Assembly (NCBI GenBank): GCA_965218195.1
Contig: OZ244593.1
Coordinates: forward strand, 3,061,413 to 3,125,412
DNA: 64,000 nucleotides
Reading direction: 5' to 3'
Source: Chloroflexota bacterium
GTDB lineage: Bacteria > Chloroflexota > UBA11872 > VXNJ01
The notes below the pieces were generated by a model that made no database searches, had not been told where the DNA came from, and saw only the letters and a program-made list of their open reading frames with translations. A program made the translations under genes and the position numbers. Positions 1 through 64,000 of the stretch are shown piece by piece (the first letter of the stretch is position 1; every line of letters begins with the position of its first letter).

Positions 1-227
1 AATGTGAGCTTGACCACCATCAACTCATAGCGTCTCGTTAGGATTCGATCAGTTATCTGGCGCGTCTATTCCGACCGTTGCCATCGGACCGTTTGCGGCG
101 ACCCAGCGGTCGAATCCCCGTTCCGGACGAATTCTCAGGGGGCATGTCAACTCTGACAACGCTGTATGCGAGCACGTCGGCCTGTGGGCCAGGCGTCGGG
201 GATTGACTCGCCTCCTGGCACGCACAT

Positions 228-1181
228 ATGATCGTGCGAAATTCTCTGTGTGCTCTATTTGCTGAGGACTTAGGGTTCGAAACCACCATGGCGAGACCGG
301 GCAAGGTAAAGGAACGCCTGGTTCCGTTTATCCCGACTGCAGGTGTCCCGCTGGACATCGTGGAGAAGGTAAAGAGCGCGCGGTCCAACCAGATCATCAG
401 CGACACGTATCCCTACTCGACGAGACTGTCCCGGCGCAAATACGAACGCGACAAGGCGAAGCTGCAGATCGAACTGTTGAAGATGCAGAGGTGGGCTATT
501 GAGAGTGGGGAGCGGATCGTCCTGTTGTTTGAGGGGCGCGACGCTGCCGGCAAAGGCGGGGCGATAAAGCGCTTCATCGAGCACCTCAATCCGCGCGGCG
601 CGACTCTGGTGGCGCTTTCGGCGCCATCCGACAGGGAGCGTGGGCAATGGTACTTTCAGCGTTACGTTCAGCACCTGCCGACGAGCGGGGAGATCGTATT
701 CTTCGACCGGTCTTGGTACAACCGGGCGGTGGTGGAGCCGGTGATGGGATTCTGCACGCCGGCAGATACGTTGCGGTTTCTGCGAGACACGGTGTTGTTC
801 GAGGAGATGCTGATAAACGAAGGCATTCGATTGTATAAGTTCTGGTTCTCGGTAAGCCGTGAGGAGCAACTCAGGCGTCTCATGTCCCGCAGGAAGGATG
901 CGCTTAAGCAGTGGAAGGTGAGCCAGGTCGATGTCCGGTCGCTGCCGCTGTGGGACGAGTTCACGGAAGCGAAGAAGGGGATGTTCGCAGCGACAGACAC
1001 GAAGGCATCACCGTGGGTGGTCGTGAAGTCAGACGACAAGCGGCGTGCTCGCCTGGCCTGCATGCGCTACGTACTGCGCAGTCTGAAGTACGACCGAGGC
1101 GTGCGTAAGCGCGTAGCCGAGCCTGATCCGTTCCTAATTGGACCTGCGGAGAATCTCTACGCGAAGGGCGAAATCTGGTAG
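228..1181 (+). CDS. Polyphosphate kinase 2 (PPK2 family). The true start may be the ATG at 288 (MARPGKVKERL...).
   Basis: The protein shows EGRDAAGKGG (Walker A-like), YFQRY and FDRSWYNR motifs, and its length and overall layout are typical of PPK2. Confidence 0.85.
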   Translation: MIVRNSLCALFAEDLGFETTMARPGKVKERLVPFIPTAGVPLDIVEKVKSARSNQIISDTYPYSTRLSRRKYERDKAKLQIELLKMQRWAIESGERIVLLFEGRDAAGKGGAIKRFIEHLNPRGATLVALSAPSDRERGQWYFQRYVQHLPTSGEIVFFDRSWYNRAVVEPVMGFCTPADTLRFLRDTVLFEEMLINEGIRLYKFWFSVSREEQLRRLMSRRKDALKQWKVSQVDVRSLPLWDEFTEAKKGMFAATDTKASPWVVVKSDDKRRARLACMRYVLRSLKYDRGVRKRVAEPDPFLIGPAENLYAKGEIW

Positions 1182-1189
1182 TGCGTCGA

Positions 1190-2150
1190 GCAAGCGAAAA
1201 GGGCGGGCGCGGATACTGGCAACGACCGGCATGTCAAGGGCGGCGAGAAAACAGGCCACGCGGTGTCGATGGTCAGGATAAATGTCCGGCTAAGTGACCA
1301 GCATAAATGTCACCGGTACTCGGGCCGATGCTAGCAGATCACTCGGTCCCGACCACGGAGCGCTTCACGGGTGGACTCACAGCCTCCATGTATTTCTTTG
1401 CCGTGGCACGATGGATGCCGAGTTCGCGTGCGACCCCGCGAATCGACAGGCCCCTGCGCTTCGCCTTCTGAACGGCGTTCCACCTTGCCGTCTGAAGCGG
1501 CGTGGGCTTGTTGCGTTGCGTGGCAGGCGGCTTGCGGACTCTGGCAGTGCCGTTGTCGACGGCGGTGTCGTCAGCATCGGCGATGTCCATTCTGGTGTCG
1601 AGTGCTGCCAGGGCCGCCTTCCAGCGCCTGCCCAGACCGTTGCGACCGCCATATGTGGGTGGCCGGTGTGAGGAAGAGCCGTTGAAGCTTCTGAGTACGC
1701 TCGGGCGGGCTGGCGCCTCCTGGCTGGCGATGATCTCTCCCTGGTAACGCACTGCCAACTGGCCGTCCAAGCCTTCCAGGACCTCTACCACCGCTCCCGC
1801 ATAGCTGCGCCGCTCCGTCCCCGGCAGCAGCTGAAGCGTTCTCCATCTGTACTTCACCGTGTTGTCCCTGGCCACCCTGCGGCTGTGTCTGAAGCAGAGC
1901 ACCCTGCCCAGGCATACGTCCGGTCCCAACGGGCGGTAGGCAGCCTCGGGGTGCCGTGCCGGCACTCCAAAGCGAGTGTTGAAGCGGTCAAGGAACTCCT
2001 CCAGCACGGCGTTGGCCTCCTCCAGGGTGACTGCACCCGCGAGCCCAAGCTCTGTCACCAACCTGTCCTGGTACGTCCCCGCGGTGCGCTCCACTCTACC
2101 CTTGGCCTGCGGTGACAGGGCAAGACCAATTGGCCCAGTTTCTAACATTT
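1190..2150 (-). mobile_element. 3' portion of an rve-type IS (copy 1), ending next to the PPK2 stop codon.
   Basis: Sub-terminal direct repeats GACATTT(AT/TC)GCTG x2 at about 1262-1300 match those downstream of copy 2 (42695-42760). Homology to copy 2 covers the transposase 3' half. Confidence 0.5.
1339..2148 (-). pseudogene. 5'-truncated DDE (rve-type) IS transposase fragment. It keeps the catalytic-core C-terminus (SPQAKGRVER) and a C-terminal HTH-like segment. It is copy 1 of a repeated IS.
   Basis: It carries the rve signature QAKGRVERTAGTYQDRLVTELGL. It aligns with the protein pieces at 41615-42694 (same family, KYRWRTLQLLP, GLSIRG(V/I)ARELGIHR). The ORF begins inside the catalytic domain, so the N-terminus is missing. 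Confidence 0.6.
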
Positions 2151-2210
2151 ATCCTGGACCAGGTTTCGGGGAGCAGACCACTGCTGACGATGGTGTGGAC
2201 GATTGTCGAA

Positions 2211-2250
2211 TGGCAGGCAGGTCAAGCCGACGTGATTGACCTGCCTGCCA
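2211..2250. promoter_or_regulatory. Perfect 15-bp inverted repeat TGGCAGGCAGGTCAA-N10-TTGACCTGCCTGCCA.
   Basis: Read directly. It lies between the IS-fragment boundary and the lipoprotein gene. Confidence 0.4.
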
Positions 2251-2422
2251 TTGATAGTGTGGGCACCGTACGCTACGGAACGAATTACAGGCAGACTGCG
2301 TATTATCTTGATGAGGGGAGAAAAGGCGGGACGACGCCGATGCGCGGGATAGGCTCGGTGAGCCGCCGATTGTCCCCACACGCCTTTGACGTTAATGCTA
2401 TCTAAGCGCTGTATCAGTCGAG

Positions 2423-4876
2423 GTGACGGTGATGAAGTGGACCAGTCGCTTTCGTTGCAGGGCTAGATTCTGTGTCCTTGCGGTAGTGAGTTTAGCGATG
2501 TGGCTGAGTGCGTTTGGGTGCGAGGAGCAGCCGAACGTCACAGAGAATATCGTAACCCGAAAACCTCCCGTTCACGGACTGCTTCCGTCTCCCGAGAAAT
2601 CAACTGAGGCGTCAGTCGAGGCATCAATAGGTGATCCTGGTCCCTGCGACTCTCGTTTTGCCCCCGGATCACTGAGCCGGCCGCGGTTCGTGCGGTGGAG
2701 CCCGGACGGTACGCAAATTGTGTTCAGCGAGGGGCCCGGGGTGTATGCGGTCGCGGTGGATGGGACCGGGTTTCGGCAGATCCTGCATCCGTCCTCCCAG
2801 AGAGGGAGTAGAACGGGACCGATGAGCTACTTCGCCATCTCGCCGGACGGCGCGCGCATCGTCTATTCGACATGCAAATACGTGCGGGAGTGGCCGTCCA
2901 GCGACGACGGGCCACGTGATGACCTTGAATTCGAGCTAGAGACGGTCAACATCGATGGGACGGACGCGCGGCGGCTTACGAAGAACGACACATTTGAAAA
3001 CTATCCGGATTGGTCCCCGGACGGGGGGCGGATAGCGTTCGTATCGGGTGGTGGACTGGAAGACCTATTGGCGAAGAGGGTACACATCCACTCGATGGCG
3101 GCGGACGGAACGGACCGGCGGGTGGAGGCGTGGCTGGTTGCGCGCCATCCGCCGCAATGGTCGCCTGACGGTGAGCGGATTGCATATGTGGGCAGGGACG
3201 AAGACGAGGGGCGAGCGATCTACGTAATAGGGGCTGGGGAACCGCTGAGGATTACGGACGCGGTAAGCGGACCCACGTGGTCGCCAGACGGTGAGCGTAT
3301 AGCTTACGCGAAGGTGGACGGGGACGAGGTGGCGCTGTACACGATCGCGGCGGACGGGACGGACGCGCGGCGACTGACGGCGATCGACGGTTGGCAGCCG
3401 GGGTACGGGGAGCTTGATCCGTCCAAGGCATGGATCAACAAAGTGTCGTGGTCACCTGACCGATCGAAGATTCTGTTCCTAGTCAACAACGTCGACTACG
3501 ACCGACTTTACTCCGAGGTGCACGTCATCGGACCGGACGGCGGGGGTCTTGCGAGAGTGACGGTGCGAAAGCCCTTACCCGACTCGATAAGCGACGCGGC
3601 GTGGTCGCCTGACGGGACGCGGATAGCGATGGTCGGTGCATTCGGAAGTCGACGGTCCAATGACCCCGCTAAGTCGATGGCGCTGGTGACTGTCGCCGTG
3701 GACGGGACCGACCTGCGAGTGCTGGTGGGCAGACAGGACGACGGCCAACTGGTGGGGCTAGGCGTCGTGCGAGGCGATATCTCGGCCCACGTGGCGGCGT
3801 GCGGAGATGGCGTGGCGGTAGCGGAGCCTGAGGCGAATCCCGGGCTGGTCGAGGACTGCGCGGCGCTGCTGGAGGTACAGAACGCCGTGGCGGGGCCCGA
3901 CGGGTTGAATTGGTTCGTCGAGTGGAGCATGAGTGAGTGGGAAGGGGTGGTAGTGGAAGGATCGCCGCCGCGGGTGACTGAGATAGCGCTAGCAGGATGG
4001 GGGCTGGCAGGTGAGGTACCTACCGAGCTGAGCAGGTTGACAGGGCTGCGGGTGCTGGCCATGTCGAACAACGCGTTGATGGGTAAGATTCCCGCGGAGT
4101 TGGGCGATCTGACGAACCTAGAGAGGCTTGATCTCAGCGGTAACTACCTAAGCGGAGAGATACCGGCGAAGCTGGGCGAGCTCAGCGGACTTGCCAGTTT
4201 GTCGCTTGGCGGCAACAACCTAAAGGGTGAGATACCGCCGGAGCTGGGTGAGCTGAAGAACTTGAAGGGGCTGAACCTCAGCCATAACTACCTTAGCGGG
4301 GAGATACCGGCGGAGCTGGGGCGACTGAGCGGCTTAGGTGGGTTGGACCTAAGCCGCAACCGGCTTGCGGGGAAGATGCCGGCCGAGTTGGGGCAGTTGA
4401 CCGGGCTCGAGTACCTCAACCTCGTCGACAACGAGTTAACGGGAGAGATCCCGGCAGAGTTGGGCCGGTTGAGCGAACTGACGAATATGAATCTCAGCCA
4501 CAACCATTTGACGGGAGATATCCCCGTTGAGTTGGGACAGTTGACAGGTCTGAGAGTGTTGGACCTCAGCGACAACGAGTTGGCGGGTGATATACCGGCG
4601 GAGGTTGGGGAGCTGAAGAACCTGGAGGACTTGATGCTCCACAAAAACCAACTGAGCGGTGCGATACCGGGGGAGTTGGGCGAGTTGAAGAACATGGAGG
4701 AGCTGAGCCTCTACGAAAACCGTCTGAGCGGTGCGATACCTGCGGATTTGGCGCGGCTGACAGACTTGGATGAGTTGTACTTATCTGGCAACGAGTTGAC
4801 GGGATGCATACCCGAGGGATTGAAAAAGATCAGGTACAACGATCTGGACGCGCTTGAGTTGCCGGACTGCGAGTGA
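2423..4876 (+). CDS. Lipoprotein with an N-terminal TolB/PD40-like beta-propeller (seven W-S-P-D-G repeats) and a C-terminal plant-type leucine-rich-repeat domain.
   Basis: The N-terminus has a signal peptide with a lipobox (LSAFGC). It is followed by repeated (W/I)SPDG(T/E/G)RI(A/V) blades. Then come about eleven 24-aa LxxLxLxxNxLsGxIPxxLGxL units. Confidence 0.8.
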   Translation: MTVMKWTSRFRCRARFCVLAVVSLAMWLSAFGCEEQPNVTENIVTRKPPVHGLLPSPEKSTEASVEASIGDPGPCDSRFAPGSLSRPRFVRWSPDGTQIVFSEGPGVYAVAVDGTGFRQILHPSSQRGSRTGPMSYFAISPDGARIVYSTCKYVREWPSSDDGPRDDLEFELETVNIDGTDARRLTKNDTFENYPDWSPDGGRIAFVSGGGLEDLLAKRVHIHSMAADGTDRRVEAWLVARHPPQWSPDGERIAYVGRDEDEGRAIYVIGAGEPLRITDAVSGPTWSPDGERIAYAKVDGDEVALYTIAADGTDARRLTAIDGWQPGYGELDPSKAWINKVSWSPDRSKILFLVNNVDYDRLYSEVHVIGPDGGGLARVTVRKPLPDSISDAAWSPDGTRIAMVGAFGSRRSNDPAKSMALVTVAVDGTDLRVLVGRQDDGQLVGLGVVRGDISAHVAACGDGVAVAEPEANPGLVEDCAALLEVQNAVAGPDGLNWFVEWSMSEWEGVVVEGSPPRVTEIALAGWGLAGEVPTELSRLTGLRVLAMSNNALMGKIPAELGDLTNLERLDLSGNYLSGEIPAKLGELSGLASLSLGGNNLKGEIPPELGELKNLKGLNLSHNYLSGEIPAELGRLSGLGGLDLSRNRLAGKMPAELGQLTGLEYLNLVDNELTGEIPAELGRLSELTNMNLSHNHLTGDIPVELGQLTGLRVLDLSDNELAGDIPAEVGELKNLEDLMLHKNQLSGAIPGELGELKNMEELSLYENRLSGAIPADLARLTDLDELYLSGNELTGCIPEGLKKIRYNDLDALELPDCE
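4000..4850 (+). repeat. Tandem 72-bp coding repeats (LRR units) inside the lipoprotein gene.
   Basis: There is a repeating DNA/protein period: GEIPAELG(R/E/Q)L(S/T/K)(G/N)L..L(D/N)LS.N.L. Confidence 0.8.
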
Positions 4877-5059
4877 GCGGGGCGGTGCCGGTGATGAGTG
4901 GGATGAGCCGAGCGGCAAGGGCGAGCTAACCTCCCCGCAGGTTAAAGGTGCGGTCGCACTAGGTTAGGTAACGAAACACACGGTCGCGGCGTATTCTGGA
5001 CTTGACCCGTTTTGGCGGACATCCAAAATGTGGGGCGTTGCCCCGGAGAGGATGTCTAG

Positions 5060-5359
5060 ATGGAGAAGCGAGAGCAGCGAAAAAGGCGTTCGTTCACACT
5101 GGAGTTCAAGGCTGAAGTCGTAGAGCTATGCCAGGCAGGCGATCGGTCCATCGGCCAAGTCTGCCGAGACTTGGGCCTGACTGAGACGGCGGTCCGCAGA
5201 TGGGTGATGCAGGCCGAGATCGACGCCGGTGAGCGCGAAGGGCTGGGCACCGAAGAGCGTGTGGAACTGGCCCGGCTGCGCAAGGAGAACCGCATTCTGC
5301 GGCAAGAGCGCGACATCCTGAAGCGCGCAACGGCTTTCTTCGCCAAGGAGACCCGGTGA
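5060..5359 (+). CDS. IS3-family transposase OrfA (HTH plus leucine zipper).
   Basis: The sequence SFTLEFKAEVVELCQAGDRSIGQVCRDLGLTETAVRRW with an LRKENRILRQERDILKRA zipper is typical of IS3 OrfA. Confidence 0.85.
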   Translation: MEKREQRKRRSFTLEFKAEVVELCQAGDRSIGQVCRDLGLTETAVRRWVMQAEIDAGEREGLGTEERVELARLRKENRILRQERDILKRATAFFAKETR

Positions 5360-6258
5360 ACGTGTACCCGTTCATCGAGGCGGAGAGGGTTGAGCGTAGC
5401 AATGCCCGCCGGGCGTGCGTGATGCTCGAGGTCTCCCGTGCCGCCTACTACGGCTGGGCCAGGCAGATCCCTTCGGCGCGCCAGTCCTCTGATGAAGCCC
5501 TACTCGCCAAGATCAAAGACATCCACACCGCCAGCCGCGGCACCTATGGATCCCCGCGGGTTCATGCTCAGCTGCGTAACGATGGCCAGGCGTGCGGGCG
5601 CAAGCGGGTGGCGCGGCGCATGCGTCATAACAGCATCGTGGGGCGGTGCAAGCGACGGTTTAGGCGCACCACCATCGCCGATCCCGATGCGGCCACGACC
5701 GCCGTGGATCTGGTCAAGCGCAGCTTCGTCCCCGCTGCCAACGAGATCGATCGGCTGTGGTGCTCCGACGTTACCTACATCCGCACCTGGGAAGGCTGGC
5801 TCTACCTGGCCACGGTGATCGACGTCGCCTCGCGGCGCGTCGTCGGCTGGGCCATGGCCGACCACATGCGTACAGAACTCGTCTGCGACGCTCTACGCAT
5901 GGCCATCCACCATCGCCGGCCCGCTCCCGGGCTGATATTGCATTCAGACCGCGGCTCGCAATACGCCTCGACCGTGTTCGGCAATCTGCTCGACGCCAAC
6001 GGCATACGCCAGTCCCTGTCCCGGCCGGGTCAGTGCTGGGACAACGCCGTCGCCGAGAGCTTCTTCGCCACCCTCAAAACCGAGCTCGTTCATATGCACG
6101 CATGGTCAACTCGTGCCCAAGCCCGTAACGCGATATTCGAGTTCATGGAAGTCTTTTACAACCGCTTGAGGCTGCATTCAGCGCTTCGATACCTGTCCCC
6201 AGAGGACTACCAACGGAGGCGCGCAAGACTCGACGCCAGGACCAAAGCAGCGGCATAG
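5356..6258 (+). CDS. IS3-family transposase OrfB (DDE integrase core).
   Basis: It contains DVTYIRT...VIDVASRRVVGWAM, HSDRGSQY and CWDNAVAESFFATLKTEL motifs and overlaps orfA in the -1 frame. Confidence 0.85.
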   Translation: MNVYPFIEAERVERSNARRACVMLEVSRAAYYGWARQIPSARQSSDEALLAKIKDIHTASRGTYGSPRVHAQLRNDGQACGRKRVARRMRHNSIVGRCKRRFRRTTIADPDAATTAVDLVKRSFVPAANEIDRLWCSDVTYIRTWEGWLYLATVIDVASRRVVGWAMADHMRTELVCDALRMAIHHRRPAPGLILHSDRGSQYASTVFGNLLDANGIRQSLSRPGQCWDNAVAESFFATLKTELVHMHAWSTRAQARNAIFEFMEVFYNRLRLHSALRYLSPEDYQRRRARLDARTKAAA

Positions 6259-6295
6259 TGAATGTGTCTGTCAAACTGGGTCAACCCCACTTCGC

Positions 6296-7393
6296 TCAAT
6301 TGGGCAGCACGTCTACACATTCCAGATCGACGACGGCCGCGGCCACACGTTCCGCGAGCGCGGCGAATAGGGCGCGGCCCTGTGCATTGCGCGGGCCAAG
6401 CGCCACTGTGAGAACCGAGACGCGGGCAAGAATATCGATCATCGCGATTCGATAGTCGCCGAAGCACTCCTGGTCGGAGTACCCGCGCACGCCACGGGCC
6501 ATGAGCGCGGCCGCGTACGCCGCAATTGCCTCGCTCTCCACTTCGCGCCGGAGCTCCGCCGGACCGCAGGCCACCAGGAAATACGCCGCGTCGCACACGC
6601 CGGCGCCGCGCATGGTCACCTGCCAGTCGATGGCGGCTATGGCCCCGCCGGCGTCCGTTGAGCTGAACAGCAGGTTATCGGGCCGAAAATCGCCGTGAAG
6701 CAGGGTGGGTGGCAGCGACGAGAGCCGCTGCCGCGCATAGTCGAGTCCGCGTCGCAGCCTGTCGCTGGCGGCCAGGAAGCTGGACGGAAAACGGCTGCCG
6801 TACCGATCGATGAACTCGGCCCAGTACTGGCGGCTCAGTGCGTGGCGTTTGGTTGCGAGGGTCTCGAAGGTTGGGATCCAGTCGATGGAGGCCAGCTCGG
6901 GGCTGTTCCACCATCGGGCATGCAGCATGGCGGCATGCTTGAGGGCATCGGCGATCTGGTCGGCCGAGCAACCAACCAGGGGATCGCCGACGCGAGCCGG
7001 AGCCAGGTCCTCCAGCAGCAGGATGAACGCGCCCCCGATGGGGTCCACGCTACCGTAGTAGAGGCCCGGTGTGCGTAAATCCAGCGTTGGGGCGAGCTGT
7101 CGGTAGAAACGTAGCTCGCGCGTCGGCGCTCCGAGGTCTCGGAGAAGCTCGCGGGTCGAACGAACCGGACTGTGCAGCTTGGCGATGAGCGACGGCGGTG
7201 CGGCAGCCCGAGCGTCGCTGTAGGCGATGTGCATCCTTTGAACCTGGCCCGCGAAGCCCTGGTTTCCGGCGATCGCCTCGGCACGAACGCGCGTGACGGA
7301 GCCAGTCTCCAGAACATCCGACGAGCGCAGGGCTTCGGTAAGCCACCGCGGCGTGATGGCATTCAGGCCCGCGGGGATCTCGAGTGCGGCCAC
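6296..7393 (-). CDS. Phosphotransferase-family kinase (APH/choline-kinase-like fold).
   Basis: It has the LHGDFRPDNLLF catalytic loop and an IDWQ motif, and its length (365 aa) fits the family. Confidence 0.7.
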   Translation of the reverse strand: MAALEIPAGLNAITPRWLTEALRSSDVLETGSVTRVRAEAIAGNQGFAGQVQRMHIAYSDARAAAPPSLIAKLHSPVRSTRELLRDLGAPTRELRFYRQLAPTLDLRTPGLYYGSVDPIGGAFILLLEDLAPARVGDPLVGCSADQIADALKHAAMLHARWWNSPELASIDWIPTFETLATKRHALSRQYWAEFIDRYGSRFPSSFLAASDRLRRGLDYARQRLSSLPPTLLHGDFRPDNLLFSSTDAGGAIAAIDWQVTMRGAGVCDAAYFLVACGPAELRREVESEAIAAYAAALMARGVRGYSDQECFGDYRIAMIDILARVSVLTVALGPRNAQGRALFAALAERVAAAVVDLECVDVLPN

Positions 7394-7618
7394 GGCGGGC
7401 TCCCAAGCTGAGTGTCGGTCGCGATACTACAGGCGGCGGCCGGATGGGAGCGGGCGCCCGCTAACTGCAATCTCGTTACGTGGGTTAGGAATATCGTAAG
7501 TCCGGGATTTGCGTTCGACATCACAATCTCGTGTGTCACTGGATCGAAAGGACGCGGCATCGTGCCAAAAGTTGCGGCGAGTCGGCATATTGCCACCCCA
7601 CCTACGAGCCTCTGGGAC

Positions 7619-8017
7619 CTTATGAGCAGAGTTGATCTGCGCGCCGACTGGGATTTGAGCGTTAAGCAATTTCACCGATCTGGACGAGATGATGATTTGC
7701 CGAATATGCGTTTGCGGTACCGGGCACCCCTGATATTCGGACTATTCTGGGAATGGGAGGGCGCTTACGTAACCTACAAGCCGCCACACCGAACCGCGGT
7801 TCAAATGGTGAATGGCTCTCGTCTGCGGCCGTTCAAGCGCCTCGCTGGTAGCTGGATCCTAAGCGAGGAGAGTGGTGGAACCCGTCTGGAGTTGATCGTG
7901 CAGTTCGAGTCCCGGCTGCCAATTGCGGCAAAACTCATGTCACCGATGATCAAGCGAATCCTGGAACGCAGCCTCGTGCGACTTGAAGAGCTCGCATCCG
8001 GTCGCAGTCACCCTTGA
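7619..8017 (+). CDS. SRPBCC/polyketide-cyclase-like small protein. The ORF track extends it to 7412, but the likely start is the Met at 7619.
   Basis: It is about 130 aa, and its beta-rich pattern (WEWEGAYVTYKP...LELIVQFESRLP) resembles the Polyketide_cyc2 fold. The assignment is weak. Confidence 0.35.
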   Translation, partial: LMSRVDLRADWDLSVKQFHRSGRDDDLPNMRLRYRAPLIFGLFWEWEGAYVTYKPPHRTAVQMVNGSRLRPFKRLAGSWILSEESGGTRLELIVQFESRLPIAAKLMSPMIKRILERSLVRLEELASGRSHP

Positions 8018-8121
8018 CGGGCTCCACGCCGACCTGTGCTTTCACGCGCTCTGATTGGGGCCGCTGTCTCGATTTCTAATGTGGATTCAGTGAGTCTCCA
8101 TTGAGATCATTCGGCCCATCC

Positions 8122-8580
8122 CTAACTTACGAATCGAAGGACTTCGTCCACCGCAAGCCTGCCAATGGGCCCGGTGCTGTAGACGCTCACCTCGACCTTG
8201 CGATCGGCGTCGATGACGAACTGCGCCGGATGAATGGTCGGCCTCGTTGCGTGGTGGTACGCGCCAATGAGATCGGCGTGCTCCGGGAATCTGACATCGT
8301 GGACCACCTTGTACTTAATCCCGAGACGCTCGACGAGGGCGTTCGCCTGGTCCTCGGTATCAACCGAAAGTGCCACAATCTGCACCGCAAGAGCCTCGAA
8401 CGCATCGATTTGAAACTGATACTCGGCCAACTGCCGCCTGCAGTGGCTTTACCAATGGCCCCGGTAGAAAAGAAGCACCGCAGTGGTCATCCCCAGGTCG
8501 TCTGGAATTGTTATCTCGCCGCCCCCGGCAAGCCTGACGGTCAGGGACGGGAACTCGTCGCCGGGAACTAGCTGAGGCAT
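8122..8580 (-). pseudogene. Peroxiredoxin-like (redoxin/AhpC-TSA) gene interrupted by an in-frame TAA at the catalytic cysteine position.
   Basis: The reverse-strand translation reads MPQLVPGDEF...VLLFYRGHW*SHCRRQLAEYQFQ... and continues into the 102-aa redoxin C-terminal part. The expected motif is HW-C-P-x-C, and the codon there is TAA. Confidence 0.55.
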
Positions 8581-8766
8581 TCAACAACTCCGCTCGGTCC
8601 GCTCGGCCGGCATGAGTCCAAGATCGGTGACTGGCAGGGGCAGAATAGCAGGCACGTGGAAGTTCCGACCGGCGGCCCGCTCCGCCCCTGTCGCAGATCG
8701 GCTTGTTTCACGCGCAATCGTCCGGCACGGTTTGCGCAGCCCATGTCGGATCGAGCCTTGCAACCG

Positions 8767-9717
8767 TTACGCACTGGCGCGATTCGCCGCATCGAGAACG
8801 TCGTCATCCAACTCCCACCCGGCAGCGCCTGCGTTGGCCATAACCTGCTCGGCCGTAGTGGCCCCCGCAATCACCGAGCTAACTGCTGGATGAGCCGTAA
8901 GCCAACTGAAGGCCAGCTCCAGCAGGCTGTGGCCGGCGCCGTCTGCAATCTTGCGAAGTTGCTCGACGGTTTCCAGCTTCGCGTCACTCGCGAATCGCTC
9001 CGCCGCCGCCCCTCCCTCGGAAAGACGAGATCCTTCGGGCATCGACTGGCCCTTCCGGTACTTGCCGGTCAGAGCTCCGCTGGCAAGCGGAAAATACGGA
9101 AGGATGCCCAACCCGTGGGCTTCCGCCGCGGGCATCACCTCAGCCTCGATTTTGCGGTTCAAAAGACTGTACTCATTCTGGGCGGAGATAAATGGCGTGA
9201 GGCCGCGAGACTCCGCGATCCAGTCTGCGTCTGCGATCTGCCAGCCAGCGAAGTTGGAGTTTCCGATGTAGCGGACCTTTCCGGCCTGCACCATGGAATC
9301 AAGGGCGGTCAGAGTCTCTTCGATTGGCGTCTCCGGATCGGGAAAATGGACCTGATACAGATCGATGTAATCCGTTTGTAAACGGCGCAGACTCGCCTCG
9401 ACCGCTCGCACGGCGTAGCGGCGCGAAGTTCCCCCCGCATACCGATCATCGTCGGCCATCGCCCCGGCAAACTTGGTGGCAAGAATGACTCGATCACGGC
9501 GCCCCTCCAACGCATGCCCCAGGTACTCCTCGGACAGCCCCCGCGGGCCGTAGGTGTCGGCAGTGTCAAGCAAAGTGATGCCGGCATCGAGTGCGGCATC
9601 CACGATTGCTCGAGTCTGCTCGGCATCGCAGCGGCGACCGAAGTTGTTGCAGCCGAGGCCCACGATTGAAACCTCCAACCCCGAATCACCGAGCCGCCTG
9701 TATTTCATGTTCTTCAC
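8767..9717 (-). CDS. Aldo/keto reductase family oxidoreductase.
   Basis: It has the LDTADTYG and IDLYQVH AKR signatures and is 316 aa. Confidence 0.9.
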   Translation of the reverse strand: MKNMKYRRLGDSGLEVSIVGLGCNNFGRRCDAEQTRAIVDAALDAGITLLDTADTYGPRGLSEEYLGHALEGRRDRVILATKFAGAMADDDRYAGGTSRRYAVRAVEASLRRLQTDYIDLYQVHFPDPETPIEETLTALDSMVQAGKVRYIGNSNFAGWQIADADWIAESRGLTPFISAQNEYSLLNRKIEAEVMPAAEAHGLGILPYFPLASGALTGKYRKGQSMPEGSRLSEGGAAAERFASDAKLETVEQLRKIADGAGHSLLELAFSWLTAHPAVSSVIAGATTAEQVMANAGAAGWELDDDVLDAANRASA

Positions 9718-10051
9718 CCCGTATCATGCGCGCAGTCCCCCATGCTACAGCCGTGTCAAAAACGATCGCGCGAACGCTCGTCCGCGATTTAGGCAAATCC
9801 CTTCCCGAATTCGCAACTATGCCGACATAGTTTCCGGGCGAGTGGCGTCGGCTCTCATCCTGTCATCGTGCCTCATTCGGCTCCGCTGAATTGCATACCG
9901 GGCCGCGGACGGCGTGTCGGTATCGGCTTGCGGCTTGTTGTGCCCGAAAGACTCTGGAGCATGGCGCAGGCATGCAGTTTGAACACCCTGAACGGCCGTC
10001 GTAAGCTGTCAAGCGTCCGCTGGTTAAAACGATGCAAAGGGAGGCGAGTTC

Positions 10052-11050
10052 ATGGCTAAGCTTCGCATCGGTCATTTCGGATCGTTCGGTCATCCTGTTT
10101 TGCGCCCGCTCAAGGGACATCCCAGGGCCGAGCTTGTCGCGACCTGCGAGATTCAGCGCGATCAGCTGGTGAGTTTGTGGGGCGCAGATCATCCCGGCCT
10201 TGGCGACGTCCAGCAGACATCTACTCTCGAAGAGTTGATGTCGTTGTGCGACGCCGTGGTGTTTTGCTCGCCCGTGCGCTACCAGCAGCCCGATCAGTGC
10301 ATTCAGGCGTTAAAGGCAGGCAAGCACGTCCTCGCCGAAAAGCCCTGTGCGTTCACCAAAGATCAGGTGGATGAGCTGATTGACCTCGACCGTCGGGGCC
10401 CGGCGCGATTCCTCGAAATGGGTGGAACGACCTTGACGCCCGCGCTCGTCCGCATGCGGGAGATCGTTTGGGCCGGCGACCTCGGCGACATCCTGTGCGT
10501 GCAGGCCCTCAAGAGTTACCCGGTTTCAGGCAGGCGTCCGCCTGACGAACGATTGGACGCCGGCCTGATCATGCAGTCTGGAATCCACGGCGCGCGGGCG
10601 ATGCAGGAGGTCACGGGCCTGACGATCACCGAGGTAATGTCATACGAGACGAAGGCGGGAAACCTCGGCCGCGGGGAACTGCGGATGGTGGCCAGCAGCA
10701 TCTGCCGGTTCGACAACGGCGCCGTGGGCAACATGACCATGAACTACCTGAATCCCCTGAAATTCGGTTCACACGGTAACGACCAGCTCCGCCTTTTCGG
10801 AGCTAAGGCGATGATCGAGGCGGTGGACGACAACAGCCGCCTGCGCATCGCTACGGGCGATGCTCCGCTGGAGGACATCGAGCCCGCGCCCGCACAACCG
10901 TCCTACTTCGATCTGTTCGTCGAGCACGTTCTGGACGGAAAGGAAATGCCGCTGCCGCTCGAACGCGAATTGCAGTCGACGCTGACCGTCATCGCGATGA
11001 ATGCGGCCGCCAAAACGGGCAGAGCCGTGAAGGTACCGGTTCTGAGGTAA
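10052..11050 (+). CDS. Gfo/Idh/MocA family oxidoreductase.
   Basis: It has an N-terminal Rossmann region and an AGKHVLAEKP motif. Confidence 0.8.
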   Translation: MAKLRIGHFGSFGHPVLRPLKGHPRAELVATCEIQRDQLVSLWGADHPGLGDVQQTSTLEELMSLCDAVVFCSPVRYQQPDQCIQALKAGKHVLAEKPCAFTKDQVDELIDLDRRGPARFLEMGGTTLTPALVRMREIVWAGDLGDILCVQALKSYPVSGRRPPDERLDAGLIMQSGIHGARAMQEVTGLTITEVMSYETKAGNLGRGELRMVASSICRFDNGAVGNMTMNYLNPLKFGSHGNDQLRLFGAKAMIEAVDDNSRLRIATGDAPLEDIEPAPAQPSYFDLFVEHVLDGKEMPLPLERELQSTLTVIAMNAAAKTGRAVKVPVLR

Positions 11051-11188
11051 CGAGCGTCAACACGCAACCCGGTCGCCGCACCGAGCTTGATACGATTCAG
11101 TGCCGCCTATTTAAGGAGATATTAATCAAGTCTCGTTTCGAGTCTCGGATCATGTTCGCGTGGGAAACAAAGCGAGGGGGGAAATTCG

Positions 11189-12085
11189 ATGGCCGATCAA
11201 ATACCAACCAGAACGTTGGGTCGAACCGGACTGGAAGTCGGGCGATTGGGCTTTGGAGCAATGGAGTTCAGGGGCGAACCAAGAGGCCGCGCCACCACGG
11301 ATGGCGAGGCGGGAGAGGTGCTCAACAACGTCCTCGCCGCCGGCATCAACTACGTCGACACCGCAAATGACTATGGTTTGAGCGAGGAGCGAATCGGGCG
11401 GTCCATCGCTTCGCGCCGTTCGGAGTACTTCCTCGCCACCAAGTGCGGATGTCCAGGGCCATCGGGCGGCGAGCACGAGTGGGACCGCGAGAACCTGTTT
11501 CGAGGCCTGAATCAAAGCCTTGATCTCCTCAAAACCAAACACGTGGACGTCATGCAGTTGCACAATCCATCGGTTGAAGATGCCGAGACGCATGGGGTCG
11601 TCGACAGCCTTAACGAGATGCGCGACTCAGGGTCAGTGCGCCATATCGGCATCTCAACCACGCTTCCGGATCTCCCCACCTACATCGATTGGGGCGTCTT
11701 CGACGTATTTCAGATTCCATACTCTGCTCTAAATCGCGAGCATGAAAACTGGATCAGTAAGGCCGCTCAGGCCGGAATCGGCACCGTGATCCGAGGCGGC
11801 GTGCAAAAGGGCCAGCCGGGCGATGGCCGTGGGTCGATCGAGGCATGGGAGACGTTTGACAAGGCAAACCTCGATGAGCTGCGTGAAGATGGTGAGTCGC
11901 GGACTGCATTCCTTTTGAGATTCACGTTGTCTCATCCCGACATTCATACGATCATCGTGGGCACAATGAGTACGGAGCATTTGCGTCAAAACCTGGACAC
12001 CACGCGGCGGGGTCCATTGGCCCCCGATGTGTACGCTGAAGCCAGGCGCCGGTTAGACGAAGTGGGCGAGACGCCTGCCTCGTAG
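11189..12085 (+). CDS. Aldo/keto reductase family oxidoreductase.
   Basis: It has the RTLGRTGLEVGRLGFG... and VDTANDYG AKR motifs. Confidence 0.85.
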   Translation: MADQIPTRTLGRTGLEVGRLGFGAMEFRGEPRGRATTDGEAGEVLNNVLAAGINYVDTANDYGLSEERIGRSIASRRSEYFLATKCGCPGPSGGEHEWDRENLFRGLNQSLDLLKTKHVDVMQLHNPSVEDAETHGVVDSLNEMRDSGSVRHIGISTTLPDLPTYIDWGVFDVFQIPYSALNREHENWISKAAQAGIGTVIRGGVQKGQPGDGRGSIEAWETFDKANLDELREDGESRTAFLLRFTLSHPDIHTIIVGTMSTEHLRQNLDTTRRGPLAPDVYAEARRRLDEVGETPAS

Positions 12086-12250
12086 GCAAACAGCCGCACG
12101 TTGAGCAGCCGCGATTGAAGAATCGTTTCTCGGGTGGTAGACCAGCCGTGGCTCGACTTTCCGAACCGAGAGCGGGGCTTCGAGTGGTAGCCATATCCGA
12201 CGGCCCCGGTCGCCCGGAGCCCTTCAAGTCCAGCCTGCCTGCAGCGGGAT

Positions 12251-12304
12251 ATCCGACCTGGATGCACAATTTATTTCAACCGCTGAGCTTATTTCAACCG
12301 CTGA
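12251..12304. repeat. Direct repeat TTATTTCAACCGCTGAGC x2 upstream of the 12325 gene.
   Basis: Read directly. It could be an operator, or it could be incidental. Confidence 0.3.
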
Positions 12305-12324
12305 GCGCAAGCGTCAGCTTCTGA

Positions 12325-13296
12325 ATGGGCGACGTCAGGCTGGCAATCATCGGAACAGGTGGGATGGCCGCCCATCATGCTGACGCGTTTCGTGATCTCG
12401 ACGGGTGCGCGGTCGTCGCAATACCCGGGCGGAATCCAGATACGGGTCGGAAGCTCGCCAAACGGCACGATGTCCCGCTCACAACCAACTGGACCGAAGC
12501 CGTTCAGAGGAGCGACGTGGATGCTGTAGTCGTATGTACTCACAATGAAAGCCACGCAGAAATCGCGATGGCGGCGATTCGGTCGGGCAAGCACGTTTTG
12601 ACGGAATACCCCATAGCCCGGTCGATCGAACAGGGTGACCGCCTTAGAGAAGCTCTGCGGGAGTCAGGCAAGGTGCTGCGAGTAACGCACGAACCGGCCT
12701 TTTCGAAGGCGCAATCCGCCGTGCATGATCGAATCGCAGCCTTGGGTGACCTGATTACCGCGATCTTCGTGCGATTGACGCCAGGGCGCGGACGACGCCC
12801 CGAAGTCCTATTCAATCTTGAAGTATCCGGACCTCCCGCACTTTTCTTTGTCGGACATATTTATCCTCTGATCGACCTATTCGGTCCCGCCGCCTGGGTC
12901 GAGGGCGCTGCTGAATACGTAGGTCTGGATGCGCAAAATCGGTACGAGCGGTTCGCAAACAGCGTGACGGTTGGATTTCAACGCGGTGGCCTGGCGCATT
13001 GGATCTGGGCTGGCGGGATCCAGATTGGGGAAGCGGAGGAGTTCCAGCGAATCGTCTTCACGGGCGGGACACTTATCAGAGACGGCCAGAATTGGAAGAT
13101 TTCGACCGCTGACGGCGTTGGCGCAATCGATACCGCCGGTCAAAACGAACCATCGGTGCAAAAGCAGTTTTTGCTCGACCTGAATTCTGAGAACAGGCAA
13201 TGGCTCAAAGACACTGAGGCCGCGTTCGACGCTGCGAGGATAGGACTCTCAGCCGAAATATCAGCACGCAAAAACCGACGGGTCTTGATCAGATGA
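12325..13296 (+). CDS. Gfo/Idh/MocA family oxidoreductase.
   Basis: It has the Rossmann N-terminus LAIIGTGGMAAHHA and a GKHVLTEYP motif. Confidence 0.75.
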   Translation: MGDVRLAIIGTGGMAAHHADAFRDLDGCAVVAIPGRNPDTGRKLAKRHDVPLTTNWTEAVQRSDVDAVVVCTHNESHAEIAMAAIRSGKHVLTEYPIARSIEQGDRLREALRESGKVLRVTHEPAFSKAQSAVHDRIAALGDLITAIFVRLTPGRGRRPEVLFNLEVSGPPALFFVGHIYPLIDLFGPAAWVEGAAEYVGLDAQNRYERFANSVTVGFQRGGLAHWIWAGGIQIGEAEEFQRIVFTGGTLIRDGQNWKISTADGVGAIDTAGQNEPSVQKQFLLDLNSENRQWLKDTEAAFDAARIGLSAEISARKNRRVLIR

Positions 13297-14458
13297 CCGT
13301 AATCACGTCGATTGGCGGATGAATTACCGGCCTGAACCGACGTTCCGGAAGCCGACCCTGATCGCTGAGCGGCGCTCAGGCGGGACGCGAAAACCCGATC
13401 CGTGCTGACGGAATTAACATTTGGGCCCCGGAGGCGAGCGCCTGGACGAACGATCGTTCTCCACCATCGACCGATCCACGCTGAAGTTGAAGTCTAATTG
13501 CAAGACTCTTGCAATGCGGCTTGGCCGGGCATGGCTGCCATGCGCGATGCCTAGAGGATTTGAACGGTGAAGTTCCTATCCTCCCAGCAGTCTCCCTCCG
13601 GCCAGAAAAAAGTGAATTCAATCTCTTCCGCGTCACGGACGAACCTCTGCTGTATCCGACACTCGTACCTATCACTGCGATTTCGTTTCAGATCGAGGTC
13701 TCAGAAAGTTTGCCAGCCGTCGAATGTGATTCTGCACATCGCCGACGCATCGACAACGATGCGAATCGACATATCCCTTGAGACATGACCGAGCTGACTT
13801 TCAACCGACCACACCGGCATGCGACCAGGCCTCCGGGCCGTGACAGTCCGCTTCCTTTGGCAGCATCTCGCGGCTAGAGGGAATTCCGGCAACACTGGCC
13901 GAATGTACTTTCGACTAGCGGTCGAGCCGCCCAACGAAACCACCCCACACATGGAGAGCCTACGTAGTTCGCCACCCACTGCCTGGTGAAATCCTTACCA
14001 ATCTCCACCCGGCTCAGGCGGCAATGGTCATTTGAATTTGAGAAGGGCAACCGCATCCATGAACGGATTTCGCCATTGCCCGACTCCTCGTTCTGGTCAT
14101 ATCCGCGCGCACGCCCCGGATGGCTTTCGTCACAACGAAATGGCGGAATTATTCCGCTACCAGCCTGAGGTTCGCGGCCGCGGGGATGGGATATGCCGTT
14201 CTCGCGGCGGACTATGACGTTGGACAGACGCTTTCCACCACAGATCGAGTCACTGTCCAATGGCCCACAACCAGCGATGTCACAAAGTTGCACGACGTTC
14301 CCACCAGCCCGACGGTAGAGGTGCGTGCGGAGCAAGTCGGCCTTGCAGGCAGTCATTCCGATTTCATAAGCAACACGCCGCCCGCCGCCACACCAAGATC
14401 TCGATCTGTCCGTATCGAATCATCGCATCGCAAACAGCGCTCGCTGAAGGGCAAGTCG

Positions 14459-15112
14459 ATGCTAACGGGCGACGAGATCGAACGATTCGACCGCGACGGT
14501 TATTTGGTCTTCCCGCGTCTCCTCAACGAGCCCAAGCGGCGAAAGTACTTTTCGGTTTTCGAGGAACTCGTCGAGAAAGCCAAATCACTCAAGACCAATC
14601 GGCCGCCGACATGGTTGCTCGAGGTAGACGCCGAGGGGAATCCGGTTACCGGGGTCCTTCACAAAGTCCAGGGGGTTGGAGTCGTCGATTTTCGAGCTCT
14701 CGACATGGCGCAGGAGCCCGAGATCGTCTCCCGTATCGAAAGCCTGATTGGACCGCAAATGGCGATTTTCGGTGCCAAGTTCTTCCCGAAACTGGCAGGC
14801 GGAGGCACATCTGTCCACTGGCATCAGGACAATTTTTATTTCAAAACCGAATCGGACCAGATAATTAGTTGCGGTATCTATTTGGAAGACGCCGACCAGG
14901 CAAATGGTTGCCTCCGTGTTATTCCCGGCAGCCATAAGCAGGGGGTCACCCACCACGAGCGATCCGGCCTCGTCGAGGCCAAGGGGTATAAAGCCGAGAT
15001 CTACGAATCGAAAGCCGTTGATGTTGTCTGTCCGGGCGGAACTGTGGTTTTGTTTTCAGCAAATCTGATGCACGGGACCAACGAGGGGTTCCCCCTAAAG
15101 GTGTGTAAATAG
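14459..15112 (+). CDS. Phytanoyl-CoA dioxygenase (PhyH) family Fe(II)/2OG oxygenase. Its 3' end abuts the IS256 remnant and may be altered by it.
   Basis: It starts MLTGDEIERFDRDGYLVFPRLL. It has HWHQDNFYF (HxD) and a later LMHGT His. Its stop is 2 bp from the IS256 transposase stop. Confidence 0.65.
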   Translation: MLTGDEIERFDRDGYLVFPRLLNEPKRRKYFSVFEELVEKAKSLKTNRPPTWLLEVDAEGNPVTGVLHKVQGVGVVDFRALDMAQEPEIVSRIESLIGPQMAIFGAKFFPKLAGGGTSVHWHQDNFYFKTESDQIISCGIYLEDADQANGCLRVIPGSHKQGVTHHERSGLVEAKGYKAEIYESKAVDVVCPGGTVVLFSANLMHGTNEGFPLKVCK

Positions 15113-15114
15113 CC

Positions 15115-15944
15115 TCAGGCGGCGACCTTTTCTCTCCTGCTCTTCAAAAAGCGCTCCCCGTCGACGAAGACGGCTCCTTCCGCGACTTCGGCCACCAGAT
15201 GCGGCGCATCGAGGCGCCGGAATCGCGATTCCGCCACCATCAGGGTCTTCCAGATCACCGCGGTGGCATTGGCGACCTTTTTGTAACGCTTGGCCGCGGC
15301 CGTCCGCAACCGCACCGCGGCAAACGGCGACTCGATGATGTTGGTGGTGCGCAGATGTTTCCAGTGGGCTTTGGGGAAGTCATAAAAGGTGACCATGCGT
15401 TCCCAGTCGTACTCGATGAGCTCTGCGGCGCCTTCGAACCCCTTCCCTTTGCACCAGTCCTGGAACCTGCCCTTCAACCGCTCTACCTCCGCCCTGGTCT
15501 GCGCGTAGGGGATCGCGGTCAGCAGCAGCTTGCCTTCCGCCTGCCGCGACTTCGGCAGCTTGTCCAGCACGTTTACGATCCGGTGGTTCCAGCAGCGCTG
15601 CTCCTTTGCCTTCGGAAACACCTCTGCCAGCGCGCCCCAGATTCCCAGGTGCCCGTCTCCCACGACCACGGACGGGCAGTTCATGCCCCTCTCCTTCAGA
15701 CCGCGTATTAAGGACGTAAAGAACGCCTCCGCTTGGCGTCGAGCTCTGCCACGCAGGCGACGCCCACATCGCAACCCGGTGCGCGCCCCTGGCGCGCCAC
15801 AGGGCGAGATATACACGCTAGGCGAAATTGGTCGGGTTGCGGCCGGTTCTCAGCCAAAACGCGCGTGCCAGGGGGCACCTCTTTGCGAGTTAGCACGGCT
15901 GCGAATTATGGATTCTAGGTTGCACGGGAATCGTAGAAGCGGAC
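15115..15944 (-). mobile_element. IS256-family remnant. Only the C-terminal two-thirds of the transposase survives (15115 to about 15720).
   Basis: AFFTSLIRGLKERGMNCPSVVVGDGHLGIWGALAEVFP...CWNHRIVNVL...YDFPKAHWKHLRTTNIIES matches the conserved IS256/mutator core. There is no room for an N-terminal part or terminal IRs. It is cut by the IS3-family element at 15945. Confidence 0.7.
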
Positions 15945-16007
15945 TGACCTTGCCCCCGAAAACGCCCTGGATTTTGAGTAGAGTCCGTTCAATGGGAGGA
16001 GACGGAC

Positions 16008-16274
16008 ATGAGACGGAGCAGGTATCGCGAGGAACAGATCATCGGCATCCTCAAAGAGCAGCAGGCGGGGTTGCCAGCCGCAGAGCTCTGCCGCAAGTAC
16101 GGGGTCAGCGGCGCGACGTTTTACAAGTGGCGGTCCAAGTACGGCGGCATGGAGGTATCAGACGCCAGGAAGCTGAAGGGGCTGGAGGATGAGAACCGGC
16201 GCCTGAAGAAGCTGCTGGCGGAATCGATGCTGGATGTGGCGACGCTGCGCGAGCTACTTGCAAAAAACTTCTAA
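16008..16274 (+). CDS. IS3-family transposase OrfA.
   Basis: [40 protein letters not shown] with a C-terminal zipper. Confidence 0.85.
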
Positions 16275-16282
16275 CGCCCAGA

Positions 16283-17119
16283 TTGCGGAGGAAGGCCGCG
16301 GCCTGGGCGATGACGGAGACTAGTCACTCGCAGCGCCGTGCCTGCGCTCTTGTCGGGATGGATCCGAAGACTTACCGCTATGAATCGAGGCGGCCGGACG
16401 ACGCCGGCATCCGCAAGCGGTTGCGGGAATTGGCCGAGCAGCGCCGACGGTTCGGCTACCGCCGTCTGCACATCCTGCTGGCCAGGGAAGGCATCCGGCT
16501 CAATCATAAAAAGCTCTATCGCAGCTATCGCGAGGAACGGCTCACGGTGCGCAAGCGAGGCGGGCGCAAGCGGGCGCTCGGCACGCGTGCCCCGCTGCTG
16601 CTCCCCTGGAACCGCAACCAGCGCTGGTCGCTCGATTTCGTCGCGGATGCATTGGCCGACGGCAGGCGGTTCCGCATCCTGGCGGTGGTGGACGACTTCA
16701 GCCGCGAGTGCCTCGCCCGCGTCGTCGACACATCGCTGTCTGGCGTCCGCGTGGCTCGGGAGCTGGACCGCATCGTCGAGCTGCGGGGCCGCCCCCGCAT
16801 GCTGGTCAGCGACAACGGCACCGAGCTCACCTCAAACGCTAGCCTGCGCTGGCAGCAGGAACGCGGCGTTGGCTGGCACTACATCGCACCGGGCAAGCCC
16901 ATGCAAAACGGCTTTGTCGAGAGCTTCAACGGCCGCCTGCGCGACGAGTGCCTCAACGAACATCTCTTCGCCGGCCTGGCCGAAGCGCGGCGGATCATCG
17001 CGGAATGGAGGTACGACTACAACACAACACGCCCGCACACGAGCCTGGATGGGCTCACACCCAACCAGTTTGCAGCCCGCCCCAATTGGGGCCATAACCT
17101 GAAAAGATTCTACTTATGA
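16283..17119 (+). CDS. IS3-family transposase OrfB (DDE).
   Basis: It has [30 protein letters not shown] and [19 protein letters not shown] motifs. Confidence 0.85.
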
Positions 17120-17147
17120 GTGAGGGTAAGTTGGGGGCAGGGTCACC

Positions 17148-17450
17148 CTTGTTATAGATCAGCCGGAGGATGACCTCGATCATGCCTTCATAATCAATTC
17201 GATAGTCGAAGGCATGCGCACTGCCAAGTCTGGCCGTCAGATCGTCGCCGCAACTCACAATCCAAACATCCCAGTTCTTGGCGATGCTGAGATGGTCTTT
17301 CGAGTCGCGCGACAAGCGGGCGACGACGTCTGCCACATACGGAATTCAGGGGGACTTGAGCTACCTCAAGTTACCGCGGAAGTTCAGAGCCTCGAAGGCG
17401 GCGCCGAGGCCTTTGAGCGGCGCAGACAAAAATACTCAGGTGTGTCCTAG
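17148..17450 (+). pseudogene. C-terminal fragment (about 100 aa) of an ABC/AAA_21-type ATPase (Walker B and H-loop), cut at its 5' side by IS3 copy 1.
   Basis: The in-frame translation from the IS boundary reads LVIDQPEDDLDHAFIINSIVEGMRTAKSGRQIVAATHNPNIPVLGDAEMVF. It has no start or N-terminal half. Confidence 0.55.
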
Positions 17451-17836
17451 GGTAGGAGGCAACGCTCGTGTCGGTCTCTGGGGCAGTTGCGCGATTGGGA
17501 TTTGCCATGGATGAGTTCTCTGACTGACCTGCTTCCTGAAAGACGGTTACGAGGAATGGTAGAACTTGGGCAATCGGAGGGGGGGCAGATAGCAAGGCGG
17601 AAGCAGATGCTGGAGCAGGTTATCAACAAGCCACGCTTGGCCGAGGCGGTTGTAGCCGGGATTTGGATTGGGTCTGAGCCCGGTTGAAAGATCCCGGTAA
17701 CGGAGCGGTCCCTCTACCCGTGGCCGGTGGACAGCGGGGCGCTGAGGTTCGACTAGATGCGTGATGACTCGATCGGAGACCGCATGCTTGCGGCTGGCGA
17801 GGCTAGGGCTAAGGCATCGCTCTCTCGGTTGATGGG

Positions 17837-20674
17837 ATGACCCCATACGAGTTCATCACCAAGTGGCGCGCGTCGGAGCTGAAGGAGCGCTCGGCGGCGC
17901 AGGAACACTTCATCGACCTGTGCCGGCTGCTGGATGAGCCAACCCCCGCCGAAGCCGACCCGACCGGCGAGTATTACTGCTTCGAGCGCGGCGCGCGCAA
18001 GGACACCGGCGGCGACGGCTGGGCGGACGTCTGGAAACGCCACCACTTCGCCTGGGAGTACAAGGGCAAACACGCCAACCTGGACGCCGCCTTCACCCAG
18101 CTCAGGCAGTACGCCCTGGCGCTGGAGAACCCCCCGCTGCTGATCGTCTCCGACATGCTGCGGTTCCGCATCTACACCAACTGGACCAACAGCGTCAGCC
18201 GGGTCCACGAGTTCGGGTTGGACGATCTCGCCGGCGCGGCTGTGCGTAACAAGCTCAAGTGGGCGCTCTCGGACCCCGAGCGCCTGCGGCCCGGCGAAAC
18301 CCGGCAGACGCTCACCGAGCGCGCCGCGGCGGCCTTCGCCTCGCTTGCACACGGATTGCGGGAGCGCGGCCACGACCCGCAGGTGGTCGCGCATTTCGTC
18401 AACCGGCTCGTGTTCTGCATGTTCGCCGAGGACGTCGGCCTGCTGCCGAACGGCATGTTTACGCGGATGCTGGAGCACGCACGGCAGCGACCTGGTGAAT
18501 TCGCCGAGCTTGCCCGCGACCTGTTCGGCGCGATGGCCACCGGCGGCCGGATCGGCTTCGAGGAGGTCGCCTGGTTCGACGGCGGGCTGTTCGACGACGA
18601 TTCCACGCTGTCCCTGGAGAAGGCCGAGATCGAGACGGTGCTTGCGACGGCGGACCTGGACTGGTCGGAGATCGACCCGTCGATCCTGGGCACGCTGTTC
18701 GAGCGCGGGCTGGACCCCCGCAAGCGCGCGCAGCTTGGCGCGCACTACACCGACCGCGACAAGATCATGCTTATCGTCGAGCCGGTTATGGTGCGCCCCT
18801 GGCTTGCCGAGTGGCAAGCGGCCAAGGCGGAGATCGCGGCCTGTCTGGAACGGGCCGCAGCGGCCAGGTCGAGAGCGGCTCAGAACCGTCATTACGGGCA
18901 AGCGGAACGACTGCTGCGCGATTTTCTTGAACGGCTGCGGGGCTTCAAGGTGCTCGATCCCGCCTGCGGTTCGGGCAACTTCCTCTATCTGGCGCTGCAC
19001 GCGCTCAAGGACCTGGAGCATCGGGTGCAGCTTGAAGCGGACGCGATGGGCCTGCCGCTTACGTTCCCCGAAATCGGCCCCGCCAGCGTCAAGGGAATCG
19101 AGATCAACCCCTACGCCGCCGAGCTTGCCCGCGTCTCGGTCTGGATCGGCGAAATCCAGTGGATGCGGCGCAACGGCTTCTCGGAGTCGCGCAAGCCCAT
19201 CCTAAAGCCGCTCGACACCATCGAATGCCGCGACGCCATCCTCTCCCCGGACGGCGTGGAACCCGACTGGCCGGAGGCCGACGTGGTGATCGGCAATCCG
19301 CCGTTTGTTGGAGGCAAGCTCCTGCGCGGCGTGCTGGGCGGCGCATACGTGGAGGCGTTACAGCGGCTCTATGGCGACCGTATTCACGGCGAAGCCGACC
19401 TTGTATGCCACTGGTTCGACAAGGCCGAGCGCCTGGTCGCCGCCGGCAGGATTGCGCGCGCCGGCTTGGTCGCGACCAACTCGATCCGCGGCGGACGCAA
19501 CCGTTCGGTGCTGGACCGGATAGTCGAGCGCGGGGCGATCCATGACGCCTGGTCGGATGAACCCTGGGTTATCGACGGCGCGGCTGTGCGGGTATCGCTG
19601 ATCTGCTTCACTCGCAAGGACGCCGGGCTATCCGGGCGCCTGGACGGGAAGGACGCGCCACGCATCAACGCCGATCTGACCACCGGAACGGTTGATCTCA
19701 CGTACGCGGGCCGCCTCACGGAGAACGCCGGAGCCGCCTTCATGGGCGACACCAAGGGCGGCGCGTTTGACGTTACCGGCGATCTGGCCCGGGAATGGCT
19801 GGGGCTTCCCGCCAACCCTAACGGGCGGCCCAACTCGGACGTTCTCAAGCCGTGGGTCAACGGCATGAACCTGACCCGCCGTCCGGCGGGCAAGTGGATC
19901 ATCGACTTCGGATGGACGATGTCGGAGAACGACACCGCGCTCTACGAAGCGCCGTTCGCCTACATCGCGGAACACGTCCGGCCAGTGCGGCAGCGCAACC
20001 GTGAGAGCAGAGTCAGGGAGTTCTGGTGGCGACATGTGCGGCCCCGGCCCGACATGTGGCAGGCGTTGGACGGCCTGACCCGGTATATCGCCACGCCTTG
20101 TGTAGCAAAGCACCGGGTTTTTGCCTGGTACGACGTGCGTATCTGTCCCGACCACCAGCTAATCGTGATCGCCCGCGACGACGATACGACCTTTGGCATC
20201 TTGCACAGCCGGTTTCATGAGGCATGGTCGCTCAGGCTTGGCACGAGCCTGGAGGACCGACCGCGCTACACGCCGACCACAACCTTCCAGACTTTCCCGT
20301 TTCCGGAGGGGCTGACGCCCGACGTTCCCGCCCACGATTACGCGAACGATCCGCGCGCCGTGGCGATTGCCGACGCCGCCCGGCGGCTGGTGGAGCTAAG
20401 GGACCGCTGGCTCAACCCGCCCGAATGGGTGGAATGGGTTGACGAGCCCGTCCCCGGCTACCCCAGGCGCCCCGTCCCGCGCGACGAGGCCGCCGCCACG
20501 CAACTCAAGAAACGCACCCTGACCAACCTCTACAACCAGCGCCCCCAATGGCTCACCAACGCCCACGCCGACCTAGACTCAGCCGTAGCCGCCGCCTACG
20601 GCTGGCCGGCGGATATCTCGGAGGAGGATGCTTTGGGGGAGTTGTTGGAGATGAACTTGGCGAAATGCGACTGA
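17837..20674 (+). CDS. MmeI-like type IIL/IIG restriction-modification enzyme: an N-terminal PD-(D/E)xK nuclease, a gamma-class N6-adenine methyltransferase and a C-terminal target-recognition region.
   Basis: It is 945 aa. Block-wise similarity to MmeI: D-x-EYK (GWADVWKRHHFAWEYKGK), LVFCMFAED, LDWSEIDPSILGTLFE...LGAHYT, DPACGSGNFL (motif I), GIEINPYAAELARVSVWI, NPPFVGGK (motif IV) and VATNSI. Confidence 0.8.
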   Translation: MTPYEFITKWRASELKERSAAQEHFIDLCRLLDEPTPAEADPTGEYYCFERGARKDTGGDGWADVWKRHHFAWEYKGKHANLDAAFTQLRQYALALENPPLLIVSDMLRFRIYTNWTNSVSRVHEFGLDDLAGAAVRNKLKWALSDPERLRPGETRQTLTERAAAAFASLAHGLRERGHDPQVVAHFVNRLVFCMFAEDVGLLPNGMFTRMLEHARQRPGEFAELARDLFGAMATGGRIGFEEVAWFDGGLFDDDSTLSLEKAEIETVLATADLDWSEIDPSILGTLFERGLDPRKRAQLGAHYTDRDKIMLIVEPVMVRPWLAEWQAAKAEIAACLERAAAARSRAAQNRHYGQAERLLRDFLERLRGFKVLDPACGSGNFLYLALHALKDLEHRVQLEADAMGLPLTFPEIGPASVKGIEINPYAAELARVSVWIGEIQWMRRNGFSESRKPILKPLDTIECRDAILSPDGVEPDWPEADVVIGNPPFVGGKLLRGVLGGAYVEALQRLYGDRIHGEADLVCHWFDKAERLVAAGRIARAGLVATNSIRGGRNRSVLDRIVERGAIHDAWSDEPWVIDGAAVRVSLICFTRKDAGLSGRLDGKDAPRINADLTTGTVDLTYAGRLTENAGAAFMGDTKGGAFDVTGDLAREWLGLPANPNGRPNSDVLKPWVNGMNLTRRPAGKWIIDFGWTMSENDTALYEAPFAYIAEHVRPVRQRNRESRVREFWWRHVRPRPDMWQALDGLTRYIATPCVAKHRVFAWYDVRICPDHQLIVIARDDDTTFGILHSRFHEAWSLRLGTSLEDRPRYTPTTTFQTFPFPEGLTPDVPAHDYANDPRAVAIADAARRLVELRDRWLNPPEWVEWVDEPVPGYPRRPVPRDEAAATQLKKRTLTNLYNQRPQWLTNAHADLDSAVAAAYGWPADISEEDALGELLEMNLAKCD

Positions 20675-20710
20675 CAATCCGCGATCGATTCAGGCGATGA
20701 GCAAGCGGCA

Positions 20711-21577
20711 ATGAGTAGTCCTAAACGTCACCATTTTGTCCCACAGATGCATTTGAGGCGATTCGTGGACGAAAGTGGTCGGTTGTATTGGTTCAGCAAA
20801 CGTTTTTCAGACAAAGTCGTTCGTCCGTCGACTCCAGCTCAAGTTTTCTTGGAAAACGATCTTTACAACGTGTTGGACAGCGATGGAGCCAGGGATTCGT
20901 CAGTCGAGTCAGCGCTTGCGACCCTTGAATCGCAAGCAAATTTGACAATGGGGAAAATCGTGACTGCGGCCCGAGCGGGCAAGCCACCAAATCTGACAAG
21001 GGAAGAGAAATCGTTTTGGGACGTGTATTTCTGCTGCCAGTGGAGGCGTGTTCCGGACGTAATGCGGACCGTCGTATCGGAGGCGCAAATACGCGAATTC
21101 GTGTCGGAGATAACGAGGCGATACCAGTCTAGGGGCTATGAGCTGACGTCAGAGGACCGCAGGATCCTTGCTGATCCACGAGCGTTGTCGAGGATCGAAC
21201 ATGGCGCCAGAGCTAAGAGCGTTCTGATAATCACCGAAGATCTGTTACGCGTTATGGAAAACAAGGGTCTTTGTGTCGCGATAGTCACAAGCTCGAAACG
21301 TAGCTTTGTTATTGGAAGTAACCCAATCGTCAAGCTGAATCCTCCGGGGCGGACGTACCTTGCTGATCCAGACGTACAAGCGTGGCTTCCACTCGCTCAC
21401 GACGTGGCTATTACGCCTGCACTATCTCGAGGCGAAGAAAAGTTGATGGAATTCAGCGAGGGCCGAATCGTTCGTGAACTCAATGAAGCCATGTTCAAGC
21501 AAAGTACTGCAATCGCCGGGCGCTCACGAAGACTAGTCGAGTCGTTGGCTAGGAAGATGCTCGCTAGGTCCAACTAA
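20711..21577 (+). CDS. DUF4238-family protein.
   Basis: The N-terminal HHFVPQMHLRRF motif is characteristic of DUF4238. The GC is lower than in its surroundings. It lies directly downstream of the RM gene. Confidence 0.6.
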   Translation: MSSPKRHHFVPQMHLRRFVDESGRLYWFSKRFSDKVVRPSTPAQVFLENDLYNVLDSDGARDSSVESALATLESQANLTMGKIVTAARAGKPPNLTREEKSFWDVYFCCQWRRVPDVMRTVVSEAQIREFVSEITRRYQSRGYELTSEDRRILADPRALSRIEHGARAKSVLIITEDLLRVMENKGLCVAIVTSSKRSFVIGSNPIVKLNPPGRTYLADPDVQAWLPLAHDVAITPALSRGEEKLMEFSEGRIVRELNEAMFKQSTAIAGRSRRLVESLARKMLARSN

Positions 21578-22234
21578 GGGGGCAGCAGTCACTCGGAGAC
21601 CGTGCGCACGGTCAGGAGACGTGATACGTTCGAACTCCTTTTCAAGGCGCTTCGAACGTGTCTCAAGCTGCCGTTCCAGTCGCTCTAGTCCGCGCGAGAG
21701 GTTTAGCGTGAGGTCCTGGATTTCTCGCATGGTCATCTCCTCGCACCTGTCATACCGCCGGATGGGGCATTTGCGCGTCGGCTTAACGCGGTGAGGCGCC
21801 ATCCGCGAGCGGCCTGTGCGGATAACGACCACGCCGCAATCGCCATCAGTGGGCACGGCGAATATCTCGATCACAGGTATCTGCGGTTCGACGCAGTCAC
21901 GGAACACTAAATTGAGGCGCTCGGCTAGTTCCTGACACTTCGGGATGGGCGTAATTTCGGCAGCGACGGGCGGTCTACTCTCGGATTCACGGATACCCAA
22001 TAGCAGCGCGCCGCCGTAGGCATTCGCGAACGCGACGGCTTCTTCGAGTAACTCGTTTCGCGCTCTATCTCCGAGTCTGTCCCCATGCGTTATCCATCTG
22101 TCATCCGAATCGCCCTTCGTTGATAGGCGTTCCTTGAACTCGATCTGATCGCTTTCGGGGACCTGTGAATCGATCAGTTCTTTGAGATTGCTAACACCAA
22201 CCTGATCCGCAGGCTTGGAGACTACAGCGATCAT
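21533..22234 (-). CDS. AlbA_2 (Schlafen-like / divergent-AAA putative DNA-binding) domain protein.
   Basis: ESDQIEFKERLS...ELLEEAVAFANAYGGALLLGI matches the AlbA_2 core (E.KE...AFAN..GG.L.IG). Confidence 0.6.
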   Translation of the reverse strand: MIAVVSKPADQVGVSNLKELIDSQVPESDQIEFKERLSTKGDSDDRWITHGDRLGDRARNELLEEAVAFANAYGGALLLGIRESESRPPVAAEITPIPKCQELAERLNLVFRDCVEPQIPVIEIFAVPTDGDCGVVVIRTGRSRMAPHRVKPTRKCPIRRYDRCEEMTMREIQDLTLNLSRGLERLERQLETRSKRLEKEFERITSPDRAHGLRVTAAPLVGPSEHLPSQRLD

Positions 22235-22339
22235 CGTCTCGTTCCTTGATTCGTCGTCTGTGTTTACCGGATCAAGGTTATCGGAGCCGGATTCGCTCGA
22301 GGTGTACTTGAGGATGCCGTGATCGTCGCTGATATGCGC

Positions 22340-22560
22340 CTATTCCGGAAACGGGTGGATGATCTGCTCCAGGAACATGCGGGTGCGGCCTTCCTGGGGC
22401 TTGTTGAATCTGTGGTGGGGAGTTCTGAGCTCGACGAGCATTCCCTCGTCGCAGAAGGCGATGCGGTCGGCGACGTCGCGGGCGAAGCCCATTCCGTGGG
22501 TGACGCAGAGCATGGTCGTGCCGGTGCGAGTCCGTGCTGGCGTGGGCGTAGGAGAAGGGC
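22340..22560 (-). pseudogene. 3' fragment of an ABC transporter ATP-binding protein (amino-acid/polar ABC type).
   Basis: The reverse-strand translation reads TTMLCVTHGMGFARDVADRIAFCDEGMLVELRTPHHRFNKPQEGRTRMFLEQII*. There is no upstream Walker A or Q-loop. The upstream frame is scrambled. Confidence 0.6.
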
Positions 22561-22756
22561 CTCGATGCTCCCTGTCTCGGGGTGGCTGGCGAGCTACTGG
22601 ACGAGGTCAGTATCGGCCCGTCTTGAGGGCGGCCATGGCCTCTTGATTGGCACCATGCCGACATAGTGGCGCGTCACTATCGGATTAAGTCTCCGACCTT
22701 CTCTCGTTTGCCGACTGAACAGCGACAATTACTTTTGCCGGTGACGACAACTACTT

Positions 22757-23960
22757 TTGTCGGTCTGTGAGGTAGACCATGGGGCACCGGGAGGCGCCAC
22801 ATTGGTCACGGATCAACAGGTAGTTCTACTGAGGCAGAAGGTAATGGAAGGGAAGACACGGCAGGCAGCGGCGGCAGCAGCGGCCATGAGCGAGAGATCG
22901 GCGCGGAAGTGGCAGCGAGGATCGTTGCCGTCGGAGAGCAAGCAGGCCAGACGGAGTTGGCGGACCAGACCGGACCCGTTCGCGGATGTCTGGGAGAAGG
23001 ACATCGAGCCGCTGCTGCGGTCCGACCGCGAGGGTGAGCTGAGCGCGACAACTATCCTCGAGTGGCTCGACGAGCGACACCGGGGCAGGTTCGGCAGTTC
23101 CCAGTTGAGGACGCTGCAGCGTCGGATCAGGGACCACCGGGCGCTTTGGGGACCTGACCGCGAGGTGTACTTCCAGCAGGACCAACCCACGCTCATCGCA
23201 CGAGAACGGCGTGGTCGAACAGAGACACCGTCGTCTCAAGAACGCCATAGACCAGGCCCTCATACTCAGGGGCAGTCGCGACTTCGAGTCGGAGGATGAG
23301 TACAGGAGGTTCGTGCGACAAGTGGTCGACCGGCGCAACCGGCTGGTGGACTCGAAGCTTCGGCGAGAACGCCGTCATCTGCGACCACTGCCGCCTGCTC
23401 CCGTGCCGGAGTACGTCAACTACCGAGCGAGGGTGCGCGGATGGAGCACCATCAGGGTGGCGAAGCGGACGTACTCGGTGCCGTCGAGGCTGATCGGGAT
23501 GGAGGTGGCCGTCCGTCTGTACGCCGACCACGTCGAGGTGTACTACAAGGGCCACCTGGTGGAGCGCATGGAGCGCTTACACGGCGCCGGCGAGGCGCGA
23601 ATCGACTACCGCCACATCATAGGATCGCTGGTTCGCAAGCCCGGTGCGTTCGCCCGGTACCGCTTCAGGGAGCAGATGTTCCCGACAGCGACGTTCAGGC
23701 TGGCATACGACGCGCTGCGTGGATGGAGAGGTGAGCGTGCCGATGTCGAGTACGTGCGGATACTGCATCTGGCCGCGACGACCATGGAGTCGAAGGTGGA
23801 CAGGGCGCTCGGGAGACTGCTTGAGTCCGGTCTGAGCTTCGACTACGCGACGGTGCGCAGGCTGTCTGCGCCGGCGCCTCCACCGGTTCCGGACCTGAAG
23901 CTGTCTGGGACAGTGGACCTCGGGGTGTACGACCGCCTGCTGGTGGGAGGCGCACCGTGA
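22757..23960 (+). pseudogene. IS21 istA, frameshifted and lacking the DDE catalytic core.
   Basis: As above. The two ORFs (22757-23299 and 23211-23960) overlap in different frames. Confidence 0.65.
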
Positions 23961-24745
23961 TGGTGGACATACACGCAGCGAGCGCAGTGGCCGAACGTGT
24001 CAGGGAGTTGTGCAGGCAGTTCAAGCTGCCCACGCTTGCGGCCGAGACCGTCGGAAGGTTCGGCGAGGCCGGACACGCCGATGCGCTCCCGACCCTTGTG
24101 GAGGTGCTGGAGCAGGAGGCTGAGGACAGGCGGATACGACGGGTGGACCGTCTGCGGAGAGCATCGAAGCTGCCGGCTGGCAAGACCTGGGACACCTTTG
24201 AACATGACAGGGTCTCGCTGAAGCTCAGACAGCAGCTCGGGAGACTAGGTGAGGGCGACTTCGCCGATCGCGGCGTCAACGTTCTGGCGTTCGGGATGCC
24301 CGGCACCGGCAAGACCCACGCGACGTGTGCCATCGGCCACAGACTGGTGGAGTCCGGCCGCTCGGTGCTGTTCATCCCCGCATACCGACTGGTGCAGGAC
24401 ATGCTGGCCGCCAAGCGAGACCTGGAACTGCCCAGGATGCTCAGGAAGCTGGACAACTTCGACCTGCTGGTGATCGACGACCTGGGGTATCTGACGCAGC
24501 GCGCCGAGGAGTCGGAGGTGCTGTTCACCCTGATAGCGGAGCGCTACGAGCGTCGATCCCTGGGGATCACCTCGAACCTGGTGTTCAGTCAGTGGGAGAA
24601 GGTGTTCGCAAACCCCATGGCGACCGCGGCAGCGATAGACAGGATCGTCCACCACTCGGTCATCCTGGAGTTCGACATGCCGAGCTACAGGACCAATGCG
24701 GCCCGGAATCGTCAGACTGACAAGCAGTCAGACCGGCAAGAATAA
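23957..24745 (+). CDS. IS21-family IstB ATP-binding helper protein.
   Basis: It has Walker A GMPGTGKTH, Walker B LLVIDDLGY and an overlapping start with istA. Confidence 0.85.
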   Translation: MMVDIHAASAVAERVRELCRQFKLPTLAAETVGRFGEAGHADALPTLVEVLEQEAEDRRIRRVDRLRRASKLPAGKTWDTFEHDRVSLKLRQQLGRLGEGDFADRGVNVLAFGMPGTGKTHATCAIGHRLVESGRSVLFIPAYRLVQDMLAAKRDLELPRMLRKLDNFDLLVIDDLGYLTQRAEESEVLFTLIAERYERRSLGITSNLVFSQWEKVFANPMATAAAIDRIVHHSVILEFDMPSYRTNAARNRQTDKQSDRQE

Positions 24746-25064
24746 TTGTCGCGCAACCGGCAAAAATAGTTGACGCGGATCACCGACCAAGGATGAATCT
24801 CGGAATATGCTTGGCGGACGAGGCCAATGACATCGTGTCCACAGGTGCGACCTCGTAGCAATTTGGCATGGCCGAGACATCTCTTCGAGATCGACCCACG
24901 GATCGCGTACAGGCGCCATCGGCGTCAGCAGGAATCACGAGAATGTTGGACCGCCTAGGGACCTAGCCTTATTGCGAACAGCGTGACGCCCGATGCGACG
25001 CCGCATCGGCTAGCGGCAGTCCGGAAACTGCGCCTTGTGGCAACAGCTAGATGACTCAACCGGC

Positions 25065-27338
25065 TCAGTGGTAGACCTTGTCCTCCAACAGCCCGAGGTT
25101 CAGTCCGAAGTAGTAGTCCAGTATTGCCCTGAAGTGGTTGACCGACGTGATTGACGGATATACGGCACCTTCGCCTCCGTCCGGAAGCAGGAACGCCGCG
25201 AGTATGTCGTGGCCATACTCCCTATTCCGCACGTATCCATGGTCACTTGTGATCACGATGATGGGCGGTTCATCGTAGTTTTCAAGAATGGCGTCCACAA
25301 CCTCGAGCATTCGACCGTTAAGCCAGATTACTTGACCGTAAAAGGCTTCGGGTACTGTCGGATCATGATCGTTTGGCCAGCCCCCCGAGTCGAACGTGAT
25401 GTTTCCGTGCCTGTCGAACGAATACGGCCCATGCGGCTTGAACAGATGTGCGAACACGAATTTCGGTCTTTCCGTAGTTCCTACGCTTTTCATGAAATCC
25501 AGCCATGCGAGCGTCCGGAACGGATGCCCCCCATCGTACGCGTAGGGATCGCCAGGCTGAATGTCGAATTTGCTCGGACGGAACGGTCTGGCGGCCGTTG
25601 TCCGCAGGAATGTGTCTGTAAATCTGCTGGATAAACGTGTGGTCCTTTCGAGCATGAAAGGGTCCTCAGTCTCGTCTCCCGAAAGAACTACCCCAACTGG
25701 CGTGAAGTCCACGACGACGTGGGCGTTGCGGCTTGTGTTTGTCCATTCGACTCCGGAGGCGACGTGCACGTATCGATATCCGATAGTCGCCAGAATCTTC
25801 CCAAGTGTGTGATCGGTTCCCCGCGCCAGCAATCGTTGACGTAACCCGGCGCCCGGATTGGAGCGCTCGTCGTGAACGTAATTCATGTTCAAGGCTGATG
25901 GGACTGAGAACCTAGTCCAAAGGTAGTTACTGCGGGCTTGCGGAGCCACGTAGAACCCACGGTTTTCGAGTTCTTGCACGAATTCGCTGTTATCGAATTC
26001 GGGTGGCGATCCGCTTCTGGGATATTCATCGAGGATGATGTAATAGATATCTCTAAGTTGGTCTCTCGAAAGTCTGTCTTTAGTCTCGGCAAGCCGTTCG
26101 TCGAGTCCGGGAAAGCCGTCGGAAGGGTCAAAGGCTTGCGGTCGGCTGCCGACATAGAAGTCCTGGGCGATCTGGTAGGCGGGCAACACGACCAGGACAA
26201 AGCTGGCAATGTTGAGAGTCAAACCGATCCTGCGCGCCAGCTCGGGTCGTGTCGACACAAGCGCTCCGAGGCTAAGGACGAGAGATGTGCCCAGTCCCAG
26301 AAGATATCTATCGTCGGCTAGTTCACCCAGGGCCGTGTGGATATGGCCGTATGAGAAGAACGCGATTCCGAGCAGACCGGTAAGCGCCGACGCCACGGCC
26401 GCATTCTTGAAGACGAGCCGCAACGCTACGAAGGCTACAGTGATGACCGCCATCGTAGCGACGAAGACCGCGATTGACTCCGATACCCGGAACAGGAGCA
26501 AGTTGTTCGAGAGATAGTGCAATATCGCGAACGCGGGGATGAGCCACGGAAAGACGTAGAACCTGCGGAGTCTGGATGGAGCTTCCGCCGTTAGCGATTG
26601 CGCAGTTTGCCTGACCCACACCCGCCGCAGCGTCCCATAGATCGGATCAACCGACTCAAGAAACGCAGTGCCAACCCTCGCCGCAGTTTTGCGCAGAGTT
26701 CGGGAGATGAAGGGATGCGACAGGACCGTTATGGCAAAGGCTAGCGCCGCGGCTGCTATCGCGCCCGCCAGGCGCGCAAGGTCTGGTATCGATCCCTCGC
26801 GAGCAGCCTGCCAACCGGTTCCTCTCCAAATCACTTCATACGCGAGCGGGCCTTGGCCCGTCGGCCGACCGTAGAGCGTCGGGAGGGTGTCTGCGTCTCC
26901 GGTCGGCTCGGTGGTGCCGAACATCACGCTGTTTTCCCGCTCGGTCGATACCCAGAGCTGCAACACCAGTTGTTCGTTGGGAGCGAGCTCATAAGGCGGA
27001 AAGTCCAGAACGTATGGGATGAGAACTTTACTCGCGAGGAGGCGAGCCTTGACCTGACGCACTGGTTGTCTGTCGGCTCTCCGGAGCAACGAGGCGCTGA
27101 TTGGGGCTTCTCCACGATCGAAGCCGGCCGCGGCCCAGATGCGGACTTCCGAAATAACGCCCGGCGCGTTGTCGATGACCTGCTCGACGGCGAAGCTGGG
27201 CCACACAGGACCAATGGCGTCGACAATTTCACCTGAAGAGCGTGGAACGAAGCTCGTCCGCGGCAGCAGGCTTGCGAGCAGCCCGACACTCACCACAGCG
27301 AGAACCGCGGCGATCAGCGGTGGGCGAAATCGAAACAA
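25065..27338 (-). CDS. Polytopic membrane protein with a C-terminal sulfatase / alkaline-phosphatase-superfamily domain (LTA-synthase / phosphoglycerol-transferase-like).
   Basis: It has multiple hydrophobic segments from residue 200 to 420, followed by YYIILDEYPRSG...NYLWTRFSVPSALNMNY and a PHGPY sulfatase-type core. Confidence 0.7.
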   Translation of the reverse strand: MFRFRPPLIAAVLAVVSVGLLASLLPRTSFVPRSSGEIVDAIGPVWPSFAVEQVIDNAPGVISEVRIWAAAGFDRGEAPISASLLRRADRQPVRQVKARLLASKVLIPYVLDFPPYELAPNEQLVLQLWVSTERENSVMFGTTEPTGDADTLPTLYGRPTGQGPLAYEVIWRGTGWQAAREGSIPDLARLAGAIAAAALAFAITVLSHPFISRTLRKTAARVGTAFLESVDPIYGTLRRVWVRQTAQSLTAEAPSRLRRFYVFPWLIPAFAILHYLSNNLLLFRVSESIAVFVATMAVITVAFVALRLVFKNAAVASALTGLLGIAFFSYGHIHTALGELADDRYLLGLGTSLVLSLGALVSTRPELARRIGLTLNIASFVLVVLPAYQIAQDFYVGSRPQAFDPSDGFPGLDERLAETKDRLSRDQLRDIYYIILDEYPRSGSPPEFDNSEFVQELENRGFYVAPQARSNYLWTRFSVPSALNMNYVHDERSNPGAGLRQRLLARGTDHTLGKILATIGYRYVHVASGVEWTNTSRNAHVVVDFTPVGVVLSGDETEDPFMLERTTRLSSRFTDTFLRTTAARPFRPSKFDIQPGDPYAYDGGHPFRTLAWLDFMKSVGTTERPKFVFAHLFKPHGPYSFDRHGNITFDSGGWPNDHDPTVPEAFYGQVIWLNGRMLEVVDAILENYDEPPIIVITSDHGYVRNREYGHDILAAFLLPDGGEGAVYPSITSVNHFRAILDYYFGLNLGLLEDKVYH

Positions 27339-28099
27339 GCTAAGTGAGTGTCTCAGGGGGTATATTTGCGCCGGCGCGGCTGCGGCGGGTCTTGACTGCT
27401 CGGAGGTTGACTTCGGTCCATCGATTTACCAATCTGCCTTCCGGTTGTGCGCTTGTTTGAAGTCCATGCCGAATGGCAGTGGATTCTATATCGGCGGGTG
27501 CTTCGCCAGGAACGGGGAGCTGTTGTGGTTCCTAGAAGAACGACCAACGACCGCTTGTTGCTGTCGCTGAGCCGAAAACAGAATATTCAGTGCGAGCAAG
27601 CGTTCTTAGGGGAATATCCGATGGGCAGAATCAAATCCGGGAACGCCGATAATAGGGCGTATCGCGCTCACGGAAGAGTCAGAAAGGCGATCTGAGGAGT
27701 AAATTTCGTTCGGCTCGTCTTTCTGCCTTACCTCGATCCTGGAAGCGGCAGTGCTCGGCGGAGTTGTTTCGGTGGGGCTGTGGTTGCGCAGAATTCTGGG
27801 CGTCTTTCGGCGGTCGTCGGACGAGGGTCCCACTGCAAGCGGCCTTGAGGCTCCAGAACCGGACGATGCTGGCGGTGAGGACGGAGGAGAGCTGGGCGGT
27901 GTCGGACGGCGCTCCGACGCTAACAACTCATAGCGACGAGGAGGATCGTCGCGATAACGACAATTACAAAACCCTCATGTCCGCCTCGACCGTGGTGAAC
28001 TCGCCAGAAACCTGCTCGACGATGTTCCGTCGCTGGGTCAGGTAGCCGGTGATGCTGTCGTCATTCGGAACGTCCGACTTCAGCGTGACCGAGTCGTGG

Positions 28100-28420
28100 G
28101 ACGCTGCGGCAGAGAGTCCGGGGGCTCTGCGAAGGCTGAGCCGTCCTGTACCTGTATCGGGGAAGATAGCAGGGCTGGCGCCGCGCCAGCGGCGAGCAGG
28201 ATGGGGAATGATCGTCAATCGACGTGCGGCATGGCTCCTCCCCTTGTGCTTATGCGGGGGTTCGGGACGCCGGGGCGAACCCACCGGCTGCCCGTCCGCT
28301 GCGCAGGCGTTGGACGCCGGGACTCGGATAGCGCCTAGGGGAGCGTCTTTCGAGGACTCTGAGGATATGAGCCGATAATAGCGGAATGCTCGCAGGTTCC
28401 CCCTTACACGTGGGGATAAG
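28100..28420 (-). other. Decayed paralog remnant: the leader and the first codons of a gene homologous to the start of the 943-aa surface-protein gene.
   Basis: About 220 nt at 28190-28380 align (roughly 75-80% by eye) with 31975-32200, including GCGGCGAGCAGGATGGGGAAT, CATGGCTCC, GCGGGGG and GGGGAGCGTCYTTCGAGGACTYYGAGGAT. The coding part is frameshifted. Confidence 0.5.
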
Positions 28421-28597
28421 ACCGTAGCTCAGCACATGCCGACCTAACGGGTGGTCTTCCGGCTGCTGATAGCGAAGTATGCGGACGGGGAAACCGCCGC
28501 CAAGTGAAGTCTGCTTACTGATTATTCGAGCTCCCGCCCCCAACTGACCGGCAACTGAATGGTCGACCAGCGGCCAGCGTTGCATGCCCGCCGGTTC

Positions 28598-29146
28598 CTA
28601 GTAACACTCTATATACGTGATCCGCACAGGTATGCGTCCACGCTTCGGCCAATCCGTCCCCTCCAATAACGCGAATAACTCCGGAGTCAGATCAGCGATC
28701 ACTCCTGCGTAACTCACGCCCGCCTCTTTGCCAAGCGCCGCGTCATCAGCCAGGTCGCCCGCGAGCGCGTCTAGCACCAACGCAGTTTCCGCCAACTCGG
28801 TCTCCTCGTGCTGGATCGTCACCGTACGCCCAAGCCACCGCGGTTCCCACATGATCCGATGCAGTGCCACCAACCGGATCGGGTCATCAATGCGTGTTTC
28901 CTCCGCGATTGATCCCCGCTGTGCCGAGCCGCCCTTGCGCGCTTCTAACACCGCTTGCCACGGGTAACTCCAACGGTCTTGCGGGGACCACGGCCCGACA
29001 TGCGATGCCCAGCCGAGTTCCGTCTCGACTAGGCAGCCGCCCCCGGCCGGTCCGTCTCCGCCAGCACCTACGAGCAATACCGTCATGCCGGCAGCTATCC
29101 CCCACTGCACCCACCTGGACGAGCCCACCCGACTTCCCACCAGCAC
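28598..29146 (-). CDS. Hypothetical protein (about 165-182 aa) immediately downstream of, and likely co-transcribed with, the large surface-protein gene.
   Basis: It is an ORF with good codon usage. It is separated by 50 bp from the upstream gene on the same strand. No recognisable motif was found. Confidence 0.4.
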   Translation of the reverse strand: MLVGSRVGSSRWVQWGIAAGMTVLLVGAGGDGPAGGGCLVETELGWASHVGPWSPQDRWSYPWQAVLEARKGGSAQRGSIAEETRIDDPIRLVALHRIMWEPRWLGRTVTIQHEETELAETALVLDALAGDLADDAALGKEAGVSYAGVIADLTPELFALLEGTDWPKRGRIPVRITYIECY

Positions 29147-29195
29147 CTATGTCCGGGTCGTGGCAGGCAGAGCCGGGAGCCCTTCCTCTTCCTCG

Positions 29196-32027
29196 TTATC
29201 CACCAGCGTCGAGGGACGGAGCGGCGAGCGTGTCGATGTCCACCGCGCGGGAGCGCTCGCTCGTTCCGGCCGCGTTGATCGCCCTGATCCGGTAGCTGTA
29301 GGGCGTCTCCGCCTGCACCGTGGCATCGGTATAGGTGGTGGCCGCAGTCCCGGTGTTCGCCACGAGAATGTGGAATTCGCCCTCGGCATCGGTATCGCGG
29401 TTGCGCCGGAGTATCACGTAGCCGCTGATGGAATCGTCGCCGGGGTCGTCCCAGCCGAGGAGCGCTCCGTTGAAGGCCGCCGCCACTATCAGGCGAGTGG
29501 GCTTGGCGGGCGGCTTCGCAGATGCTTGCGTTTCTTCCCGCTGCTCCTGCTTGCGCTCCACCGGGGTCGTGGTCAGCGCGGCGAGCGTGTCGATGTCCAC
29601 CGCGCGGGAGCGCTCGCTCGTTCCGGCCGCGTTGATCGCCCTGATCCGGTAGCTGTAGGGCGCCTCCGGCTGCACCGTGTCATCGATATAGCTCGTGGCC
29701 GCCGTGCCCGTGTCCGCCACCAGCGTGGTGAACTGGCCGCCGGCATCGGTATCGCGGTTGCGCCGCAGGACCACGTAGCCGGTGATGGAGTTGTCGCCGG
29801 GATCGACCCAGACGAGGATCACTCCGTTGAAGGCCGCCGCCGCCATCAGGCCAGTGGGCTTGGCGGGCGCTTGCGCCTCCAACCGGGGGCTAGTTTGTCC
29901 CCGGCGCTCAACGGACCGCTCCGCAGGTGCTTGCGTTTCTTCCTGCTGCTCCTGCTTGCGCTCCACCGGGGTCGTGGTCAGCGCGGCGGGCGTGCCGATG
30001 TCCACCCCGCGGGAGCGCTCGCTCGTTCCGGCCGCGTTGATCGCCTTGATCGAGTAGGTATAGGGCTTCTCCGCCTGCACCGTGGCATCGGTATAGCTCG
30101 TGGCCGCCGTGCCCGTGTCCGTGTCCGCCACGAGAGTGTGGAATTCGCCCGCGGCGTCGACGCCGCGGACGCGCCTGAGTATCACGTAGCCGGTGATGGT
30201 GCTGTCGCCGGGGTCGTCCCAAGTCAGGGTGACGGCGCCCTGGGACGCCTGGGCCGACAGGCCGGTGGGACTGGCCGGCGGCGAGACGAACCGCACGCTG
30301 CGTGGCTCCGGCACCCGCACCGTCACCGTCGGCAGCGGGTAGTCCTCGAAGTCGTAGTTCGACTGCGCCTGGCTCTGCGAATCCATCGTCGTGCCCGAGG
30401 CCTCGTGGCTCAGCGCCGCCGTCCCGGACGCGGAGGATCGGACGTCCACCGTCACCGTCTGACTCCGGAACCAGTTCTCGCCGGTGAACCGCAGCGTCGC
30501 CGGGGACGCGGTCGCCACGGCCGTGTTAGAAGAGCTCACCCCTATACTCACCGGGTTCGCGGTTGTGGAGTCGGACGCCGCCATCAGGCGCACCTGATAC
30601 GTCGCCGTGCCCCCCGCCGCGACCTCCAGGACCGCGTCGCCCGCGCCGCCCGCCACCTGGAGCTTCCTGCGGCCTTGCCGGTCCACCCGCAGCTCCGTCA
30701 GCGCCGGCAGCGCCTCGAACTCGTCGTAGGGCAGCGACCGCAGCGACGGGTTCTGCTGCAGCCGCAGCGTCGCGAGCGACCGCAGGCCCGCGAACACCCC
30801 GGCCGGCAGCGACCGCAGCCGGTTCTTGTTCAGGTTCAGCGTCTGCAGGCTCGTCAGCCCGCCGAACACCTCGGCCGGCAGCGACCGCAGCCCGGTGTCC
30901 GCGAGGTCCAACTCCTCCAGGTTCAACAGCCCCTCGAAGTCCTGCCGCCGCAGGCTGAGCGTGAACCCCGACTCGGTGGATGGGTTGCGGCGCAGGCCGA
31001 GGAACCTCACCTTCGCCAGATGCGTCTCGTTCACCTCGGCGCAGCCGCCCTTGAATCCGTGCACGTACTTCAGCCGCACCAGGATGCGGTCGCGGACGCG
31101 CGCCGTGCGGTCGCAGATGCCCTGGATGCGGAGCTGGTCGTTGTCGACGATGATGACCCTCGCGTGACACGGGTCGCACGCCGCGCCCTCCGATGACGCC
31201 TGGAACGCGACCACCGGCGACAGTCCGGGATCCTTTTCGAGTTTCAGTTGGATGTACTCGTCCCCCTCGATTTCCAGATCGTCAATTACCGTCAACCGCA
31301 CTTCCTTGCGGGCCGTGAACACCGAGCCGTCCGGTTCGAAGTCCGAAGGGGCGATTTCGACCCCCACGGACAGGCCATCGAAGTCCACATTGCTGGTTGC
31401 CTGGCCTTGTTGGCCGGTTCCCTTGGTGCTGAAGGCTATATGGATGCTCGCAGCGGGCACCGGCACACCGGCCGCCGTCCTGGCGACGATCGCGACAACG
31501 GTGTCGCCGTGCGCGGCGTCCTCGGCGAACCTGTACTCGGGCTGCTCGTGCCACACGGTTACGGCCGGATCGGCCACCAGGACGCCCACGGTCGCCGTAG
31601 CGGGCGTGCCCGCCACGTAGCCCGTCCCGTCCCGCACGGTCGCCGTGATGCTGCCGTTCTGCGTGACCTCGTGGCCGGCAAATTCGTCCCACGCCAACAT
31701 CCTCAGCTCTGCGGTGTCCTGGCCTGCCCCGAAGGTCACGGTTTGCAAAAGCGCCGATCCCTCCAGAAAGTCCCGGTCCTGCGTGAGCACGACGTTGACG
31801 TCCAGCTCCTCCGTGGCGACCGTGCGGGTCAGCGTGAAATCCATGTGGTCAAGCTCCGCGATGATCGTCTGACGGTCCGCCGCGATGGTCACCTCAGGCG
31901 TGGTCTGCGCCGAGACCGGCTTGGCCCCGAAGTGCAGGACCACCGCCAACACGGCGACCGGTAGGGCCAGCGCCGCTATGGCGGCGAGCAGGATGGGGAA
32001 TCGTCGTCTAGCGGTGCGAGTCATCAT
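29196..32027 (-). CDS. Secreted/surface protein (943 aa) with a signal peptide, a central LRR block and three C-terminal tandem fibronectin-III-like repeats.
   Basis: The N-terminus is MMTRTARRRFPILLAAIAALALPVAVLA. LRRs follow (L..L.L..N.L.SLP...F.GL). There are three repeats of about 120 aa (...TGY.V.RR.R..DA.G.F..LV..T.T.AT.Y.D.TV...PY.Y.I.A.NAAGTSERSR.V). Confidence 0.75.
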   Translation of the reverse strand: MMTRTARRRFPILLAAIAALALPVAVLAVVLHFGAKPVSAQTTPEVTIAADRQTIIAELDHMDFTLTRTVATEELDVNVVLTQDRDFLEGSALLQTVTFGAGQDTAELRMLAWDEFAGHEVTQNGSITATVRDGTGYVAGTPATATVGVLVADPAVTVWHEQPEYRFAEDAAHGDTVVAIVARTAAGVPVPAASIHIAFSTKGTGQQGQATSNVDFDGLSVGVEIAPSDFEPDGSVFTARKEVRLTVIDDLEIEGDEYIQLKLEKDPGLSPVVAFQASSEGAACDPCHARVIIVDNDQLRIQGICDRTARVRDRILVRLKYVHGFKGGCAEVNETHLAKVRFLGLRRNPSTESGFTLSLRRQDFEGLLNLEELDLADTGLRSLPAEVFGGLTSLQTLNLNKNRLRSLPAGVFAGLRSLATLRLQQNPSLRSLPYDEFEALPALTELRVDRQGRRKLQVAGGAGDAVLEVAAGGTATYQVRLMAASDSTTANPVSIGVSSSNTAVATASPATLRFTGENWFRSQTVTVDVRSSASGTAALSHEASGTTMDSQSQAQSNYDFEDYPLPTVTVRVPEPRSVRFVSPPASPTGLSAQASQGAVTLTWDDPGDSTITGYVILRRVRGVDAAGEFHTLVADTDTGTAATSYTDATVQAEKPYTYSIKAINAAGTSERSRGVDIGTPAALTTTPVERKQEQQEETQAPAERSVERRGQTSPRLEAQAPAKPTGLMAAAAFNGVILVWVDPGDNSITGYVVLRRNRDTDAGGQFTTLVADTGTAATSYIDDTVQPEAPYSYRIRAINAAGTSERSRAVDIDTLAALTTTPVERKQEQREETQASAKPPAKPTRLIVAAAFNGALLGWDDPGDDSISGYVILRRNRDTDAEGEFHILVANTGTAATTYTDATVQAETPYSYRIRAINAAGTSERSRAVDIDTLAAPSLDAGG
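29200..30320 (-). repeat. Three tandem DNA repeats of about 360-400 bp, highly similar at nucleotide level, encoding the Fn3-like modules.
   Basis: The near-identical stretch GAGCGTGTCGATGTCCACCGCGCGGGAGCGCTCGCTCGTTCCGGCCGCGTTGATCGCCCTGATCCGGTAGCTGTAGGGCG recurs at about 29226, 29582 and 29990. Confidence 0.8.
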
Positions 32028-32580
32028 GGCTCCTACTCGTGCTTGCGCGGGGGTATGGGACGCAGCCCGTCCGGTCCACAGGCGTCAGCCGCTAGCGGCG
32101 CGGAGGGCGCGGTGCATTGTTGAAAGGCGTCCGACGCCGGGCCGCGGCAAGCGCCCCGGGGGAGCGTCCTTCGAGGACTTCGAGGATGTGAGCCGCGCGC
32201 TCCGACAGAGCGGCGATGGCGGAGGATCGGACCTGCCCGGACGAGCCGGGTGGGGCGAGGTGGCTAGAGCAGAGGGAAAATCCGGGCGGTGAAGGTCCGT
32301 GCTAGTCACGGGCGCCGGAGTGGGCCGAGCGGCTCGGCGCGTGCATGGAGTCGTCGAGAGTCATGAGAACGCCTCCCCCGTGAGTGAGGGCCTCCCCGCC
32401 GTCCGGCGCGATGCCCCTCTTGTTCTCAAGAGGGAATCGAACAGGACGCGCGCGATGTGTGTCAATGACATAAGCTCACTTGGTCAAAGCGCTGCATTCG
32501 GCCCACGGCGTGCTATGCCATAATCCGCCTCGGCATAGTGCCGTCCCCCGCGGACGGCCCCTGTATGGACACTCGCGACC

Positions 32581-33531
32581 TTGTCGGGCCTGCCCCCGCT
32601 TGAGAGCCTGCGCTTCTTCGAGGCCGCGGCCCGCCATGAGAGCTTCGCGCGCGCCGCGGCCGAGCTGGGTGTCACGGCGGCGGCCGTCGCCTACCACGTC
32701 CGCGCCCTCGAAGCGCACCTCGACGCCCCGCTCTTCGAACGCAGGCAAAGGGGCGTGCTGCTCAACCCGCGGGGCCAGGCCCACCTCAAGGAGATACAGC
32801 ACATACTGGCCGAAGTCCACGGCGTCTCCGAGCGCCACCGCCGCCAGCCGCGGCGCGTCCGGATCATCTCGGTGGAGGCGGTCGCCGAGAAGTGGCTGGT
32901 GCCGAGGCTGGCGGCTCTCGAGACGACCCATCCCGGCATCGCCATCGAGCTGGAGACCGACCACCGCGGTGTCGACCCCGGCAGCCGCGACTTCGACGCC
33001 TGGATCGCCTACACCGGCGCGACCGCGGCGCCGCGCCCGGTGACGCGGCGCGCGGACACGCTGATCGAGGAGACGCTCTACGAGGAGCAGCTGCTGCCGG
33101 TGTGCAGCCCGGCCCTGCTGGCGGCGCGCGGGCAGCCCCGCGGCCCGGCCGAGCTGGACGGCTGGCCCCTGCTCTACGACCTGGGCTGGGACACCGACTG
33201 GGCGTACTGGTCGGCCTGCCAGAACCAGCCTGCACCGGACCTCTCGCGGTCCTCGGGCTTCCGCCTGTACAGCATGCTGGTCAACGCTGCCGTCCAGGGG
33301 CTCGGGGTCGCCATCGGGCGTCCGGCGCTGATAGCGGACGAGCTCGCGACCCGGCTGCTGGTCCCCGTGCTGGACCAGCAGGCCGACGCCCCCGAGCGCT
33401 GCTGCCTTATCACCACCGCGGGCTCGCGGCGCAAACCCGAAGTCCAGGCATTCCGCCGATGGATCCTGCGACAGGCCCAATCGCCCGCGCATCCAGGCCG
33501 TCCGCCACGTGACGACAGCCCGAGTCTGTAA
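32581..33531 (+). CDS. LysR-family transcriptional regulator.
   Basis: It has the N-terminal wHTH LESLRFFEAAARHESFARAAAELGVTAAAVAYHVRALE and a substrate-binding-domain length. The true start may lie a little upstream. Confidence 0.8.
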   Translation: MSGLPPLESLRFFEAAARHESFARAAAELGVTAAAVAYHVRALEAHLDAPLFERRQRGVLLNPRGQAHLKEIQHILAEVHGVSERHRRQPRRVRIISVEAVAEKWLVPRLAALETTHPGIAIELETDHRGVDPGSRDFDAWIAYTGATAAPRPVTRRADTLIEETLYEEQLLPVCSPALLAARGQPRGPAELDGWPLLYDLGWDTDWAYWSACQNQPAPDLSRSSGFRLYSMLVNAAVQGLGVAIGRPALIADELATRLLVPVLDQQADAPERCCLITTAGSRRKPEVQAFRRWILRQAQSPAHPGRPPRDDSPSL

Positions 33532-33939
33532 CAGAGTGGATACCCCTACCGATGCGGGCGGCGGCGCCGGGACCGCTTCGGGACGCGCCCGCCGCGGACG
33601 GCCTACGTCGCGCAGTCGGTAGGCGACATCGAGCCTGCCGCAGGCAACCGGTCACGGCGGTCCAAGGAGTAGTCGGGCCTGTCGTGGTCGGAGATTGCCG
33701 GCCGCCTCAGGACCCATGCCTACACCATGAGTTGATCGTGGTCGAGCGCAAGACCGAACCTGCCTAGTCTGCTCCCCCCAAACTGGACAAAACCGCGAGC
33801 CCTCGTGCTTTATGCCGCTAGCGAGGCAACCCCACTAGACGGCGTGTCCAAGCGAGTCGCGGGGACAGTCACCGAAACGGGCGAACGCCAAGGTCCCAGC
33901 CAAGAGCGCAGTTTAGGCGACACCAATAGGCGCGCCTAT

Positions 33940-36900
33940 TCAGGCCTCATTCTGTGGTGGTGGCACGTCTTCGATCACCACAAGTCCGCCATCACTTCCG
34001 CTCCTCGGAGAGTCAGGGAAGGGGGCGTCGTGCTGAACGTCGTCATCCCAGTATCCGTACCGCGCTGCCAATAGTCGTTCGATCGCGGGCATATCCGGAG
34101 TGTTCTGTTGGCACTCCAATCCCCAGTGGTTCAGTAGCGCCATCATGGCGAGTTGCCTATGGCGGTTCATTGCATCGGGCGTGAATGCGCCAATGGGAAC
34201 CGGCTCGGCGGTCGCACTCTCTGCGCGGAACCCCGCTTGGATCATCTCGCTCTGGGTTGCCTTTGAGGGCGGATTGAAGCCGTCTTCTGGAAATCGGTAA
34301 TTCATTGCGATGTTGAAGATGGCAGTCAAGATGTGCCAGTCAAGCCAACCCTTCGAGCGGAGTGAATCCGCGGTGGGCCGAAATTGCTCTGAGGATCCGA
34401 GCATCACGACTGTGAGTCGAAGGCTCTTGGCAAGATTCAGGTAGCGCGTGTGGAGCAGTTCCTCGGCCCTGTCTCGCGAATATGTAGGGCCTAGTCCATC
34501 CTGCCAACGAAGTTCATCGTGCGCCTTATACGTCCCTTCACGGCAGTCCCATGGAGTGCTGAATTGGCGTCCCCGAATCTCTGTCTCTGTGTCCGCGGCG
34601 AACGCGGCAGCGAGCTGGTCGTGTGGCCGTCCCGGTGAGAGCTTGTGCCTCAATCCACGCTCAAAGGCTCGCTCTATCCTCGCCGAAAAGTCGGCTTCCG
34701 GAAGAAGCGAGGCTTCGCGGAGGATCGTCGTGAGCATCGTCAATAGTTCAATGCCGATTTCATCGGGGGACGGGTCGTCATAGACGCTGATAGGTTCGAG
34801 TCGGACCACCCACTCTCGGCCGTCGTTGCTTGGAAGCCACTCAATCTGCTCCGCAACACCCGTGGAGGGTCGCCGCCTGCTCTCAATGCGTACGTTGATT
34901 TGAGTTTGAAGCAAGCACAGGTCGTCTCGCCCAAGTGCCGCAAGCATCACTTGGGCGGCGGCGGCGAATCGCTCGGCCACACGTACGGAGTCAACGTCGT
35001 TGGCCGCGACCAGAGTCCAATCAGTGCCCAAGGCGGAGAAGCGAATGCACCGAACGTCACCAAGGTCGGCGAATGGCCGGGCAACAAGTCCGATGTCGCC
35101 GAAAGACTCCCAGAAGTCCTTGTCGTTCGCATCCAGCGCATCGATTGCGCCTTCGATGATTTCCTCCGTCCCTATTCGAGTTATCGTTGCGCCGATCAAC
35201 GCAGCTAAGTCAGAATCGACAATCCTGGCACATGCACTGACGTAGGCGAGATTCATTACGGCGTCTTCAACCTCTGGGTGTCTCTCGGAATCGATGCCGT
35301 CCTCGATGAGCTCGTGCTGCGCCACCAGCCCTAGCTCATACAGCTCCGTTGCAGTACACCAGGCACCCGCAGCGAAGTCGGCACAGGCTGCCATGTGCAG
35401 ACCGGCGGGAACCAGGTCCATAAGCTCCTCGTCGGCTCTTGATGCAGCGATGTACGCAACCGCCAGAGCATAGGACTTCGACGCCTGAGGGAGCCATAGC
35501 TCAAGGTAGAGCCTCGCAATGATGATCATTGCGAGCAGCGATCCACGAACGGTTTCTCCCGACCACCAGTCGATCTTCGCCCGGTGGAGTTCCTCCAATG
35601 CATCGAGGCGACGTCCAGCCCGAAGTAACTTCATCGACCGGTCCCGTGCGCGAGCTGCGAGAGCGTTCTTCCCTGATCGCTCACCTACGGCCTCATCGAC
35701 CAGATCAAGCAACTCTCGCCACTCAGCCTGATTGCTCCAAAGCGGGACCAGCATCTGAAGAAGATCTGCCAAGCTCTGAATGGGGAAGAGTGGCGTTTCC
35801 TCAAGGTTTTCCATCAATTCCGTCCATGCTGAGAGCGCCCGTGACACATCGGTAAGTACGAGATCGTCCGGCAATGAAACATCAGGCAAAGTAGACGGCT
35901 CGCCACCTTGATCCCGGTGTTCCAGCACGTGCGCTTCGTCACTCCAGTCCCGAAAGTCGGCTTCCGTCAGTGCAGGATGCAGACCAAGAAACCCGAGGGT
36001 ATAGAGGAGACTTGCTCGACGATGCGGCGTCTCATGGGTAATGAGAACCTGTATCCGGCTCGTCAGACGATCGTTCCAATCGCTGAGTTCAGCCGAGGTG
36101 AGCGAAGACATTCCTGCTCGAACTGCGCCATTTGCGTACATGAGGAGGGTGCCTGCATCGTCCAGACGGGCGGGCTCGCTCTCGGTCAGCGACTTATCGA
36201 GATACTCACGTGCTACATCGTCGACTGGCCGGAAGTCGCCTGTACCGCGTAACGTGGTTACCACCAGTTCGTATCGCGCGCGCTGTTGGATGTGAGTGGG
36301 CAGTTCTGGGATTGTCAAGAGTTGCCGTACAAGTCCGAGCCAAAAGGGGAGGTCGGCACGCGCCGTCTGGTGAAAGACTGCCTTTCGAAGACCGGTCTTC
36401 AAGTCGACAAAGTCGCCGAGAGTGGGACTTGGAAAGCTTCTCTCACGCCATCTGCGCCTCCGCTCTACATACTCGGCTGCAAGATCATCATCGATGGCAG
36501 GTGCTTCTGGCCGAATTTCGGCCGGAACTGAAAGGAATCGCTCTGCAATCCAGAAGCCCTCGGGTCGCGCGAGAAGATTGGCGATGGATTCAGCATCGTG
36601 AAACTCGAGACGACCTTCGTACGATGCTTGAGTCTCGGTCTCCAGCTTGTGTCGAGTTCCCACCGGAACCGACTCCAGCGTAAACGCGCGAATCTCGTGA
36701 ACAGGGTGTCCGGAAGCGCAGACCTTCTTGATGTCCAGCCTGAGCTTCGCGAGCAGATCGTCCGCTTGGATAGTGCAAATGAAGGCGATCGTTCCTTCAC
36801 TGACCAATCCCAGGAACGCCCCGTGCGGACCGAGCTCTTCGCGCAGATAAGTGCGGAATGTTTCAAAGTCACGCCCTTGATCGCCCCCCGCAGACACGGG

Positions 36901-37044
36901 GCCAGTAGCAGGCAAGACGTTCGTGCAGATGAACTGCTGCGTCAGGTGTCGGCAGATGTGCTCGAATTCGTGATGGGCATTGTGAACGGGCAACTGGGAA
37001 AGAGCAAAGCGGACCTGAGCCTCGACCTCTGAAGGGCTGGCCAT
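33940..37044 (-). CDS. Large (1034 aa), mostly alpha-helical hypothetical protein with no recognisable catalytic motif. Candidate defence-island component.
   Basis: It is a long ORF with consistent codon usage. It is divergently arranged with the 715-aa nuclease-like gene. The N-terminus has an ...GGDQGRDFETF...IAFICTIQADD... segment, which is a possible but unproven nuclease-like core. Confidence 0.6.
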   Translation of the reverse strand: MASPSEVEAQVRFALSQLPVHNAHHEFEHICRHLTQQFICTNVLPATGPVSAGGDQGRDFETFRTYLREELGPHGAFLGLVSEGTIAFICTIQADDLLAKLRLDIKKVCASGHPVHEIRAFTLESVPVGTRHKLETETQASYEGRLEFHDAESIANLLARPEGFWIAERFLSVPAEIRPEAPAIDDDLAAEYVERRRRWRERSFPSPTLGDFVDLKTGLRKAVFHQTARADLPFWLGLVRQLLTIPELPTHIQQRARYELVVTTLRGTGDFRPVDDVAREYLDKSLTESEPARLDDAGTLLMYANGAVRAGMSSLTSAELSDWNDRLTSRIQVLITHETPHRRASLLYTLGFLGLHPALTEADFRDWSDEAHVLEHRDQGGEPSTLPDVSLPDDLVLTDVSRALSAWTELMENLEETPLFPIQSLADLLQMLVPLWSNQAEWRELLDLVDEAVGERSGKNALAARARDRSMKLLRAGRRLDALEELHRAKIDWWSGETVRGSLLAMIIIARLYLELWLPQASKSYALAVAYIAASRADEELMDLVPAGLHMAACADFAAGAWCTATELYELGLVAQHELIEDGIDSERHPEVEDAVMNLAYVSACARIVDSDLAALIGATITRIGTEEIIEGAIDALDANDKDFWESFGDIGLVARPFADLGDVRCIRFSALGTDWTLVAANDVDSVRVAERFAAAAQVMLAALGRDDLCLLQTQINVRIESRRRPSTGVAEQIEWLPSNDGREWVVRLEPISVYDDPSPDEIGIELLTMLTTILREASLLPEADFSARIERAFERGLRHKLSPGRPHDQLAAAFAADTETEIRGRQFSTPWDCREGTYKAHDELRWQDGLGPTYSRDRAEELLHTRYLNLAKSLRLTVVMLGSSEQFRPTADSLRSKGWLDWHILTAIFNIAMNYRFPEDGFNPPSKATQSEMIQAGFRAESATAEPVPIGAFTPDAMNRHRQLAMMALLNHWGLECQQNTPDMPAIERLLAARYGYWDDDVQHDAPFPDSPRSGSDGGLVVIEDVPPPQNEA

Positions 37045-37623
37045 TCAATCTCCTCGCACCCAATGATTCACGCCCCTATCTGCCGAAAGCATCGTACAAG
37101 AAGCCTGGGCGAGAGTCTCTCTCCCGCGAGGAGCAGGGCCTGCTGAACAACTCATCGTCGCTGACAGGCAGGCAGAGGCTCTTGGATTCTCTGGCCGTGT
37201 CAGTGAAATGCTGATGTCCAATTCCCCCGTCGTAGAGCGGAGGACGAGTTCAGATTCTCATCTGACCAAGCACATTCTTCCGGCTGTTTCGTTGAGCGAG
37301 TCCGATCGACACAGCGCTTTTGGCGAGCCGAGGCTCCATCGAAAATGCGAATTGAGCGGCAGGGGCGCGGTTACGATCGCGTCGTACAGACGCGATCGCC
37401 CATCCGAGTCGTTGCTAGGCTGACAGAGCACACAGCTCCTTGCACTGTAGTCCGCCCTTCCCTTCGACCATCCTGGTTTCCGAATCCATCCGGCCGCACC
37501 CGGGACCCGATTAGCGAGTAGTGCTATCCCTGGTACGAGTAAGGTCAACCTACACCCTCGTAAACTAGATTTCACGATCCCAGCCATCGAGACCACCAGG
37601 ACACGCTCCGAAGCACGCCCAGA

Positions 37624-39771
37624 GTGAAGCCCAGCACGAAGTCGCGCGAGTGCGCTAGGCGAGACATTGTGTGCGCCCTAGAAGATTTAACGGAGCAGGA
37701 TGGGTTCATATATGCGTTCTGCTTTCTAGTCTTTGAAAGCCTCTGGATTCCACCAGACGCGGTTGCAGATGTCGACTGGTACGAACGTCCCAACAAGGAG
37801 GAACTCTCCTTTCTATTGGGACTTATGGTCAAGCAGCCTATCCGTCTGAATCTCCCGGAAACCGAAGAATCGGTTCAATATCAGCGCAAAGCTGCGCGGC
37901 GCCTATTGAATGAACTCCACGAATCGTACTCGCCGCAGCGTTCGAGCTTTTCGGACTTCGAGGGGAATAACAGCGACCTGACTGCGAACGCCGCCCAAGC
38001 AGTACAAAACTTCCGCGCAAGTGGAGACCACACAGTGGAAGGGGCGTTCTATTCCGGTTCCGGCGCTTTCGACTTCCAATACCTCGACCTCGCAGCCAAA
38101 AGATACCTTCGTGACAGCGCTTGGATGGAGCAACACCTCGGTACGAGCGTGGAGTCAATCATCGAGATTTCTAGGCTCGTGAAGGAGCTACTCAATAGCC
38201 GCATGGTCGACCGCCGAGTACCAGCGACATTCGAAGAGGCGTGCCGCAGAGCTCTTTCGATTCTGTGCATTACCCCTGACGATCTCCCAGCAGCTGACCG
38301 TGGGTCGTTCAACGCCTTGATTGAGCACTTCGCCCTCACGCCCGGCTGCGTCAACTCAGGCCTCGACAGTCTAGGGGCATACAATCAAGCGCTCTCACAC
38401 CCTCTAATACGGCTCTCGCCAGACAGATACTTTCTGCCGATCTACCAAAACCTTCCCTGCTCAATCTATGAGAGTCCCTTCTACTGGATGCTGCAGAACC
38501 CACGTTATAAGGACGAGGGCCTCAAAAACCGGGGAGACGCCACCGAAGAGCTTGCATACGACATGCTGTCGCGCGTATTCGGAGATCAGGCAGTTTTCCG
38601 TGGAGTAGCGGTCTGCAGGGGCGGCCAACGAGTGACCGACATCGACGTTCTCGCGTTCGCAGGAAACAAGGCCATCGTTGTGCAAGCGAAGTCCAAGAAG
38701 ATGACGGAACTATCACGAAGAGGCGACGAGAACAGCGTTCGACGCGATTTTCGCGAGGCAATTCAGCAGGCGTACGACCAAGGGGTTGTCAGTAGGTCAG
38801 CGTTACTTGACGGGGACCACGCGTTCATAGACGAGCGTGGGCAACCTGTCCTCGTCAATCACAAGATCGACGACGCCTACATCCTCTGCCTGACGGGCGA
38901 CTATTACCCAGCCGTCACGGTCCAAGTCGATATTCATCTTCAGAAGCAGGCTCAAGATCCGTACCCAATTGCGTTGAGCATCTTTGACTTGCAGGTCCTT
39001 TGCTTCTACCTAGACGACCCATTCGACTTGCTGTACTACCTGCGTCAGCGTTCGCTTCATGCATCCCATTTTCACTCGGCCTCGGAGATGGCAATGCTGG
39101 GCTTTCATCTGCGCCAGAAGCTCTACCCGAATGCAAAGGTTAGTGGGATGTTCATAGCTTCGGACTACGCCCAGCTGATCGACGAGCACTATCCAATAGC
39201 AACCGGGCACTATCCGATAGCGGATGTTCCGGATCGGCTCCGTCATCAATGGAGAAATGACGAGTTTGAGCGACTAGTCGCTGATGTAAAGTCTTCCCCG
39301 GCTGCGGAACGAACAGATGCGCTGTTTTTCCTATTCGACTTGGCAGGCCCCGGAGCAGACGAACTGTTTGACTTCATTTCAGCGACGAAGCGGAAGACTC
39401 GTCGTGATGGTCGAATACACGATGCATCACTCCCTATGATGACTGGGGATAAGGGGGTTACGTTTGTTTGCTATCCGTCGATAGCCACCGATGTCTGGGC
39501 GCGGCTGCAAGCACATGCAATTGCGCGCAAATACAAGAGTCGCGCAAATGAGTGGTTAGGGCTCGGTTCGTTTGCTGGTAGCGACCGGATGGTGGACATG
39601 GTGTGGTACAGCAAAGAATCGTGGCGTCGAGATCTAGAACTGGAAGCTCTCTTAGCGCAAGGATTTCTTTCGTCTGGAACGTTTGTGAAGGGCAGAAGAA
39701 GGAAGATTGGCAGAAATGAACGCTGCTTTTGTGGAAGCGGGCTCAAATTCAAGAGATGTCACGGCGCATAA
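37624..39771 (+). CDS. Hypothetical protein (up to 715 aa) with a NERD/PD-(D/E)xK-like nuclease core and a C-terminal SEC-C metal-binding motif.
   Basis: The core reads ...ATEELAYDMLSRVFGDQAVFRGVAVCRGGQRVTDIDVLAFAGNKAIVVQAKSKK... (E...D-I-D...Q-A-K). The C-terminus reads RNERCFCGSGLKFKRCHGA. The GC is lower than that of its neighbours. The start is uncertain. Confidence 0.6.
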   Translation: MKPSTKSRECARRDIVCALEDLTEQDGFIYAFCFLVFESLWIPPDAVADVDWYERPNKEELSFLLGLMVKQPIRLNLPETEESVQYQRKAARRLLNELHESYSPQRSSFSDFEGNNSDLTANAAQAVQNFRASGDHTVEGAFYSGSGAFDFQYLDLAAKRYLRDSAWMEQHLGTSVESIIEISRLVKELLNSRMVDRRVPATFEEACRRALSILCITPDDLPAADRGSFNALIEHFALTPGCVNSGLDSLGAYNQALSHPLIRLSPDRYFLPIYQNLPCSIYESPFYWMLQNPRYKDEGLKNRGDATEELAYDMLSRVFGDQAVFRGVAVCRGGQRVTDIDVLAFAGNKAIVVQAKSKKMTELSRRGDENSVRRDFREAIQQAYDQGVVSRSALLDGDHAFIDERGQPVLVNHKIDDAYILCLTGDYYPAVTVQVDIHLQKQAQDPYPIALSIFDLQVLCFYLDDPFDLLYYLRQRSLHASHFHSASEMAMLGFHLRQKLYPNAKVSGMFIASDYAQLIDEHYPIATGHYPIADVPDRLRHQWRNDEFERLVADVKSSPAAERTDALFFLFDLAGPGADELFDFISATKRKTRRDGRIHDASLPMMTGDKGVTFVCYPSIATDVWARLQAHAIARKYKSRANEWLGLGSFAGSDRMVDMVWYSKESWRRDLELEALLAQGFLSSGTFVKGRRRKIGRNERCFCGSGLKFKRCHGA

Positions 39772-40299
39772 GCAGAGCAGAGCGGCCCGCTCGCTCCAAA
39801 CCTCGGAACTCCGTTCGGGAGGGATCTGCGAGGTGGCACTCGGCGACATTCTTCGACGCGTGATTGGCGTAGGCTTCACGAAGCGATGAGATGCAGTCGG
39901 AATACCACCCTATGTCTGCTTAGTGCGGACCGAGAGTCCAGTACCACGCTTCACGGGGACTGTAGGTGATTGAACTAGGCATGCGATCTACTCTTCGGTA
40001 GGCTCGGAAGGAGCGGCGCTTTCAGTTGGCAGGATTCCCAGCTCGACCAGCTCCGTTCGATCGCCCGTCACGTTGTATCGCTGCCACGCGCGGAAGGCGT
40101 GCCGCGCGGCACCGTTCTTCCTCGGGGGTGAGATCGGCCTCCTGAATGCTCGTCGGCTCGGTCCAGCGTGCGATTTGGTCGCTGTCTTCAGCCATGAGTC
40201 AACGATTTGCACCGTTGCCGCCGTCTAACATTCCTCGCGGACCGGTTTTCGGAAGAAGATCACTGTCCCTTAAACCCCTTGCGACAAGACGTTCTGGGC

Positions 40300-40610
40300 C
40301 AGCTTTCCGGGGCAGGTCAGCGGCAGCCGCCGACTACTACGACATTCGCAACACCTACGACGACCACCGAGAGCTGCTGGCGGCGGGTGTCGACGGCGTC
40401 GTGGTTGCGGTCCAGCACGCCTACCACTACGAGGTCGCCCGCGACGCGCTGGACGCCGGCGTCCATGTGCTAGTCGAGAAGCCGATGACCCTGACCGCGG
40501 CTGACGCCTGGGACCTCGTTGAAAGGGCAAAGAGCAACGGTCTGCACCTGATGGTCGGCTATACCTCCCAGTTCACGCGCCACGCGGATGCGGCGCGCGA
40601 GTCGTCGAGT
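40300..40610 (+). pseudogene. Internal fragment of a Gfo/Idh/MocA oxidoreductase (no N-terminal Rossmann region, truncated C-terminus).
   Basis: YYDIRNTYDDHRELLAAGVDGVVVAVQHAYHYEVARDALDAGVHVLVEKPMTLTAADAWDLVERAKSNGLHLMVGYTSQF matches residues about 60-150 of the family. Confidence 0.55.
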
Positions 40611-40735
40611 TTCTGGAGGTGGGCTACCGCTCGGCAGCTTGCCGGCGCCCGGTCAAGGTAGATTCTCTAATCTAAGCGCGCCGGTTCCCTCAGCAGGACG
40701 GCGGCGTGTTTCCCTGCGACTGAGGAGATTGGTTC

Positions 40736-41608
40736 ATGGAAAAGCTGGAGTTCGTCGATACTCACGTGCACTTCTACGACATGCAGCACCCGGAGCTGGT
40801 GTACAGCGACTGGCAGCCCGGCGTTCCGCATCCGTCGCTGGGGTGGCAAATCCAGAAGCTCGCGGAGAGAAACTATTTCGCCGAGGACTACATCGCCGAG
40901 ACCCGGAACGCGAACGTCATCAAGGCTGTACACGTGCAGGCCGCGATCGGCAGTCCCGATCCGGTCACGGAGACCGAGTGGCTGCAGGAGGCAGCGGACC
41001 GCACGGGGTTTCCTCACGGGATCGTGGCGCACGCGGACCTGCGCGATCCGGGAGTGGAGAGGGTACTGGAGCGTCACTGCGAGTCTCCCAACATGCGGGG
41101 GATACGGGACTTCTCCTACGGCGACTACCTAGTCGAGCCGGACTACCAGCGGGGCTTCGCTCTGCTGGAGAAATACAATCTGGTGTCAAGCATGCCGGTC
41201 GGGTGGCCGGACATGGAGAAGCTTCGGGCCCTGGCAAACAAGTTTTCAAACATCACGATCGTAGTCGATCACACCGGCTCTCCCGCAGAACGCACGGAAG
41301 AGTACTTCGAGAAGTGGAAGCGCGGCGTGGCCGTGGCGGCCAGTTGCGACAACGTCCGCTGGAAGATCTCCGGCCTCGGCATGGGCGACCACAACTGGAC
41401 GGTAGACAGTATCCGGCGGTACGTGCTCACATCCATCGAGACTTTCGGAGTGGACCGCTGCTTCTTCGCGAGCAACTGGCCGGTGGACTGGCTATGGAGC
41501 ACGTACGACGAACTCGTGGACGCCTACACGGAAACCATCTCGGGCTTAAGCAGGGATGAGCAGACCGCGCTTTTCTCGAAGAACGCTCAGGAGCTGTACC
41601 GCATCTGA
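40736..41608 (+). CDS. Amidohydrolase-2 family metal-dependent hydrolase (TIM barrel).
   Basis: It has an N-terminal DTHVHFYD motif and a C-terminal FASNWPVD motif, and it is 290 aa. Confidence 0.75.
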   Translation: MEKLEFVDTHVHFYDMQHPELVYSDWQPGVPHPSLGWQIQKLAERNYFAEDYIAETRNANVIKAVHVQAAIGSPDPVTETEWLQEAADRTGFPHGIVAHADLRDPGVERVLERHCESPNMRGIRDFSYGDYLVEPDYQRGFALLEKYNLVSSMPVGWPDMEKLRALANKFSNITIVVDHTGSPAERTEEYFEKWKRGVAVAASCDNVRWKISGLGMGDHNWTVDSIRRYVLTSIETFGVDRCFFASNWPVDWLWSTYDELVDAYTETISGLSRDEQTALFSKNAQELYRI

Positions 41609-42790
41609 CGGCGGATGCCGCAGGCGGGGATGCTGGTGCAGATCGACGGCAGCCACCACCGGTGGCTGGAGGAACGTGGCCCGAGCTTCGCGCTGCTATT
41701 GGCCGTGGACGATGCGACCAGCATGGCGCCTTACGCGCTGTTCCAGCCGGAGGAGGACGCGCGAGGATACCTGATGCTGATGGAGGGACTGATCCAGCGC
41801 CACGGTATACCGCTGGCCGTCTACAGCGACCGTCACGCCGTTTTCAAGCATCCCGGCGAGCCTCGGCAGAAGCTGCCGGAACCGACGCAGTTTGCCCGTG
41901 CGATGCAGCAGTTGGGCATACGACAGATATTCGCGCGATCGCCACAAGCCAAGGGGCGTGTCGAGCGGACCGCGGGGACGTTCCAGGATCGACTCGTAAC
42001 TGAACTGCGCCTAGCTAGGGTCGAGACGATCGACGACGCCAACGCGGTTCGACAGGCAGTTCGGAGTCCCGGCGGCGCAGTCACAGGTCGCCTACCGCCC
42101 ACCGGAAACGGCGGCTGCCGTGGAACAGGCCCTGTGCTTCAGGTACCGCCGCAAGGTCGCCAAGGACAACACCGTCAAGTACAGATGGCGTACTCTGCAG
42201 CTACTACCCGACCAGGAGCGGCCCAGCTACGCCGGAGTCCGGGTGGAGGTGCTTGAGCGACCGGACGGTCGACTGCTGGTGAAGTACAAGGGACGCATGA
42301 TCCCGACCCAGGAGGCGCCCCCACGTCCCAGCCTCATGCGTGTGCTCAGTCAGACTCCCAGCCGCAACGGTAGCGCCATGGCTCCGGCTACCATCACCAC
42401 CCGCTCGCAGCTCTCGAATCGCGCGGCATCAACGACGCCAAATCGAACCGTCCCAGCAGAGCGCGCAAGCATGCAGCTCCGATGCCTAGGAAGCCAACCC
42501 CGCGCCAAGTGGCACTGTGGGAGGCGCTACAGGAGGCCAAGGTCCGTGGCCTGTCCATCCGTGGGATCGCGAGGGAGTTGGGTATCCATAGGAACACCGC
42601 CCGCAAGTACGCGGTAGCCGAGAGGCCGCCCGTGATGGCATTGCTCAACATCCCAGTGGCGCTACCCGATACTATGAACAACAATGCCGACTGACATTTT
42701 CGCTGACCACTTAGAAGGACATTTTCGCTGGACATCGACACAGGTCACGGCCAGCGCTCCGTTGCTGGACATGACTCTTCTATGGGGCAG
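41609..42790 (+). mobile_element. Second, 5'-truncated and frameshifted copy of the rve-type IS. It begins immediately at the amidohydrolase stop.
   Basis: The protein pieces lie in three frames (41615-42256, 42120-42617 and 42482-42694) and align with the 1339-2148 fragment. The same sub-terminal repeats GACATTTTCGCTG x2 occur at 42695-42760. Confidence 0.6.
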
Positions 42791-43107
42791 CCGGATCATG
42801 GCGGATGCGCTGACTGACGTAGAGGTTACGATTTAGGAGTTGGCACCTGCGCCATAGTGCCGATCACATCGTTACGGAGATCGCGAGCTACGACAAGGAC
42901 TTCGGCTTGGCAGCAGGACTCCAAAGGGCGGAGCCGTGATAGGGCAACCAGGGATCAGGAGTGAGAGATCGGCAAGCGAAAATGGTATAAGGGCAGGCCG
43001 GACGGCAGTAGCATCCTCGTTCACTTGCGTTGCCCTTTTTCTCCTAAGGAAGATGTTCGAAAAAGCTGTTAATTAGAATGAATCGTGAATTGAAACGGAA
43101 ACCCTAG

Positions 43108-43567
43108 ATGACAACAAACGATCGCATCATTCTCGATCAGGTTCTCGGCCAACGTCGGAGCGAAGTTGACCCAGATGCGGACGACAGTTCTTTTTTCGAG
43201 TTCTTCACCGCAGAGCAGGTTCTGAAGGATTTCGATCTCTCGTATGACGAGATAGAGTCTGGCTTGGTCGGCGACGGGGGCGATGGCGGGATAGACGCGA
43301 TATATCTGCTAGTGAATGGTGGCCTAGTTCAAGAGGACCCGGATTATGGCCGCCTGAGAAAGGACATTGCCATCGATCTGATCATCCTGCAGTCGAAGAT
43401 GCGCGCCGGGTTCCAAGAAACTCCAATCGAACGCTTTCTTACAGTCAGTAGCAACCTTTTTGACCTTTCAACAGAAGCTTCAACTCTTTCCGGCGTTTAC
43501 AATGAACGCCTTATAGAGTCAATGCAGCGTTTTCACGGCCTCTATCAAAAACTCGCCGCTTCGTTTC
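43108..43567 (+). pseudogene. N-terminal about 150 aa of an AIPR-family (abortive infection phage resistance) protein, truncated by IS3 copy 2.
   Basis: DRIILDQVL...SSFFEFFTAEQVLKDFDLSYDEIESGLVGDGGDGGIDAIYLLVNGGLVQEDPD...IDLIILQSK matches the AIPR N-terminal pattern. The ORF runs straight into the IS end at 43568. Only about 400 bp remain beyond the IS. Confidence 0.55.
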
Positions 43568-44768
43568 TGACCCTGCCCCCAACTTACCCTCACTCATAAG
43601 TAGAATCTTTTCAGGTTATGGCCCCAATTGGGGCGGGCTGCAAACTGGTTGGGTGTGAGCCCATCCAGGCTCGTGTGCGGGCGTGTTGTGTTGTAGTCGT
43701 ACCTCCATTCCGCGATGATCCGCCGCGCTTCGGCCAGGCCGGCGAAGAGATGTTGGTTGAGGCACTCGTCGCGCAGGCGGCCGTTGAAGCTCTCGACAAA
43801 GCCGTTTTGCATGGGCTTGCCCGGTGCGATGTAGTGCCAGCCAACGCCGCGTTCCTGCTGCCAGCGCAGGATAGCGTTTGAGGTGAGCTCGGTGCCGTTG
43901 TCGCTGACCAGCATGCGGGGGCGGCCCCGCAGCTCGACGATGCGGTCCAGCTCCCGAGCCACGCGGACGCCAGACAGCGATGTGTCGACGACGAGGGCGA
44001 GGCACTCGCGGCTGAAGTCGTCCACCACCGCCAGGATGCGGAACCGCCTGCCGTCGGCCAATGCATCCGCGACGAAATCGAGCGACCAGCGCTGGTTGCG
44101 GTTCCAGGGGAGCAGCAGCGGGGCACGCGTGCCGAGCGCCCGCTTGCGCCCGCCTCGCTTGCGCACCGTGAGCCGTTCCTCGCGATAGATGCGATAGAGC
44201 TTTTTATGATTGAGCCGGATGCCTTCCCTGGCCAGCAGGATGTGCAGACGGCGGTAGCCGAACCGTCGGCGCTGCTCGGCCAATTCCCGCAACCGCTTGC
44301 GGATGCCGGCGTCGTCCGGCCGCCTCGATTCATAGCGCTAAGTCTTCGGATCCATCCCGACAAGAGCGCAGGCACGGCGCTGCGAGTGACTAGTCTCCGT
44401 CATCGCCCAGGCCGCGGCCTTCCTCCGCAATCTGGGCGTTAGAAGTTTTTTGCAAGTAGCTCGCGCAGCGTCGCCACATCCAGCATCGATTCCGCCAGCA
44501 GCTTCTTCAGGCGCCGGTTCTCATCCTCCAGCCCCTTCAGCTTCCTGGCGTCTGATACCTCCATGCCGCCGTACTTGGACCGCCACTTGTAAAACGTCGC
44601 GCCGCTGACCCCGTACTTGCGGCAGAGCTCTGCGGCTGGCAACCCCGCCTGCTGCTCTTTGAGGATGCCGATGATCTGTTCCTCGCGTTACCTGCTCCGT
44701 CTCATGTCCGTCTCCTCCCATTGAACGGACTCTACTCAAAATCGAGGGCATTTTCGGGGGCAAGGTCA
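43568..44768 (-). mobile_element. IS3-family element copy 2 (1201 bp, about 98-99% identical to copy 1), inactivated by two nonsense mutations.
   Basis: The ends are the same as copy 1. orfA has TAT to TAA (..SR*R.. at 44685 region; copy 1 has SRYR). orfB has TAC to TAG (KT*R at 44330 region; copy 1 has KTYR). No target-site duplication is visible. Confidence 0.8.
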
Positions 44769-45163
44769 CTGGCTAGAGAGAAATTCCTTTCGTTGATCAC
44801 TGATCTGAACATAGGCGGCAAGCCGTTGGGAACAATTCAAGTTGAGAGAGACCTTTTGATTGAACAGCTTCATTCAACGTATCGCGGTGCTCCCAATACT
44901 ACGTCTCGGGCATATGAAAAAGCACAGAAGGCTCTTAAGCGGGATGAAGAAATGACATTTTCTGATGACGAGATCGACGCATTTCTACCAAACGAACTTA
45001 GAAGAAGCTAACGACGCCCTGCTGCGCCATCTCTACTCTCAACTTGAGTCGGGCGCGAGCAACGTTTCAAGGACTTGCACCGGAACGACGGTTGACCGCT
45101 TTGCAAATCCCTTACGCCCTCGACAACTAGAACCACTAAGTAGCTGAATTGTTGCGGTCGGCC

Positions 45164-47989
45164 TTACAAACGCCGGTTAGACACCACGGGTTCTGAGGCT
45201 AAGAGGTCGCGGAGCTTGCTCAGATTGGGCAGTGCCAGGATTTCGGAGATTCCGTCGTCCAAGGACTGCCGCGCCGGGCAATGCGCCATACCCGGCAGGC
45301 GTTCGAACTCGGCTTCAGCCAGTTGGTCGAACAGGTCCGACAGGCCGTGAAGCCGTGAGGTCGAAATTTCCCGCAGGTCCAGGACGGGCAGTTCTGAGAG
45401 ATCGGCCTTTTTCATGGCGACCCAGCCGCCTTCCGTGCTGGTCCGCTGGGCCAGAATGGTCAACAGGCCAAGGCTGGAATTCAGCCAAACCGCCAGCGCC
45501 TTCTCATGCGATACGACTTCAACCCGGACGGGCCACCAGACGTTTGAAAGGACTCGCATTTTGGACTTCATGGCGACGACTCTGGCGGTGTCGAGCCGCA
45601 GCCGTTCGGCGACGAGGAGTCGACCGGATTGCCGCCAGAGGCGTTCACCGTAACCTGGCTTTTGTCCGCCTTTTGGCCGTATCAATGGTGACAGATAAAC
45701 GTCAGGTGAGCATATGAGAGACCTCCGTTGCTCCGTATCGTGTCCCTCGACCATCGGGTAAGCAGTCGGAGAACTGGTCCTACTATATCCGTCGACGAGC
45801 CGACGTCTGTCGGGGCCGATTTGACCGAGCTCACCGAGCCGGTACAGCGCAATGTTGGCGGTATCTTCCTCACCCGGTACCCACACTACGCCGTCGTCGA
45901 GCAGGCTGAGGGCGCAGCGGGTTACATCGGCGCGAGCGAACTGCACGCCTGACCATTTCTTTCCCGCGAACTTCGATTCGGGAATCGAAACCATTTCGCC
46001 GACGTGCCGGCCGTCCACTTCCAGCAGCGCCGCGCCCGTTCCCTCGAGATTCGCCGGCGTCGTGGTGGCGATGGCCTGAGCCATCCCGGGCACATCCGAC
46101 ACGCCGTCCGGGTTCCGCCAGAGGTTGACGAAGGTGCTGCGACGCTCAACATTGACGTGTTTCTCAGGGCGGCGCGTAGCAATAAGCAGCGCCTCGGAGA
46201 GGTCGGTGCTGTCCGAAAAGTTCCAGCGCAGCGGATCGTGCGACGTAATCACCATGTCGAGGGCGAAGTCATGCTCGATTAGGGCGCGCGTCTGCCGCCA
46301 CGAGGGGCCGGTACATACGGTGGCGGGCAGCACCAGCGCCAGGCGTCCCTCGCCGGGCCGCAGCCTGGGGACCGCCGCCGCAACGAATGCGGCGCCGAGT
46401 CCGGCGGTGGCTGATGCCTGCCTTGATCTAAGGCGACGCGACAGCTCGCTTTGAAGTTTTCGCCGGTCCGCTGCGGGCAGGCTGCCGAACAGCAGGTTGC
46501 CGCCCACGGAGCGCGTGAATGGCGGGTTCATTATCGCCAGGTCCAAGTCCGGCAGCGTGGCGGTCGCACCCTCTTCCACACCCCGAGAACCGCCGCCGGA
46601 CACCCTTCCGGGTTCCCTGGTGGCTACTCGCATCTCCTCGGCGGACAGCGCGAATTGCACCGGTACGTGGGTCTCTCCCAGGAATTCCAGCGAGCCCAGA
46701 GACACCTTCGAGCCTTCAGCCCCCAGGGGCATTACGTAGAGATTCATGCGGTCGAACTGTATGTCCGGGTTCAGCATCGCCAGGCTGGTGGCGGCGAAAT
46801 GTACGGCGGAAAGCTGAACGTCGTAGCCGTGCAGGGCCTGCTCCACCATGGCTTTGTGCAGCTCGGGGGCGTTTTGGCCGCCGGCGTCGGAGTGCCGGCG
46901 CTCGACCTCGGCGGCCACCGCCATCAGCAAGGTTCCAGTGCCGCAAGCCAGGTCGGCCACGTTGAGGGATGCCGGAAATTCGTGGTCGCTCCAGTCGACG
47001 TGCGAGGGCCAGTCGTGAAACACCAGCCGGGAAAGCAGCGTGGCCGCCGGCACCGACGTGTAATAGGCGCCGGTGAACTTGGCGTCGGTCAAGAGCGTAT
47101 GGAACAGCCGCCCGGATAAATCGTGCCCCGCCAAATGACGCGTGTCTTCCATAGCCCTGACCAACGGTACGATGACCGGCGTCCGGATCTCGTCCGGCCC
47201 GTCGCCGAGCACGTCAAGGATGTTGGACGCCAACTCGAAGACCGGCACGTAGTCGATGTCGTCGCAGATGGAGCGCCAGGCCCAACGGAGTCCGGGAAGG
47301 CCATGCCCCAACGCTTCGCCGACGGTCGGAACGTCCTCATTAGCGGCGGCGAGACGGTCCTGGAAAGCGAGAGCGTTGAAGAGCACCAAACACCCGATGC
47401 GCAGGGCCGCGGCGCGGTCCCTTTCGTGATCGGTGCTGGCGATAATGTCGGCGATGCGACGGGATATCCGGGCGTGTTTGGCTATTTGTTGCGCCGCCTG
47501 TTCCAGCCCGTACCCAACGGCGGTGGCGGCGGCCACCACCCGGTCCACGCCTTCCAGTTCCAATAGAAGGGTACGCAGGTGATCGGCAAGCTCGGCTGCC
47601 GACCCTCGCCGGACGCGGCGCTCTGGCGCAATCCCGCCACGAGAGCCATGCAGCCACCATTGGAGGTCAGTGGCGGCCTCGAGGTTCGAGCGTGTGTTCT
47701 CCGTGTACTTGAGCCTGTCGGGATAGAGAACGCCAATCATTCCAAGAGCTTCGGGGAAATCTTGCAGACGTTCTTCGAGCTGCTCTTCCAGGAGGCTCGC
47801 CGCCCCCTCCCACTTGCATTCCAGGATGACTAGGTCGCCGCTTCGCAGCTCGACCCGGACATCGGGCGCGCCCTTCCGGCTGCGGCGCTCCCCCCTGGCC
47901 GATATGCCGCGCTCACGGAGCAACTCGGCTAGAAGGACATTTACGCCTTCCTCACGAATAGTTTCGGGATCGCTCTGTCGAGTGGCCAT
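45164..47989 (-). CDS. Fused restriction-modification-type protein (941 aa): an N-terminal PD-(D/E)xK nuclease motif plus a gamma-class N6-adenine DNA methyltransferase (type IIG-like).
   Basis: The nuclease core is GAPDVRVELRSGDLVILECKWEG (D...E-C-K). MTase motif I is VADLACGTGTLL. Motif IV is IMNPPFTRS. The long C-terminal region is a presumed target-recognition domain. Confidence 0.7.
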   Translation of the reverse strand: MATRQSDPETIREEGVNVLLAELLRERGISARGERRSRKGAPDVRVELRSGDLVILECKWEGAASLLEEQLEERLQDFPEALGMIGVLYPDRLKYTENTRSNLEAATDLQWWLHGSRGGIAPERRVRRGSAAELADHLRTLLLELEGVDRVVAAATAVGYGLEQAAQQIAKHARISRRIADIIASTDHERDRAAALRIGCLVLFNALAFQDRLAAANEDVPTVGEALGHGLPGLRWAWRSICDDIDYVPVFELASNILDVLGDGPDEIRTPVIVPLVRAMEDTRHLAGHDLSGRLFHTLLTDAKFTGAYYTSVPAATLLSRLVFHDWPSHVDWSDHEFPASLNVADLACGTGTLLMAVAAEVERRHSDAGGQNAPELHKAMVEQALHGYDVQLSAVHFAATSLAMLNPDIQFDRMNLYVMPLGAEGSKVSLGSLEFLGETHVPVQFALSAEEMRVATREPGRVSGGGSRGVEEGATATLPDLDLAIMNPPFTRSVGGNLLFGSLPAADRRKLQSELSRRLRSRQASATAGLGAAFVAAAVPRLRPGEGRLALVLPATVCTGPSWRQTRALIEHDFALDMVITSHDPLRWNFSDSTDLSEALLIATRRPEKHVNVERRSTFVNLWRNPDGVSDVPGMAQAIATTTPANLEGTGAALLEVDGRHVGEMVSIPESKFAGKKWSGVQFARADVTRCALSLLDDGVVWVPGEEDTANIALYRLGELGQIGPDRRRLVDGYSRTSSPTAYPMVEGHDTEQRRSLICSPDVYLSPLIRPKGGQKPGYGERLWRQSGRLLVAERLRLDTARVVAMKSKMRVLSNVWWPVRVEVVSHEKALAVWLNSSLGLLTILAQRTSTEGGWVAMKKADLSELPVLDLREISTSRLHGLSDLFDQLAEAEFERLPGMAHCPARQSLDDGISEILALPNLSKLRDLLASEPVVSNRRL

Positions 47990-48391
47990 TGTCGAAATTG
48001 CCTGTCAAAAAGAGTAGATGGACTCTACGTCAGTCAAGGTTTCGCGGTCGGCTTCGATACTCAACCTTTCGCGAACGGCGCGCAAGTCTATTCGTACGGC
48101 AACATCCGCGCTGGGCGGCTTAGGTGACGGGGCGCGTATATCAGTTTCGTTCCGGGGAACGTCCGCTCGGCGATGCCCGGAGCGGCGATTCTAGGGCTGG
48201 GCTGGTTCCCCCTTTTGTACCTTCGGGGGGCGTCCGCGCTTAGGCGGCGAGAACAGACGAGAAAGCGAGGCAATCAGCCAGGGGCGGCGGTTACATAGTG
48301 GACCTCCGGCTGATGCTCAGCTACGCGGATGCGCTCGATTATGGAAATCATGCGATCGGTAGGACTCCCTATCGGCTGCGCCGATTACAAG

Positions 48392-49198
48392 TCAGGCTTC
48401 CAACTGCCGCGAATGCTTCAAGGCGAAATCCTCTTCCGGGGAACGGACGAGCCTCTTTCGGCCAATGACCGCAAAATAGAACAGACGGACGGCAAACAAG
48501 ACCGCGCAGCCATAGATGCCTACCCTGTAGTCCGGGTTCATTAAGAGAAAGGGTAATGTGACGGGCGCGATTGCGGCGGGCGCAATCGCGCCCGCGTTAC
48601 CCAGGGGGCTGATATACGGACGCTCGATCTTCGGAAACCGCTTCCGCAGTCGGACAAAGCAGATCATCTGCATGACGTAGGCGATGACCGCGCCGAAAAC
48701 CGCCATGTTCAACAGCACGGCCCCAACCGGCACTCCTTTGCCGAGCCAACTATCGCCAAACTCAATCAGGAGAGCTACCAGATACCCGATCATGGAGCCT
48801 GCAATCAACGCCAAGTGTGGCGTCTTGGTTTTGGATTGAGTCACCGAAAGCCGCTGTGGGAAGTAACCTGCCCTCGACAACCAGTAGATGCGTCGGCCGT
48901 AGGCATAGATGATCGCGTGAAAACTAGCGACCGGGCCGGCGACCGCTGCCAGCCCCAAAACCGATGCGCCAAGTCCTCTCCCAAAGATTGTCTTGAAAGC
49001 CAGTAGCAGCGGTTCGTCGGACGCTCCAACTGCGGACGCTCCCGGCGCGACGCCGCCCTTGACAAGTCCGGTGGCGGTCAGGAAGTGGCGGACCACGGTG
49101 GTGATGTTGGCTTCGGGTTCGGCCCGGTTGTGCCGCCGCAAAATCTCAGCGGCCGCGTCCGCGCAGATCGGATCGTTGAGATCGATCTGCTTGGACAT
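48392..49198 (-). pseudogene. C-terminal portion of an APC-superfamily amino-acid/ethanolamine-type permease. The N-terminal half is missing.
   Basis: Typical terminal TM segments (...IIYAYGRRIYWLSRAGYFPQ...VIAYVMQMICFVRLRKRFPKIERPY) are present. Only about 200 aa of the roughly 450-aa family length remain, and the first 60 aa are unrelated. Confidence 0.5.
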
Positions 49199-49441
49199 TG
49201 CGGAGCAGTCCCGTCAGCACACTTCAACTATGAAGAGCGGCTTCAGATTAGCCGAACTTCCGGTTGAGCACCCTCGGACAGAACGAAGGGACCAATCCAC
49301 ACGCCGTATCAAGCTCAGCGCCGGCGTTTGAAGTTGATCGTCTTTTCCTGCCCGCAAAGGCGGGACAAAGGAGTTTGCTATCGACTTAGCCTCTAAGTCG
49401 GGACTGTAGTAATCGCACCGTCCTATGCCGAGCGCGCGCAG

Positions 49442-50671
49442 TCAGGCGGCGGCCCGCACCGCCTTCGCCTCGTCCCGCAGTCGCTTCACCCTTTCGGCTA
49501 AGTCGCGGACTCGATCTAGAACCTCGTCGAGCCTCCCCGTCAGATCGAGCGCCGCTACGTCCAGCCGCTTGTTGGAGTGCCTGACACGGTAGGTGCCCTC
49601 GTTCGCCTCGCCCTGAGCGTAGATCAGCAGTCCGCCCGGCAAATCTAGCGCGGTGACGTATGCGAGAAGCTGGTACAAGTCCGTGTTGGGCACTCTCTCG
49701 CTGGTGATGTTCTTGTATTTAGCGTCCCCCACGAATAGGCAGGATCGTCCGTCCCACCAGGTCAGGTCGGGCCTGAGTCGTATGCCGTCCTCCTTATCGA
49801 GACTGTCTATGGCCTTCTCGAGGAACACGCGGTCGGAGACTTGCAACGCCTCCCGCAGCGCCTGTGTCACGAACTCCTGGAAGACGTCGTTCATGTCCAT
49901 CAGGAACCCGGATGCACGCACCTCACCACGACCGGACTCATACGCGCTGTGCCGCAACACGAGCCGCGACAGCGCCACCACCTCGCGATAGTGCCCGTTC
50001 AGTCGGTCGAATCGGACCTCCGGCAACGCGTTAGGCGCAAACTCGACCAGCGAGACGTTGGCGAGCATCCCCGCAATCCGCCCCAGCTCTTTCCGCGCCG
50101 CAGGCGATCGCAGCCGCATCCGGCCCAGCCGGTAGACCGCCGCCTTCACCAGCCGGTTCGCCAGGACGTCGTCCGTGAACTCGTCGTACCTCACTTCGAC
50201 CGGCACCGCGATGCCGAATCTCCGCCGTATCTGCTCGTCGAACCTGATCCGACCGCGTACGGTTTGCAGAGCCTCCTCCTCCACAACGTATCCGTGCAAA
50301 AGCCCGCGCGAGAACGCCCTTCTGGCGGCGGAGACAAGCGCAAGCGCCAGCACATCCGGCATTGCATATTCACGCGGGTAGTCGAACTGTTGGCGCTGAG
50401 GCTTGAACTTACTCATCGCGTAGCACGCAAGCGAGAGCAGCTGTGGAATCTCGATCTTTGGCTCGATCAGCACCGACAGGTCGCCAATCTCGATCGCGCC
50501 CACGGTCGAACCGGGAGTCACTTGGTAGGCTCCCTCCTTGCCCACGACGGGCTGGATTGTGAGAGATGGCAACGCCTGCAGCAGCACATCGTGCTCGGCG
50601 ACCGCGAGCTCATGCTCGCTGGTGGCGTACTCCTTCAGGTCGATTTCACGCATCGGTCGGGCCGTCGTCAT
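49442..50671 (-). CDS. McrC-like PD-(D/E)xK endonuclease subunit (pair 1).
   Basis: It is 409 aa with the motif LFVGDAKYK (D-x-K-Y-K, typical of McrC). It sits immediately downstream of, and overlapping, the McrB-like gene. Confidence 0.75.
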   Translation of the reverse strand: MTTARPMREIDLKEYATSEHELAVAEHDVLLQALPSLTIQPVVGKEGAYQVTPGSTVGAIEIGDLSVLIEPKIEIPQLLSLACYAMSKFKPQRQQFDYPREYAMPDVLALALVSAARRAFSRGLLHGYVVEEEALQTVRGRIRFDEQIRRRFGIAVPVEVRYDEFTDDVLANRLVKAAVYRLGRMRLRSPAARKELGRIAGMLANVSLVEFAPNALPEVRFDRLNGHYREVVALSRLVLRHSAYESGRGEVRASGFLMDMNDVFQEFVTQALREALQVSDRVFLEKAIDSLDKEDGIRLRPDLTWWDGRSCLFVGDAKYKNITSERVPNTDLYQLLAYVTALDLPGGLLIYAQGEANEGTYRVRHSNKRLDVAALDLTGRLDEVLDRVRDLAERVKRLRDEAKAVRAAA

Positions 50672-53006
50672 CGGCTCTGTCGGTATCGCCTGCTTCCCAT
50701 AGCTTTTCGAGGTCGAACTCGCCGAGGCGGTCGCCTTGCCCGAAGAGCAGCTCCTCGATGTACGGAAGCACGCTGTGCTTCCAGATGCGCCTGACGGCGT
50801 CCTCGTCCAGGTCCTCCTTCATGAAGTAGCTCGGCCCTATCGCGGCGTGCCGGTCGTCCCTCAACTTCTCGTTGGCTCGGTCTACGACATCGGCCACCCA
50901 CGCCATGCCCGGCGCCTTCTCCCTCAGCCAGCGCCGTAGCACCCCTTTGATGGGTTCCTCGTCCGGGTGGAACTCGACGAAGTTGAATCGGCGACGCAGC
51001 GCCAGATCGACCAGCGCGATCGAGCGGTCGGCCGTGTTCATCGTGCCGATGATGTAAAGGTTGTCCGGCAGCTCGAAAGTCTCCCCACTGTTCCTCTGGT
51101 ATTGGAGGCGTATCGCTTCGTCACGGTACTCCAGCAGGAAATACAGTTCCCCGAACACCTTGGCGACGTTGCCGCGATTGATCTCGTCGATCAGGAGGAA
51201 ATGCCTCTCGTCCGGCTCTCCCCGTGCACGCCTGCCGGCCTCAAGCAGCGGCCCGTCCGTCAGCTCGAACCCGGGCTGACCGCCTCTCAGTGTGGGGCGG
51301 AAGCCCTGCACGAAGTCTTCGTAAGCATAGGATGGATGTAACTGCACGAGATCGACCCGATCGTCCGCTCCCGCGAGATGCCTCGCTAACTTCCGCGCAA
51401 CATAGGTCTTGCCCGTTCCAGGCGGTCCCTGGAAGATGACCTGCTTCTTGTCCTCCAGCAGTTTCTCGATGTTCCCAAGGAAGTCCGCGGTGAGATGGAG
51501 TTCAGCCGCTAGCGCATCGAGGTCATCGGGCGGTGGGGGAGGCGGTGAAATGATGGTCCCTGGCATTCCCCAGACCACGGACTGCGCGTCAAGTCGATGG
51601 CGTAGCTCAAGCCCCCGCTCAGCCGCCTCGTCGATGAAGCGGTCGAGGAATATGAGCGCATGCTCGTAGACGGCAGCCTCGTCCGCCTCGCCCTCGGGTC
51701 GACGGTATTCCGTGCTGTCGTATGCCTTGTTGAACACGCCAACCCGGTACGGCGGAAACTGCTCGACGTCCAGCCCCATCAGCAGCACCGAAATCAAATT
51801 CGTGCGGTTCCCGGTCGCGCCTCTCAACGCAGAGCGTGGGACCCCGCTGCTGAAGCCGCGAATCCGTTCCGTGATCGTCGAGTCGTCTCGCGACCACAAC
51901 GCCTCGAGCTCGCTCAAGGCTTGTTCCGAATAGTCAGCGCACCACCGCGTGAAATCACTCTGAAGCTGCCAGGCAATGGGGTGGCCCGGTCTGGTCTTCA
52001 GCGCGCGCTTCAACACCTCCGGCCAGTCTTCGGCGCGGGAGACAACGGCATTACGCGCAGAGGCGAGGTCCCGACCCATTTCAAGCTTGTAGCCGATCTC
52101 CTCAATCTCCATTCGACCGGAGTCGACGTAGCTCCTTGCACGCTCGACAAACTGATCCCAAGGGTCGGATGTCGAAGACCGCCAACGCTTCGATACCTCG
52201 CCGTCGTCGTAGAAGTCGAAATCCCTGCCTAGCTCGTCCTCAAGCCCTCGACGTATCTGTACCAGTTTGCGGTCAGGGTCCTCGGTCGGCTCTCTAACGA
52301 GATACGCGAATCTCTCGGTGATCTTGTTCTTGTGGTCGCCGCTCAGGATTGCCTCGAACGTGTCGCCGTGGACGAGATGCAGTAGTGTCGCTCGCGCAAC
52401 GGCGCGGCTGTTCCGGGGACCGGTCCGCAGCGGGCCGCGCCAATCCACATCCATGACGAACTTCTTGAACTCCCAAGCAGCTTCCGGGTCCCCGGAGTCG
52501 AGCAAGCGCTCGACCGGCCCTCGCTCCTTCCACTGCTCCACGAACTCGATCAAGTAGCCAGGCAGAAGTCCGGGACTCTGACTGAAATGTCGATTTGCAC
52601 TGACGAGGCCGGGTCTAAGGCCGTCGACGCAGTCATCCGGTATTGCCATAGGTAGCGGCGACCATCCCAGCACCCGTTCGATTTCTTGCCTCTTCCATGT
52701 GCCTTTGGCGGCTTGCCGAGCAACGAGATAGGAGGCGTAAAGAACTTCTCCCATCAACTGGTAGACCTCGGCTGGACTGCCTGTCAATAGCCGCTCCAAG
52801 CTCGCAAAGAACGCGTGCTTCGATTGTCCGTTCCACTCTCCCGGTCTATCCAAAAACCGCCCGCGCAACTCACTGAGCCACTGCCTCGACCAGATCGGTT
52901 CCCCCACCGTGAAGAGCGAGTCGTCGGATCTCAACGCGCGGTCGACCCATGTGCTCGCGGCAGCGTAGACCGTCTCTCGCCCGCCTCCAGTCTTTCTGCC
53001 ACTCAC
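50646..53006 (-). CDS. McrB-like AAA+ GTPase (786 aa) with an about 480-aa N-terminal domain of unknown type (pair 1).
   Basis: It has QVIFQGPPGTGKTYVA (P-loop), LLIDEINRGNVAKVFGEL, and NLYIIGTMNTADRSIALVDLALRRRF (the McrB signature MNTADRS plus the sensor). Confidence 0.8.
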   Translation of the reverse strand: MSGRKTGGGRETVYAAASTWVDRALRSDDSLFTVGEPIWSRQWLSELRGRFLDRPGEWNGQSKHAFFASLERLLTGSPAEVYQLMGEVLYASYLVARQAAKGTWKRQEIERVLGWSPLPMAIPDDCVDGLRPGLVSANRHFSQSPGLLPGYLIEFVEQWKERGPVERLLDSGDPEAAWEFKKFVMDVDWRGPLRTGPRNSRAVARATLLHLVHGDTFEAILSGDHKNKITERFAYLVREPTEDPDRKLVQIRRGLEDELGRDFDFYDDGEVSKRWRSSTSDPWDQFVERARSYVDSGRMEIEEIGYKLEMGRDLASARNAVVSRAEDWPEVLKRALKTRPGHPIAWQLQSDFTRWCADYSEQALSELEALWSRDDSTITERIRGFSSGVPRSALRGATGNRTNLISVLLMGLDVEQFPPYRVGVFNKAYDSTEYRRPEGEADEAAVYEHALIFLDRFIDEAAERGLELRHRLDAQSVVWGMPGTIISPPPPPPDDLDALAAELHLTADFLGNIEKLLEDKKQVIFQGPPGTGKTYVARKLARHLAGADDRVDLVQLHPSYAYEDFVQGFRPTLRGGQPGFELTDGPLLEAGRRARGEPDERHFLLIDEINRGNVAKVFGELYFLLEYRDEAIRLQYQRNSGETFELPDNLYIIGTMNTADRSIALVDLALRRRFNFVEFHPDEEPIKGVLRRWLREKAPGMAWVADVVDRANEKLRDDRHAAIGPSYFMKEDLDEDAVRRIWKHSVLPYIEELLFGQGDRLGEFDLEKLWEAGDTDRADDDGPTDA

Positions 53007-53183
53007 CGTTGTCCTCCCGCCGCTGTCTCTAGCCGTCTCGCCTCAGCATCGCTGATTGAACCCACATCGTACTGTCGTTGTGTACCACGAAGGCTCATCA
53101 GCCCCTCGTATCCACACCGTGGAGATGGACCTGCGGCGCCCGGGGGGAAACGCATGCGTCCACGGCCTGAAACCGAGCAGAGA

Positions 53184-53219
53184 GATTCTCAGTTCGTGCG
53201 GTCCAGCGAACTGAGAATC
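53184..53219. promoter_or_regulatory. 13-bp perfect inverted repeat (GATTCTCAGTTCG-N10-CGAACTGAGAATC) between the two McrBC-like pairs.
   Basis: Read directly. It lies downstream of mcrC-like 2 and upstream of mcrB-like 1. No convincing U-tract follows it, so it is either an operator or a weak terminator. Confidence 0.4.
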
Positions 53220-53412
53220 AATGCCGGCCGAGCCGAGGCAACAACAGATTTAGCCACCCTATTCACACATAGGGTTTGCTATTGCCGCCGACCAGAGCAT
53301 TGGACAGGTGGACCTTCTTCCTCCTCAGGAGCCTGCTAGTGCCACCGCCCAACACCTGCTCACCATCTTCTCTGGTTCAAATCGCGGCCTGCGAGCCGTC
53401 GAGGGCAGCGGG

Positions 53413-54624
53413 TCAGGCTACGGTCCGAAGCACCCTTGCCGCATCCCGCAGTGCCTTTACCCTGATCGCCACTTCCCGGACTCTTGCGAGAACCTCGTCG
53501 AGCGTCTCCGAGAGGTCGAGACCTGCGACTTCCAATCGCTTGCCGGAGTGTCTCACGCAGTAGGTTCCCGCTTCGGCCTCGCCCTGCGCATATATCAACA
53601 ACCCGCCCGGCAGGTCGAGCGCAGTGACGTAGGCCAGCAGCTGGTATAAGTCCGAGTTCGGCACTCTTTCGCCGGTCAGGTTCTTATATTTCGCATCGCC
53701 CACGAATAGGCAGGATCGCCCTTCCCACCATGTCAGATCGGGCTTGAGTGGTACGGCGCCTTCTTCATCAAGGCTGTTTATCATCTTCTCGAGGAACACT
53801 CGGTCCGAGAGCCGCAAGACCTCCCTCAGCGCCTGTGCGACGAACTCTTGGAATACCACGTTCATGTCCATCAGGAATCCGGGGGCGCGCACTTCCCCGC
53901 GATCGGCCTCATACGCGCTGTGTCGCAGGACGAGCCGCGAGAGCGCTACCACCTCACGGTAGTGCTCGTTGAGCCGGTCGAATCGGAGCTCCGGCACCGC
54001 GTTGGGCGGATACTCGACCACCGAGACGCTGTCGAGCATGCCCGCTATACGCCTCAACTCCCGACGCGCCTCCCTCCATCGCAACCTCATCCGGACCAGC
54101 CGTTCCACCGCCGCCTTCACAAGCCGGTTCGCCAGTATGTCCTCGGTAAACTCGTCGTACCTGACCTCGACCGGCACGCTGACGCCGAATCTACGGCGTA
54201 TCTGCTCGTCGAACCGGATTCGCCCTCGCACCGTGTGGAGTGCCTCTTCCTCCACTACGTAGCCGTGGAGCAGGCCGCGCGAAAACGCTCGCCGGGCGGC
54301 AGACGCGAGGGCTAGTGCCAGCACATCCGGCAGCGCATACTCGCGCGGGTAGTCGAACTCCTCACGGCGCATTTGAAGTTTGCCCATCACGTAGCACACG
54401 AGCGAGACCAACTGGGCAATCCCGATCTTCGGCTCGATCAGCACGGATAGGTCGCCGATCTCGATCGCACCAACCGTGGAGCCGGGTGTGATTCTGTAGG
54501 TTCCTTCTCTGCCCATCACAGGCTCGATCGTCAGACTCAGCGGTGCCTCCTGTAGAGCATCACGCTGAGCGATCGAGAGCGCATGTTCGCTGGATCTGTA
54601 CTCTGTTAGGTTGAGTTCATCCAT
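53413..54624 (-). CDS. McrC-like endonuclease subunit (pair 2), a diverged paralog of 49442-50671.
   Basis: It is 403 aa with the same LFVGDAKYK motif. It is collinear with pair 1 and I estimate about 75% identity by eye. Confidence 0.75.
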   Translation of the reverse strand: MDELNLTEYRSSEHALSIAQRDALQEAPLSLTIEPVMGREGTYRITPGSTVGAIEIGDLSVLIEPKIGIAQLVSLVCYVMGKLQMRREEFDYPREYALPDVLALALASAARRAFSRGLLHGYVVEEEALHTVRGRIRFDEQIRRRFGVSVPVEVRYDEFTEDILANRLVKAAVERLVRMRLRWREARRELRRIAGMLDSVSVVEYPPNAVPELRFDRLNEHYREVVALSRLVLRHSAYEADRGEVRAPGFLMDMNVVFQEFVAQALREVLRLSDRVFLEKMINSLDEEGAVPLKPDLTWWEGRSCLFVGDAKYKNLTGERVPNSDLYQLLAYVTALDLPGGLLIYAQGEAEAGTYCVRHSGKRLEVAGLDLSETLDEVLARVREVAIRVKALRDAARVLRTVA

Positions 54625-56989
54625 CGCTCAGCCCGTGGACGTCGCCAGGTCCGTCGGGGTCTTTTGCTCTCCTCAGGCTCTCTAGGTCGAACTCGCCCAG
54701 CCGGCCGCCTTCCCCGAAGAGACGCTCCTCGATGTACGGCAGCACGCTGTGCTTCCAAATGCGCTGGACAGCGTCCTCGTCGAGGTGGTCCTTCATGAAG
54801 TAGCTCGGCCCAATGGCGGCATGCCGATCGTCCGCGAGCTTCTCATTGGCCCGGTCGACCACATCGGGCACCCATGCCATGTCGGGTGCCTTTTCCCTCA
54901 GCCGCCGGCGCAACACGCCCTTGATGGGCTCTTCGTCCGGGTGGAACTCGATGAAGTAGAACCGGCGGCGCAGCGCCAGGTCCACGAGCGCGATCGAGCG
55001 GTCCGCCGTGTTCATTGTCCCGATGATGTACAGATTGCCGGGTAAGGCGAAGGTCTCTCCGCTGTGTCTCTGATACTGGAGGCGCATCTTCTCTTCGCGG
55101 TACTCCAGCAGAAAGTACAACTCACCGAAGACCTTAGCTACGTTGCCACGGTTGATTTCGTCGATGACCAGGTAGTGCTTCCCTTTATCCCCTCGCGCGC
55201 GCTCGGCGGCCTCAAGCAGCGGACCGTCTATCAACTCGAATTTCAACTCACCGTCCGTCAGCGTGGGACGAATGCCACGCACGAAGTCTTCGTAAGCGTA
55301 GGAGGGATGTAGCTGCACGAGTGTTACCCGGTCCTCTGAGCCCGCCAGATACCTCGCAAGCTCCCGGGCAACGTACGTCTTCCCTGTTCCGGGCGGCCCC
55401 TGGAAGATGACCTGCTTCTTTTCATCAAGCAGTGATTCAATGTTCCCGAGGAAGTCGGCCGTCAGGTAGAGTTCGACAGCGAGCCTTTCGATGCCGTCGG
55501 GCGGAATTGGCGGCGGTACTGGACCGTGCCCTTGCATTCCCCAAATCACAGACTGCGCATCTAGCCGATGGCGCAACTCAAGCTCCCGCTTGGTGGCCTC
55601 GTCGATGAAGCGGTCGAGGAACGCGAGCGCGTGTTCATAAACCGAGGCCTCGTCCTTCTCATCTCGCGGCCGACCGTATCCGGTGCTGTCATACGCCTCA
55701 TTGAACACACCTACCCTGAACGGCGGATACTGTTCGACATCCAGCCCCATCAGGAGCACCGATACCACGTTCGCGCGATTCCCGGTCGCGCCTCTCACAG
55801 CCGAGCGAGGGAGCCCGTTGCTGAAACCGCGAATGCGTTCCACCAGCGTCGAATCGTCTGGCGACCACAACTTGCGCAACGCGCTGCGCGCCTCCTCCGA
55901 GTAGTCGGCGCTCCATCGATTGAAGTCGCTTAGAAGCTGCCATGCTATGGGATGGCCCGTCCTGGTCCTGAGAGCGTGCTTCAGCACGTCTTGCCACCCG
56001 TCGGTTTGGTCGAGAACGGCGCCACGTGCCAGGGCGAGGTCCTGCCCCATTTCGAGCTTGTATTTGATCTCCTCAGGATCCAATCGACCGGAGTCGACGT
56101 AGCTCTTTGCGCTTCCAACAAACACATCCCAACGGTCGGCGGTCGAAGACCGCCAACGCTTCGATACCTCGTCATCGTCGTAGAAGTCGAAGTCCCGACC
56201 CGTTTCAGCCTCAAGTCCCCGGCGAATCTGCGCCAATTGTCGGTCAATGTCATCCGTCCGCTCCGTTACGAGATATGCGAACCTCTCAGCGATCTCGTTC
56301 TTGTGATCGACGCTCAGGATTACCTCGAAACTATCGGGGTGAACCAAATGCAGTAGGGTCGCCTGCTGCATCGCCCGGCGATTCGAGGGACTACTGCGCA
56401 GCGGACCACGCCAATTGACTCTCGCGACGAATTCCTTGAACTCCCAGGCGGCTTCAGCATCCGTGGAGTCGAGCAAGCGGAGGTCTGCCCCTCGCTCCTT
56501 CCATTGCTCCACAAACTCGATGAAGTAGCCGAACTGGAGTCCGAAGTTGGCTGTGAAGGACGGTCCCGGGTGTACGAGGCCAGGCGCTAACCCGTCGACG
56601 CAGTCATCCGGCACGCTCGTAGGCGTCGGCGACCATCCGAGCACTTGCTCAATGCGTTCCCTCTTCTGTCTCTCGCTCATTCCACCTCGCCCTCGGTGAA
56701 AGACGACGAGATACGCGACGTAAATCACTTCTCCCATCAACTGGTATACCGGGGCTGGACTACCCTCCAAGAGCCTCTCTAACTTCCCGAAGAAGTCGCT
56801 TCTCGGTAGCCGGTTCCACTCGTCGGGTCGGTCCAAGAAACGACTGCGTAGCTCACCAAGCCACCGCGTCGACCAGACCAGCTCCCCGGGCGTGAAGAGC
56901 GAGTCGTCGGCTCTCAAAGCGCGGTCGACCCATCTGCGGGCAGCCGCGTAGACCCGCTCCTGCCCGTCTCCCGCCTTTGTGCTACTCAC
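54617..56989 (-). CDS. McrB-like AAA+ GTPase (790 aa), a diverged paralog of 50646-53006 (pair 2).
   Basis: It has the same P-loop, DEINRGN and MNTADRS motifs. Its N-terminal about 480 aa are about 65-70% identical to pair 1 by eye. Confidence 0.8.
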   Translation of the reverse strand: MSSTKAGDGQERVYAAARRWVDRALRADDSLFTPGELVWSTRWLGELRSRFLDRPDEWNRLPRSDFFGKLERLLEGSPAPVYQLMGEVIYVAYLVVFHRGRGGMSERQKRERIEQVLGWSPTPTSVPDDCVDGLAPGLVHPGPSFTANFGLQFGYFIEFVEQWKERGADLRLLDSTDAEAAWEFKEFVARVNWRGPLRSSPSNRRAMQQATLLHLVHPDSFEVILSVDHKNEIAERFAYLVTERTDDIDRQLAQIRRGLEAETGRDFDFYDDDEVSKRWRSSTADRWDVFVGSAKSYVDSGRLDPEEIKYKLEMGQDLALARGAVLDQTDGWQDVLKHALRTRTGHPIAWQLLSDFNRWSADYSEEARSALRKLWSPDDSTLVERIRGFSNGLPRSAVRGATGNRANVVSVLLMGLDVEQYPPFRVGVFNEAYDSTGYGRPRDEKDEASVYEHALAFLDRFIDEATKRELELRHRLDAQSVIWGMQGHGPVPPPIPPDGIERLAVELYLTADFLGNIESLLDEKKQVIFQGPPGTGKTYVARELARYLAGSEDRVTLVQLHPSYAYEDFVRGIRPTLTDGELKFELIDGPLLEAAERARGDKGKHYLVIDEINRGNVAKVFGELYFLLEYREEKMRLQYQRHSGETFALPGNLYIIGTMNTADRSIALVDLALRRRFYFIEFHPDEEPIKGVLRRRLREKAPDMAWVPDVVDRANEKLADDRHAAIGPSYFMKDHLDEDAVQRIWKHSVLPYIEERLFGEGGRLGEFDLESLRRAKDPDGPGDVHGLSDG

Positions 56990-57091
56990 CGTTGTCCTCC
57001 CCCAGCTGTCCCCGGGTGCCGCGCTTCATCAACGCTTATCGACCCCACATCGTACTGTTCTGGGAGCTCTAGTTCCGTCCAAACATAGTGC

Positions 57092-58096
57092 TTGATAATT
57101 CCGCAAACCAGAGCAAGGGTCGTGTGGATGTTTTCCTCTCCGGAGTCCGCCATGCCTACCGCTCAATCTACCCTGCCCACTGTCTTCTCTGGCTCTGCTT
57201 CCGGCTGGGATGCCTCGCTCTACGCCTTCCTGGCCGAGAAGCAACGCCGCTCGGGCTCGCTCCGTACTCCTGACTCTTACTACCGCACTCTCCGACACTT
57301 CTTCGGCTCTACCCAGAAGTCGCCGAATCAAGTGTCTGCTCAGGATGTCTTTTCGTTCGCCCATGGGGTCGGCCTCTCGGGGCGTGAACCGTCTCCCACC
57401 ACCGTCGGCGCTCGCATCTGCTGTCTCTCTTCGTTCTATAAGTTCCTCATCCGGCTGGATCTGCTTGCCTCCAATCCCTGCGATCCGGTGGAACGCCCCA
57501 AGCCTCGTCCCAGCGCACCAAGCGGCCTCTCCGCTGCACAGGTGCAGCAGCTCCTTCAGGTCATCCCCGATACCGTCAAGGGCAGGCGTGACCTCGCCAT
57601 CGTCCTCACCCTGGTCCTAACCGGCAGACGCAGGTCCGAAGTCGTCAACCTGACTGCCGGCGATATCGCCTTCGATGACTCGGCCGCCTTCTACCGCTAC
57701 GTCGGCAAGGGCGGTCTGCGCGGCCGCCGGGAACTCCCTCGTCCGGCCCTCGCCGCCATCGTTCGGTCACTCGCCGATGTCGGCAAGGACATCCACTCCA
57801 TGCAGCCCGCCGAGTCGCTTTGGCAAGCGGGCGCTGGTCCCACCGGCGTCTCCAGCGCCACCTTCTACAACCGCTTCCGCACCTACCTCCAGAAGGCCGG
57901 TCTGCCTCCTTCCGGCGTCCACGTCCTCCGCCACTCCGCCGCCAAGCTCCGCCGCGATGTCGGCGAGTCGGTTGAGTCGGTAAGCCAGTTCCTCGACCAC
58001 AGTTCGCTCGCGGTCACCACCACCTACCTCCGCAGACTGGAAGGGCAGCGCGATGCCGCCTGGCAGGGCGTCGCAACCGTTATCGGCGTGAGCTAG
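57092..58096 (+). CDS. Tyrosine-type site-specific recombinase/integrase (XerC/D-like).
   Basis: It has the C-terminal catalytic pattern ...LTGRRRSE...HVLRHSAAKLRRDVG...LDHSSLAVTTTYL (R...HxxR...Y). The start may be at 57131 or 57152. Confidence 0.8.
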   Translation: MIIPQTRARVVWMFSSPESAMPTAQSTLPTVFSGSASGWDASLYAFLAEKQRRSGSLRTPDSYYRTLRHFFGSTQKSPNQVSAQDVFSFAHGVGLSGREPSPTTVGARICCLSSFYKFLIRLDLLASNPCDPVERPKPRPSAPSGLSAAQVQQLLQVIPDTVKGRRDLAIVLTLVLTGRRRSEVVNLTAGDIAFDDSAAFYRYVGKGGLRGRRELPRPALAAIVRSLADVGKDIHSMQPAESLWQAGAGPTGVSSATFYNRFRTYLQKAGLPPSGVHVLRHSAAKLRRDVGESVESVSQFLDHSSLAVTTTYLRRLEGQRDAAWQGVATVIGVS

Positions 58097-58258
58097 CTCG
58101 CCCCGCCTACGGCGTTCTTCGCCTCGCAGGTCTAGAATCTGCTCCGGTCGGGCGGCAGCGCATTCCCCTTCCACCAATGCACGTATCACTGCCGTCCCGC
58201 CTTATGGGCGGATCGGTGTCTACGCTGTTGGCCTCTACCATCAGGATGCCGGTCCGCC

Positions 58259-59932
58259 TTGACCTCTTCGCGCCTCCCGAGCGTTCATACGTCCCGCTTC
58301 AACTCCCTCGCCCTGGAGGTCCTTGTGCCCGATCCCATCCTCCGCATCGCCACCTACGCCCGCGTCTCCTCCGACGAACAGCGTGACCGTCATACCGTCC
58401 GCAATCAACGCTCGGCTCTATCCCGCCGTCTGGGTTCCGAGCCGGGTGTTTTGGTCTTCAAGCATTACGAGGATGACGGCGTCTCTGGCACTGTCCCTCT
58501 CGAAGACCGTCCTTCGGGGCGCGCGCTTGCGCGTGATGCTCGCGCCGGTCGTTTCTCCCAGATCTGGGTCGTCCGCGCCGATCGCCTCGGTCGCGACGCC
58601 TTCGAGCTGCTCCGCATCTGGAGAGTGTTCGAGTCGATCGGAGTCTCCCTCCGCGCCACCGACGAGAACATCGACGATCCCTTCTACTTCGATATCCACG
58701 CCGTCATCGCCGCCAACGAGCGCCGCAAGTTCCTCGAACGTTCCGCAGAGGGCATGAACCGCGCCGCCAGCGAAGGCCGCTATACCGGCGGCATCGTCCC
58801 GCTCGGCTACTCGGTCTCCGGCGATCGTGGCTCCCGTCGCCTCGTCCCGGACGACTCCATCATGTGGTCCGGCCTCTCCGCCGCAGACGTTGTCAGACGC
58901 ATCTATCACCATCTGGCCTCGGACGGCTGGACCTGTCCGCGTATCGCTTCCGCCTTCAACTCGCTCGGCATCCCCACCTCCTATCGCCGCGACGGTCGCG
59001 GCGTTCGCGGCAAACGCACCCAGGGCCTCTGGCGCTCCGGCCATATCCGCAATCTCGTCGTCAATCCCGTCTACAAGGGCATCCTCCAGTACGGACGACG
59101 ATCTACCAAACCGAATGGTCGTTCTGTCATTTCTTCTTCCGTTCCCCCACTGGTTTCCGATGATGTCTGGAACGCCGCTCTCTCCACTCTCAAGCGCAAC
59201 CGCGCCTTCCCACGCAACTCGTGCCACTCCTACCTGCTCCGCTCCCTCATCCGCTGTGCCGTTTGCGGCCTGACCTTCTGCGGAACATGGGCCAGAAATA
59301 AGCCTCGCTACAGGTGCAACGGCTCCATGGCCCACCGCGGCCCTCTCCAAGGCAAGTGCATCGGCGCCTCCATTAAGGGCGAGAGGTTGGAGCAGGCGGT
59401 CTGGTCGGATGTCTCCCGCTTCCTTATCGACCCCTCCGACCTCGTGGATGAGCTCCTCGCCGAAGGCTCGGACATCGAGAATCACGCCGTCGCCGAGGCC
59501 GAGCGCGCCTCGCTGCTCGACGCTCGCAACGCGGCTCAGCTTCGCCGCAAGCGCGCCATCGACCTCTATACCCGCGGCAAGCTGTCCGACCTAGAGTTCG
59601 ACGCCGTGGCCGCAGACGTGGAACAGGAACTCAAGAGGCTGGACGAGCGGCTAGCCGATCTCGAACCCGATGACGACCCGCTTGACGACGCCGTCTCCGA
59701 GGATGTGCTGGCGGAGATCCGTGAACGCCTGGAGGCGGACCTCTCGGACGCCGAGCGCCGCGAGATCGTTCAGTTGCTGGTGCGCCGGATCACCGTCCAC
59801 ACCACCCTCCCCGACCGCGGCCCCAAGCACGTCCGCGTCGTCATCGACTACCGCTTCCCGCCTGTAGTCCAAACTCACACGGGCATCGCTGCGAGTCACA
59901 GCTACACCCTCCGCCGTGTTATCGCCGCCTGA
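58259..59932 (+). CDS. Large serine recombinase (resolvase/invertase N-domain, recombinase domain, zinc ribbon and coiled-coil).
   Basis: IATYARVSSDEQ (catalytic Ser region), VVRADRLGRD and a CAVCG...YRCNG zinc ribbon are present. It is about 540-557 aa. The start is possibly the GTG near 58325. Confidence 0.85.
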   Translation: MTSSRLPSVHTSRFNSLALEVLVPDPILRIATYARVSSDEQRDRHTVRNQRSALSRRLGSEPGVLVFKHYEDDGVSGTVPLEDRPSGRALARDARAGRFSQIWVVRADRLGRDAFELLRIWRVFESIGVSLRATDENIDDPFYFDIHAVIAANERRKFLERSAEGMNRAASEGRYTGGIVPLGYSVSGDRGSRRLVPDDSIMWSGLSAADVVRRIYHHLASDGWTCPRIASAFNSLGIPTSYRRDGRGVRGKRTQGLWRSGHIRNLVVNPVYKGILQYGRRSTKPNGRSVISSSVPPLVSDDVWNAALSTLKRNRAFPRNSCHSYLLRSLIRCAVCGLTFCGTWARNKPRYRCNGSMAHRGPLQGKCIGASIKGERLEQAVWSDVSRFLIDPSDLVDELLAEGSDIENHAVAEAERASLLDARNAAQLRRKRAIDLYTRGKLSDLEFDAVAADVEQELKRLDERLADLEPDDDPLDDAVSEDVLAEIRERLEADLSDAERREIVQLLVRRITVHTTLPDRGPKHVRVVIDYRFPPVVQTHTGIAASHSYTLRRVIAA

Positions 59933-60099
59933 GCCCAAACACCTCGCCCCTCGACCGTCTCCGGTTCCTACAGCGGCGACAGGTCTCTTTCAGTTCCAGT
60001 TTGCTCAGCTCGATCGCTGCTGAGAAGACACCCCGAAGGCCCGGGTGAGGCTCCGTTCAACCGCCCCCGCTCTTCTTCTGCAATCGCCCGTTCAGCGGC

Positions 60100-60400
60100 C
60101 TGGGCGAGTTATTGGGTTTCCGGATGCCGAGCGACATGCCGCCGCTCGCAGTTGTCGGAGGGAGCGTTCATTGTTGATGCTTACTTTCTATACAAAGAGC
60201 GCCTCGGCTTGGCGTCGAGTTCTGCCGCGCCGGCGACGGCCACATCGCCGCCCGGCTCGCCCCTGTCGCGCCACGGGGCGCCGTACAGAGCTTCGGCGAA
60301 CATGGGCTGCTTTGCGGCGAGTCTGGCCGCACACGCGCGTCACGGGGCGCCTGTTTGCGAGTCCAGCTGGTCATGAACTTGAAGCGCTGAGGTTGGACCT
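60100..60400. mobile_element. Short degenerate IS256-like scrap, homologous to 15600-15944.
   Basis: An about 180-bp alignment CGCCTC(C/G)GCTTGGCGTCGAG(C/T)TCTGCC...GGCGACG.CCACATCGC...CGCGCCAC...TTTGCGAGT is shared with 15722-15900 at about 80% by eye. The reverse translation gives AEALFV / MN.PS fragments resembling the IS256 transposase segment AEAFFT..MNCPS. Confidence 0.35.
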
Positions 60401-60734
60401 GATTGCGCCGTTCGTGCGCCTCCCTCGACGGCCGAACCGCGCTCGATTGGCCTCGCTCCCGCCTACCAACCACTACCAATTCATTTTTGCCAGCAAAGGT
60501 AGGGTTTGCTAGCCGTTGCTAGTCCCCGGACCCGCGCTTTTCGCTAGCTGGACGGCTTCTCGCTGCCTCGTCAATCGCCTGCGCGACCTCGGGGCTCGCT
60601 TCCACCGTCATCCCGACTATACCGCTACGCCGCCCGGATAAGCCGGCCACTCAAAGCACCGGATGTACCGACGACGCCTGCTGCCTTGACCAAGCCACCT
60701 TACTAGTCTAGGTTTCTCGTAAGGAGATGCGCCC

Positions 60735-60977
60735 GTGATCGTCAAAGTCACCTCCAAACGTCAGGTCACCTTCCCCGCCAGAGTCCTCGACGCCCTCGGC
60801 GTCAAGCCCGGCGACCAACTCGAAATACAGCCCGGTCCCGACGGCTTCATCATCCGCCCCCGCCGTATAGACCCAACCCTTCTCGCGCCGCTGCGTGGCA
60901 AGCTACGGCCCACTGACAGTCCCTTCGACCTCCATGCCTTCCGCGATCAGCCCCATGACCCGGCGCTTCGGGATTGA
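60735..60977 (+). CDS. AbrB/MazE/SpoVT-type antitoxin (VapB-like).
   Basis: KVTSKRQVTFPARVLDALGVKPGDQLEI is a SpoVT_AbrB swapped-hairpin motif. It overlaps the downstream PIN gene by about 23 bp. Confidence 0.7.
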   Translation: MIVKVTSKRQVTFPARVLDALGVKPGDQLEIQPGPDGFIIRPRRIDPTLLAPLRGKLRPTDSPFDLHAFRDQPHDPALRD

Positions 60978-61353
60978 TACCTCCATCCTCGTTCGCCTGC
61001 TAACCGGCGAACCCGCCTCCGACTTCGAGTACTGCGTCGCTCAACTGACCCGGCTGGTTGAGGATTCCGCTGCCGAGATCTTCGCCTCCAACCAGGTCAT
61101 CGGTGAAGCCTACGTGGCCGTACAACATCACTACGGCGTAACCAAGGCCGATGCTCGCTCTGGCCTGATCGACGTTCTGCGCAGCGGCCTGGTCGCTCCC
61201 CTCAACGGTTCTACCGTGATCGAAGCGCTGGAGGCTTCTGGCGGCCCCGGCTTGCTCGACCGGCTCATCGCCGACGACTACCGCCGCGTCGGTTTGGAAA
61301 CTCTGACGCTTGATCGCAGGATGTCGGGCCTCCCGCAAGTCAATCTCCTCTAG
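60955..61353 (+). CDS. PIN-domain toxin (VapC-like).
   Basis: It starts MTRRFGIDTSILVRLL (first acidic residue of the PIN fold) and is about 132 aa. It is paired with the upstream antitoxin. Confidence 0.65.
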   Translation: MTRRFGIDTSILVRLLTGEPASDFEYCVAQLTRLVEDSAAEIFASNQVIGEAYVAVQHHYGVTKADARSGLIDVLRSGLVAPLNGSTVIEALEASGGPGLLDRLIADDYRRVGLETLTLDRRMSGLPQVNLL

Positions 61354-61473
61354 GTCGGGCCGCCTATGCCCTCTCTCCGCCCCAGAGTTCTGACATTCTT
61401 CGTGGGGCCAGTTTTCGCGGGACAGTTATCCCGAAGCCGCTAGGCCCCGCTGATATTGTCTACCTGTCTGCCG

Positions 61474-62430
61474 TCACAGATTCGCCGTAAGCTCATCCAA
61501 TCTCGGGGCGAACACCTCTTTGAACTTCAAAAGCCGTTCTACCATCCAGTCCTGAATTACTTTCAGCGTGTCCTCGTCGTCTTCAATACTCCCTTCGCGG
61601 ACTACCGCAATGCGCGACGCTCTGCGATCACCCATGCGCTCCCATTCAAGCTCGGCCCCCACTTCAGACTCAATGTCAGTTCGACGCTCGAATAGCTGGT
61701 CGAACAATCTGCTGATCCATTTCTCGTCAACGTTATCGATATACAGTTCGATCCTGGCCCTTCCACCCATCGCGAAATTGGCTCCGTACTTGACTCTCCC
61801 ATGTCCTGCTGAGAAGGAGTACCAGTTGCTCGGCTGGGCTTTACGCGCGTTCGTGAAGCTATGCTCTTCCCTGAGTGTGTCGATGAGTCCCTGGAAGAAG
61901 TCTCGGTATCGCTCCTTTCGTTCAGACACACCGTCCGACGGGCGTCTGTCCGGTTGTTTTCCCCAGTCGTTGGGAGCGCTTATAAGGTTGAAATTGACTG
62001 CCGGGCGAGATTTGTCGATGCTCCACAGTTCAACCTCTATTCCAAAGAACTCTGTCCCTTCCCCTGTACGCCTGTTGAGCAAGCTCAACGCTTCCGCGTG
62101 CTCATCCCGGAACTTCTTTGCAATCCAGACGATTACGTTGGCGTCAAATCCGGCCATATACGTGAGCAACTGTCCTAGATGATTGTGGTCGGTGATTCCC
62201 AACTGATTCTCGATGACTACGTCCCGACCGCTTCCATCACGGGCCAGCAAATCCAATTGATAGGCGCCGACCGGCGCTTCTCGCGCTTCAATTTCAAGGT
62301 CCATTCCCAGAGCACCGCCAAGCTCGGCAATGTTCTCCGCCAGCCACGGCGTAAAGTCCGCCGCTTCCTTGGGCCAGACCTCTCTGAGGTCTACCTTGTC
62401 GATGGTTGCAAGTTTCCCCGTCGCGGTCAT
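61474..62430 (-). CDS. DUF4268-type protein with an N-terminal PD-(D/E)xK-like nuclease fold.
   Basis: VDLREVWPKEAADFTPWLAENI...YQLDLLARDGSGRDVVIENQLGITDHNHLGQLLTYMAG is the canonical DUF4268 N-terminal block. Confidence 0.6.
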   Translation of the reverse strand: MTATGKLATIDKVDLREVWPKEAADFTPWLAENIAELGGALGMDLEIEAREAPVGAYQLDLLARDGSGRDVVIENQLGITDHNHLGQLLTYMAGFDANVIVWIAKKFRDEHAEALSLLNRRTGEGTEFFGIEVELWSIDKSRPAVNFNLISAPNDWGKQPDRRPSDGVSERKERYRDFFQGLIDTLREEHSFTNARKAQPSNWYSFSAGHGRVKYGANFAMGGRARIELYIDNVDEKWISRLFDQLFERRTDIESEVGAELEWERMGDRRASRIAVVREGSIEDDEDTLKVIQDWMVERLLKFKEVFAPRLDELTANL

Positions 62431-62502
62431 CGCGAGCCTCCTTGCCTCTCGGCTATCCCGACTCCGGCTTAGGCGTCCCCAGCGATTTCCACCGCACTTC
62501 CG

Positions 62503-62994
62503 TTACGGAGCCAACTGTTGACGTATGGTCTTGATCAGCTCCAGGATGTCAGGACGAGCTTCCTTCACCTCGTCCCGCTGGGCGAGCTCCTCCAATGCTT
62601 CGACGACCCGCTGGTCGCCGAAGTCCACCAACTGCTCAATCGCCAGCAGGTGTGGAGGCGGTGAGTAGAAGGGATAGCCATCTGGGTGCTTCTCCGGTGA
62701 CCTTACGAGATTAAGCAAGTGCTGGCGGATCTCCTCCGTGTCCGGCGATGGCTGCCAGAACTCTCGCACATCGTTGCCGCCATGAACGTACACCGGCCCA
62801 ATGGGTATGGGGTCGCGGTCGGGCCGGCGGTACGGGTGGTTGGCGCAGTAGGTGTAGAAGGGGTTCGGGATGGCGAGCTGGCGGATCTCGCAGGAACTAG
62901 GGATATCACTCTTGAAGTTGGCGGATCCACGTTGGCCGCTGTTGGAGCGGTTGAACCAGCAGGTGCCGCAGCAGTCTGATCCTCCATTCGGCAT
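62503..62994 (-). CDS. Cys-rich hypothetical protein (163 aa).
   Basis: It is an ORF with the N-terminal pattern MPNGGSDCCGTCWF...C...C. It is adjacent to DUF4268 on the same strand. No family could be assigned. Confidence 0.4.
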   Translation of the reverse strand: MPNGGSDCCGTCWFNRSNSGQRGSANFKSDIPSSCEIRQLAIPNPFYTYCANHPYRRPDRDPIPIGPVYVHGGNDVREFWQPSPDTEEIRQHLLNLVRSPEKHPDGYPFYSPPPHLLAIEQLVDFGDQRVVEALEELAQRDEVKEARPDILELIKTIRQQLAP

Positions 62995-63455
62995 GTGTCC
63001 AACATCCTCCGCTCAACTGACCCGTCCCAAGGCTTGAACCACGAAGTATGTTAGCCCGACGAGCATCGGGATAGGCTGCCCAGGCAGGATGGCCGGCGCC
63101 GGCGGCCTGTAGCCGGCGAGCTATGCAGACATAGTGGGGCGTGTCCTGGCTGCTGACTGCACAGTCCATGCATACGTGAATGGACAACAGGGGCGCACAG
63201 CAAACTGAACTACAGGTAGCCGGCGCCGACGACCGTCCTGCCTTCTGAGCCTATCGCGATGCTCGGGGGACTCGCATGGTTGGAAATCCAAAGCTTGGGC
63301 GCAGGACAGTCAACGGGTGGCTTGGTCGTCGACGTCCGCCCCAGTCTATTGCGCCTCCTGGTTAAAGACAGCGTTTTCATACGTAAGGACTAGCCTACGT
63401 GGTGGTGGGTTTCCGTATTCGGGGACCGCATTGGCTAGACCCAGCACAGACCGAG

Positions 63456-63992
63456 TCAGATGCCCTTCCAGTTCATTGTAAAACTGTAAAACGCGTTCTT
63501 CGGCTCCTTGTCATTCACCTGCAGGACTAGCGTCTGATGTCGGTCCTTCATGTAAGTCGCATTGTATGGACTGCCACTTGCGACTGAATACCAGGCAGTA
63601 CCCTTATCAAGAACACACAGCATTTTGACCATGTTGTCGCGGGTAAGCAGCTCGTTTACGGCGCCAAAGCGCTTGGCCACGTTCACGAACGTTATGCCAT
63701 CGCGTAAGCCTGTAGCAAAGACGCTGGTGTGGAGAGGGTTCAGGATTGCCCCGGGCCTATCGAACATCGGAATATGTTGATTCTCAGTTATGTGGCCGTA
63801 GGGGTTGTCCGGGCGCTCTAGCCTGGAGACGGTAACTAGCTTCTCCATAGCAGCGTCTAGTTCGTCAAATCCCAACGTCTGCTTGATTTCCGCGACTGCG
63901 TATACGCCCTCGATGGGAAAATGAAAACGACGCGATCCACTAGTTGCTCCGAGTTTGACAGCCGGTGACCAAATCTGGTCCCTTATTATCAA
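63456..63992 (-). CDS. Hypothetical protein in a low-GC patch, possibly truncated by the window edge.
   Basis: It is a 178-aa ORF. The local GC is clearly lower than the window average. No motif was recognised. Confidence 0.35.
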   Translation of the reverse strand: MIIRDQIWSPAVKLGATSGSRRFHFPIEGVYAVAEIKQTLGFDELDAAMEKLVTVSRLERPDNPYGHITENQHIPMFDRPGAILNPLHTSVFATGLRDGITFVNVAKRFGAVNELLTRDNMVKMLCVLDKGTAWYSVASGSPYNATYMKDRHQTLVLQVNDKEPKNAFYSFTMNWKGI

Positions 63993-64000
63993 GTCGCAGT

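Follow-up and report, generated by a model that had tools for sequence, protein, structure and literature searches.

An intact MmeI-like restriction enzyme in a probably mosaic, IS-eroded defence island

The DNA analysed here (the window, meaning the whole stretch of 64,000 nucleotides) contains an MmeI-like gene followed on the same strand by a DUF4238 gene and then by a convergent AlbA_2/Schlafen-like gene. Upstream lies the 3' end of an ATPase gene, which abuts an IS3 element. These four genes and the IS3 element were all found at, or a few bases from, the places at which an initial annotation had put them, and their coordinates are collected in Table 1 together with the two spacers and the features further downstream.

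Table 1. Features of the region, numbered from the first nucleotide of the window.
Feature	Position	Strand	Description
IS3 copy 1	15945-17145	+	1201 bp; orfA 16008-16274, orfB 16283-17119; ends the TrlF-like gene at 17146
ATPase stub	17146-17450	+	3' remnant (~100 codons) of the gene for a TrlF-family PHP-AAA ATPase; TrlF is the sister family of anti-phage Ppl
ATPase-MmeI spacer	17451-17836	+	386 bp, common only to locus L084
MmeI-like gene	17837-20674	+	945 aa; intact MmeI-family (Type IIL/IIG) restriction-modification-specificity enzyme
MmeI-DUF4238 spacer	20675-20710	+	36 bp, without promoter or terminator consensus; kept in loci L086/L087
DUF4238 gene	20711-21577	+	288 aa, starts MSSPKRHHFVPQMHLRRF; intact, single domain
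AlbA_2/Schlafen-like gene	21533-22234	-	233 aa, convergent, 3'-truncated
ABC-transporter ATPase gene relic	22352-22526		175 bp, 88.6% identical to L088 13772-13947, within a gene annotated ABC_tran
IS21 element	22757-24745		IstB and Mu-transposase C-terminal Pfam matches

Judged by its sequence, the 945-aa protein is a full-length single-chain enzyme of the MmeI family. It had initially been read as one chain for restriction, modification and specificity, and the Pfam, PADLOC and PDB matches as well as the motifs agree with that reading. The Pfam models MmeI_N, MmeI_hel, MmeI_Mtase and MmeI_TRD gave 40.5, 48.8, 97.2 and 29.2 bits, respectively (cut-off 27), MmeI_C gave 21.1 bits, which is under the cut-off of 27, and the PADLOC model REase_MTase_IIG gave 999 bits. 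The sequence match to MmeI (PDB 5HR4) had an E value of 6.5e-41, and the nuclease motif D64...E74-Y-K76 (nt 18026-18064) aligned with the nuclease region of that protein. The methyltransferase motifs DPACGSGNFL (residues 374-383, nt 18956-18985) and NPPFVGG (residues 487-493, nt 19295-19315) were also found, and motifs I and IV of gamma-class N6-adenine methyltransferases are present together in the chain. The protein has the length of its homologues. The GC content of its gene is 66.5%, compared with 61.2% for the whole window.

The order of domains (D...ExK nuclease, helical spacer, methyltransferase, target-recognition domain and a putative C-terminal domain) is the same as in MmeI, and the sizes are similar (919 aa in MmeI). 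However, the two are only distantly related in sequence. The enzyme of the window comes from a very large clade, 68-94% identical and spread over metagenome-assembled genomes of many phyla, often with several copies per genome, and members of this clade, unlike MmeI, frequently have a tightly linked and variable downstream gene. Two other identities were considered and rejected. For BREX PglX, the NCBIfam models gave 29 bits (cut-off 400) and 20 bits (cut-off 900), and for DISARM DrmMI the PADLOC matches covered residues 482-830 only, with at most 261 bits against 999 for REase_MTase_IIG; the flanks hold IS elements, DUF4238 and AlbA_2. For enzymes of the MmeI family, the recognition site is asymmetric, methylation falls on a single adenine of one strand, and DNA lacking this modification is cut about 20 nt (20/18) from the site. 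By family analogy, the protein of the window is predicted to recognize an asymmetric site and to carry out single-strand N6A methylation through its gamma-class methyltransferase, and its N-terminal D...ExK nuclease would cut unmodified DNA about 20 nt off the site.

The ATPase C-terminus noticed in the initial annotation is present where it had been placed, and its family can now be named as TrlF/Ppl. Translation of 17145-17453 gives TLVIDQPEDDLDH...ATHNPNIPVLGDAE..., with the stop at 17450. NCBIfam NF045780 (TrlF_fam_ATP) matched the stub with 126.5 bits over model positions 847-943 of 944 (family cut-off 350), and the PADLOC Ppl model matched at positions 798-889 of 894 (1.6e-10). Locus L084 has an intact-length gene whose C-terminus shares 98% identity with the stub. 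Intact relatives have the PHP, AAA_23 and AAA_21 domains, and the repaired full-length homologue of locus L085 (909 aa) reached 382.8 bits on the TrlF model from end to end, passing its cut-off of 350; on the Ppl equivalog NF042955, however, it scored 200.7 bits, under the cut-off of 1000. The N-terminal ~780 aa of the ATPase (PHP/Walker A part) were found nowhere in the whole window. Without the PHP nuclease and Walker A parts, the stub is judged non-functional, and the window thus holds a fragment of a TrlF-family member and not a member itself.

As proposed initially, the ATPase gene was cut at the end of IS3 copy 1: DNA homology of L084 to the window covers 17146-20662 and begins exactly at the IS3 end. 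The element carries Pfam HTH_Tnp_1 and rve/rve_3 domains, its ends are TGACCTTGCCCCC and TGACCCTGCCCCC with terminal inverted repeats TGACC..., and an inverted copy at 43568-44768 matches it with 99.3% identity over 1201 bp. No target-site duplication was present at either IS3 copy (copy 1 is flanked by GAC|CCC). A simple inversion between the two copies would give back an L084-like orientation with respect to the integrase at 57 kb. This model was rejected, as neither a direct nor a crosswise comparison of the flanking triplets (GAC|CCC and CAG|GAA) gave a match, and the 5' part of the Ppl/TrlF gene is not beside copy 2; the history of the IS3 elements is more complex than a simple inversion. 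Probably, a TrlF-family PHP-exonuclease/ATPase gene adjoined the MmeI-like gene in this lineage, and an IS3-associated event then removed about 2.4 kb.

The spacer between the stub and the MmeI-like gene aligned with L084 without gaps at ~90% identity and was absent upstream of the MmeI genes of loci L081-L083 and L086. It gave no Rfam match, no excess RNA folding (z = 0.5) and no sigma-70 consensus. Small ORFs within it (17487-17687, and a 49-aa ORF in L084) were rejected as genes and treated as non-coding, with protein conservation no better than that of the DNA. A promoter and terminator scan detected no promoter consensus and a single terminator-like site, inside the ATPase stub, which is fewer than in shuffled sequence.

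The DUF4238 protein matched Pfam PF14022 with 76.9 bits (cut-off 27) over residues 6-266, and its gene has a GC content of 51.6%. Among 37 homologues, which are 34-79% identical, the N-terminal HHxVP motif as well as QWxRxP and SFxIGSxP are kept. We found no solved structural analogue of its fold, and PHROG gave no match. This gene had been thought to lack a defined role, which is out of date: a DUF4238 gene from the E. coli P2-prophage hotspot is a validated single-gene anti-T7 defence (Rousset et al., 2022, PMC9122126), and the protein of the window resembles that system in its full-length Pfam family, its size of ~290 aa and its single domain. No MmeI-like neighbor accompanied the DUF4238 homologues on plasmids or the one in a soil contig, the single locus returned by a single-protein DUF4238 query of metagenomes. 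In the window, the protein would serve as a second, autonomous anti-phage layer beside the MmeI-like enzyme.

The convergent protein keeps an intact AlbA_2 domain (PF04326, 47.9 bits, cut-off 25.3, residues 27-168), and DUF4238 and AlbA_2 are, as already recognized, both domain types of defence islands; PADLOC matched no model to either protein. Residues 1-219 of the AlbA_2 protein are homologous to proteins of 430-441 aa, and the relatives in loci L007, L009 and L016, where the gene sits tail-to-tail with an MmeI-like gene, are 64-67% identical over that part only. Unlike other AlbA_2/Schlafen-like proteins, that of the window lacks the C-terminal half. DNA homology stops at about nt 21626, and the 14 codons that close the ORF are unrelated and run antisense into the end of DUF4238. 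The 3' half of the gene was probably lost where the DUF4238 cassette ends. Neither this truncation nor the missing target-site duplication of the IS3 copy had been recorded initially. Beyond this gene, the ABC ATPase relic beside the IS21 element marks further erosion.

To place these genes in context, we compared the best 80 of some 600 or more MmeI-clade loci, species representatives whose MmeI-like genes are 68-79% identical. The ATPase occurred in none of these 80, DUF4238 in one and AlbA_2 in three. Three closer loci (L081, L082 and L083, 89-94% identity) have only 17830-20664 in common with the window, with other neighbors and no DUF4238; the contexts of the closest homologues are low-coverage long-read contigs with frameshifts. 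L084 has the whole ATPase gene and the MmeI-like gene, followed by DUF4062-type genes and no DUF4238. L086 and L087 have the MmeI-like and DUF4238 genes and no ATPase gene, and upstream in L086 are a gene for a DUF3644 protein and the relic of a transposase. Close ATPase homologues are present in L085 and L093, whose contigs extend only a short way downstream and show no MmeI-like gene there, and plasmid TrlF genes were solitary in 6 of 8 contexts examined. Homology among MmeI copies breaks almost exactly at ORF ends. Co-directional ORFs at most about 36 bp past the MmeI stop encode, besides DUF4238, a TIR-like/Nuc_deoxyrib_tr protein, an AbiL/PDC-M38A-like ATPase, a UvrD/GajB-like helicase, HEPN (Hypoth_Ymh), DUF5677 and a PDC-S45-like trypsin. 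The host community is apparently one of sponge symbionts. The MmeI-like gene, at 68-94% identity, is common to many phyla of these apparently sponge-associated bacteria, and a literature search on MmeI in sponge symbionts returned a general review only.

Within this variable setting, the MmeI-like and DUF4238 genes form a two-gene cassette of 3.75 kb (17832-21586) with a gap of 33-36 bp across loci. L086 is homologous to the window without a break over 17832-21586 in a different flanking context, and homology of L088 stops at 21586 as well. The cassette recurs in L086/L087, and in L088 very little is left of the MmeI gene while DUF4238 is retained. A further locus (L064) pairs an MmeI-like gene with a very divergent DUF4238 (34% identity). 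Judged by this homology, the two genes travel together as a cassette, and they are probably co-transcribed, because the gap of 36 bp has no promoter or terminator signal. As evidence for a system, however, the cassette is weak because the slot just 3' of the MmeI clade is variable.

We consider it most probable (about three in four) that this is a defence island of mosaic composition, eroded by IS elements, in which independent defence genes lie at a common recombination hotspot and do not form one system. The identities of the genes, the points at which they are truncated, the boundaries of the cassette and the variability of the contexts were observed directly, and all parts fall into known families. 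The parts appear independent because the ATPase, DUF4238 and AlbA_2 are so rare near related MmeI genes (0, 1 and 3 of the best 80 loci, respectively) and because the nearest relatives have only the MmeI ORF in common.

PrrC is a guard of EcoprrI and fires when anti-restriction disables the restriction enzyme, and phage T7 carries an anti-restriction protein. On this background knowledge, the region resembles PrrC with EcoprrI in that a restriction-modification gene is an anchor against which other defence genes are packed, but here the partner gene differs between genomes. It is conceivable, although unlikely, that the MmeI-like and DUF4238 genes are a functional two-gene system with DUF4238 as an operonic accessory, in one version a guard effector triggered by phage anti-restriction proteins. 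The short spacer without terminator or promoter and the unbroken cassette homology in another flanking context are consistent with this, and the recurrence of the pair (the window, L086/L087, L088 with its MmeI remnant, and L064) could mean coupling and not hitch-hiking. In addition, the one tested DUF4238 had a strong effect on T7 (PMC9122126), and a TIR-DUF4238 fusion is known among E. coli defence systems (PMC11350192). However, that same DUF4238 was active alone in E. coli (PMC9122126), and others reside on plasmids without an MmeI-like gene. DUF4238 is also missing from 79 of the best 80 related loci and from the three closest MmeI relatives, L088 has kept it after losing nearly all of its MmeI gene, and many unrelated defence genes occupy the same slot. 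The GC contents of the two genes (51.6% versus 66.5%) further point to separate origins.

A broader form of this idea is somewhat less likely again, namely that the 3' end of the MmeI clade is a dedicated docking slot whose DUF4238, TIR-like, HEPN and AbiL-like effectors are co-transcribed as guards against anti-restriction. If true, the MmeI-DUF4238 cassette would be one case of a general design in which a restriction enzyme is paired with an interchangeable backup effector.

The Photorhabdus/Yersinia TRL operon contains a pair of trlF (PHP-ATPase) and trlG (AlbA_2 protein) genes (PMC7554251), and the truncated ATPase and AlbA_2 genes could be the remains of such a pair, split by insertion of the MmeI-DUF4238 cassette. 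We regard this as very improbable. The ATPase is indeed of the TrlF family, the TrlG homologue of pYR3 overlaps trlF and is an AlbA_2 + HATPase_c_4 protein (PMC7554251), and a Burkholderia plasmid has an 'ATP-binding protein' right behind trlF. But TRL genes are co-directional and overlapping, whereas the AlbA_2 gene of the window is convergent and 4 kb off. AlbA_2 proteins of its type, including the full-length ones, lack HATPase_c_4 and align with pYR3 TrlG only locally and marginally; the C-terminal domain of the 430-441 aa type had no Pfam, PADLOC or NCBIfam match. The TrlF-like genes of L084, L085 and L093 are without AlbA_2, no TrlG partner follows the TrlF-like gene in this lineage, L007, L009 and L016 have the MmeI-like and AlbA_2 genes without TrlF, and 6 of the 8 plasmid TrlF genes examined are solitary.

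The initial annotation had suggested that the ATPase, MmeI-like and DUF4238 genes were one undescribed system before the IS3 insertion. The three genes are co-directional in the window, the adjacency of ATPase and MmeI-like genes is syntenic in L084, where the TrlF-MmeI junction including the 386-bp spacer is kept, and that of the MmeI-like and DUF4238 genes is syntenic in L086. Nevertheless, this reading is already largely refuted by comparative data and has very little probability left. All three genes occur together in no locus but the window. DUF4062-type genes take the place of DUF4238 in L084, a DUF3644 gene and a transposase relic take that of the ATPase in L086, and the ATPase is likewise missing from L087, from all of the best 80 of some 600 or more MmeI loci and, conversely, stands without an MmeI-like gene in the stretches covered in L085 and L093. 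Moreover, Ppl, a single-gene 3'-5' exonuclease anti-phage system (PMC12904381) of the sister family, and DUF4238 each act as single genes. Intact syntenic loci, to which the initial annotation had itself looked for an answer, thus revealed unrelated neighbors in variable context. Least credible of all is an origin of DUF4238 and AlbA_2 from an unrelated prophage remnant: the DUF4238 stretch is low in GC, the first validated member of the family came from a P2-prophage hotspot (PMC9122126) and AlbA_2 has a weak PHROG 'DNA helicase' match (1.2e-5), but DUF4238 has no PHROG match and is inherited in one cassette with the MmeI-like gene, the flanks examined showed no phage structural or replication genes, and AlbA_2 has an MmeI-like gene as its tail-to-tail neighbor in three other genomes.

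The reading of the region as a mosaic of independent defence genes corrects an over-reading, in that three neighboring defence-type genes are no system if intact relatives separate each pair. It also names two previously unplaced parts, the stub as a TrlF/Ppl-type ATPase and DUF4238 as a validated anti-phage gene. The MmeI clade, with its swapping 3' defence genes, would be a convenient natural test bed for a possible coupling of restriction enzymes and abortive-type genes.

The gene layout proposed in the initial annotation was borne out by an ORF map and Pfam scans (see the table). A second, inverted IS3 element (copy 2, 43568-44768) shares 99.3% identity with copy 1. GC content was 66.5% in the MmeI-like gene and 51.6% in the DUF4238 gene, against 61.2% for the window. 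The genes of the locus are of known kinds, i.e., an MmeI-family gene, a DUF4238 gene and two stubs, one of TrlF/Ppl type and one of an AlbA_2 gene.

Features of the MmeI-like locus and its flanks (window positions)
Feature	Position	Strand	Source
IS256-type transposase gene, truncated	15115-15816	-	ORF map, Pfam
IS3-family element, 1201 bp (copy 1)	15945-17145	+	ORF map, Pfam
ATPase C-terminal ORF fragment	17146-17450	+	ORF map, Pfam
Spacer, 386 bp	17451-17836	+	
MmeI-like ORF, 945 aa	17837-20674	+	ORF map, Pfam
Gap between MmeI-like and DUF4238 ORFs, 36 bp	20675-20710	+	
DUF4238 ORF, 288 aa	20711-21577	+	ORF map, Pfam
AlbA_2 ORF, 233 aa, convergent	21533-22234	-	ORF map, Pfam
IS21 element	22757-24745	+	ORF map, Pfam

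The proposal that the MmeI-like protein is a single-chain restriction-modification-specificity enzyme was well supported. The protein scored above the Pfam cut-offs for MmeI_N, MmeI_hel, MmeI_Mtase and MmeI_TRD (MmeI_C was slightly under its cut-off), matched the PADLOC Type IIG model with 999 bits and the solved MmeI structure 5HR4 with E = 6.5e-41 and D...ExK in register, contained motifs I (residues 374-383) and IV (residues 487-493), and was complete in length relative to its homologues. We take it to be an intact enzyme of this type, with activity predicted from its sequence. A BREX or DISARM methyltransferase identity was rejected, as it gave local matches alone, far under model cut-offs.

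More than 8000 database proteins matched the MmeI-like protein at E <= 1e-20, the best 120 of these being 74-100% identical, and a scan of species-representative genomes yielded at least 592 relatives, several genomes having two copies. The best 80 of the latter (68-79% identical) came from MAGs of Chloroflexota, Latescibacterota, Binatia, Acidobacteriota, Gemmatimonadota, Alphaproteobacteria, Gammaproteobacteria, Actinomycetota, Spirochaetia, Thermodesulfobacteriota, Candidatus Entotheonella and Candidatus Poriferisodalis. Together with the additional contigs (loci L001-L088), proteins 68-94% identical were found across MAGs from at least 10 phyla. The Entotheonella and Poriferisodalis names and the mix of taxa suggest that the carriers belong to a sponge-symbiont community. 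The closest relatives (contigs L083, 94%; L082, 91%; L081, 89%) have only 17830-20664 in common with the window and have different neighbors. In the closest copies, DNA homology begins 3-7 bp before the ATG and ends 10-27 bp before the stop codon; therefore, the bare MmeI-like ORF behaves as an exchanged unit.

The translation of the upstream ATPase fragment (100 aa) matches the end of the PADLOC model for Ppl, described as a single-gene defense system with a PHP 3'-5' exonuclease/NTPase (PMC12904381), and more strongly the NCBIfam TrlF-family model (positions 847-943/944, 126.5 bits). Close homologues were all annotated as short pieces and were traced to three contigs. An uninterrupted relative of the locus was found in one related contig (L084), with the gene order integrase, PHP + AAA_23 ORF (719 aa), AAA_21 ORF (160 aa), frameshifted MmeI-like gene; an assembly frameshift split a single ATPase gene into the PHP + AAA_23 and AAA_21 ORFs. 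DNA homology between the window and L084 is continuous over 17146-20662 (86.9% identity) and starts at the first base past the IS3 end. It thus agrees with the initial annotation that the ATPase gene was cut by IS3, and shows the loss of its 5' ~2.4 kb in an IS3-associated event. This missing part is absent from the entire window and no target duplication flanks IS3 copy 1; therefore, a deletion or rearrangement is likelier than a clean insertion. In another contig with the ATPase gene (L085), the homologue with its two frames joined (909 aa) matched the TrlF model over its whole length and above its cut-off (382.8 vs 350 bits), and was under the Ppl equivalog cut-off (200.7 vs 1000 bits).

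The initial annotation had further proposed that the ATPase, MmeI-like and DUF4238 genes formed one three-gene system before the truncation. This was unsupported. Among the relatives compared, the ATPase and MmeI-like genes adjoin only in L084. A TrlF-like gene was found within 10 kb in none of the best 80 (of at least 592) genome loci and in none of contigs L081-L083 and L086-L088. The ATPase genes of L085 and L093 are 84-88% identical; the homology of L085 to the window ends at the ATPase stop codon, transposase-like ORFs come after the gene in both contigs, and an MmeI-like gene is not present in the short downstream stretch of either. On plasmids, TrlF stood alone in 6 of the 8 contexts compared.

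Three Chloroflexota loci have a convergent AlbA_2 gene directly after the MmeI-like gene, encoding proteins of 430-441 aa with no Pfam, PADLOC or NCBIfam match besides AlbA_2. The window ORF matches them over its first 219 residues only (64-67% identity), followed by 14 unrelated codons running antisense into DUF4238, and DNA homology ends at ~21626; therefore, the AlbA_2 gene is missing its 3' half, which was lost at the right-hand boundary of the DUF4238 cassette. The temperature-restriction locus trlR-trlF-trlG of Photorhabdus gave TrlF its name (PMC7554251). The TrlG homologue on Yersinia ruckeri plasmid pYR3 (1945-5699 of our extract) is an AlbA_2 + HATPase_c_4 protein whose gene overlaps trlF; the operon therefore looks like a PHP-ATPase and Schlafen-like defense-type pair. 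The TrlF and AlbA_2 stubs around the cassette could thus be two halves of one TrlF-TrlG module. However, AlbA_2 is convergent in the window, its type differs from pYR3 TrlG in the C-terminal domain with a marginal pairwise match, no relative compared has TrlF-like and AlbA_2 genes together, and TrlF is mostly solitary. This origin was dropped.

Further genes, several of defense type, occur farther along the window. Two McrBC pairs (49429-53075 and 53400-57058; 49.4-57.1 kb) form a tandem duplication with 77% identity. Each comprises a McrC-like gene (403-409 aa, Pfam McrBC) plus an AAA_5 McrB-like gene (786-790 aa), which makes two adjacent McrBC-type systems. The N-terminal ~150 aa of an AbiU-like protein (43108-43599, + strand; PADLOC 1.5e-41) run into IS3 copy 2, which has no target duplication, and the 80 codons beyond it (44769-45011) had no PHROG match; this is probably a further IS-associated truncation. 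A 941-aa methyltransferase-like ORF (45164-47989, - strand) has an NPPF-type motif and no Pfam match; its only model matches, to MAD2 and to Type II methyltransferases, were weak. A 943-aa protein (29196-32027, - strand) combines leucine-rich repeats with fibronectin type III domains, and its DNA contains internal repeats; it is a eukaryotic-like repeat protein of a class common in symbionts. A recombinase module at 57080-60552 (tyrosine integrase, 57092-58096; large serine recombinase, 58259-59932) is 81% identical to those adjoining defense cargo in L084 and L086, a contig with the MmeI-DUF4238 pair. In both, homology ends at 57080, which is likely the cargo junction of an integrative island. 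The region of 15-57 kb therefore looks like rearranged cargo of an integrative defense island. A 175-bp relic (22352-22526) matches, with 88.6% identity, a portion of an ABC-transporter ATPase gene located 3 kb past DUF4238 in contig L088, which hints at an older chromosomal context common with L088.

DUF4238 had been considered to have no defined role; the family is, in fact, a validated single-gene defense, whose P2-hotspot member confers strong T7 resistance (PMC9122126). In addition, a TIR-DUF4238 fusion has been reported as one of the E. coli defense systems (PMC11350192), and DUF4238 is counted among defense systems in Pseudomonas islands (PMC12629846). The window protein has 37 homologues (34-79% identity) with HHxVP, QWxRxP and SFxIGSxP motifs in common. 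Its database entry (P0253, 276 aa) begins 12 codons downstream and lacks the conserved motif PKRHHFVPQ; of the two predicted starts, the ATG at 20711 is preferable (window 20711-20746).

Coupling of DUF4238 to the MmeI-like gene was partly supported. In contigs L086 and L087, an MmeI-like gene (82% identical) is followed after 36 bp by DUF4238 (78% identical); the segment homologous to the window is continuous across 17832-21586 and ends at both sides. The right-hand end at 21586 is common to L088, where DUF4238 (61% identical) is preceded by the last ~100 codons alone of an MmeI-like gene. In locus L064, an MmeI-like gene (71-78% identical) is followed by a DUF4238 gene (34% identical). The 36-bp gap in the window contains no promoter or terminator consensus, which also speaks for coupling. 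The mobile two-gene cassette is real. On the other hand, several findings argue against a dedicated system: DUF4238 occurs in only 1 of the best 80 (of at least 592) genome loci, the three closest relatives (L081-L083) have different neighbors, DUF4238 genes on plasmids and in soil have no MmeI-like neighbor, and L088 retains DUF4238 though the enzyme is gone. In a rough neighbor-joining tree, DUF4238-linked MmeI-like genes fell into two separate clades, among genes with other or no partners.

In 13 of the best 80 (of at least 592) loci, a co-directional ORF (200 aa or longer) starts at most 36 bp from the MmeI stop or overlaps it. Directly downstream genes encode TIR-like/Nuc_deoxyrib_tr proteins in four of the best 80 loci, and elsewhere among them an AbiL/PDC-M38A-like ATPase, a UvrD/GajB-like helicase, a HEPN (Hypoth_Ymh) protein, DUF5677, a PDC-S45-like (trypsin-like) protease, MazG_C and DUF2971. 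We consider it unlikely that the restriction enzyme is functionally linked to the gene downstream of it (probability roughly 0.12-0.15). The position just downstream of the MmeI-like gene is a variable defense slot, and the MmeI-DUF4238 cassette is best interpreted as one of its occupants.

Follow-up and report, generated by a model that had tools for sequence, protein, structure and literature searches.

Two large genes that point away from each other in a Chloroflexota genome, probably that of a sponge symbiont, raise the question whether they form one defense system or two unrelated units, and what each of the encoded proteins might do. A sequence-only reading of the window, by which we mean the whole 64,000-nucleotide stretch that was analyzed (GCA_965218195.1 OZ244593.1:3061413-3125412), had proposed a single system in which a sensor or scaffold protein (gene A) is paired with a nuclease effector (gene B).

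The locus and its surroundings

Both open reading frames were present exactly as the sequence-only reading had described them (Table 1), in divergent orientation and separated by a spacer of 579 bp (37045-37623). The GTG start of gene B lines up with the ATG of a 77% identical homolog, and homologs of 715 aa span 100% of the B query. The GC content of gene B (0.54) was indeed lower than that of the flanks, and the same applied to gene A (0.58), the window mean being 0.61 and the left flank reaching 0.69-0.71. The claim of a defense-rich, IS-ridden region was likewise borne out, but the list of neighbors agreed in part: the LysR gene, IS debris, two McrBC pairs and an MmeI-like RM gene were recovered, and the supposed AIPR remnant (43108-43599) had no Pfam match.

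Genes A and B lie within a block of DNA that is shared with a second Chloroflexota genome. The ends of the block are sharp, its flanks are unrelated between both genomes, and no terminal repeats were found. Sequence identity along the block is mosaic, with many substitutions at first and second codon positions.

Table 1. Coordinates of the features at the A/B locus and in its surroundings, counted from the first nucleotide of the window.
Feature	Position	Strand	Basis or remark
Gene A	33940..37044	(-)	ORF; 1034 aa, ATG start
A residues 1-185, most conserved domain	36490..37044	(-)	42-sequence alignment
A residues ~190-640, all-helical TPR-like solenoid	35125..36477	(-)	
A residues ~664-780, small alpha/beta domain	34705..35055	(-)	AlphaFold model, alignment
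A residues ~783-1034, helical C-terminal region	33943..34698	(-)	Model, alignment
Non-coding stretch travelling with A	37045..37545	(.)	Three genomes
Junction of A cassette and B cassette	37540..37550	(.)	A-only versus B-only homology
Gene B	37624..39771	(+)	ORF; 715 aa, GTG start
B residues 1-295, helical N-terminal domain	37624..38508	(+)	Structure model
B residues 296-424, PD-(D/E)xK (NERD-type) nuclease core	38509..38895	(+)	
B residues 425-690, mixed alpha/beta C-terminal region	38896..39693	(+)	Structure model
B residues 697-714, SEC-C zinc-binding motif	39712..39765	(+)	Pfam
Shared block, 6.17 kb	33754..39926		94% DNA identity with Chloroflexota MAG OZ253578.1
MmeI-like RM gene	17837-20674		
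LysR gene	32581-33531		
IS3	43594-44292		IS debris also present
Two McrBC pairs	49442-56989		

Genes A and B in other genomes

The word-indexed search retrieved 599 homologs of A, all of full length, and 305 homologs of B, mostly 700-730 aa long and with a SEC-C motif. In a full scan (E-value cut-off: 1e-3) the A family comprised at least 2126 clusters at 50% identity, counted by their representatives. It occurs in bacteria and archaea, and none of the models in Pfam, NCBIfam or PADLOC represents it. Its members were found in Chloroflexota, Actinomycetota, Acidobacteriota, Pseudomonadota, Bacteroidota, Parcubacteria, and three archaeal lineages.

The proposal of a single sensor-plus-effector system did not hold up in these genomes. 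In a set of 83 loci for A and 87 for B, the two genes were found together only at L001/L008. They are neighbors in the window and in the one relative with 94% identical DNA, and the pair was absent from about 160 other loci of both families (more than 3 kb of sequence was present on the relevant side at 72 of 79 loci for A and at 46 of 83 for B). No conserved neighbor was found in either family, the largest neighbor cluster covering 6 of 81 loci in the case of A and 4 of 79 in that of B. Homologs of A were solitary among metabolic genes or lay inside a mobile defense island, and homologs of B without A adjoined SIR2, Hachiman, XhoI RM, and PIN genes. Related Agrobacterium pAt plasmids have an integrase in common (95% identical), and next to it their variable region carries a homolog of A or of B, never of both. 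These comparisons show that A and B are independent and that each family is without a conserved partner.

The non-coding stretch of the intergenic region next to gene A is 96-98% identical across three genomes, above the identity of the A coding sequence, and gave no Rfam match and no folding signal. Homology to an A-only locus (L176) stops at about position 37545, where homology to a B-only locus (L175) begins, and since the two homologies meet at this point the supposed pair consists of two cassettes lying side by side. With this junction, and with neighbor conservation not seen across divergent lineages, A plus B was rejected as a two-gene defense system. It could still be argued that sensor or scaffold A and nuclease effector B constitute a lineage-specific system that was recently assembled and is co-mobilized, as both genes and the spacer form one sharply bounded block in two genomes, the spacer is more conserved between these genomes (98.1%) than either coding sequence, and the divergent layout would permit shared regulation. 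We regard this as very improbable, given that the genes do not co-occur at any other locus of either family, that the next-closest homologs (86% identical for A, 80% and 77% for B) stand without the partner, that A keeps the conserved spacer at loci lacking B, that A-only and B-only homologies adjoin each other at the junction, and that both families are solitary elsewhere.

Plasmid records were matched by A in 11 cases and by B in 36 cases, and none of the 50,697 phage records searched matched either protein. In a plain tally the commonest neighbor families were RM methylases, ResIII helicases, transposases, SLFN, PIN, and AbiEii. Some homologs sit among housekeeping or metabolic genes. By their distribution both families are shown to be accessory and horizontally transferred, and A and B are each a plausible stand-alone defense candidate.

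Domain composition of the two proteins

As had been claimed, gene B encodes a NERD-like PD-(D/E)xK nuclease that ends in a SEC-C tail, and its family occurs on its own. All the quoted motifs were located in the protein (E308, T338-DIDVLAF, IVVQAKS at residues 351-357, and CFCGSGLKFKRCHG at residues 701-714). In the structure model (pLDDT 87, pTM 0.87) the core has the topology alpha-beta-beta-beta-alpha-beta and residues E308, D341, Q354, and K356 are invariant, which places it in the PD-(D/E)xK superfamily, as defined by this topology together with an acidic residue in beta2 and (D/E/Q)xK in beta3. The Pfam NERD model (PF08378) scored 16.9 bits on residues 304-386, under its cut-off of 22.1; NERD matches at E-values up to 1 were obtained for 30 of 31 B-family members (best: 4.9e-6) and Card1_endonuc matches for 6 of the 31, precomputed Pfam annotations give NERD for several homologs, and relatives are named "NERD domain-containing" or "nuclease-related domain-containing" in RefSeq. 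The Pfam SEC-C model (PF02810) matched residues 697-714 with 34 bits (cut-off: 20.4), which makes this segment a member of that family. Its ligands are C701, C703, C712, and H713, the three cysteines being invariant in the B family, and a profile search against the PDB retrieved the C-terminal peptides of YchJ and SecA (E-values 6e-8 to 1e-7). No whole-protein system model in PADLOC-DB v2.0.0 matched A or B; for B the matches were confined to short SEC-C stretches of the models E2 and PDC-S12 and, over the nuclease core, to stretches of the models CARF_PDDEXK and NERD. The best Foldseek match of B in the PDB was Upx, with an alignment of 435 columns, the only one longer than a nuclease core, and a TM-score of 0.30.

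Gene A likewise stands alone, and its product belongs to a large family of proteins of about 1000 aa that carry no annotation. Its description as a helical protein without ATPase agreed with the mostly helical model and with the searches, in which A had no match to Pfam, NCBIfam or PADLOC, A and its homologs had no match to STAND, NACHT or AAA profiles, and a Walker A motif was absent from A and from all 73 aligned family sequences (31 in alignment A1, 42 in alignment A3). Judging from conservation in sequence, residues 1-185 form a putative catalytic or effector head: N22, E28, G48, P49, G54, D55, D59, C90, K100, D104, and D150 are invariant in an alignment of 42 sequences with 28-67% identity. 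This domain had no match in the PDB or among the profiles searched, and residues 1-84 have an AlphaFold pLDDT below 50. The TPR-like solenoid that follows is a putative sensor or scaffold. Residues F658, D660, G673, W676, E691, and Q698 are conserved in or near the small alpha/beta domain, and the motif RYGYWxDDVxHxDPF in the C-terminal region. When an Mrr-like head was looked for in A, only a 16-residue GGDxGxD match to a neighboring fragment was obtained (probability 2.9%).

In a sister clade of the A family a Cap4 nuclease takes the place of the N-terminal domain. Columns 191-1013 of alignment A3 align to residues 271-1095 of a Hymenobacter protein with a probability of 100% (hhalign), and the head of this protein (residues 20-168) matches Cap4_nuclease (PF14130) with 33.8 bits against a cut-off of 26.2. 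The Cap4-headed relatives ("dsDNA nuclease domain-containing protein", WP_139926185.1) share the entire C-terminal module of A (about 820 residues) and form a small clade (15 matches) of proteins of 1090-1249 aa, encoded by solitary plasmid genes in Hymenobacter that adjoin HipA TA modules. No Cap4_nuclease match was found by Pfam in A and 30 homologs, and hhalign of the A head against the Cap4 head gave a probability below 1%, a test of low power because the Cap4-versus-NERD positive control failed too.

The N-terminal domain of A might also be read as a binding or oligomerization module, in which case A would be related to nuclease-headed proteins but have decayed or be non-enzymatic, and would act by target sequestration only. 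Such a reading would be consistent with a head that has no nuclease profile match and no evident canonical (D/E)xK triad and of which AlphaFold could not fold the first 84 residues. Against it stand the 11 residues (four Asp, one Glu, and one Lys among them) that are invariant within the first 150 positions at the identities given above, a pattern more in keeping with an active site than with decay, as well as the faint match of two of the 42 members to the PADLOC model Aga_REase-TIR for the REase-TIR protein associated with short pAgo (E-value 0.0015). A non-enzymatic A is consequently considered improbable.

Proposed roles and comparison with known systems

We consider it fairly probable that the locus consists of two independent single-gene cassettes placed back to back in a fluid, defense-rich Chloroflexota region, with the following roles. 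B would be a PD-(D/E)xK nuclease of the NERD type, presumably metal-dependent, that is set between family-specific domains and ends in a SEC-C zinc knuckle. It may act as a self-contained sensor-nuclease, in which the flanking domains would hold the nuclease off until an invader-derived cue arrives; once cued, it would cut DNA, and the SEC-C tail could be used for docking or regulation in a manner that depends on zinc or iron. A would be a multidomain protein without NTPase, the TPR-like solenoid and the C-terminal module being its likely binding or sensing part. The N-terminal domain of A (E28, D55, D59, K100, D104, D150) is read as the candidate effector, probably a nuclease-like hydrolase, because the sister clade has the Cap4 dsDNA nuclease exactly there. 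Our inferences concern the role in defense, its triggers and substrate, and the idea that the A head is an enzyme.

The main alternative to an immune role is that A and B are accessory genes of mobile elements or of the host. B could then be a nuclease for recombination, repair or plasmid maintenance whose SEC-C tail binds metal in a generic way, and A a TPR-type regulatory or scaffold protein. The homologs located among metabolic or housekeeping genes would agree with this, as would the generic nature of TPR solenoids, the lack of a known defense model that fits either whole protein, and the occurrence of SEC-C in the non-immune proteins SecA, YecA, and YchJ (bioRxiv 10.1101/613315; PMC13377102). 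We nevertheless regard a non-immune function as rather unlikely, since both families have a sporadic distribution over many phyla, occur on plasmids without phage copies, have RM, TA, Abi, Hachiman, and SIR2 genes as recurrent neighbors, and supply alternative cargo at the same integrase-adjacent hotspot. The swap of nuclease heads in the A family, as known from modular immune proteins, the defense protein Upx as best structural match of B, and the mosaic block identity with its many first- and second-position substitutions point in the same direction.

With two independent cassettes as the preferred reading, a false two-gene system leaves the list of candidates and two cleaner, testable single-gene candidates take its place. 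A more far-reaching interpretation, which we put forward tentatively, is that the A family represents a new, widespread class of NTPase-less single-protein immune receptors, in which a TPR-like and C-terminal sensor module would drive interchangeable N-terminal effector heads, and, independently, the B family a compact Upx-like sensor-nuclease. Most A members would then have a previously unrecognized catalytic domain as their head, those of the sister clade a Cap4 nuclease, and the SEC-C knuckle of B would tie nuclease activation to a cellular partner. If A is immune, a very large family that lacks annotation would gain a function, and the STAND NTPase switch would prove dispensable for sensor-plus-effector receptors whose nuclease heads can be swapped. 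An immune B would realize the Upx-type strategy of "one protein senses and cuts" in a smaller architecture and, to our knowledge for the first time, assign a role to a SEC-C metal knuckle that is attached to a nuclease. Neither outcome would upset current concepts, and many such candidate families exist.

Among known systems A resembles the Avs and other NLR-like STAND sensors in that an N-terminal domain, exchangeable with a Cap4 nuclease in the sister clade, is followed by helical repeats, and in being a single gene with sporadic, island-associated occurrence. It was rejected as an Avs/STAND NTPase sensor, having no P-loop NTPase, no Walker A motif, and an entirely helical region at residues 190-640. 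B shares its core fold and the E...D...(Q/E)xK residues with NERD (PF08378) and Can2/Card1-type PD-(D/E)xK nucleases, but it has no CARF sensor and no helicase, in which it differs from Nhi-type NERD proteins, and the B family alone has these N- and C-terminal domains and this SEC-C tail. The CxC...C(H/C) knuckle of the tail, for zinc or iron, is the one seen in the SecA C-terminal tail, YecA, and YchJ; the SecA motif docks SecB and ribosomes (bioRxiv 10.1101/613315). That a SEC-C-bearing protein can confer phage resistance is exemplified by lactococcal Rugutis (PMC11381338), which differs from B in its length of 359 aa, its N-terminal SEC-C motif, and the lack of a recognizable nuclease. Upx (Gao_Upx) has about 1200-1270 aa and is built from an N-terminal domain that holds a second, atypical nuclease, a middle domain, and the canonical PD-(D/E)xK nuclease at the very C-terminal end, whereas B has 715 aa, a central nuclease, and SEC-C at the end. 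B was rejected as a member of Upx on account of this architecture, the partial structural similarity, and the absence of Upx model matches in 31 B-family members (PADLOC). As a single-protein PD-(D/E)xK defense, Upx provides the precedent for B (PMC13099982; PMC13601566).

Genes A and B as a candidate pair

The two large divergent open reading frames reported by the sequence-only reading, hereafter gene A and gene B, were recovered at the same coordinates and are separated by a gap of 579 bp. The GC content of both genes (A 0.58, B 0.54) is below that of their surroundings (window mean 0.61; left flank 0.69-0.71), which are rich in defence genes and interrupted by IS elements. Searches for tRNA, promoter and terminator landmarks returned nothing informative. 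The 941-aa ORF is a further large unannotated gene of the island. The Pfam search of the 163-aa fragment, which the sequence-only reading had labelled an AIPR remnant, was empty; the motif of this fragment resembles the GGDQGRD loop of A across 16 residues only. Eukaryote-like repeat proteins, such as the 943-aa protein, are typical of sponge symbionts, and Poriferisodalis, a sponge-symbiont name, occurs among the A-family MAGs.

Features of the A/B locus and its surroundings (window coordinates)
Feature	Position	Strand	Description
MmeI-like RM gene	17837-20674		followed by DUF4238 and Schlafen AlbA_2 gene
FN3/LRR protein	29196-32027	-	943 aa; secreted-type; leucine-rich repeats and three fibronectin type III domains; 66-71% GC
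LysR	32581-33531
Gene A	33940-37044	-	1034 aa
Gene B	37624-39771	+	715 aa; GTG start
Amidohydrolase and transposase fragments	40.7-42.6 kb
163-aa ORF	43108-43599	+	GDGGDGGIDA motif; truncated by IS3
IS3 transposase	43594-44292
941-aa ORF	45164-47989	-	between IS3 and McrBC pairs; coding-like GC by codon position; no Pfam match
Two tandem McrB (AAA_5)-McrC pairs	49442-56989	-	duplicated type IV restriction module

The sequence-only reading had proposed that A and B together form one defence system. Their co-occurrence was surveyed in fetched loci, 80 from genomes for the A family and 80 from metagenomes for the B family, each including flanks of at most 10 kb; all were searched with both proteins by tblastn, and more than 3 kb was available on the relevant side in 72 of the 79 other A loci and 46 of the 83 other B loci. 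Outside the window, the two genes occurred together only in OZ253578.1, a Chloroflexota MAG. Its locus (L001) shares with the window a 6.17-kb block (window 33754-39926, L001 7119-13289) that is 94% identical and has sharp ends and unrelated flanks; terminal repeats or att-like sites were not found at the ends of this block. The nearest further homologues were unpaired (B at 80% and 77% identity, A at 86%), and clustering of all neighbouring ORFs yielded no conserved third partner, the largest clusters covering 6/81 A loci and 4/79 B loci. One A homologue is flanked by a CitMHS transporter gene on one side and by RidA/aminotransferase genes on the other, and another lies in a mobile island with GmrSD, PLD-helicase, integrase and MmeI-type RM genes; B homologues adjoin SIR2, AbiEii-like ATPase, Hachiman, XhoI RM and PIN toxin genes.

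The DNA shows where two cassettes meet, at ~37545. In the A-only locus L176, similarity to the window runs over A and ~500 bp upstream and ends at ~37545, where an IS3 starts, and the similarity of the B-only locus L175 to the window starts at the same point. The locus survey, the unpaired nearest homologues and this junction together led us to reject A and B as a conserved pair, and the proposed two-gene system is not supported, the pairing being confined to the 94% identical relative; lack of co-occurrence elsewhere was what the sequence-only reading had named as refuting its idea. Two related Agrobacterium pAt plasmids (NZ_CP133675.1 and NZ_CP042276.1) carry an integrase gene that is 95% identical. 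Of the two families, only A is represented in the variable region beside this gene in one plasmid and only B in the other. This region looks like an integrase-adjacent defence hotspot. Its cargo comprises PIN, S8 peptidase, Ser/Thr kinase and the A homologue in one plasmid, and PLD, an AAA protein, the B homologue and a HxsABC radical-SAM system in the other.

Upstream of A, three genomes (the window, L001 and L176) are 98-99% identical over the non-coding stretch 37170-37545, against only 90.5-93.5% over the adjoining coding sequence of A. This spacer had no match in Rfam at the gathering score or at E<=1, gave no RNA folding signal (z-scores -0.36 and -0.40), and contains a 10-bp palindrome (37374-37398) that is not kept in the relatives. 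A small gene in the spacer was likewise rejected: the codon-position GC of the 112-aa ORF at 37258-37596 on the reverse strand is non-coding-like, and the few substitutions in this ORF lack a third-position bias. Across the block shared with L001, identity per 200 nt is a mosaic ranging from 81% to 100% (e.g., 100% at 34154-34353, 86% at 34954-35353 and 81% at 37954-38153), and many substitutions in A fall on first and second codon positions (52 and 46, with 103 on third positions). Both patterns are compatible with recombination between alleles and with rapid evolution of both proteins over parts of their length.

Domains and family of gene B

B belongs to the PD-(D/E)xK superfamily and its SEC-C motif is genuine. 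The motif was detected at residues 697-714 (34 bits against a Pfam cut-off of 20.4), and a profile built from 31 B-family members hit PDB entries for YchJ and SecA, namely their zinc-binding C-terminal peptides (E 6e-8 to 1e-7). Membership of Pfam NERD is borderline: residues 304-386 scored 16.9 bits, under the cut-off of 22.1, and NERD matches were obtained in 30 of the 31 family members (best E 4.9e-6), with Card1-endonuclease matches in 6/31. Family members sharing 40-80% identity all keep residues E308, D341, Q354 and K356 as well as the SEC-C cysteines. In the AlphaFold model, which is confident (pLDDT 87, pTM 0.87), these four residues are held by an alpha-beta-beta-beta-alpha-beta core at residues 296-424. 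In RefSeq, the names given to plasmid-borne relatives refer to SEC-C, NERD or nuclease-related domains. The sequence-only reading of B as a nuclease with a SEC-C tail was therefore right.

The top Foldseek match of B in the PDB was Upx, a defence protein whose structure was solved by cryo-EM (E 2.3e-4, 435 columns, TM 0.30); membership of the Upx family was ruled out, since B is set apart by its size, its order of domains and its model matches. PADLOC models gave no whole-protein match for B, matching only through nuclease cores and the SEC-C stretch of the E2 and PDC-S12 models, and no PADLOC v2 system was matched by A or B.

The B family ranges over Chloroflexota, Paceibacterota, Nitrospirota, Pseudomonadota, Bacteroidota and cyanobacteria. 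On the IncFIB plasmid of Salmonella enterica (CP053577.1; L177 8001-10066) the B homologue matches in two pieces without an annotated CDS and is probably a pseudogene; it adjoins a phage-type integrase, VapBC, DUF4365, NUDIX and nucleotidyltransferase genes.

The family of gene A and its N-terminal domain

Homologues of A numbered 599 in a word-indexed search and 2126 at E<=1e-3 when 1.84 billion cluster representatives were scanned in full with HMMER, nearly all of the latter being ~1000 aa long and aligning end to end. The family spans Chloroflexota, Actinomycetota, Acidobacteriota, Pseudomonadota, Bacteroidota, Parcubacteria, Methanosarcina, Methanobacteriaceae and Bathyarchaeia. Searches of A plus 30 or 41 other members against Pfam, NCBIfam and PADLOC gave no match. 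The Walker A motif was absent from every member checked, and a STAND/Avs protein was rejected because the NTPase is absent.

Conservation in A is highest over residues 1-185. Among 42 family sequences of 28-67% identity, N22, E28, G48, P49, G54, D55, D59, C90, K100, D104 and D150 are invariant, and these residues look like an active site. AlphaFold did not fold residues 1-84, and a profile search of the domain against the PDB found nothing. Comparison by hhalign with the Cap4 head, the nuclease core of B and the GDGGDGGID fragment was negative as well; the positive control (Cap4 against NERD) failed too, and the hhalign negatives are therefore uninformative. A domain HMM run on all fetched loci found this domain in A-family genes only.

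The entire C-terminal module of A is present in Hymenobacter plasmid proteins of 1090-1249 aa: columns 191-1013 of the 42-sequence alignment align with residues 271-1095 of the Hymenobacter protein (hhalign probability 100%). At the N-terminus these relatives have a Cap4 dsDNA endonuclease domain, which scores 33.8 bits where the cut-off is 26.2. The N-terminal domain of A therefore occupies the position that a nuclease effector takes in these relatives. A itself was rejected as a Cap4-headed protein, and it cannot yet be called Mrr-like. Immediately upstream of the Cap4-headed relatives lies a conserved hypothetical gene of 416 aa without a Pfam match (L170 4081-5331; L172 2807-4057), which on the Hymenobacter plasmid of L172 overlaps the relative and may be a partner in this sister clade; next to A there is no equivalent.

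Defence context and comparison with known systems

Both families behave as horizontally moving accessory genes. Plasmid records were matched by A (11) and B (36), and a phage origin was rejected since a set of 50,697 phage records contained no match to either protein. In the 127 ORFs that flank A homologues, the commonest Pfam families were N6_Mtase, DDE transposase, ResIII, DEAD, SWI2/SNF2, Schlafen AlbA_2, HSDR_N, PIN, Replic_Relax and AbiEii-type AAA_21. The neighbours of B are RM or Abi-type genes mixed with housekeeping genes, and annotated plasmid contexts add CHAT, HEPN, restriction endonuclease, AbiE, HipA, VapBC and PDDEXK genes. The link of the two families with defence genes is an association, not proof.

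The locus is best explained as two separate, uncharacterised single-gene defence candidates lying side by side. B would be a self-contained PD-(D/E)xK sensor-nuclease acting, by analogy, in a Upx-like manner, and its SEC-C tail would serve in metal-dependent docking or regulation. A is read as a putative NTPase-less sensor-effector in which the TPR-like and C-terminal module would do the sensing and the N-terminal head the catalysis.

Our literature search found no paper joining SEC-C, NERD and phage, and Rugutis was the only antiphage protein with SEC-C found (PMC11381338). Upx senses the phage terminase and requires its ExK nuclease (PMC13601566, PMC13099982). The SEC-C motif of SecA binds SecB and ribosomes (bioRxiv 10.1101/613315). 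Rugutis and B both bear SEC-C, but differ in architecture and are otherwise unrelated.

Follow-up and report, generated by a model that had tools for sequence, protein, structure and literature searches.

The 64,000-nucleotide stretch analysed here (the window) very probably owes its present arrangement to a local IS-associated deletion of 2.6 kb, which removed most of an AIPR/AbiU gene together with a type I CBASS. A near-identical relative still has both the AbiU-like Abi gene and the CBASS that this genome would thereby have lost. The closest locus, L001 (OZ253578.1, a 3.8-Mb Chloroflexota MAG chromosome), has flanks ~99% identical to the window and carries, on one strand, an AIPR gene (558 aa), an SMODS/CD-NTase cyclase gene (293 aa), an SLATT_4 effector gene (212 aa) and then a copy of the same IS that is found in the window; this is the one close relative known to have the intact three-gene locus, and it too is rearranged, at an IS copy of its own that lacks a target-site duplication (TSD). 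Using blastn, L001 9486-10468 corresponds to window 42593-43575 (98.6%) and L001 13036-13396 to window 44769-45129 (99.2%), both in the same orientation. Unmatched between these flanks are 2,575 bp of L001 (10461-13035), whose place is taken in the window by an IS3-family element, copy B (Table 1). The missing segment comprises AIPR codons 154-558, the entire cyclase gene and SLATT codons 1-132; at its two ends in L001, AIPR continues CGACGCTGAAGG and the SLATT part ends ...GATATCTGG. Neither the segment nor its three proteins has another match within the 64-kb window by tblastn or blastn, and the same searches find no match there for a CD-NTase/SMODS cyclase gene. The sequences flanking copy B therefore come from one locus, in their original order and orientation and 2.6 kb apart, which is the signature of a local IS-associated deletion.

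Table 1. Coordinates of the features discussed (window positions unless another locus is named)
Feature	Coordinates	Strand	Remarks
Mutator/IS256-type transposase remnant	15115-15816	-	Left of copy A; 5'-truncated, frameshifted; Pfam Transposase_mut 3.7e-24, positions 206-355 of 379
IS3-family copy A	15945-17145	+	1201 bp; TSD absent
Copy A orfA	16008-16274	+	Open frame
A AAA AAC motif, copy A	16262-16268		IS positions 318-324
Copy A orfB	16283-17119	+	Open frame
TrlF-family AAA-like ATPase, last 100 codons	17148-17450	+	Directly at copy A right end; NCBIfam TrlF_fam_ATP 1.5e-36, positions 847-943 of 944
MmeI-like type IIG enzyme	17837-20674
ISNCY-family transposase remnant	41615-42330	+	Frameshifted, without first ~123 positions; transpos_ISNCY_2 1.8e-60 (124-268) and 2.5e-06 (302-365) of 368
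IS21-like HTH stump	42482-42694	+	NCBIfam transpos_IS21 positions 3-31
AIPR/AbiU-type abortive-infection gene stump	43108-43567	+	Start codon, codons 1-153, first base of codon 154
IS3-family copy B	43568-44768	-	1201 bp, TG...CA ends; TSD absent
Copy B orfB	43594-44430	-	Premature TAG at codon 31 (44338-44340), upstream of rve/DDE domain
A AAA AAC slippery heptamer, copy B	44445-44451	-	-1 frameshift site, OrfA to OrfB; IS positions 318-324
Copy B orfA	44439-44705	-	Premature TAA at codon 6 (44688-44690)
SLATT_4 two-transmembrane CBASS effector stump	44769-45011	+	Last 80 codons and stop; both membrane helices missing
Native 3' intergenic DNA of SLATT gene	45012-45129	+	Collinear with L001 up to 45129, where L001's own IS begins
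Methyltransferase-like gene, 941 aa	45164-47989
McrBC pair, first	49442-53006		McrB-like (AAA_5) and McrC
McrBC pair, second	53413-56989		McrB-like (AAA_5) and McrC
Interruption of AIPR homologue by a 481-aa transposase gene	L028 (Bacteroidota) 10519-11985		At ~residue 173
Interruption of AIPR homologue by IS1595-like debris	L033 (Dehalococcoidia) 8194-10340		Between residues 133 and 158

The right inverted repeat of copy B adjoins the AIPR stump. This fragment matches the PADLOC AbiU model (3e-41, positions 1-144 of 537) and is 99% identical to the start of the 558-aa L001 protein, with one residue differing in the first 153; at the DNA level there is 1 nt difference in 460, with no further lesions. 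In the L001 protein, residues 257-492 form the Pfam AIPR domain (PF10592, 2.8e-40), and the match to AbiU extends over the full length (6.5e-195). These results agree with the original prediction that the N-terminus is AIPR-like, and the intact gene was recovered from a relative as it had proposed. Its reading of the ORF as running in frame into the IS end at 43568 also holds, since ORF 43108-43599 consists of 153 non-IS codons followed by 10 IS-encoded codons, with the stop at 43597-43599. The term 'decapitated', by contrast, has the damage at the wrong end: the start and the first 153 codons survive, while the 3' 405 codons, including the entire AIPR domain, are lost. Pfam and NCBIfam gave no match for the 153-aa stump, nor did Pfam for the 163-aa product. 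Judged from its sequence, the window holds a remnant of an AIPR/AbiU family member rather than a member. A genome scan with the stump returned 43 loci. Of the 42 besides L001, nearly all can be aligned along the greater part or the whole of the ~550-aa protein, as far as their contigs permit, so that truncation is the derived state. The first protein hits were all at most 257 aa, and a genuine family of ~230 aa was considered; it was rejected, as the genome loci show ~550-aa genes and most of the short hits are frameshifted or cut by contig ends. Among the names under which the family is known (AIPR, PF10592; lactococcal AbiU, AbiUi; COG1479), the alignment is to the N-terminus of AbiU. In the literature, the family appears as nuclease-type Abi proteins with links to R-M systems, and AbiU delays phage transcription (PMC3632139, PMC13064643); only lactococcal AbiU has been tested for activity (PMC13064643).

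The left inverted repeat of copy B adjoins the end of an SLATT_4 effector gene. The stump matches Pfam SLATT_4 (PF18186; 6.1e-23, profile positions 98-165 of 165) and the PADLOC 2TM effector (3.7e-31, positions 108-185 of 189), and is identical (100% aa identity) to residues 133-212 of the intact L001 protein, with 1 nt difference in 243 and no further lesions. The hydrophobic stretch at residues ~68-113 of the intact protein, read from its sequence and taken to make up the two membrane helices, falls in the deleted part. In L001, the cyclase (11838-12719) matches SMODS (8.6e-53) and the PADLOC CBASS cyclase (8e-141), and the effector is a full-length SLATT_4 protein (1e-62) that matches the PADLOC 2TM effector (2.8e-74). 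Type I CBASS is laid out as a cyclase with one effector (PMC10419184), and L001 conforms to this, the SLATT_4 2TM effector gene lying immediately after that for the SMODS/CD-NTase cyclase. The window differs in that the cyclase is absent and the effector is reduced to the soluble C-terminal 80 residues. Both defence systems are probably dead: the AIPR domain is gone, with the cut falling inside the N-terminal fold, and so are the cyclase and the effector helices. Having diverged from L001 at only 1 nt in 460 (AIPR) and 1 nt in 243 (SLATT), the two stumps show the loss to be recent.

It had been noted that ~400 bp of non-IS sequence follow the element. The length is right, with ~395 bp between copy B and the next long ORF at 45164, but the DNA is not leftover AIPR sequence: 243 bp are the SLATT_4 tail, followed by intergenic DNA. 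A chimeric 96-codon ORF (44721-45011) has its TTG start within the left end of the IS and continues into the SLATT tail. Neither this ORF nor ORF 43108-43599 should be annotated as a gene; both are pseudogene fragments.

A repeat finder returned one inverted repeat pair in the window, 1201 nt long and 99% complementary, formed by copies A and B. Aligned with 60-nt flanks, the two copies are identical up to boundaries lying exactly at TGACCTTGCCCCC... and ...GGGGGCAGGGTCA (TGACC...GGTCA). These termini, TGACCTTGCCCCC and GGGGGCAGGGTCA, are identical in nine copies of the element and form imperfect terminal inverted repeats of the type 5'-TG...CA-3'. Measured on copy A, OrfA (88 aa) matches Pfam HTH_Tnp_1 (1.7e-23), and OrfB (278 aa) matches Pfam rve (2.3e-19) and rve_3 (1.2e-32) as well as NCBIfam transpos_IS3 (1.6e-69; cut-off 160 bits). 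Modelling the -1 shift gives an OrfAB of 370 aa, whose length and LLAK/KLLTPRL junction are the same as in the database proteins P0059 and P0060. The element thus combines an HTH-encoding orfA, an orfB with an rve-type DDE domain, a predicted frameshift site and TG...CA inverted repeats, as expected of the IS3 family. By its size (~1.2 kb), TGACC... ends and the 4-bp duplication flanking clean copies, we take it to belong to the IS407-like group as ISfinder groupings are generally understood; no ISfinder name for the element was found. From that group, copy B differs by nonsense mutations in both frames and a missing TSD, and copy A by a missing TSD and private changes in the left inverted repeat.

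The base-by-base alignment of the two copies, which had been suggested as a check, shows 8 differences (IS positions 19, 25, 81, 431, 580, 775, 898 and 1014), corresponding to 99.3% identity. The differences were polarised on nine aligned IS copies, as L001 alone misleads at position 580. Copy B alone has three of the changes, namely both nonsense mutations and, in the conserved LNEHLF motif of OrfB, a Glu to Gln substitution. The two Tyr-to-stop changes are as originally described. In orfA, codon 6 is TAT in 8/8 of the other copies compared and TAA here; in orfB, the change of codon 31 from TAC to TAG is private among the 9 copies. Tyr occupies both sites in each of the 14 homologues retrieved that extend over them. 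The stop codons of copy B are the derived state. As the OrfA stop precedes the HTH domain and the OrfB stop precedes the DDE domain, neither OrfA nor an OrfAB transposase can be made, in line with the earlier view that this copy is dead; with termini that match the consensus, it would be non-autonomous at best. Copy A had been called intact. Its frames are indeed open, but it too has three private changes, at positions 19 and 25 in the left inverted repeat (the latter in the CCCTC block common to both inverted repeats) and at 898, an Ile to Ser substitution in the conserved NAILRW motif of OrfB. It is at most a candidate functional copy. Two further differences, L/R at LALVVD and I/S at YRIYREE, were considered as private damage and rejected, being shared polymorphisms among the nine copies. 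The six private changes comprise 5 transversions and include no synonymous change, a spectrum that is not significant at n = 6.

Read in IS orientation, the 4 bp on either side are GGAC and CCCT at copy A, and CCAG and GAAA at copy B. Comparison of these flanks reveals no direct TSD at either copy, as previously stated, and no reciprocal match between the two. Both window copies are members of the family but not simple insertions. Six further copies of the element were fetched from public assemblies, and half of them have a perfect 4-bp TSD (CGAG in L044, CAAC in L047 and CGGC in L048), indicating that simple insertions of this IS make 4-bp duplications. The missing TSD at copy B thus fits an IS-associated deletion. 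The other 3/6 have none; copies of this IS without a TSD are common, and a missing TSD alone is weak evidence. The IS is abundant, with near-identical OrfB clusters of up to 370 member sequences. The L001 copy (13397-14582) lies 118 bp downstream of the SLATT gene in the orientation opposite to copy B and is degenerate, with a 15-bp in-frame deletion, a split orfB and no TSD (ACTA/AGTC). In long-read MAG records, the IS ranges from 1194 to 1202 bp, and an A6/A7 difference at the slippery site yields a fused 370-aa ORF; AIPR homologues are likewise split by frameshifts in many such records (loci L018, L030, L038 and L040; proteins P0004-P0014). These frameshifts and length variants may be assembly indel errors rather than biology. 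Two metagenome scans gave no matches for a 32-mer across the AIPR-IS junction or a 39-mer of the left inverted repeat, a result that carries no weight either way.

To account for the arrangement, an ancestor would have had three co-oriented genes, AIPR/AbiU-like, cyclase and SLATT_4 effector, as L001 retains. In the window's lineage, a 1201-bp IS now replaces 2,575 bp, joining AIPR codon 153 to SLATT codon 133. Two insertions in the same orientation, one in AIPR and one in SLATT, may have recombined with loss of the intervening DNA and one IS copy; or, after a single insertion, a deletion may have extended outward from one end of the IS. Either route fits the data, and how and in what order insertion and deletion took place is what we infer. 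A single-step derivation from the L001 IS was tried and rejected, as both the deletion and the inversion outcomes of intramolecular transposition fail to reproduce the window; copy B and the L001 IS are therefore treated as independent insertions. The original prediction of insertion plus deletion is supported by the comparison with L001, although it missed that the deletion also took the cyclase gene and the first 132 codons of the effector gene. In the published literature, recombination between IS copies or an adjacent deletion is given as the cause of an absent TSD, and the 'IS-Del' events described there resemble our case in that a single IS joins two non-contiguous sequences with unmatched flanks (PMC11708052), here TTTC on one side and CTGG on the other in window orientation. 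There is no substantive difference, except that ours is a natural case in an uncultured Chloroflexota genome and theirs arose in a laboratory population. All the components come from described families, and the process, an IS-associated deletion, is a textbook one and part of ordinary defence-island decay. As a further natural case of defence-island turnover driven by IS elements, it has little import beyond annotation.

The missing segment might have been moved instead of lost, if recombination with a third IS copy outside the window had carried it elsewhere in the genome. The abundance of the IS, the lack of a TSD at half of the outside copies and the heavily scrambled order of blocks between the window and L001 would all suit such a rearrangement. 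We nevertheless regard it as very unlikely: the flanks of copy B share one locus, order and orientation, a translocation or inversion needs two coordinated exchanges, and no trace of the segment is seen in the visible 64 kb.

The local deletion also has to be weighed against an artefact, in which the assembler merged two IS copies, or joined different strains across the repeat, and errors in the consensus account for the two stop codons. Metagenome-assembled genomes make up the related records, and the window's own source appears to be one contig of ~3.6 Mb. The many frameshifted AIPR and IS ORFs of the related records, like the variable IS length, are as expected of indel-prone long-read assemblies. 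The two stop codons, however, are substitutions and not homopolymer indels, and the junctions fall exactly at the IS termini common to nine copies. A 1.2-kb repeat should also be easily spanned by the long reads behind a megabase contig, and a collapse would still need two separate IS insertions in these genes. Taken together, these points make an artefact a most improbable source of the arrangement.

An inversion of the 26.4-kb segment by homologous recombination between copies A and B was also considered as an explanation of the missing TSDs, as the copies are inverted, 99.3% identical and both without a TSD. The earlier analysis had found this unsupported, and our results lead to the same view. 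The reciprocal flanks mismatch (GGAC versus GAAA, CCAG versus CCCT), and undoing the inversion restores no gene, as it would place the AIPR stump by the IS256 remnant and the TrlF tail by the SLATT tail. With both copy B flanks belonging to one collinear locus in L001, such an inversion is extremely unlikely. Finally, the idea that an IS insertion into AIPR cost only the remainder of that gene, leaving ~400 bp of residual or intergenic AIPR-locus DNA, draws on the in-frame ORF and the little non-IS DNA before the next gene, but has practically no chance of being correct, since the post-IS DNA encodes the last 80 residues of an SLATT_4 effector at 100% identity to an intact gene and a complete cyclase gene lies between AIPR and SLATT in L001. 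More generally, when a gene runs into an IS, the sequence beyond the element needs an identification of its own before being assigned to that gene.

Coming back to the local deletion, we looked at the position of the AIPR cut. AIPR homologues are interrupted by an IS in three independent cases, all between residues ~133 and ~173 of the ~558-residue protein: by the window copy at residue 153 and by the elements in L028 and L033 (Table 1). The L028 and L033 lineages are unrelated, their IS families differ from each other and from that of the window, and the same ~40 codons are affected. A scan statistic gives p ~0.02 for the clustering, a rough, post hoc value from n = 3. The site could be non-random, either as a transposon hot spot or because truncation after ~150 N-terminal residues is favoured (e.g. 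a costly Abi toxin silenced with the N-terminal module kept), but we give this very little credence. At the cut, the intact gene reads TTTC followed by CGACGCTG, which matches the IS end TGACCCTG at 6/8 positions (window 43560-43575 versus L001 10453-10468); the opposite junction matches the IS end at 2/8. Insertion targeted to inverted repeats has been described for some IS3-family elements, and the 6/8 likeness could reflect such a target choice or chance.

Copy A lies between two gene stumps without a TSD, so that it too sits at a rearrangement junction. The tail at its right end also matches the tail of the Ppl anti-phage protein (PADLOC). The TrlF-family gene is a third defence-type gene truncated at an IS boundary, here that of copy A.

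The same 64 kb holds debris from four other transposon families; that of ISNCY and IS21 immediately precedes the AIPR stump. Besides the genes in Table 1, the window further contains a DUF4238 gene, a DrmD-like fragment and a tyrosine recombinase. The two McrBC pairs stand in tandem, are spaced 3,971 bp apart and share 73-80% DNA identity; they are read as a type IV restriction system that was duplicated and has since diverged. Window 42458-42753 has a reversed, 83%-identical copy in L001 at 16576-16871. The blocks shared with L001 (window 8-1231, 42458-42753, 49744-60557 and 62479-63112) differ in order and partly in orientation, which indicates that the island has been extensively rearranged between near-identical genomes. 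Sequences like window 62479-63112 and 8-1231 are adjacent in L001.
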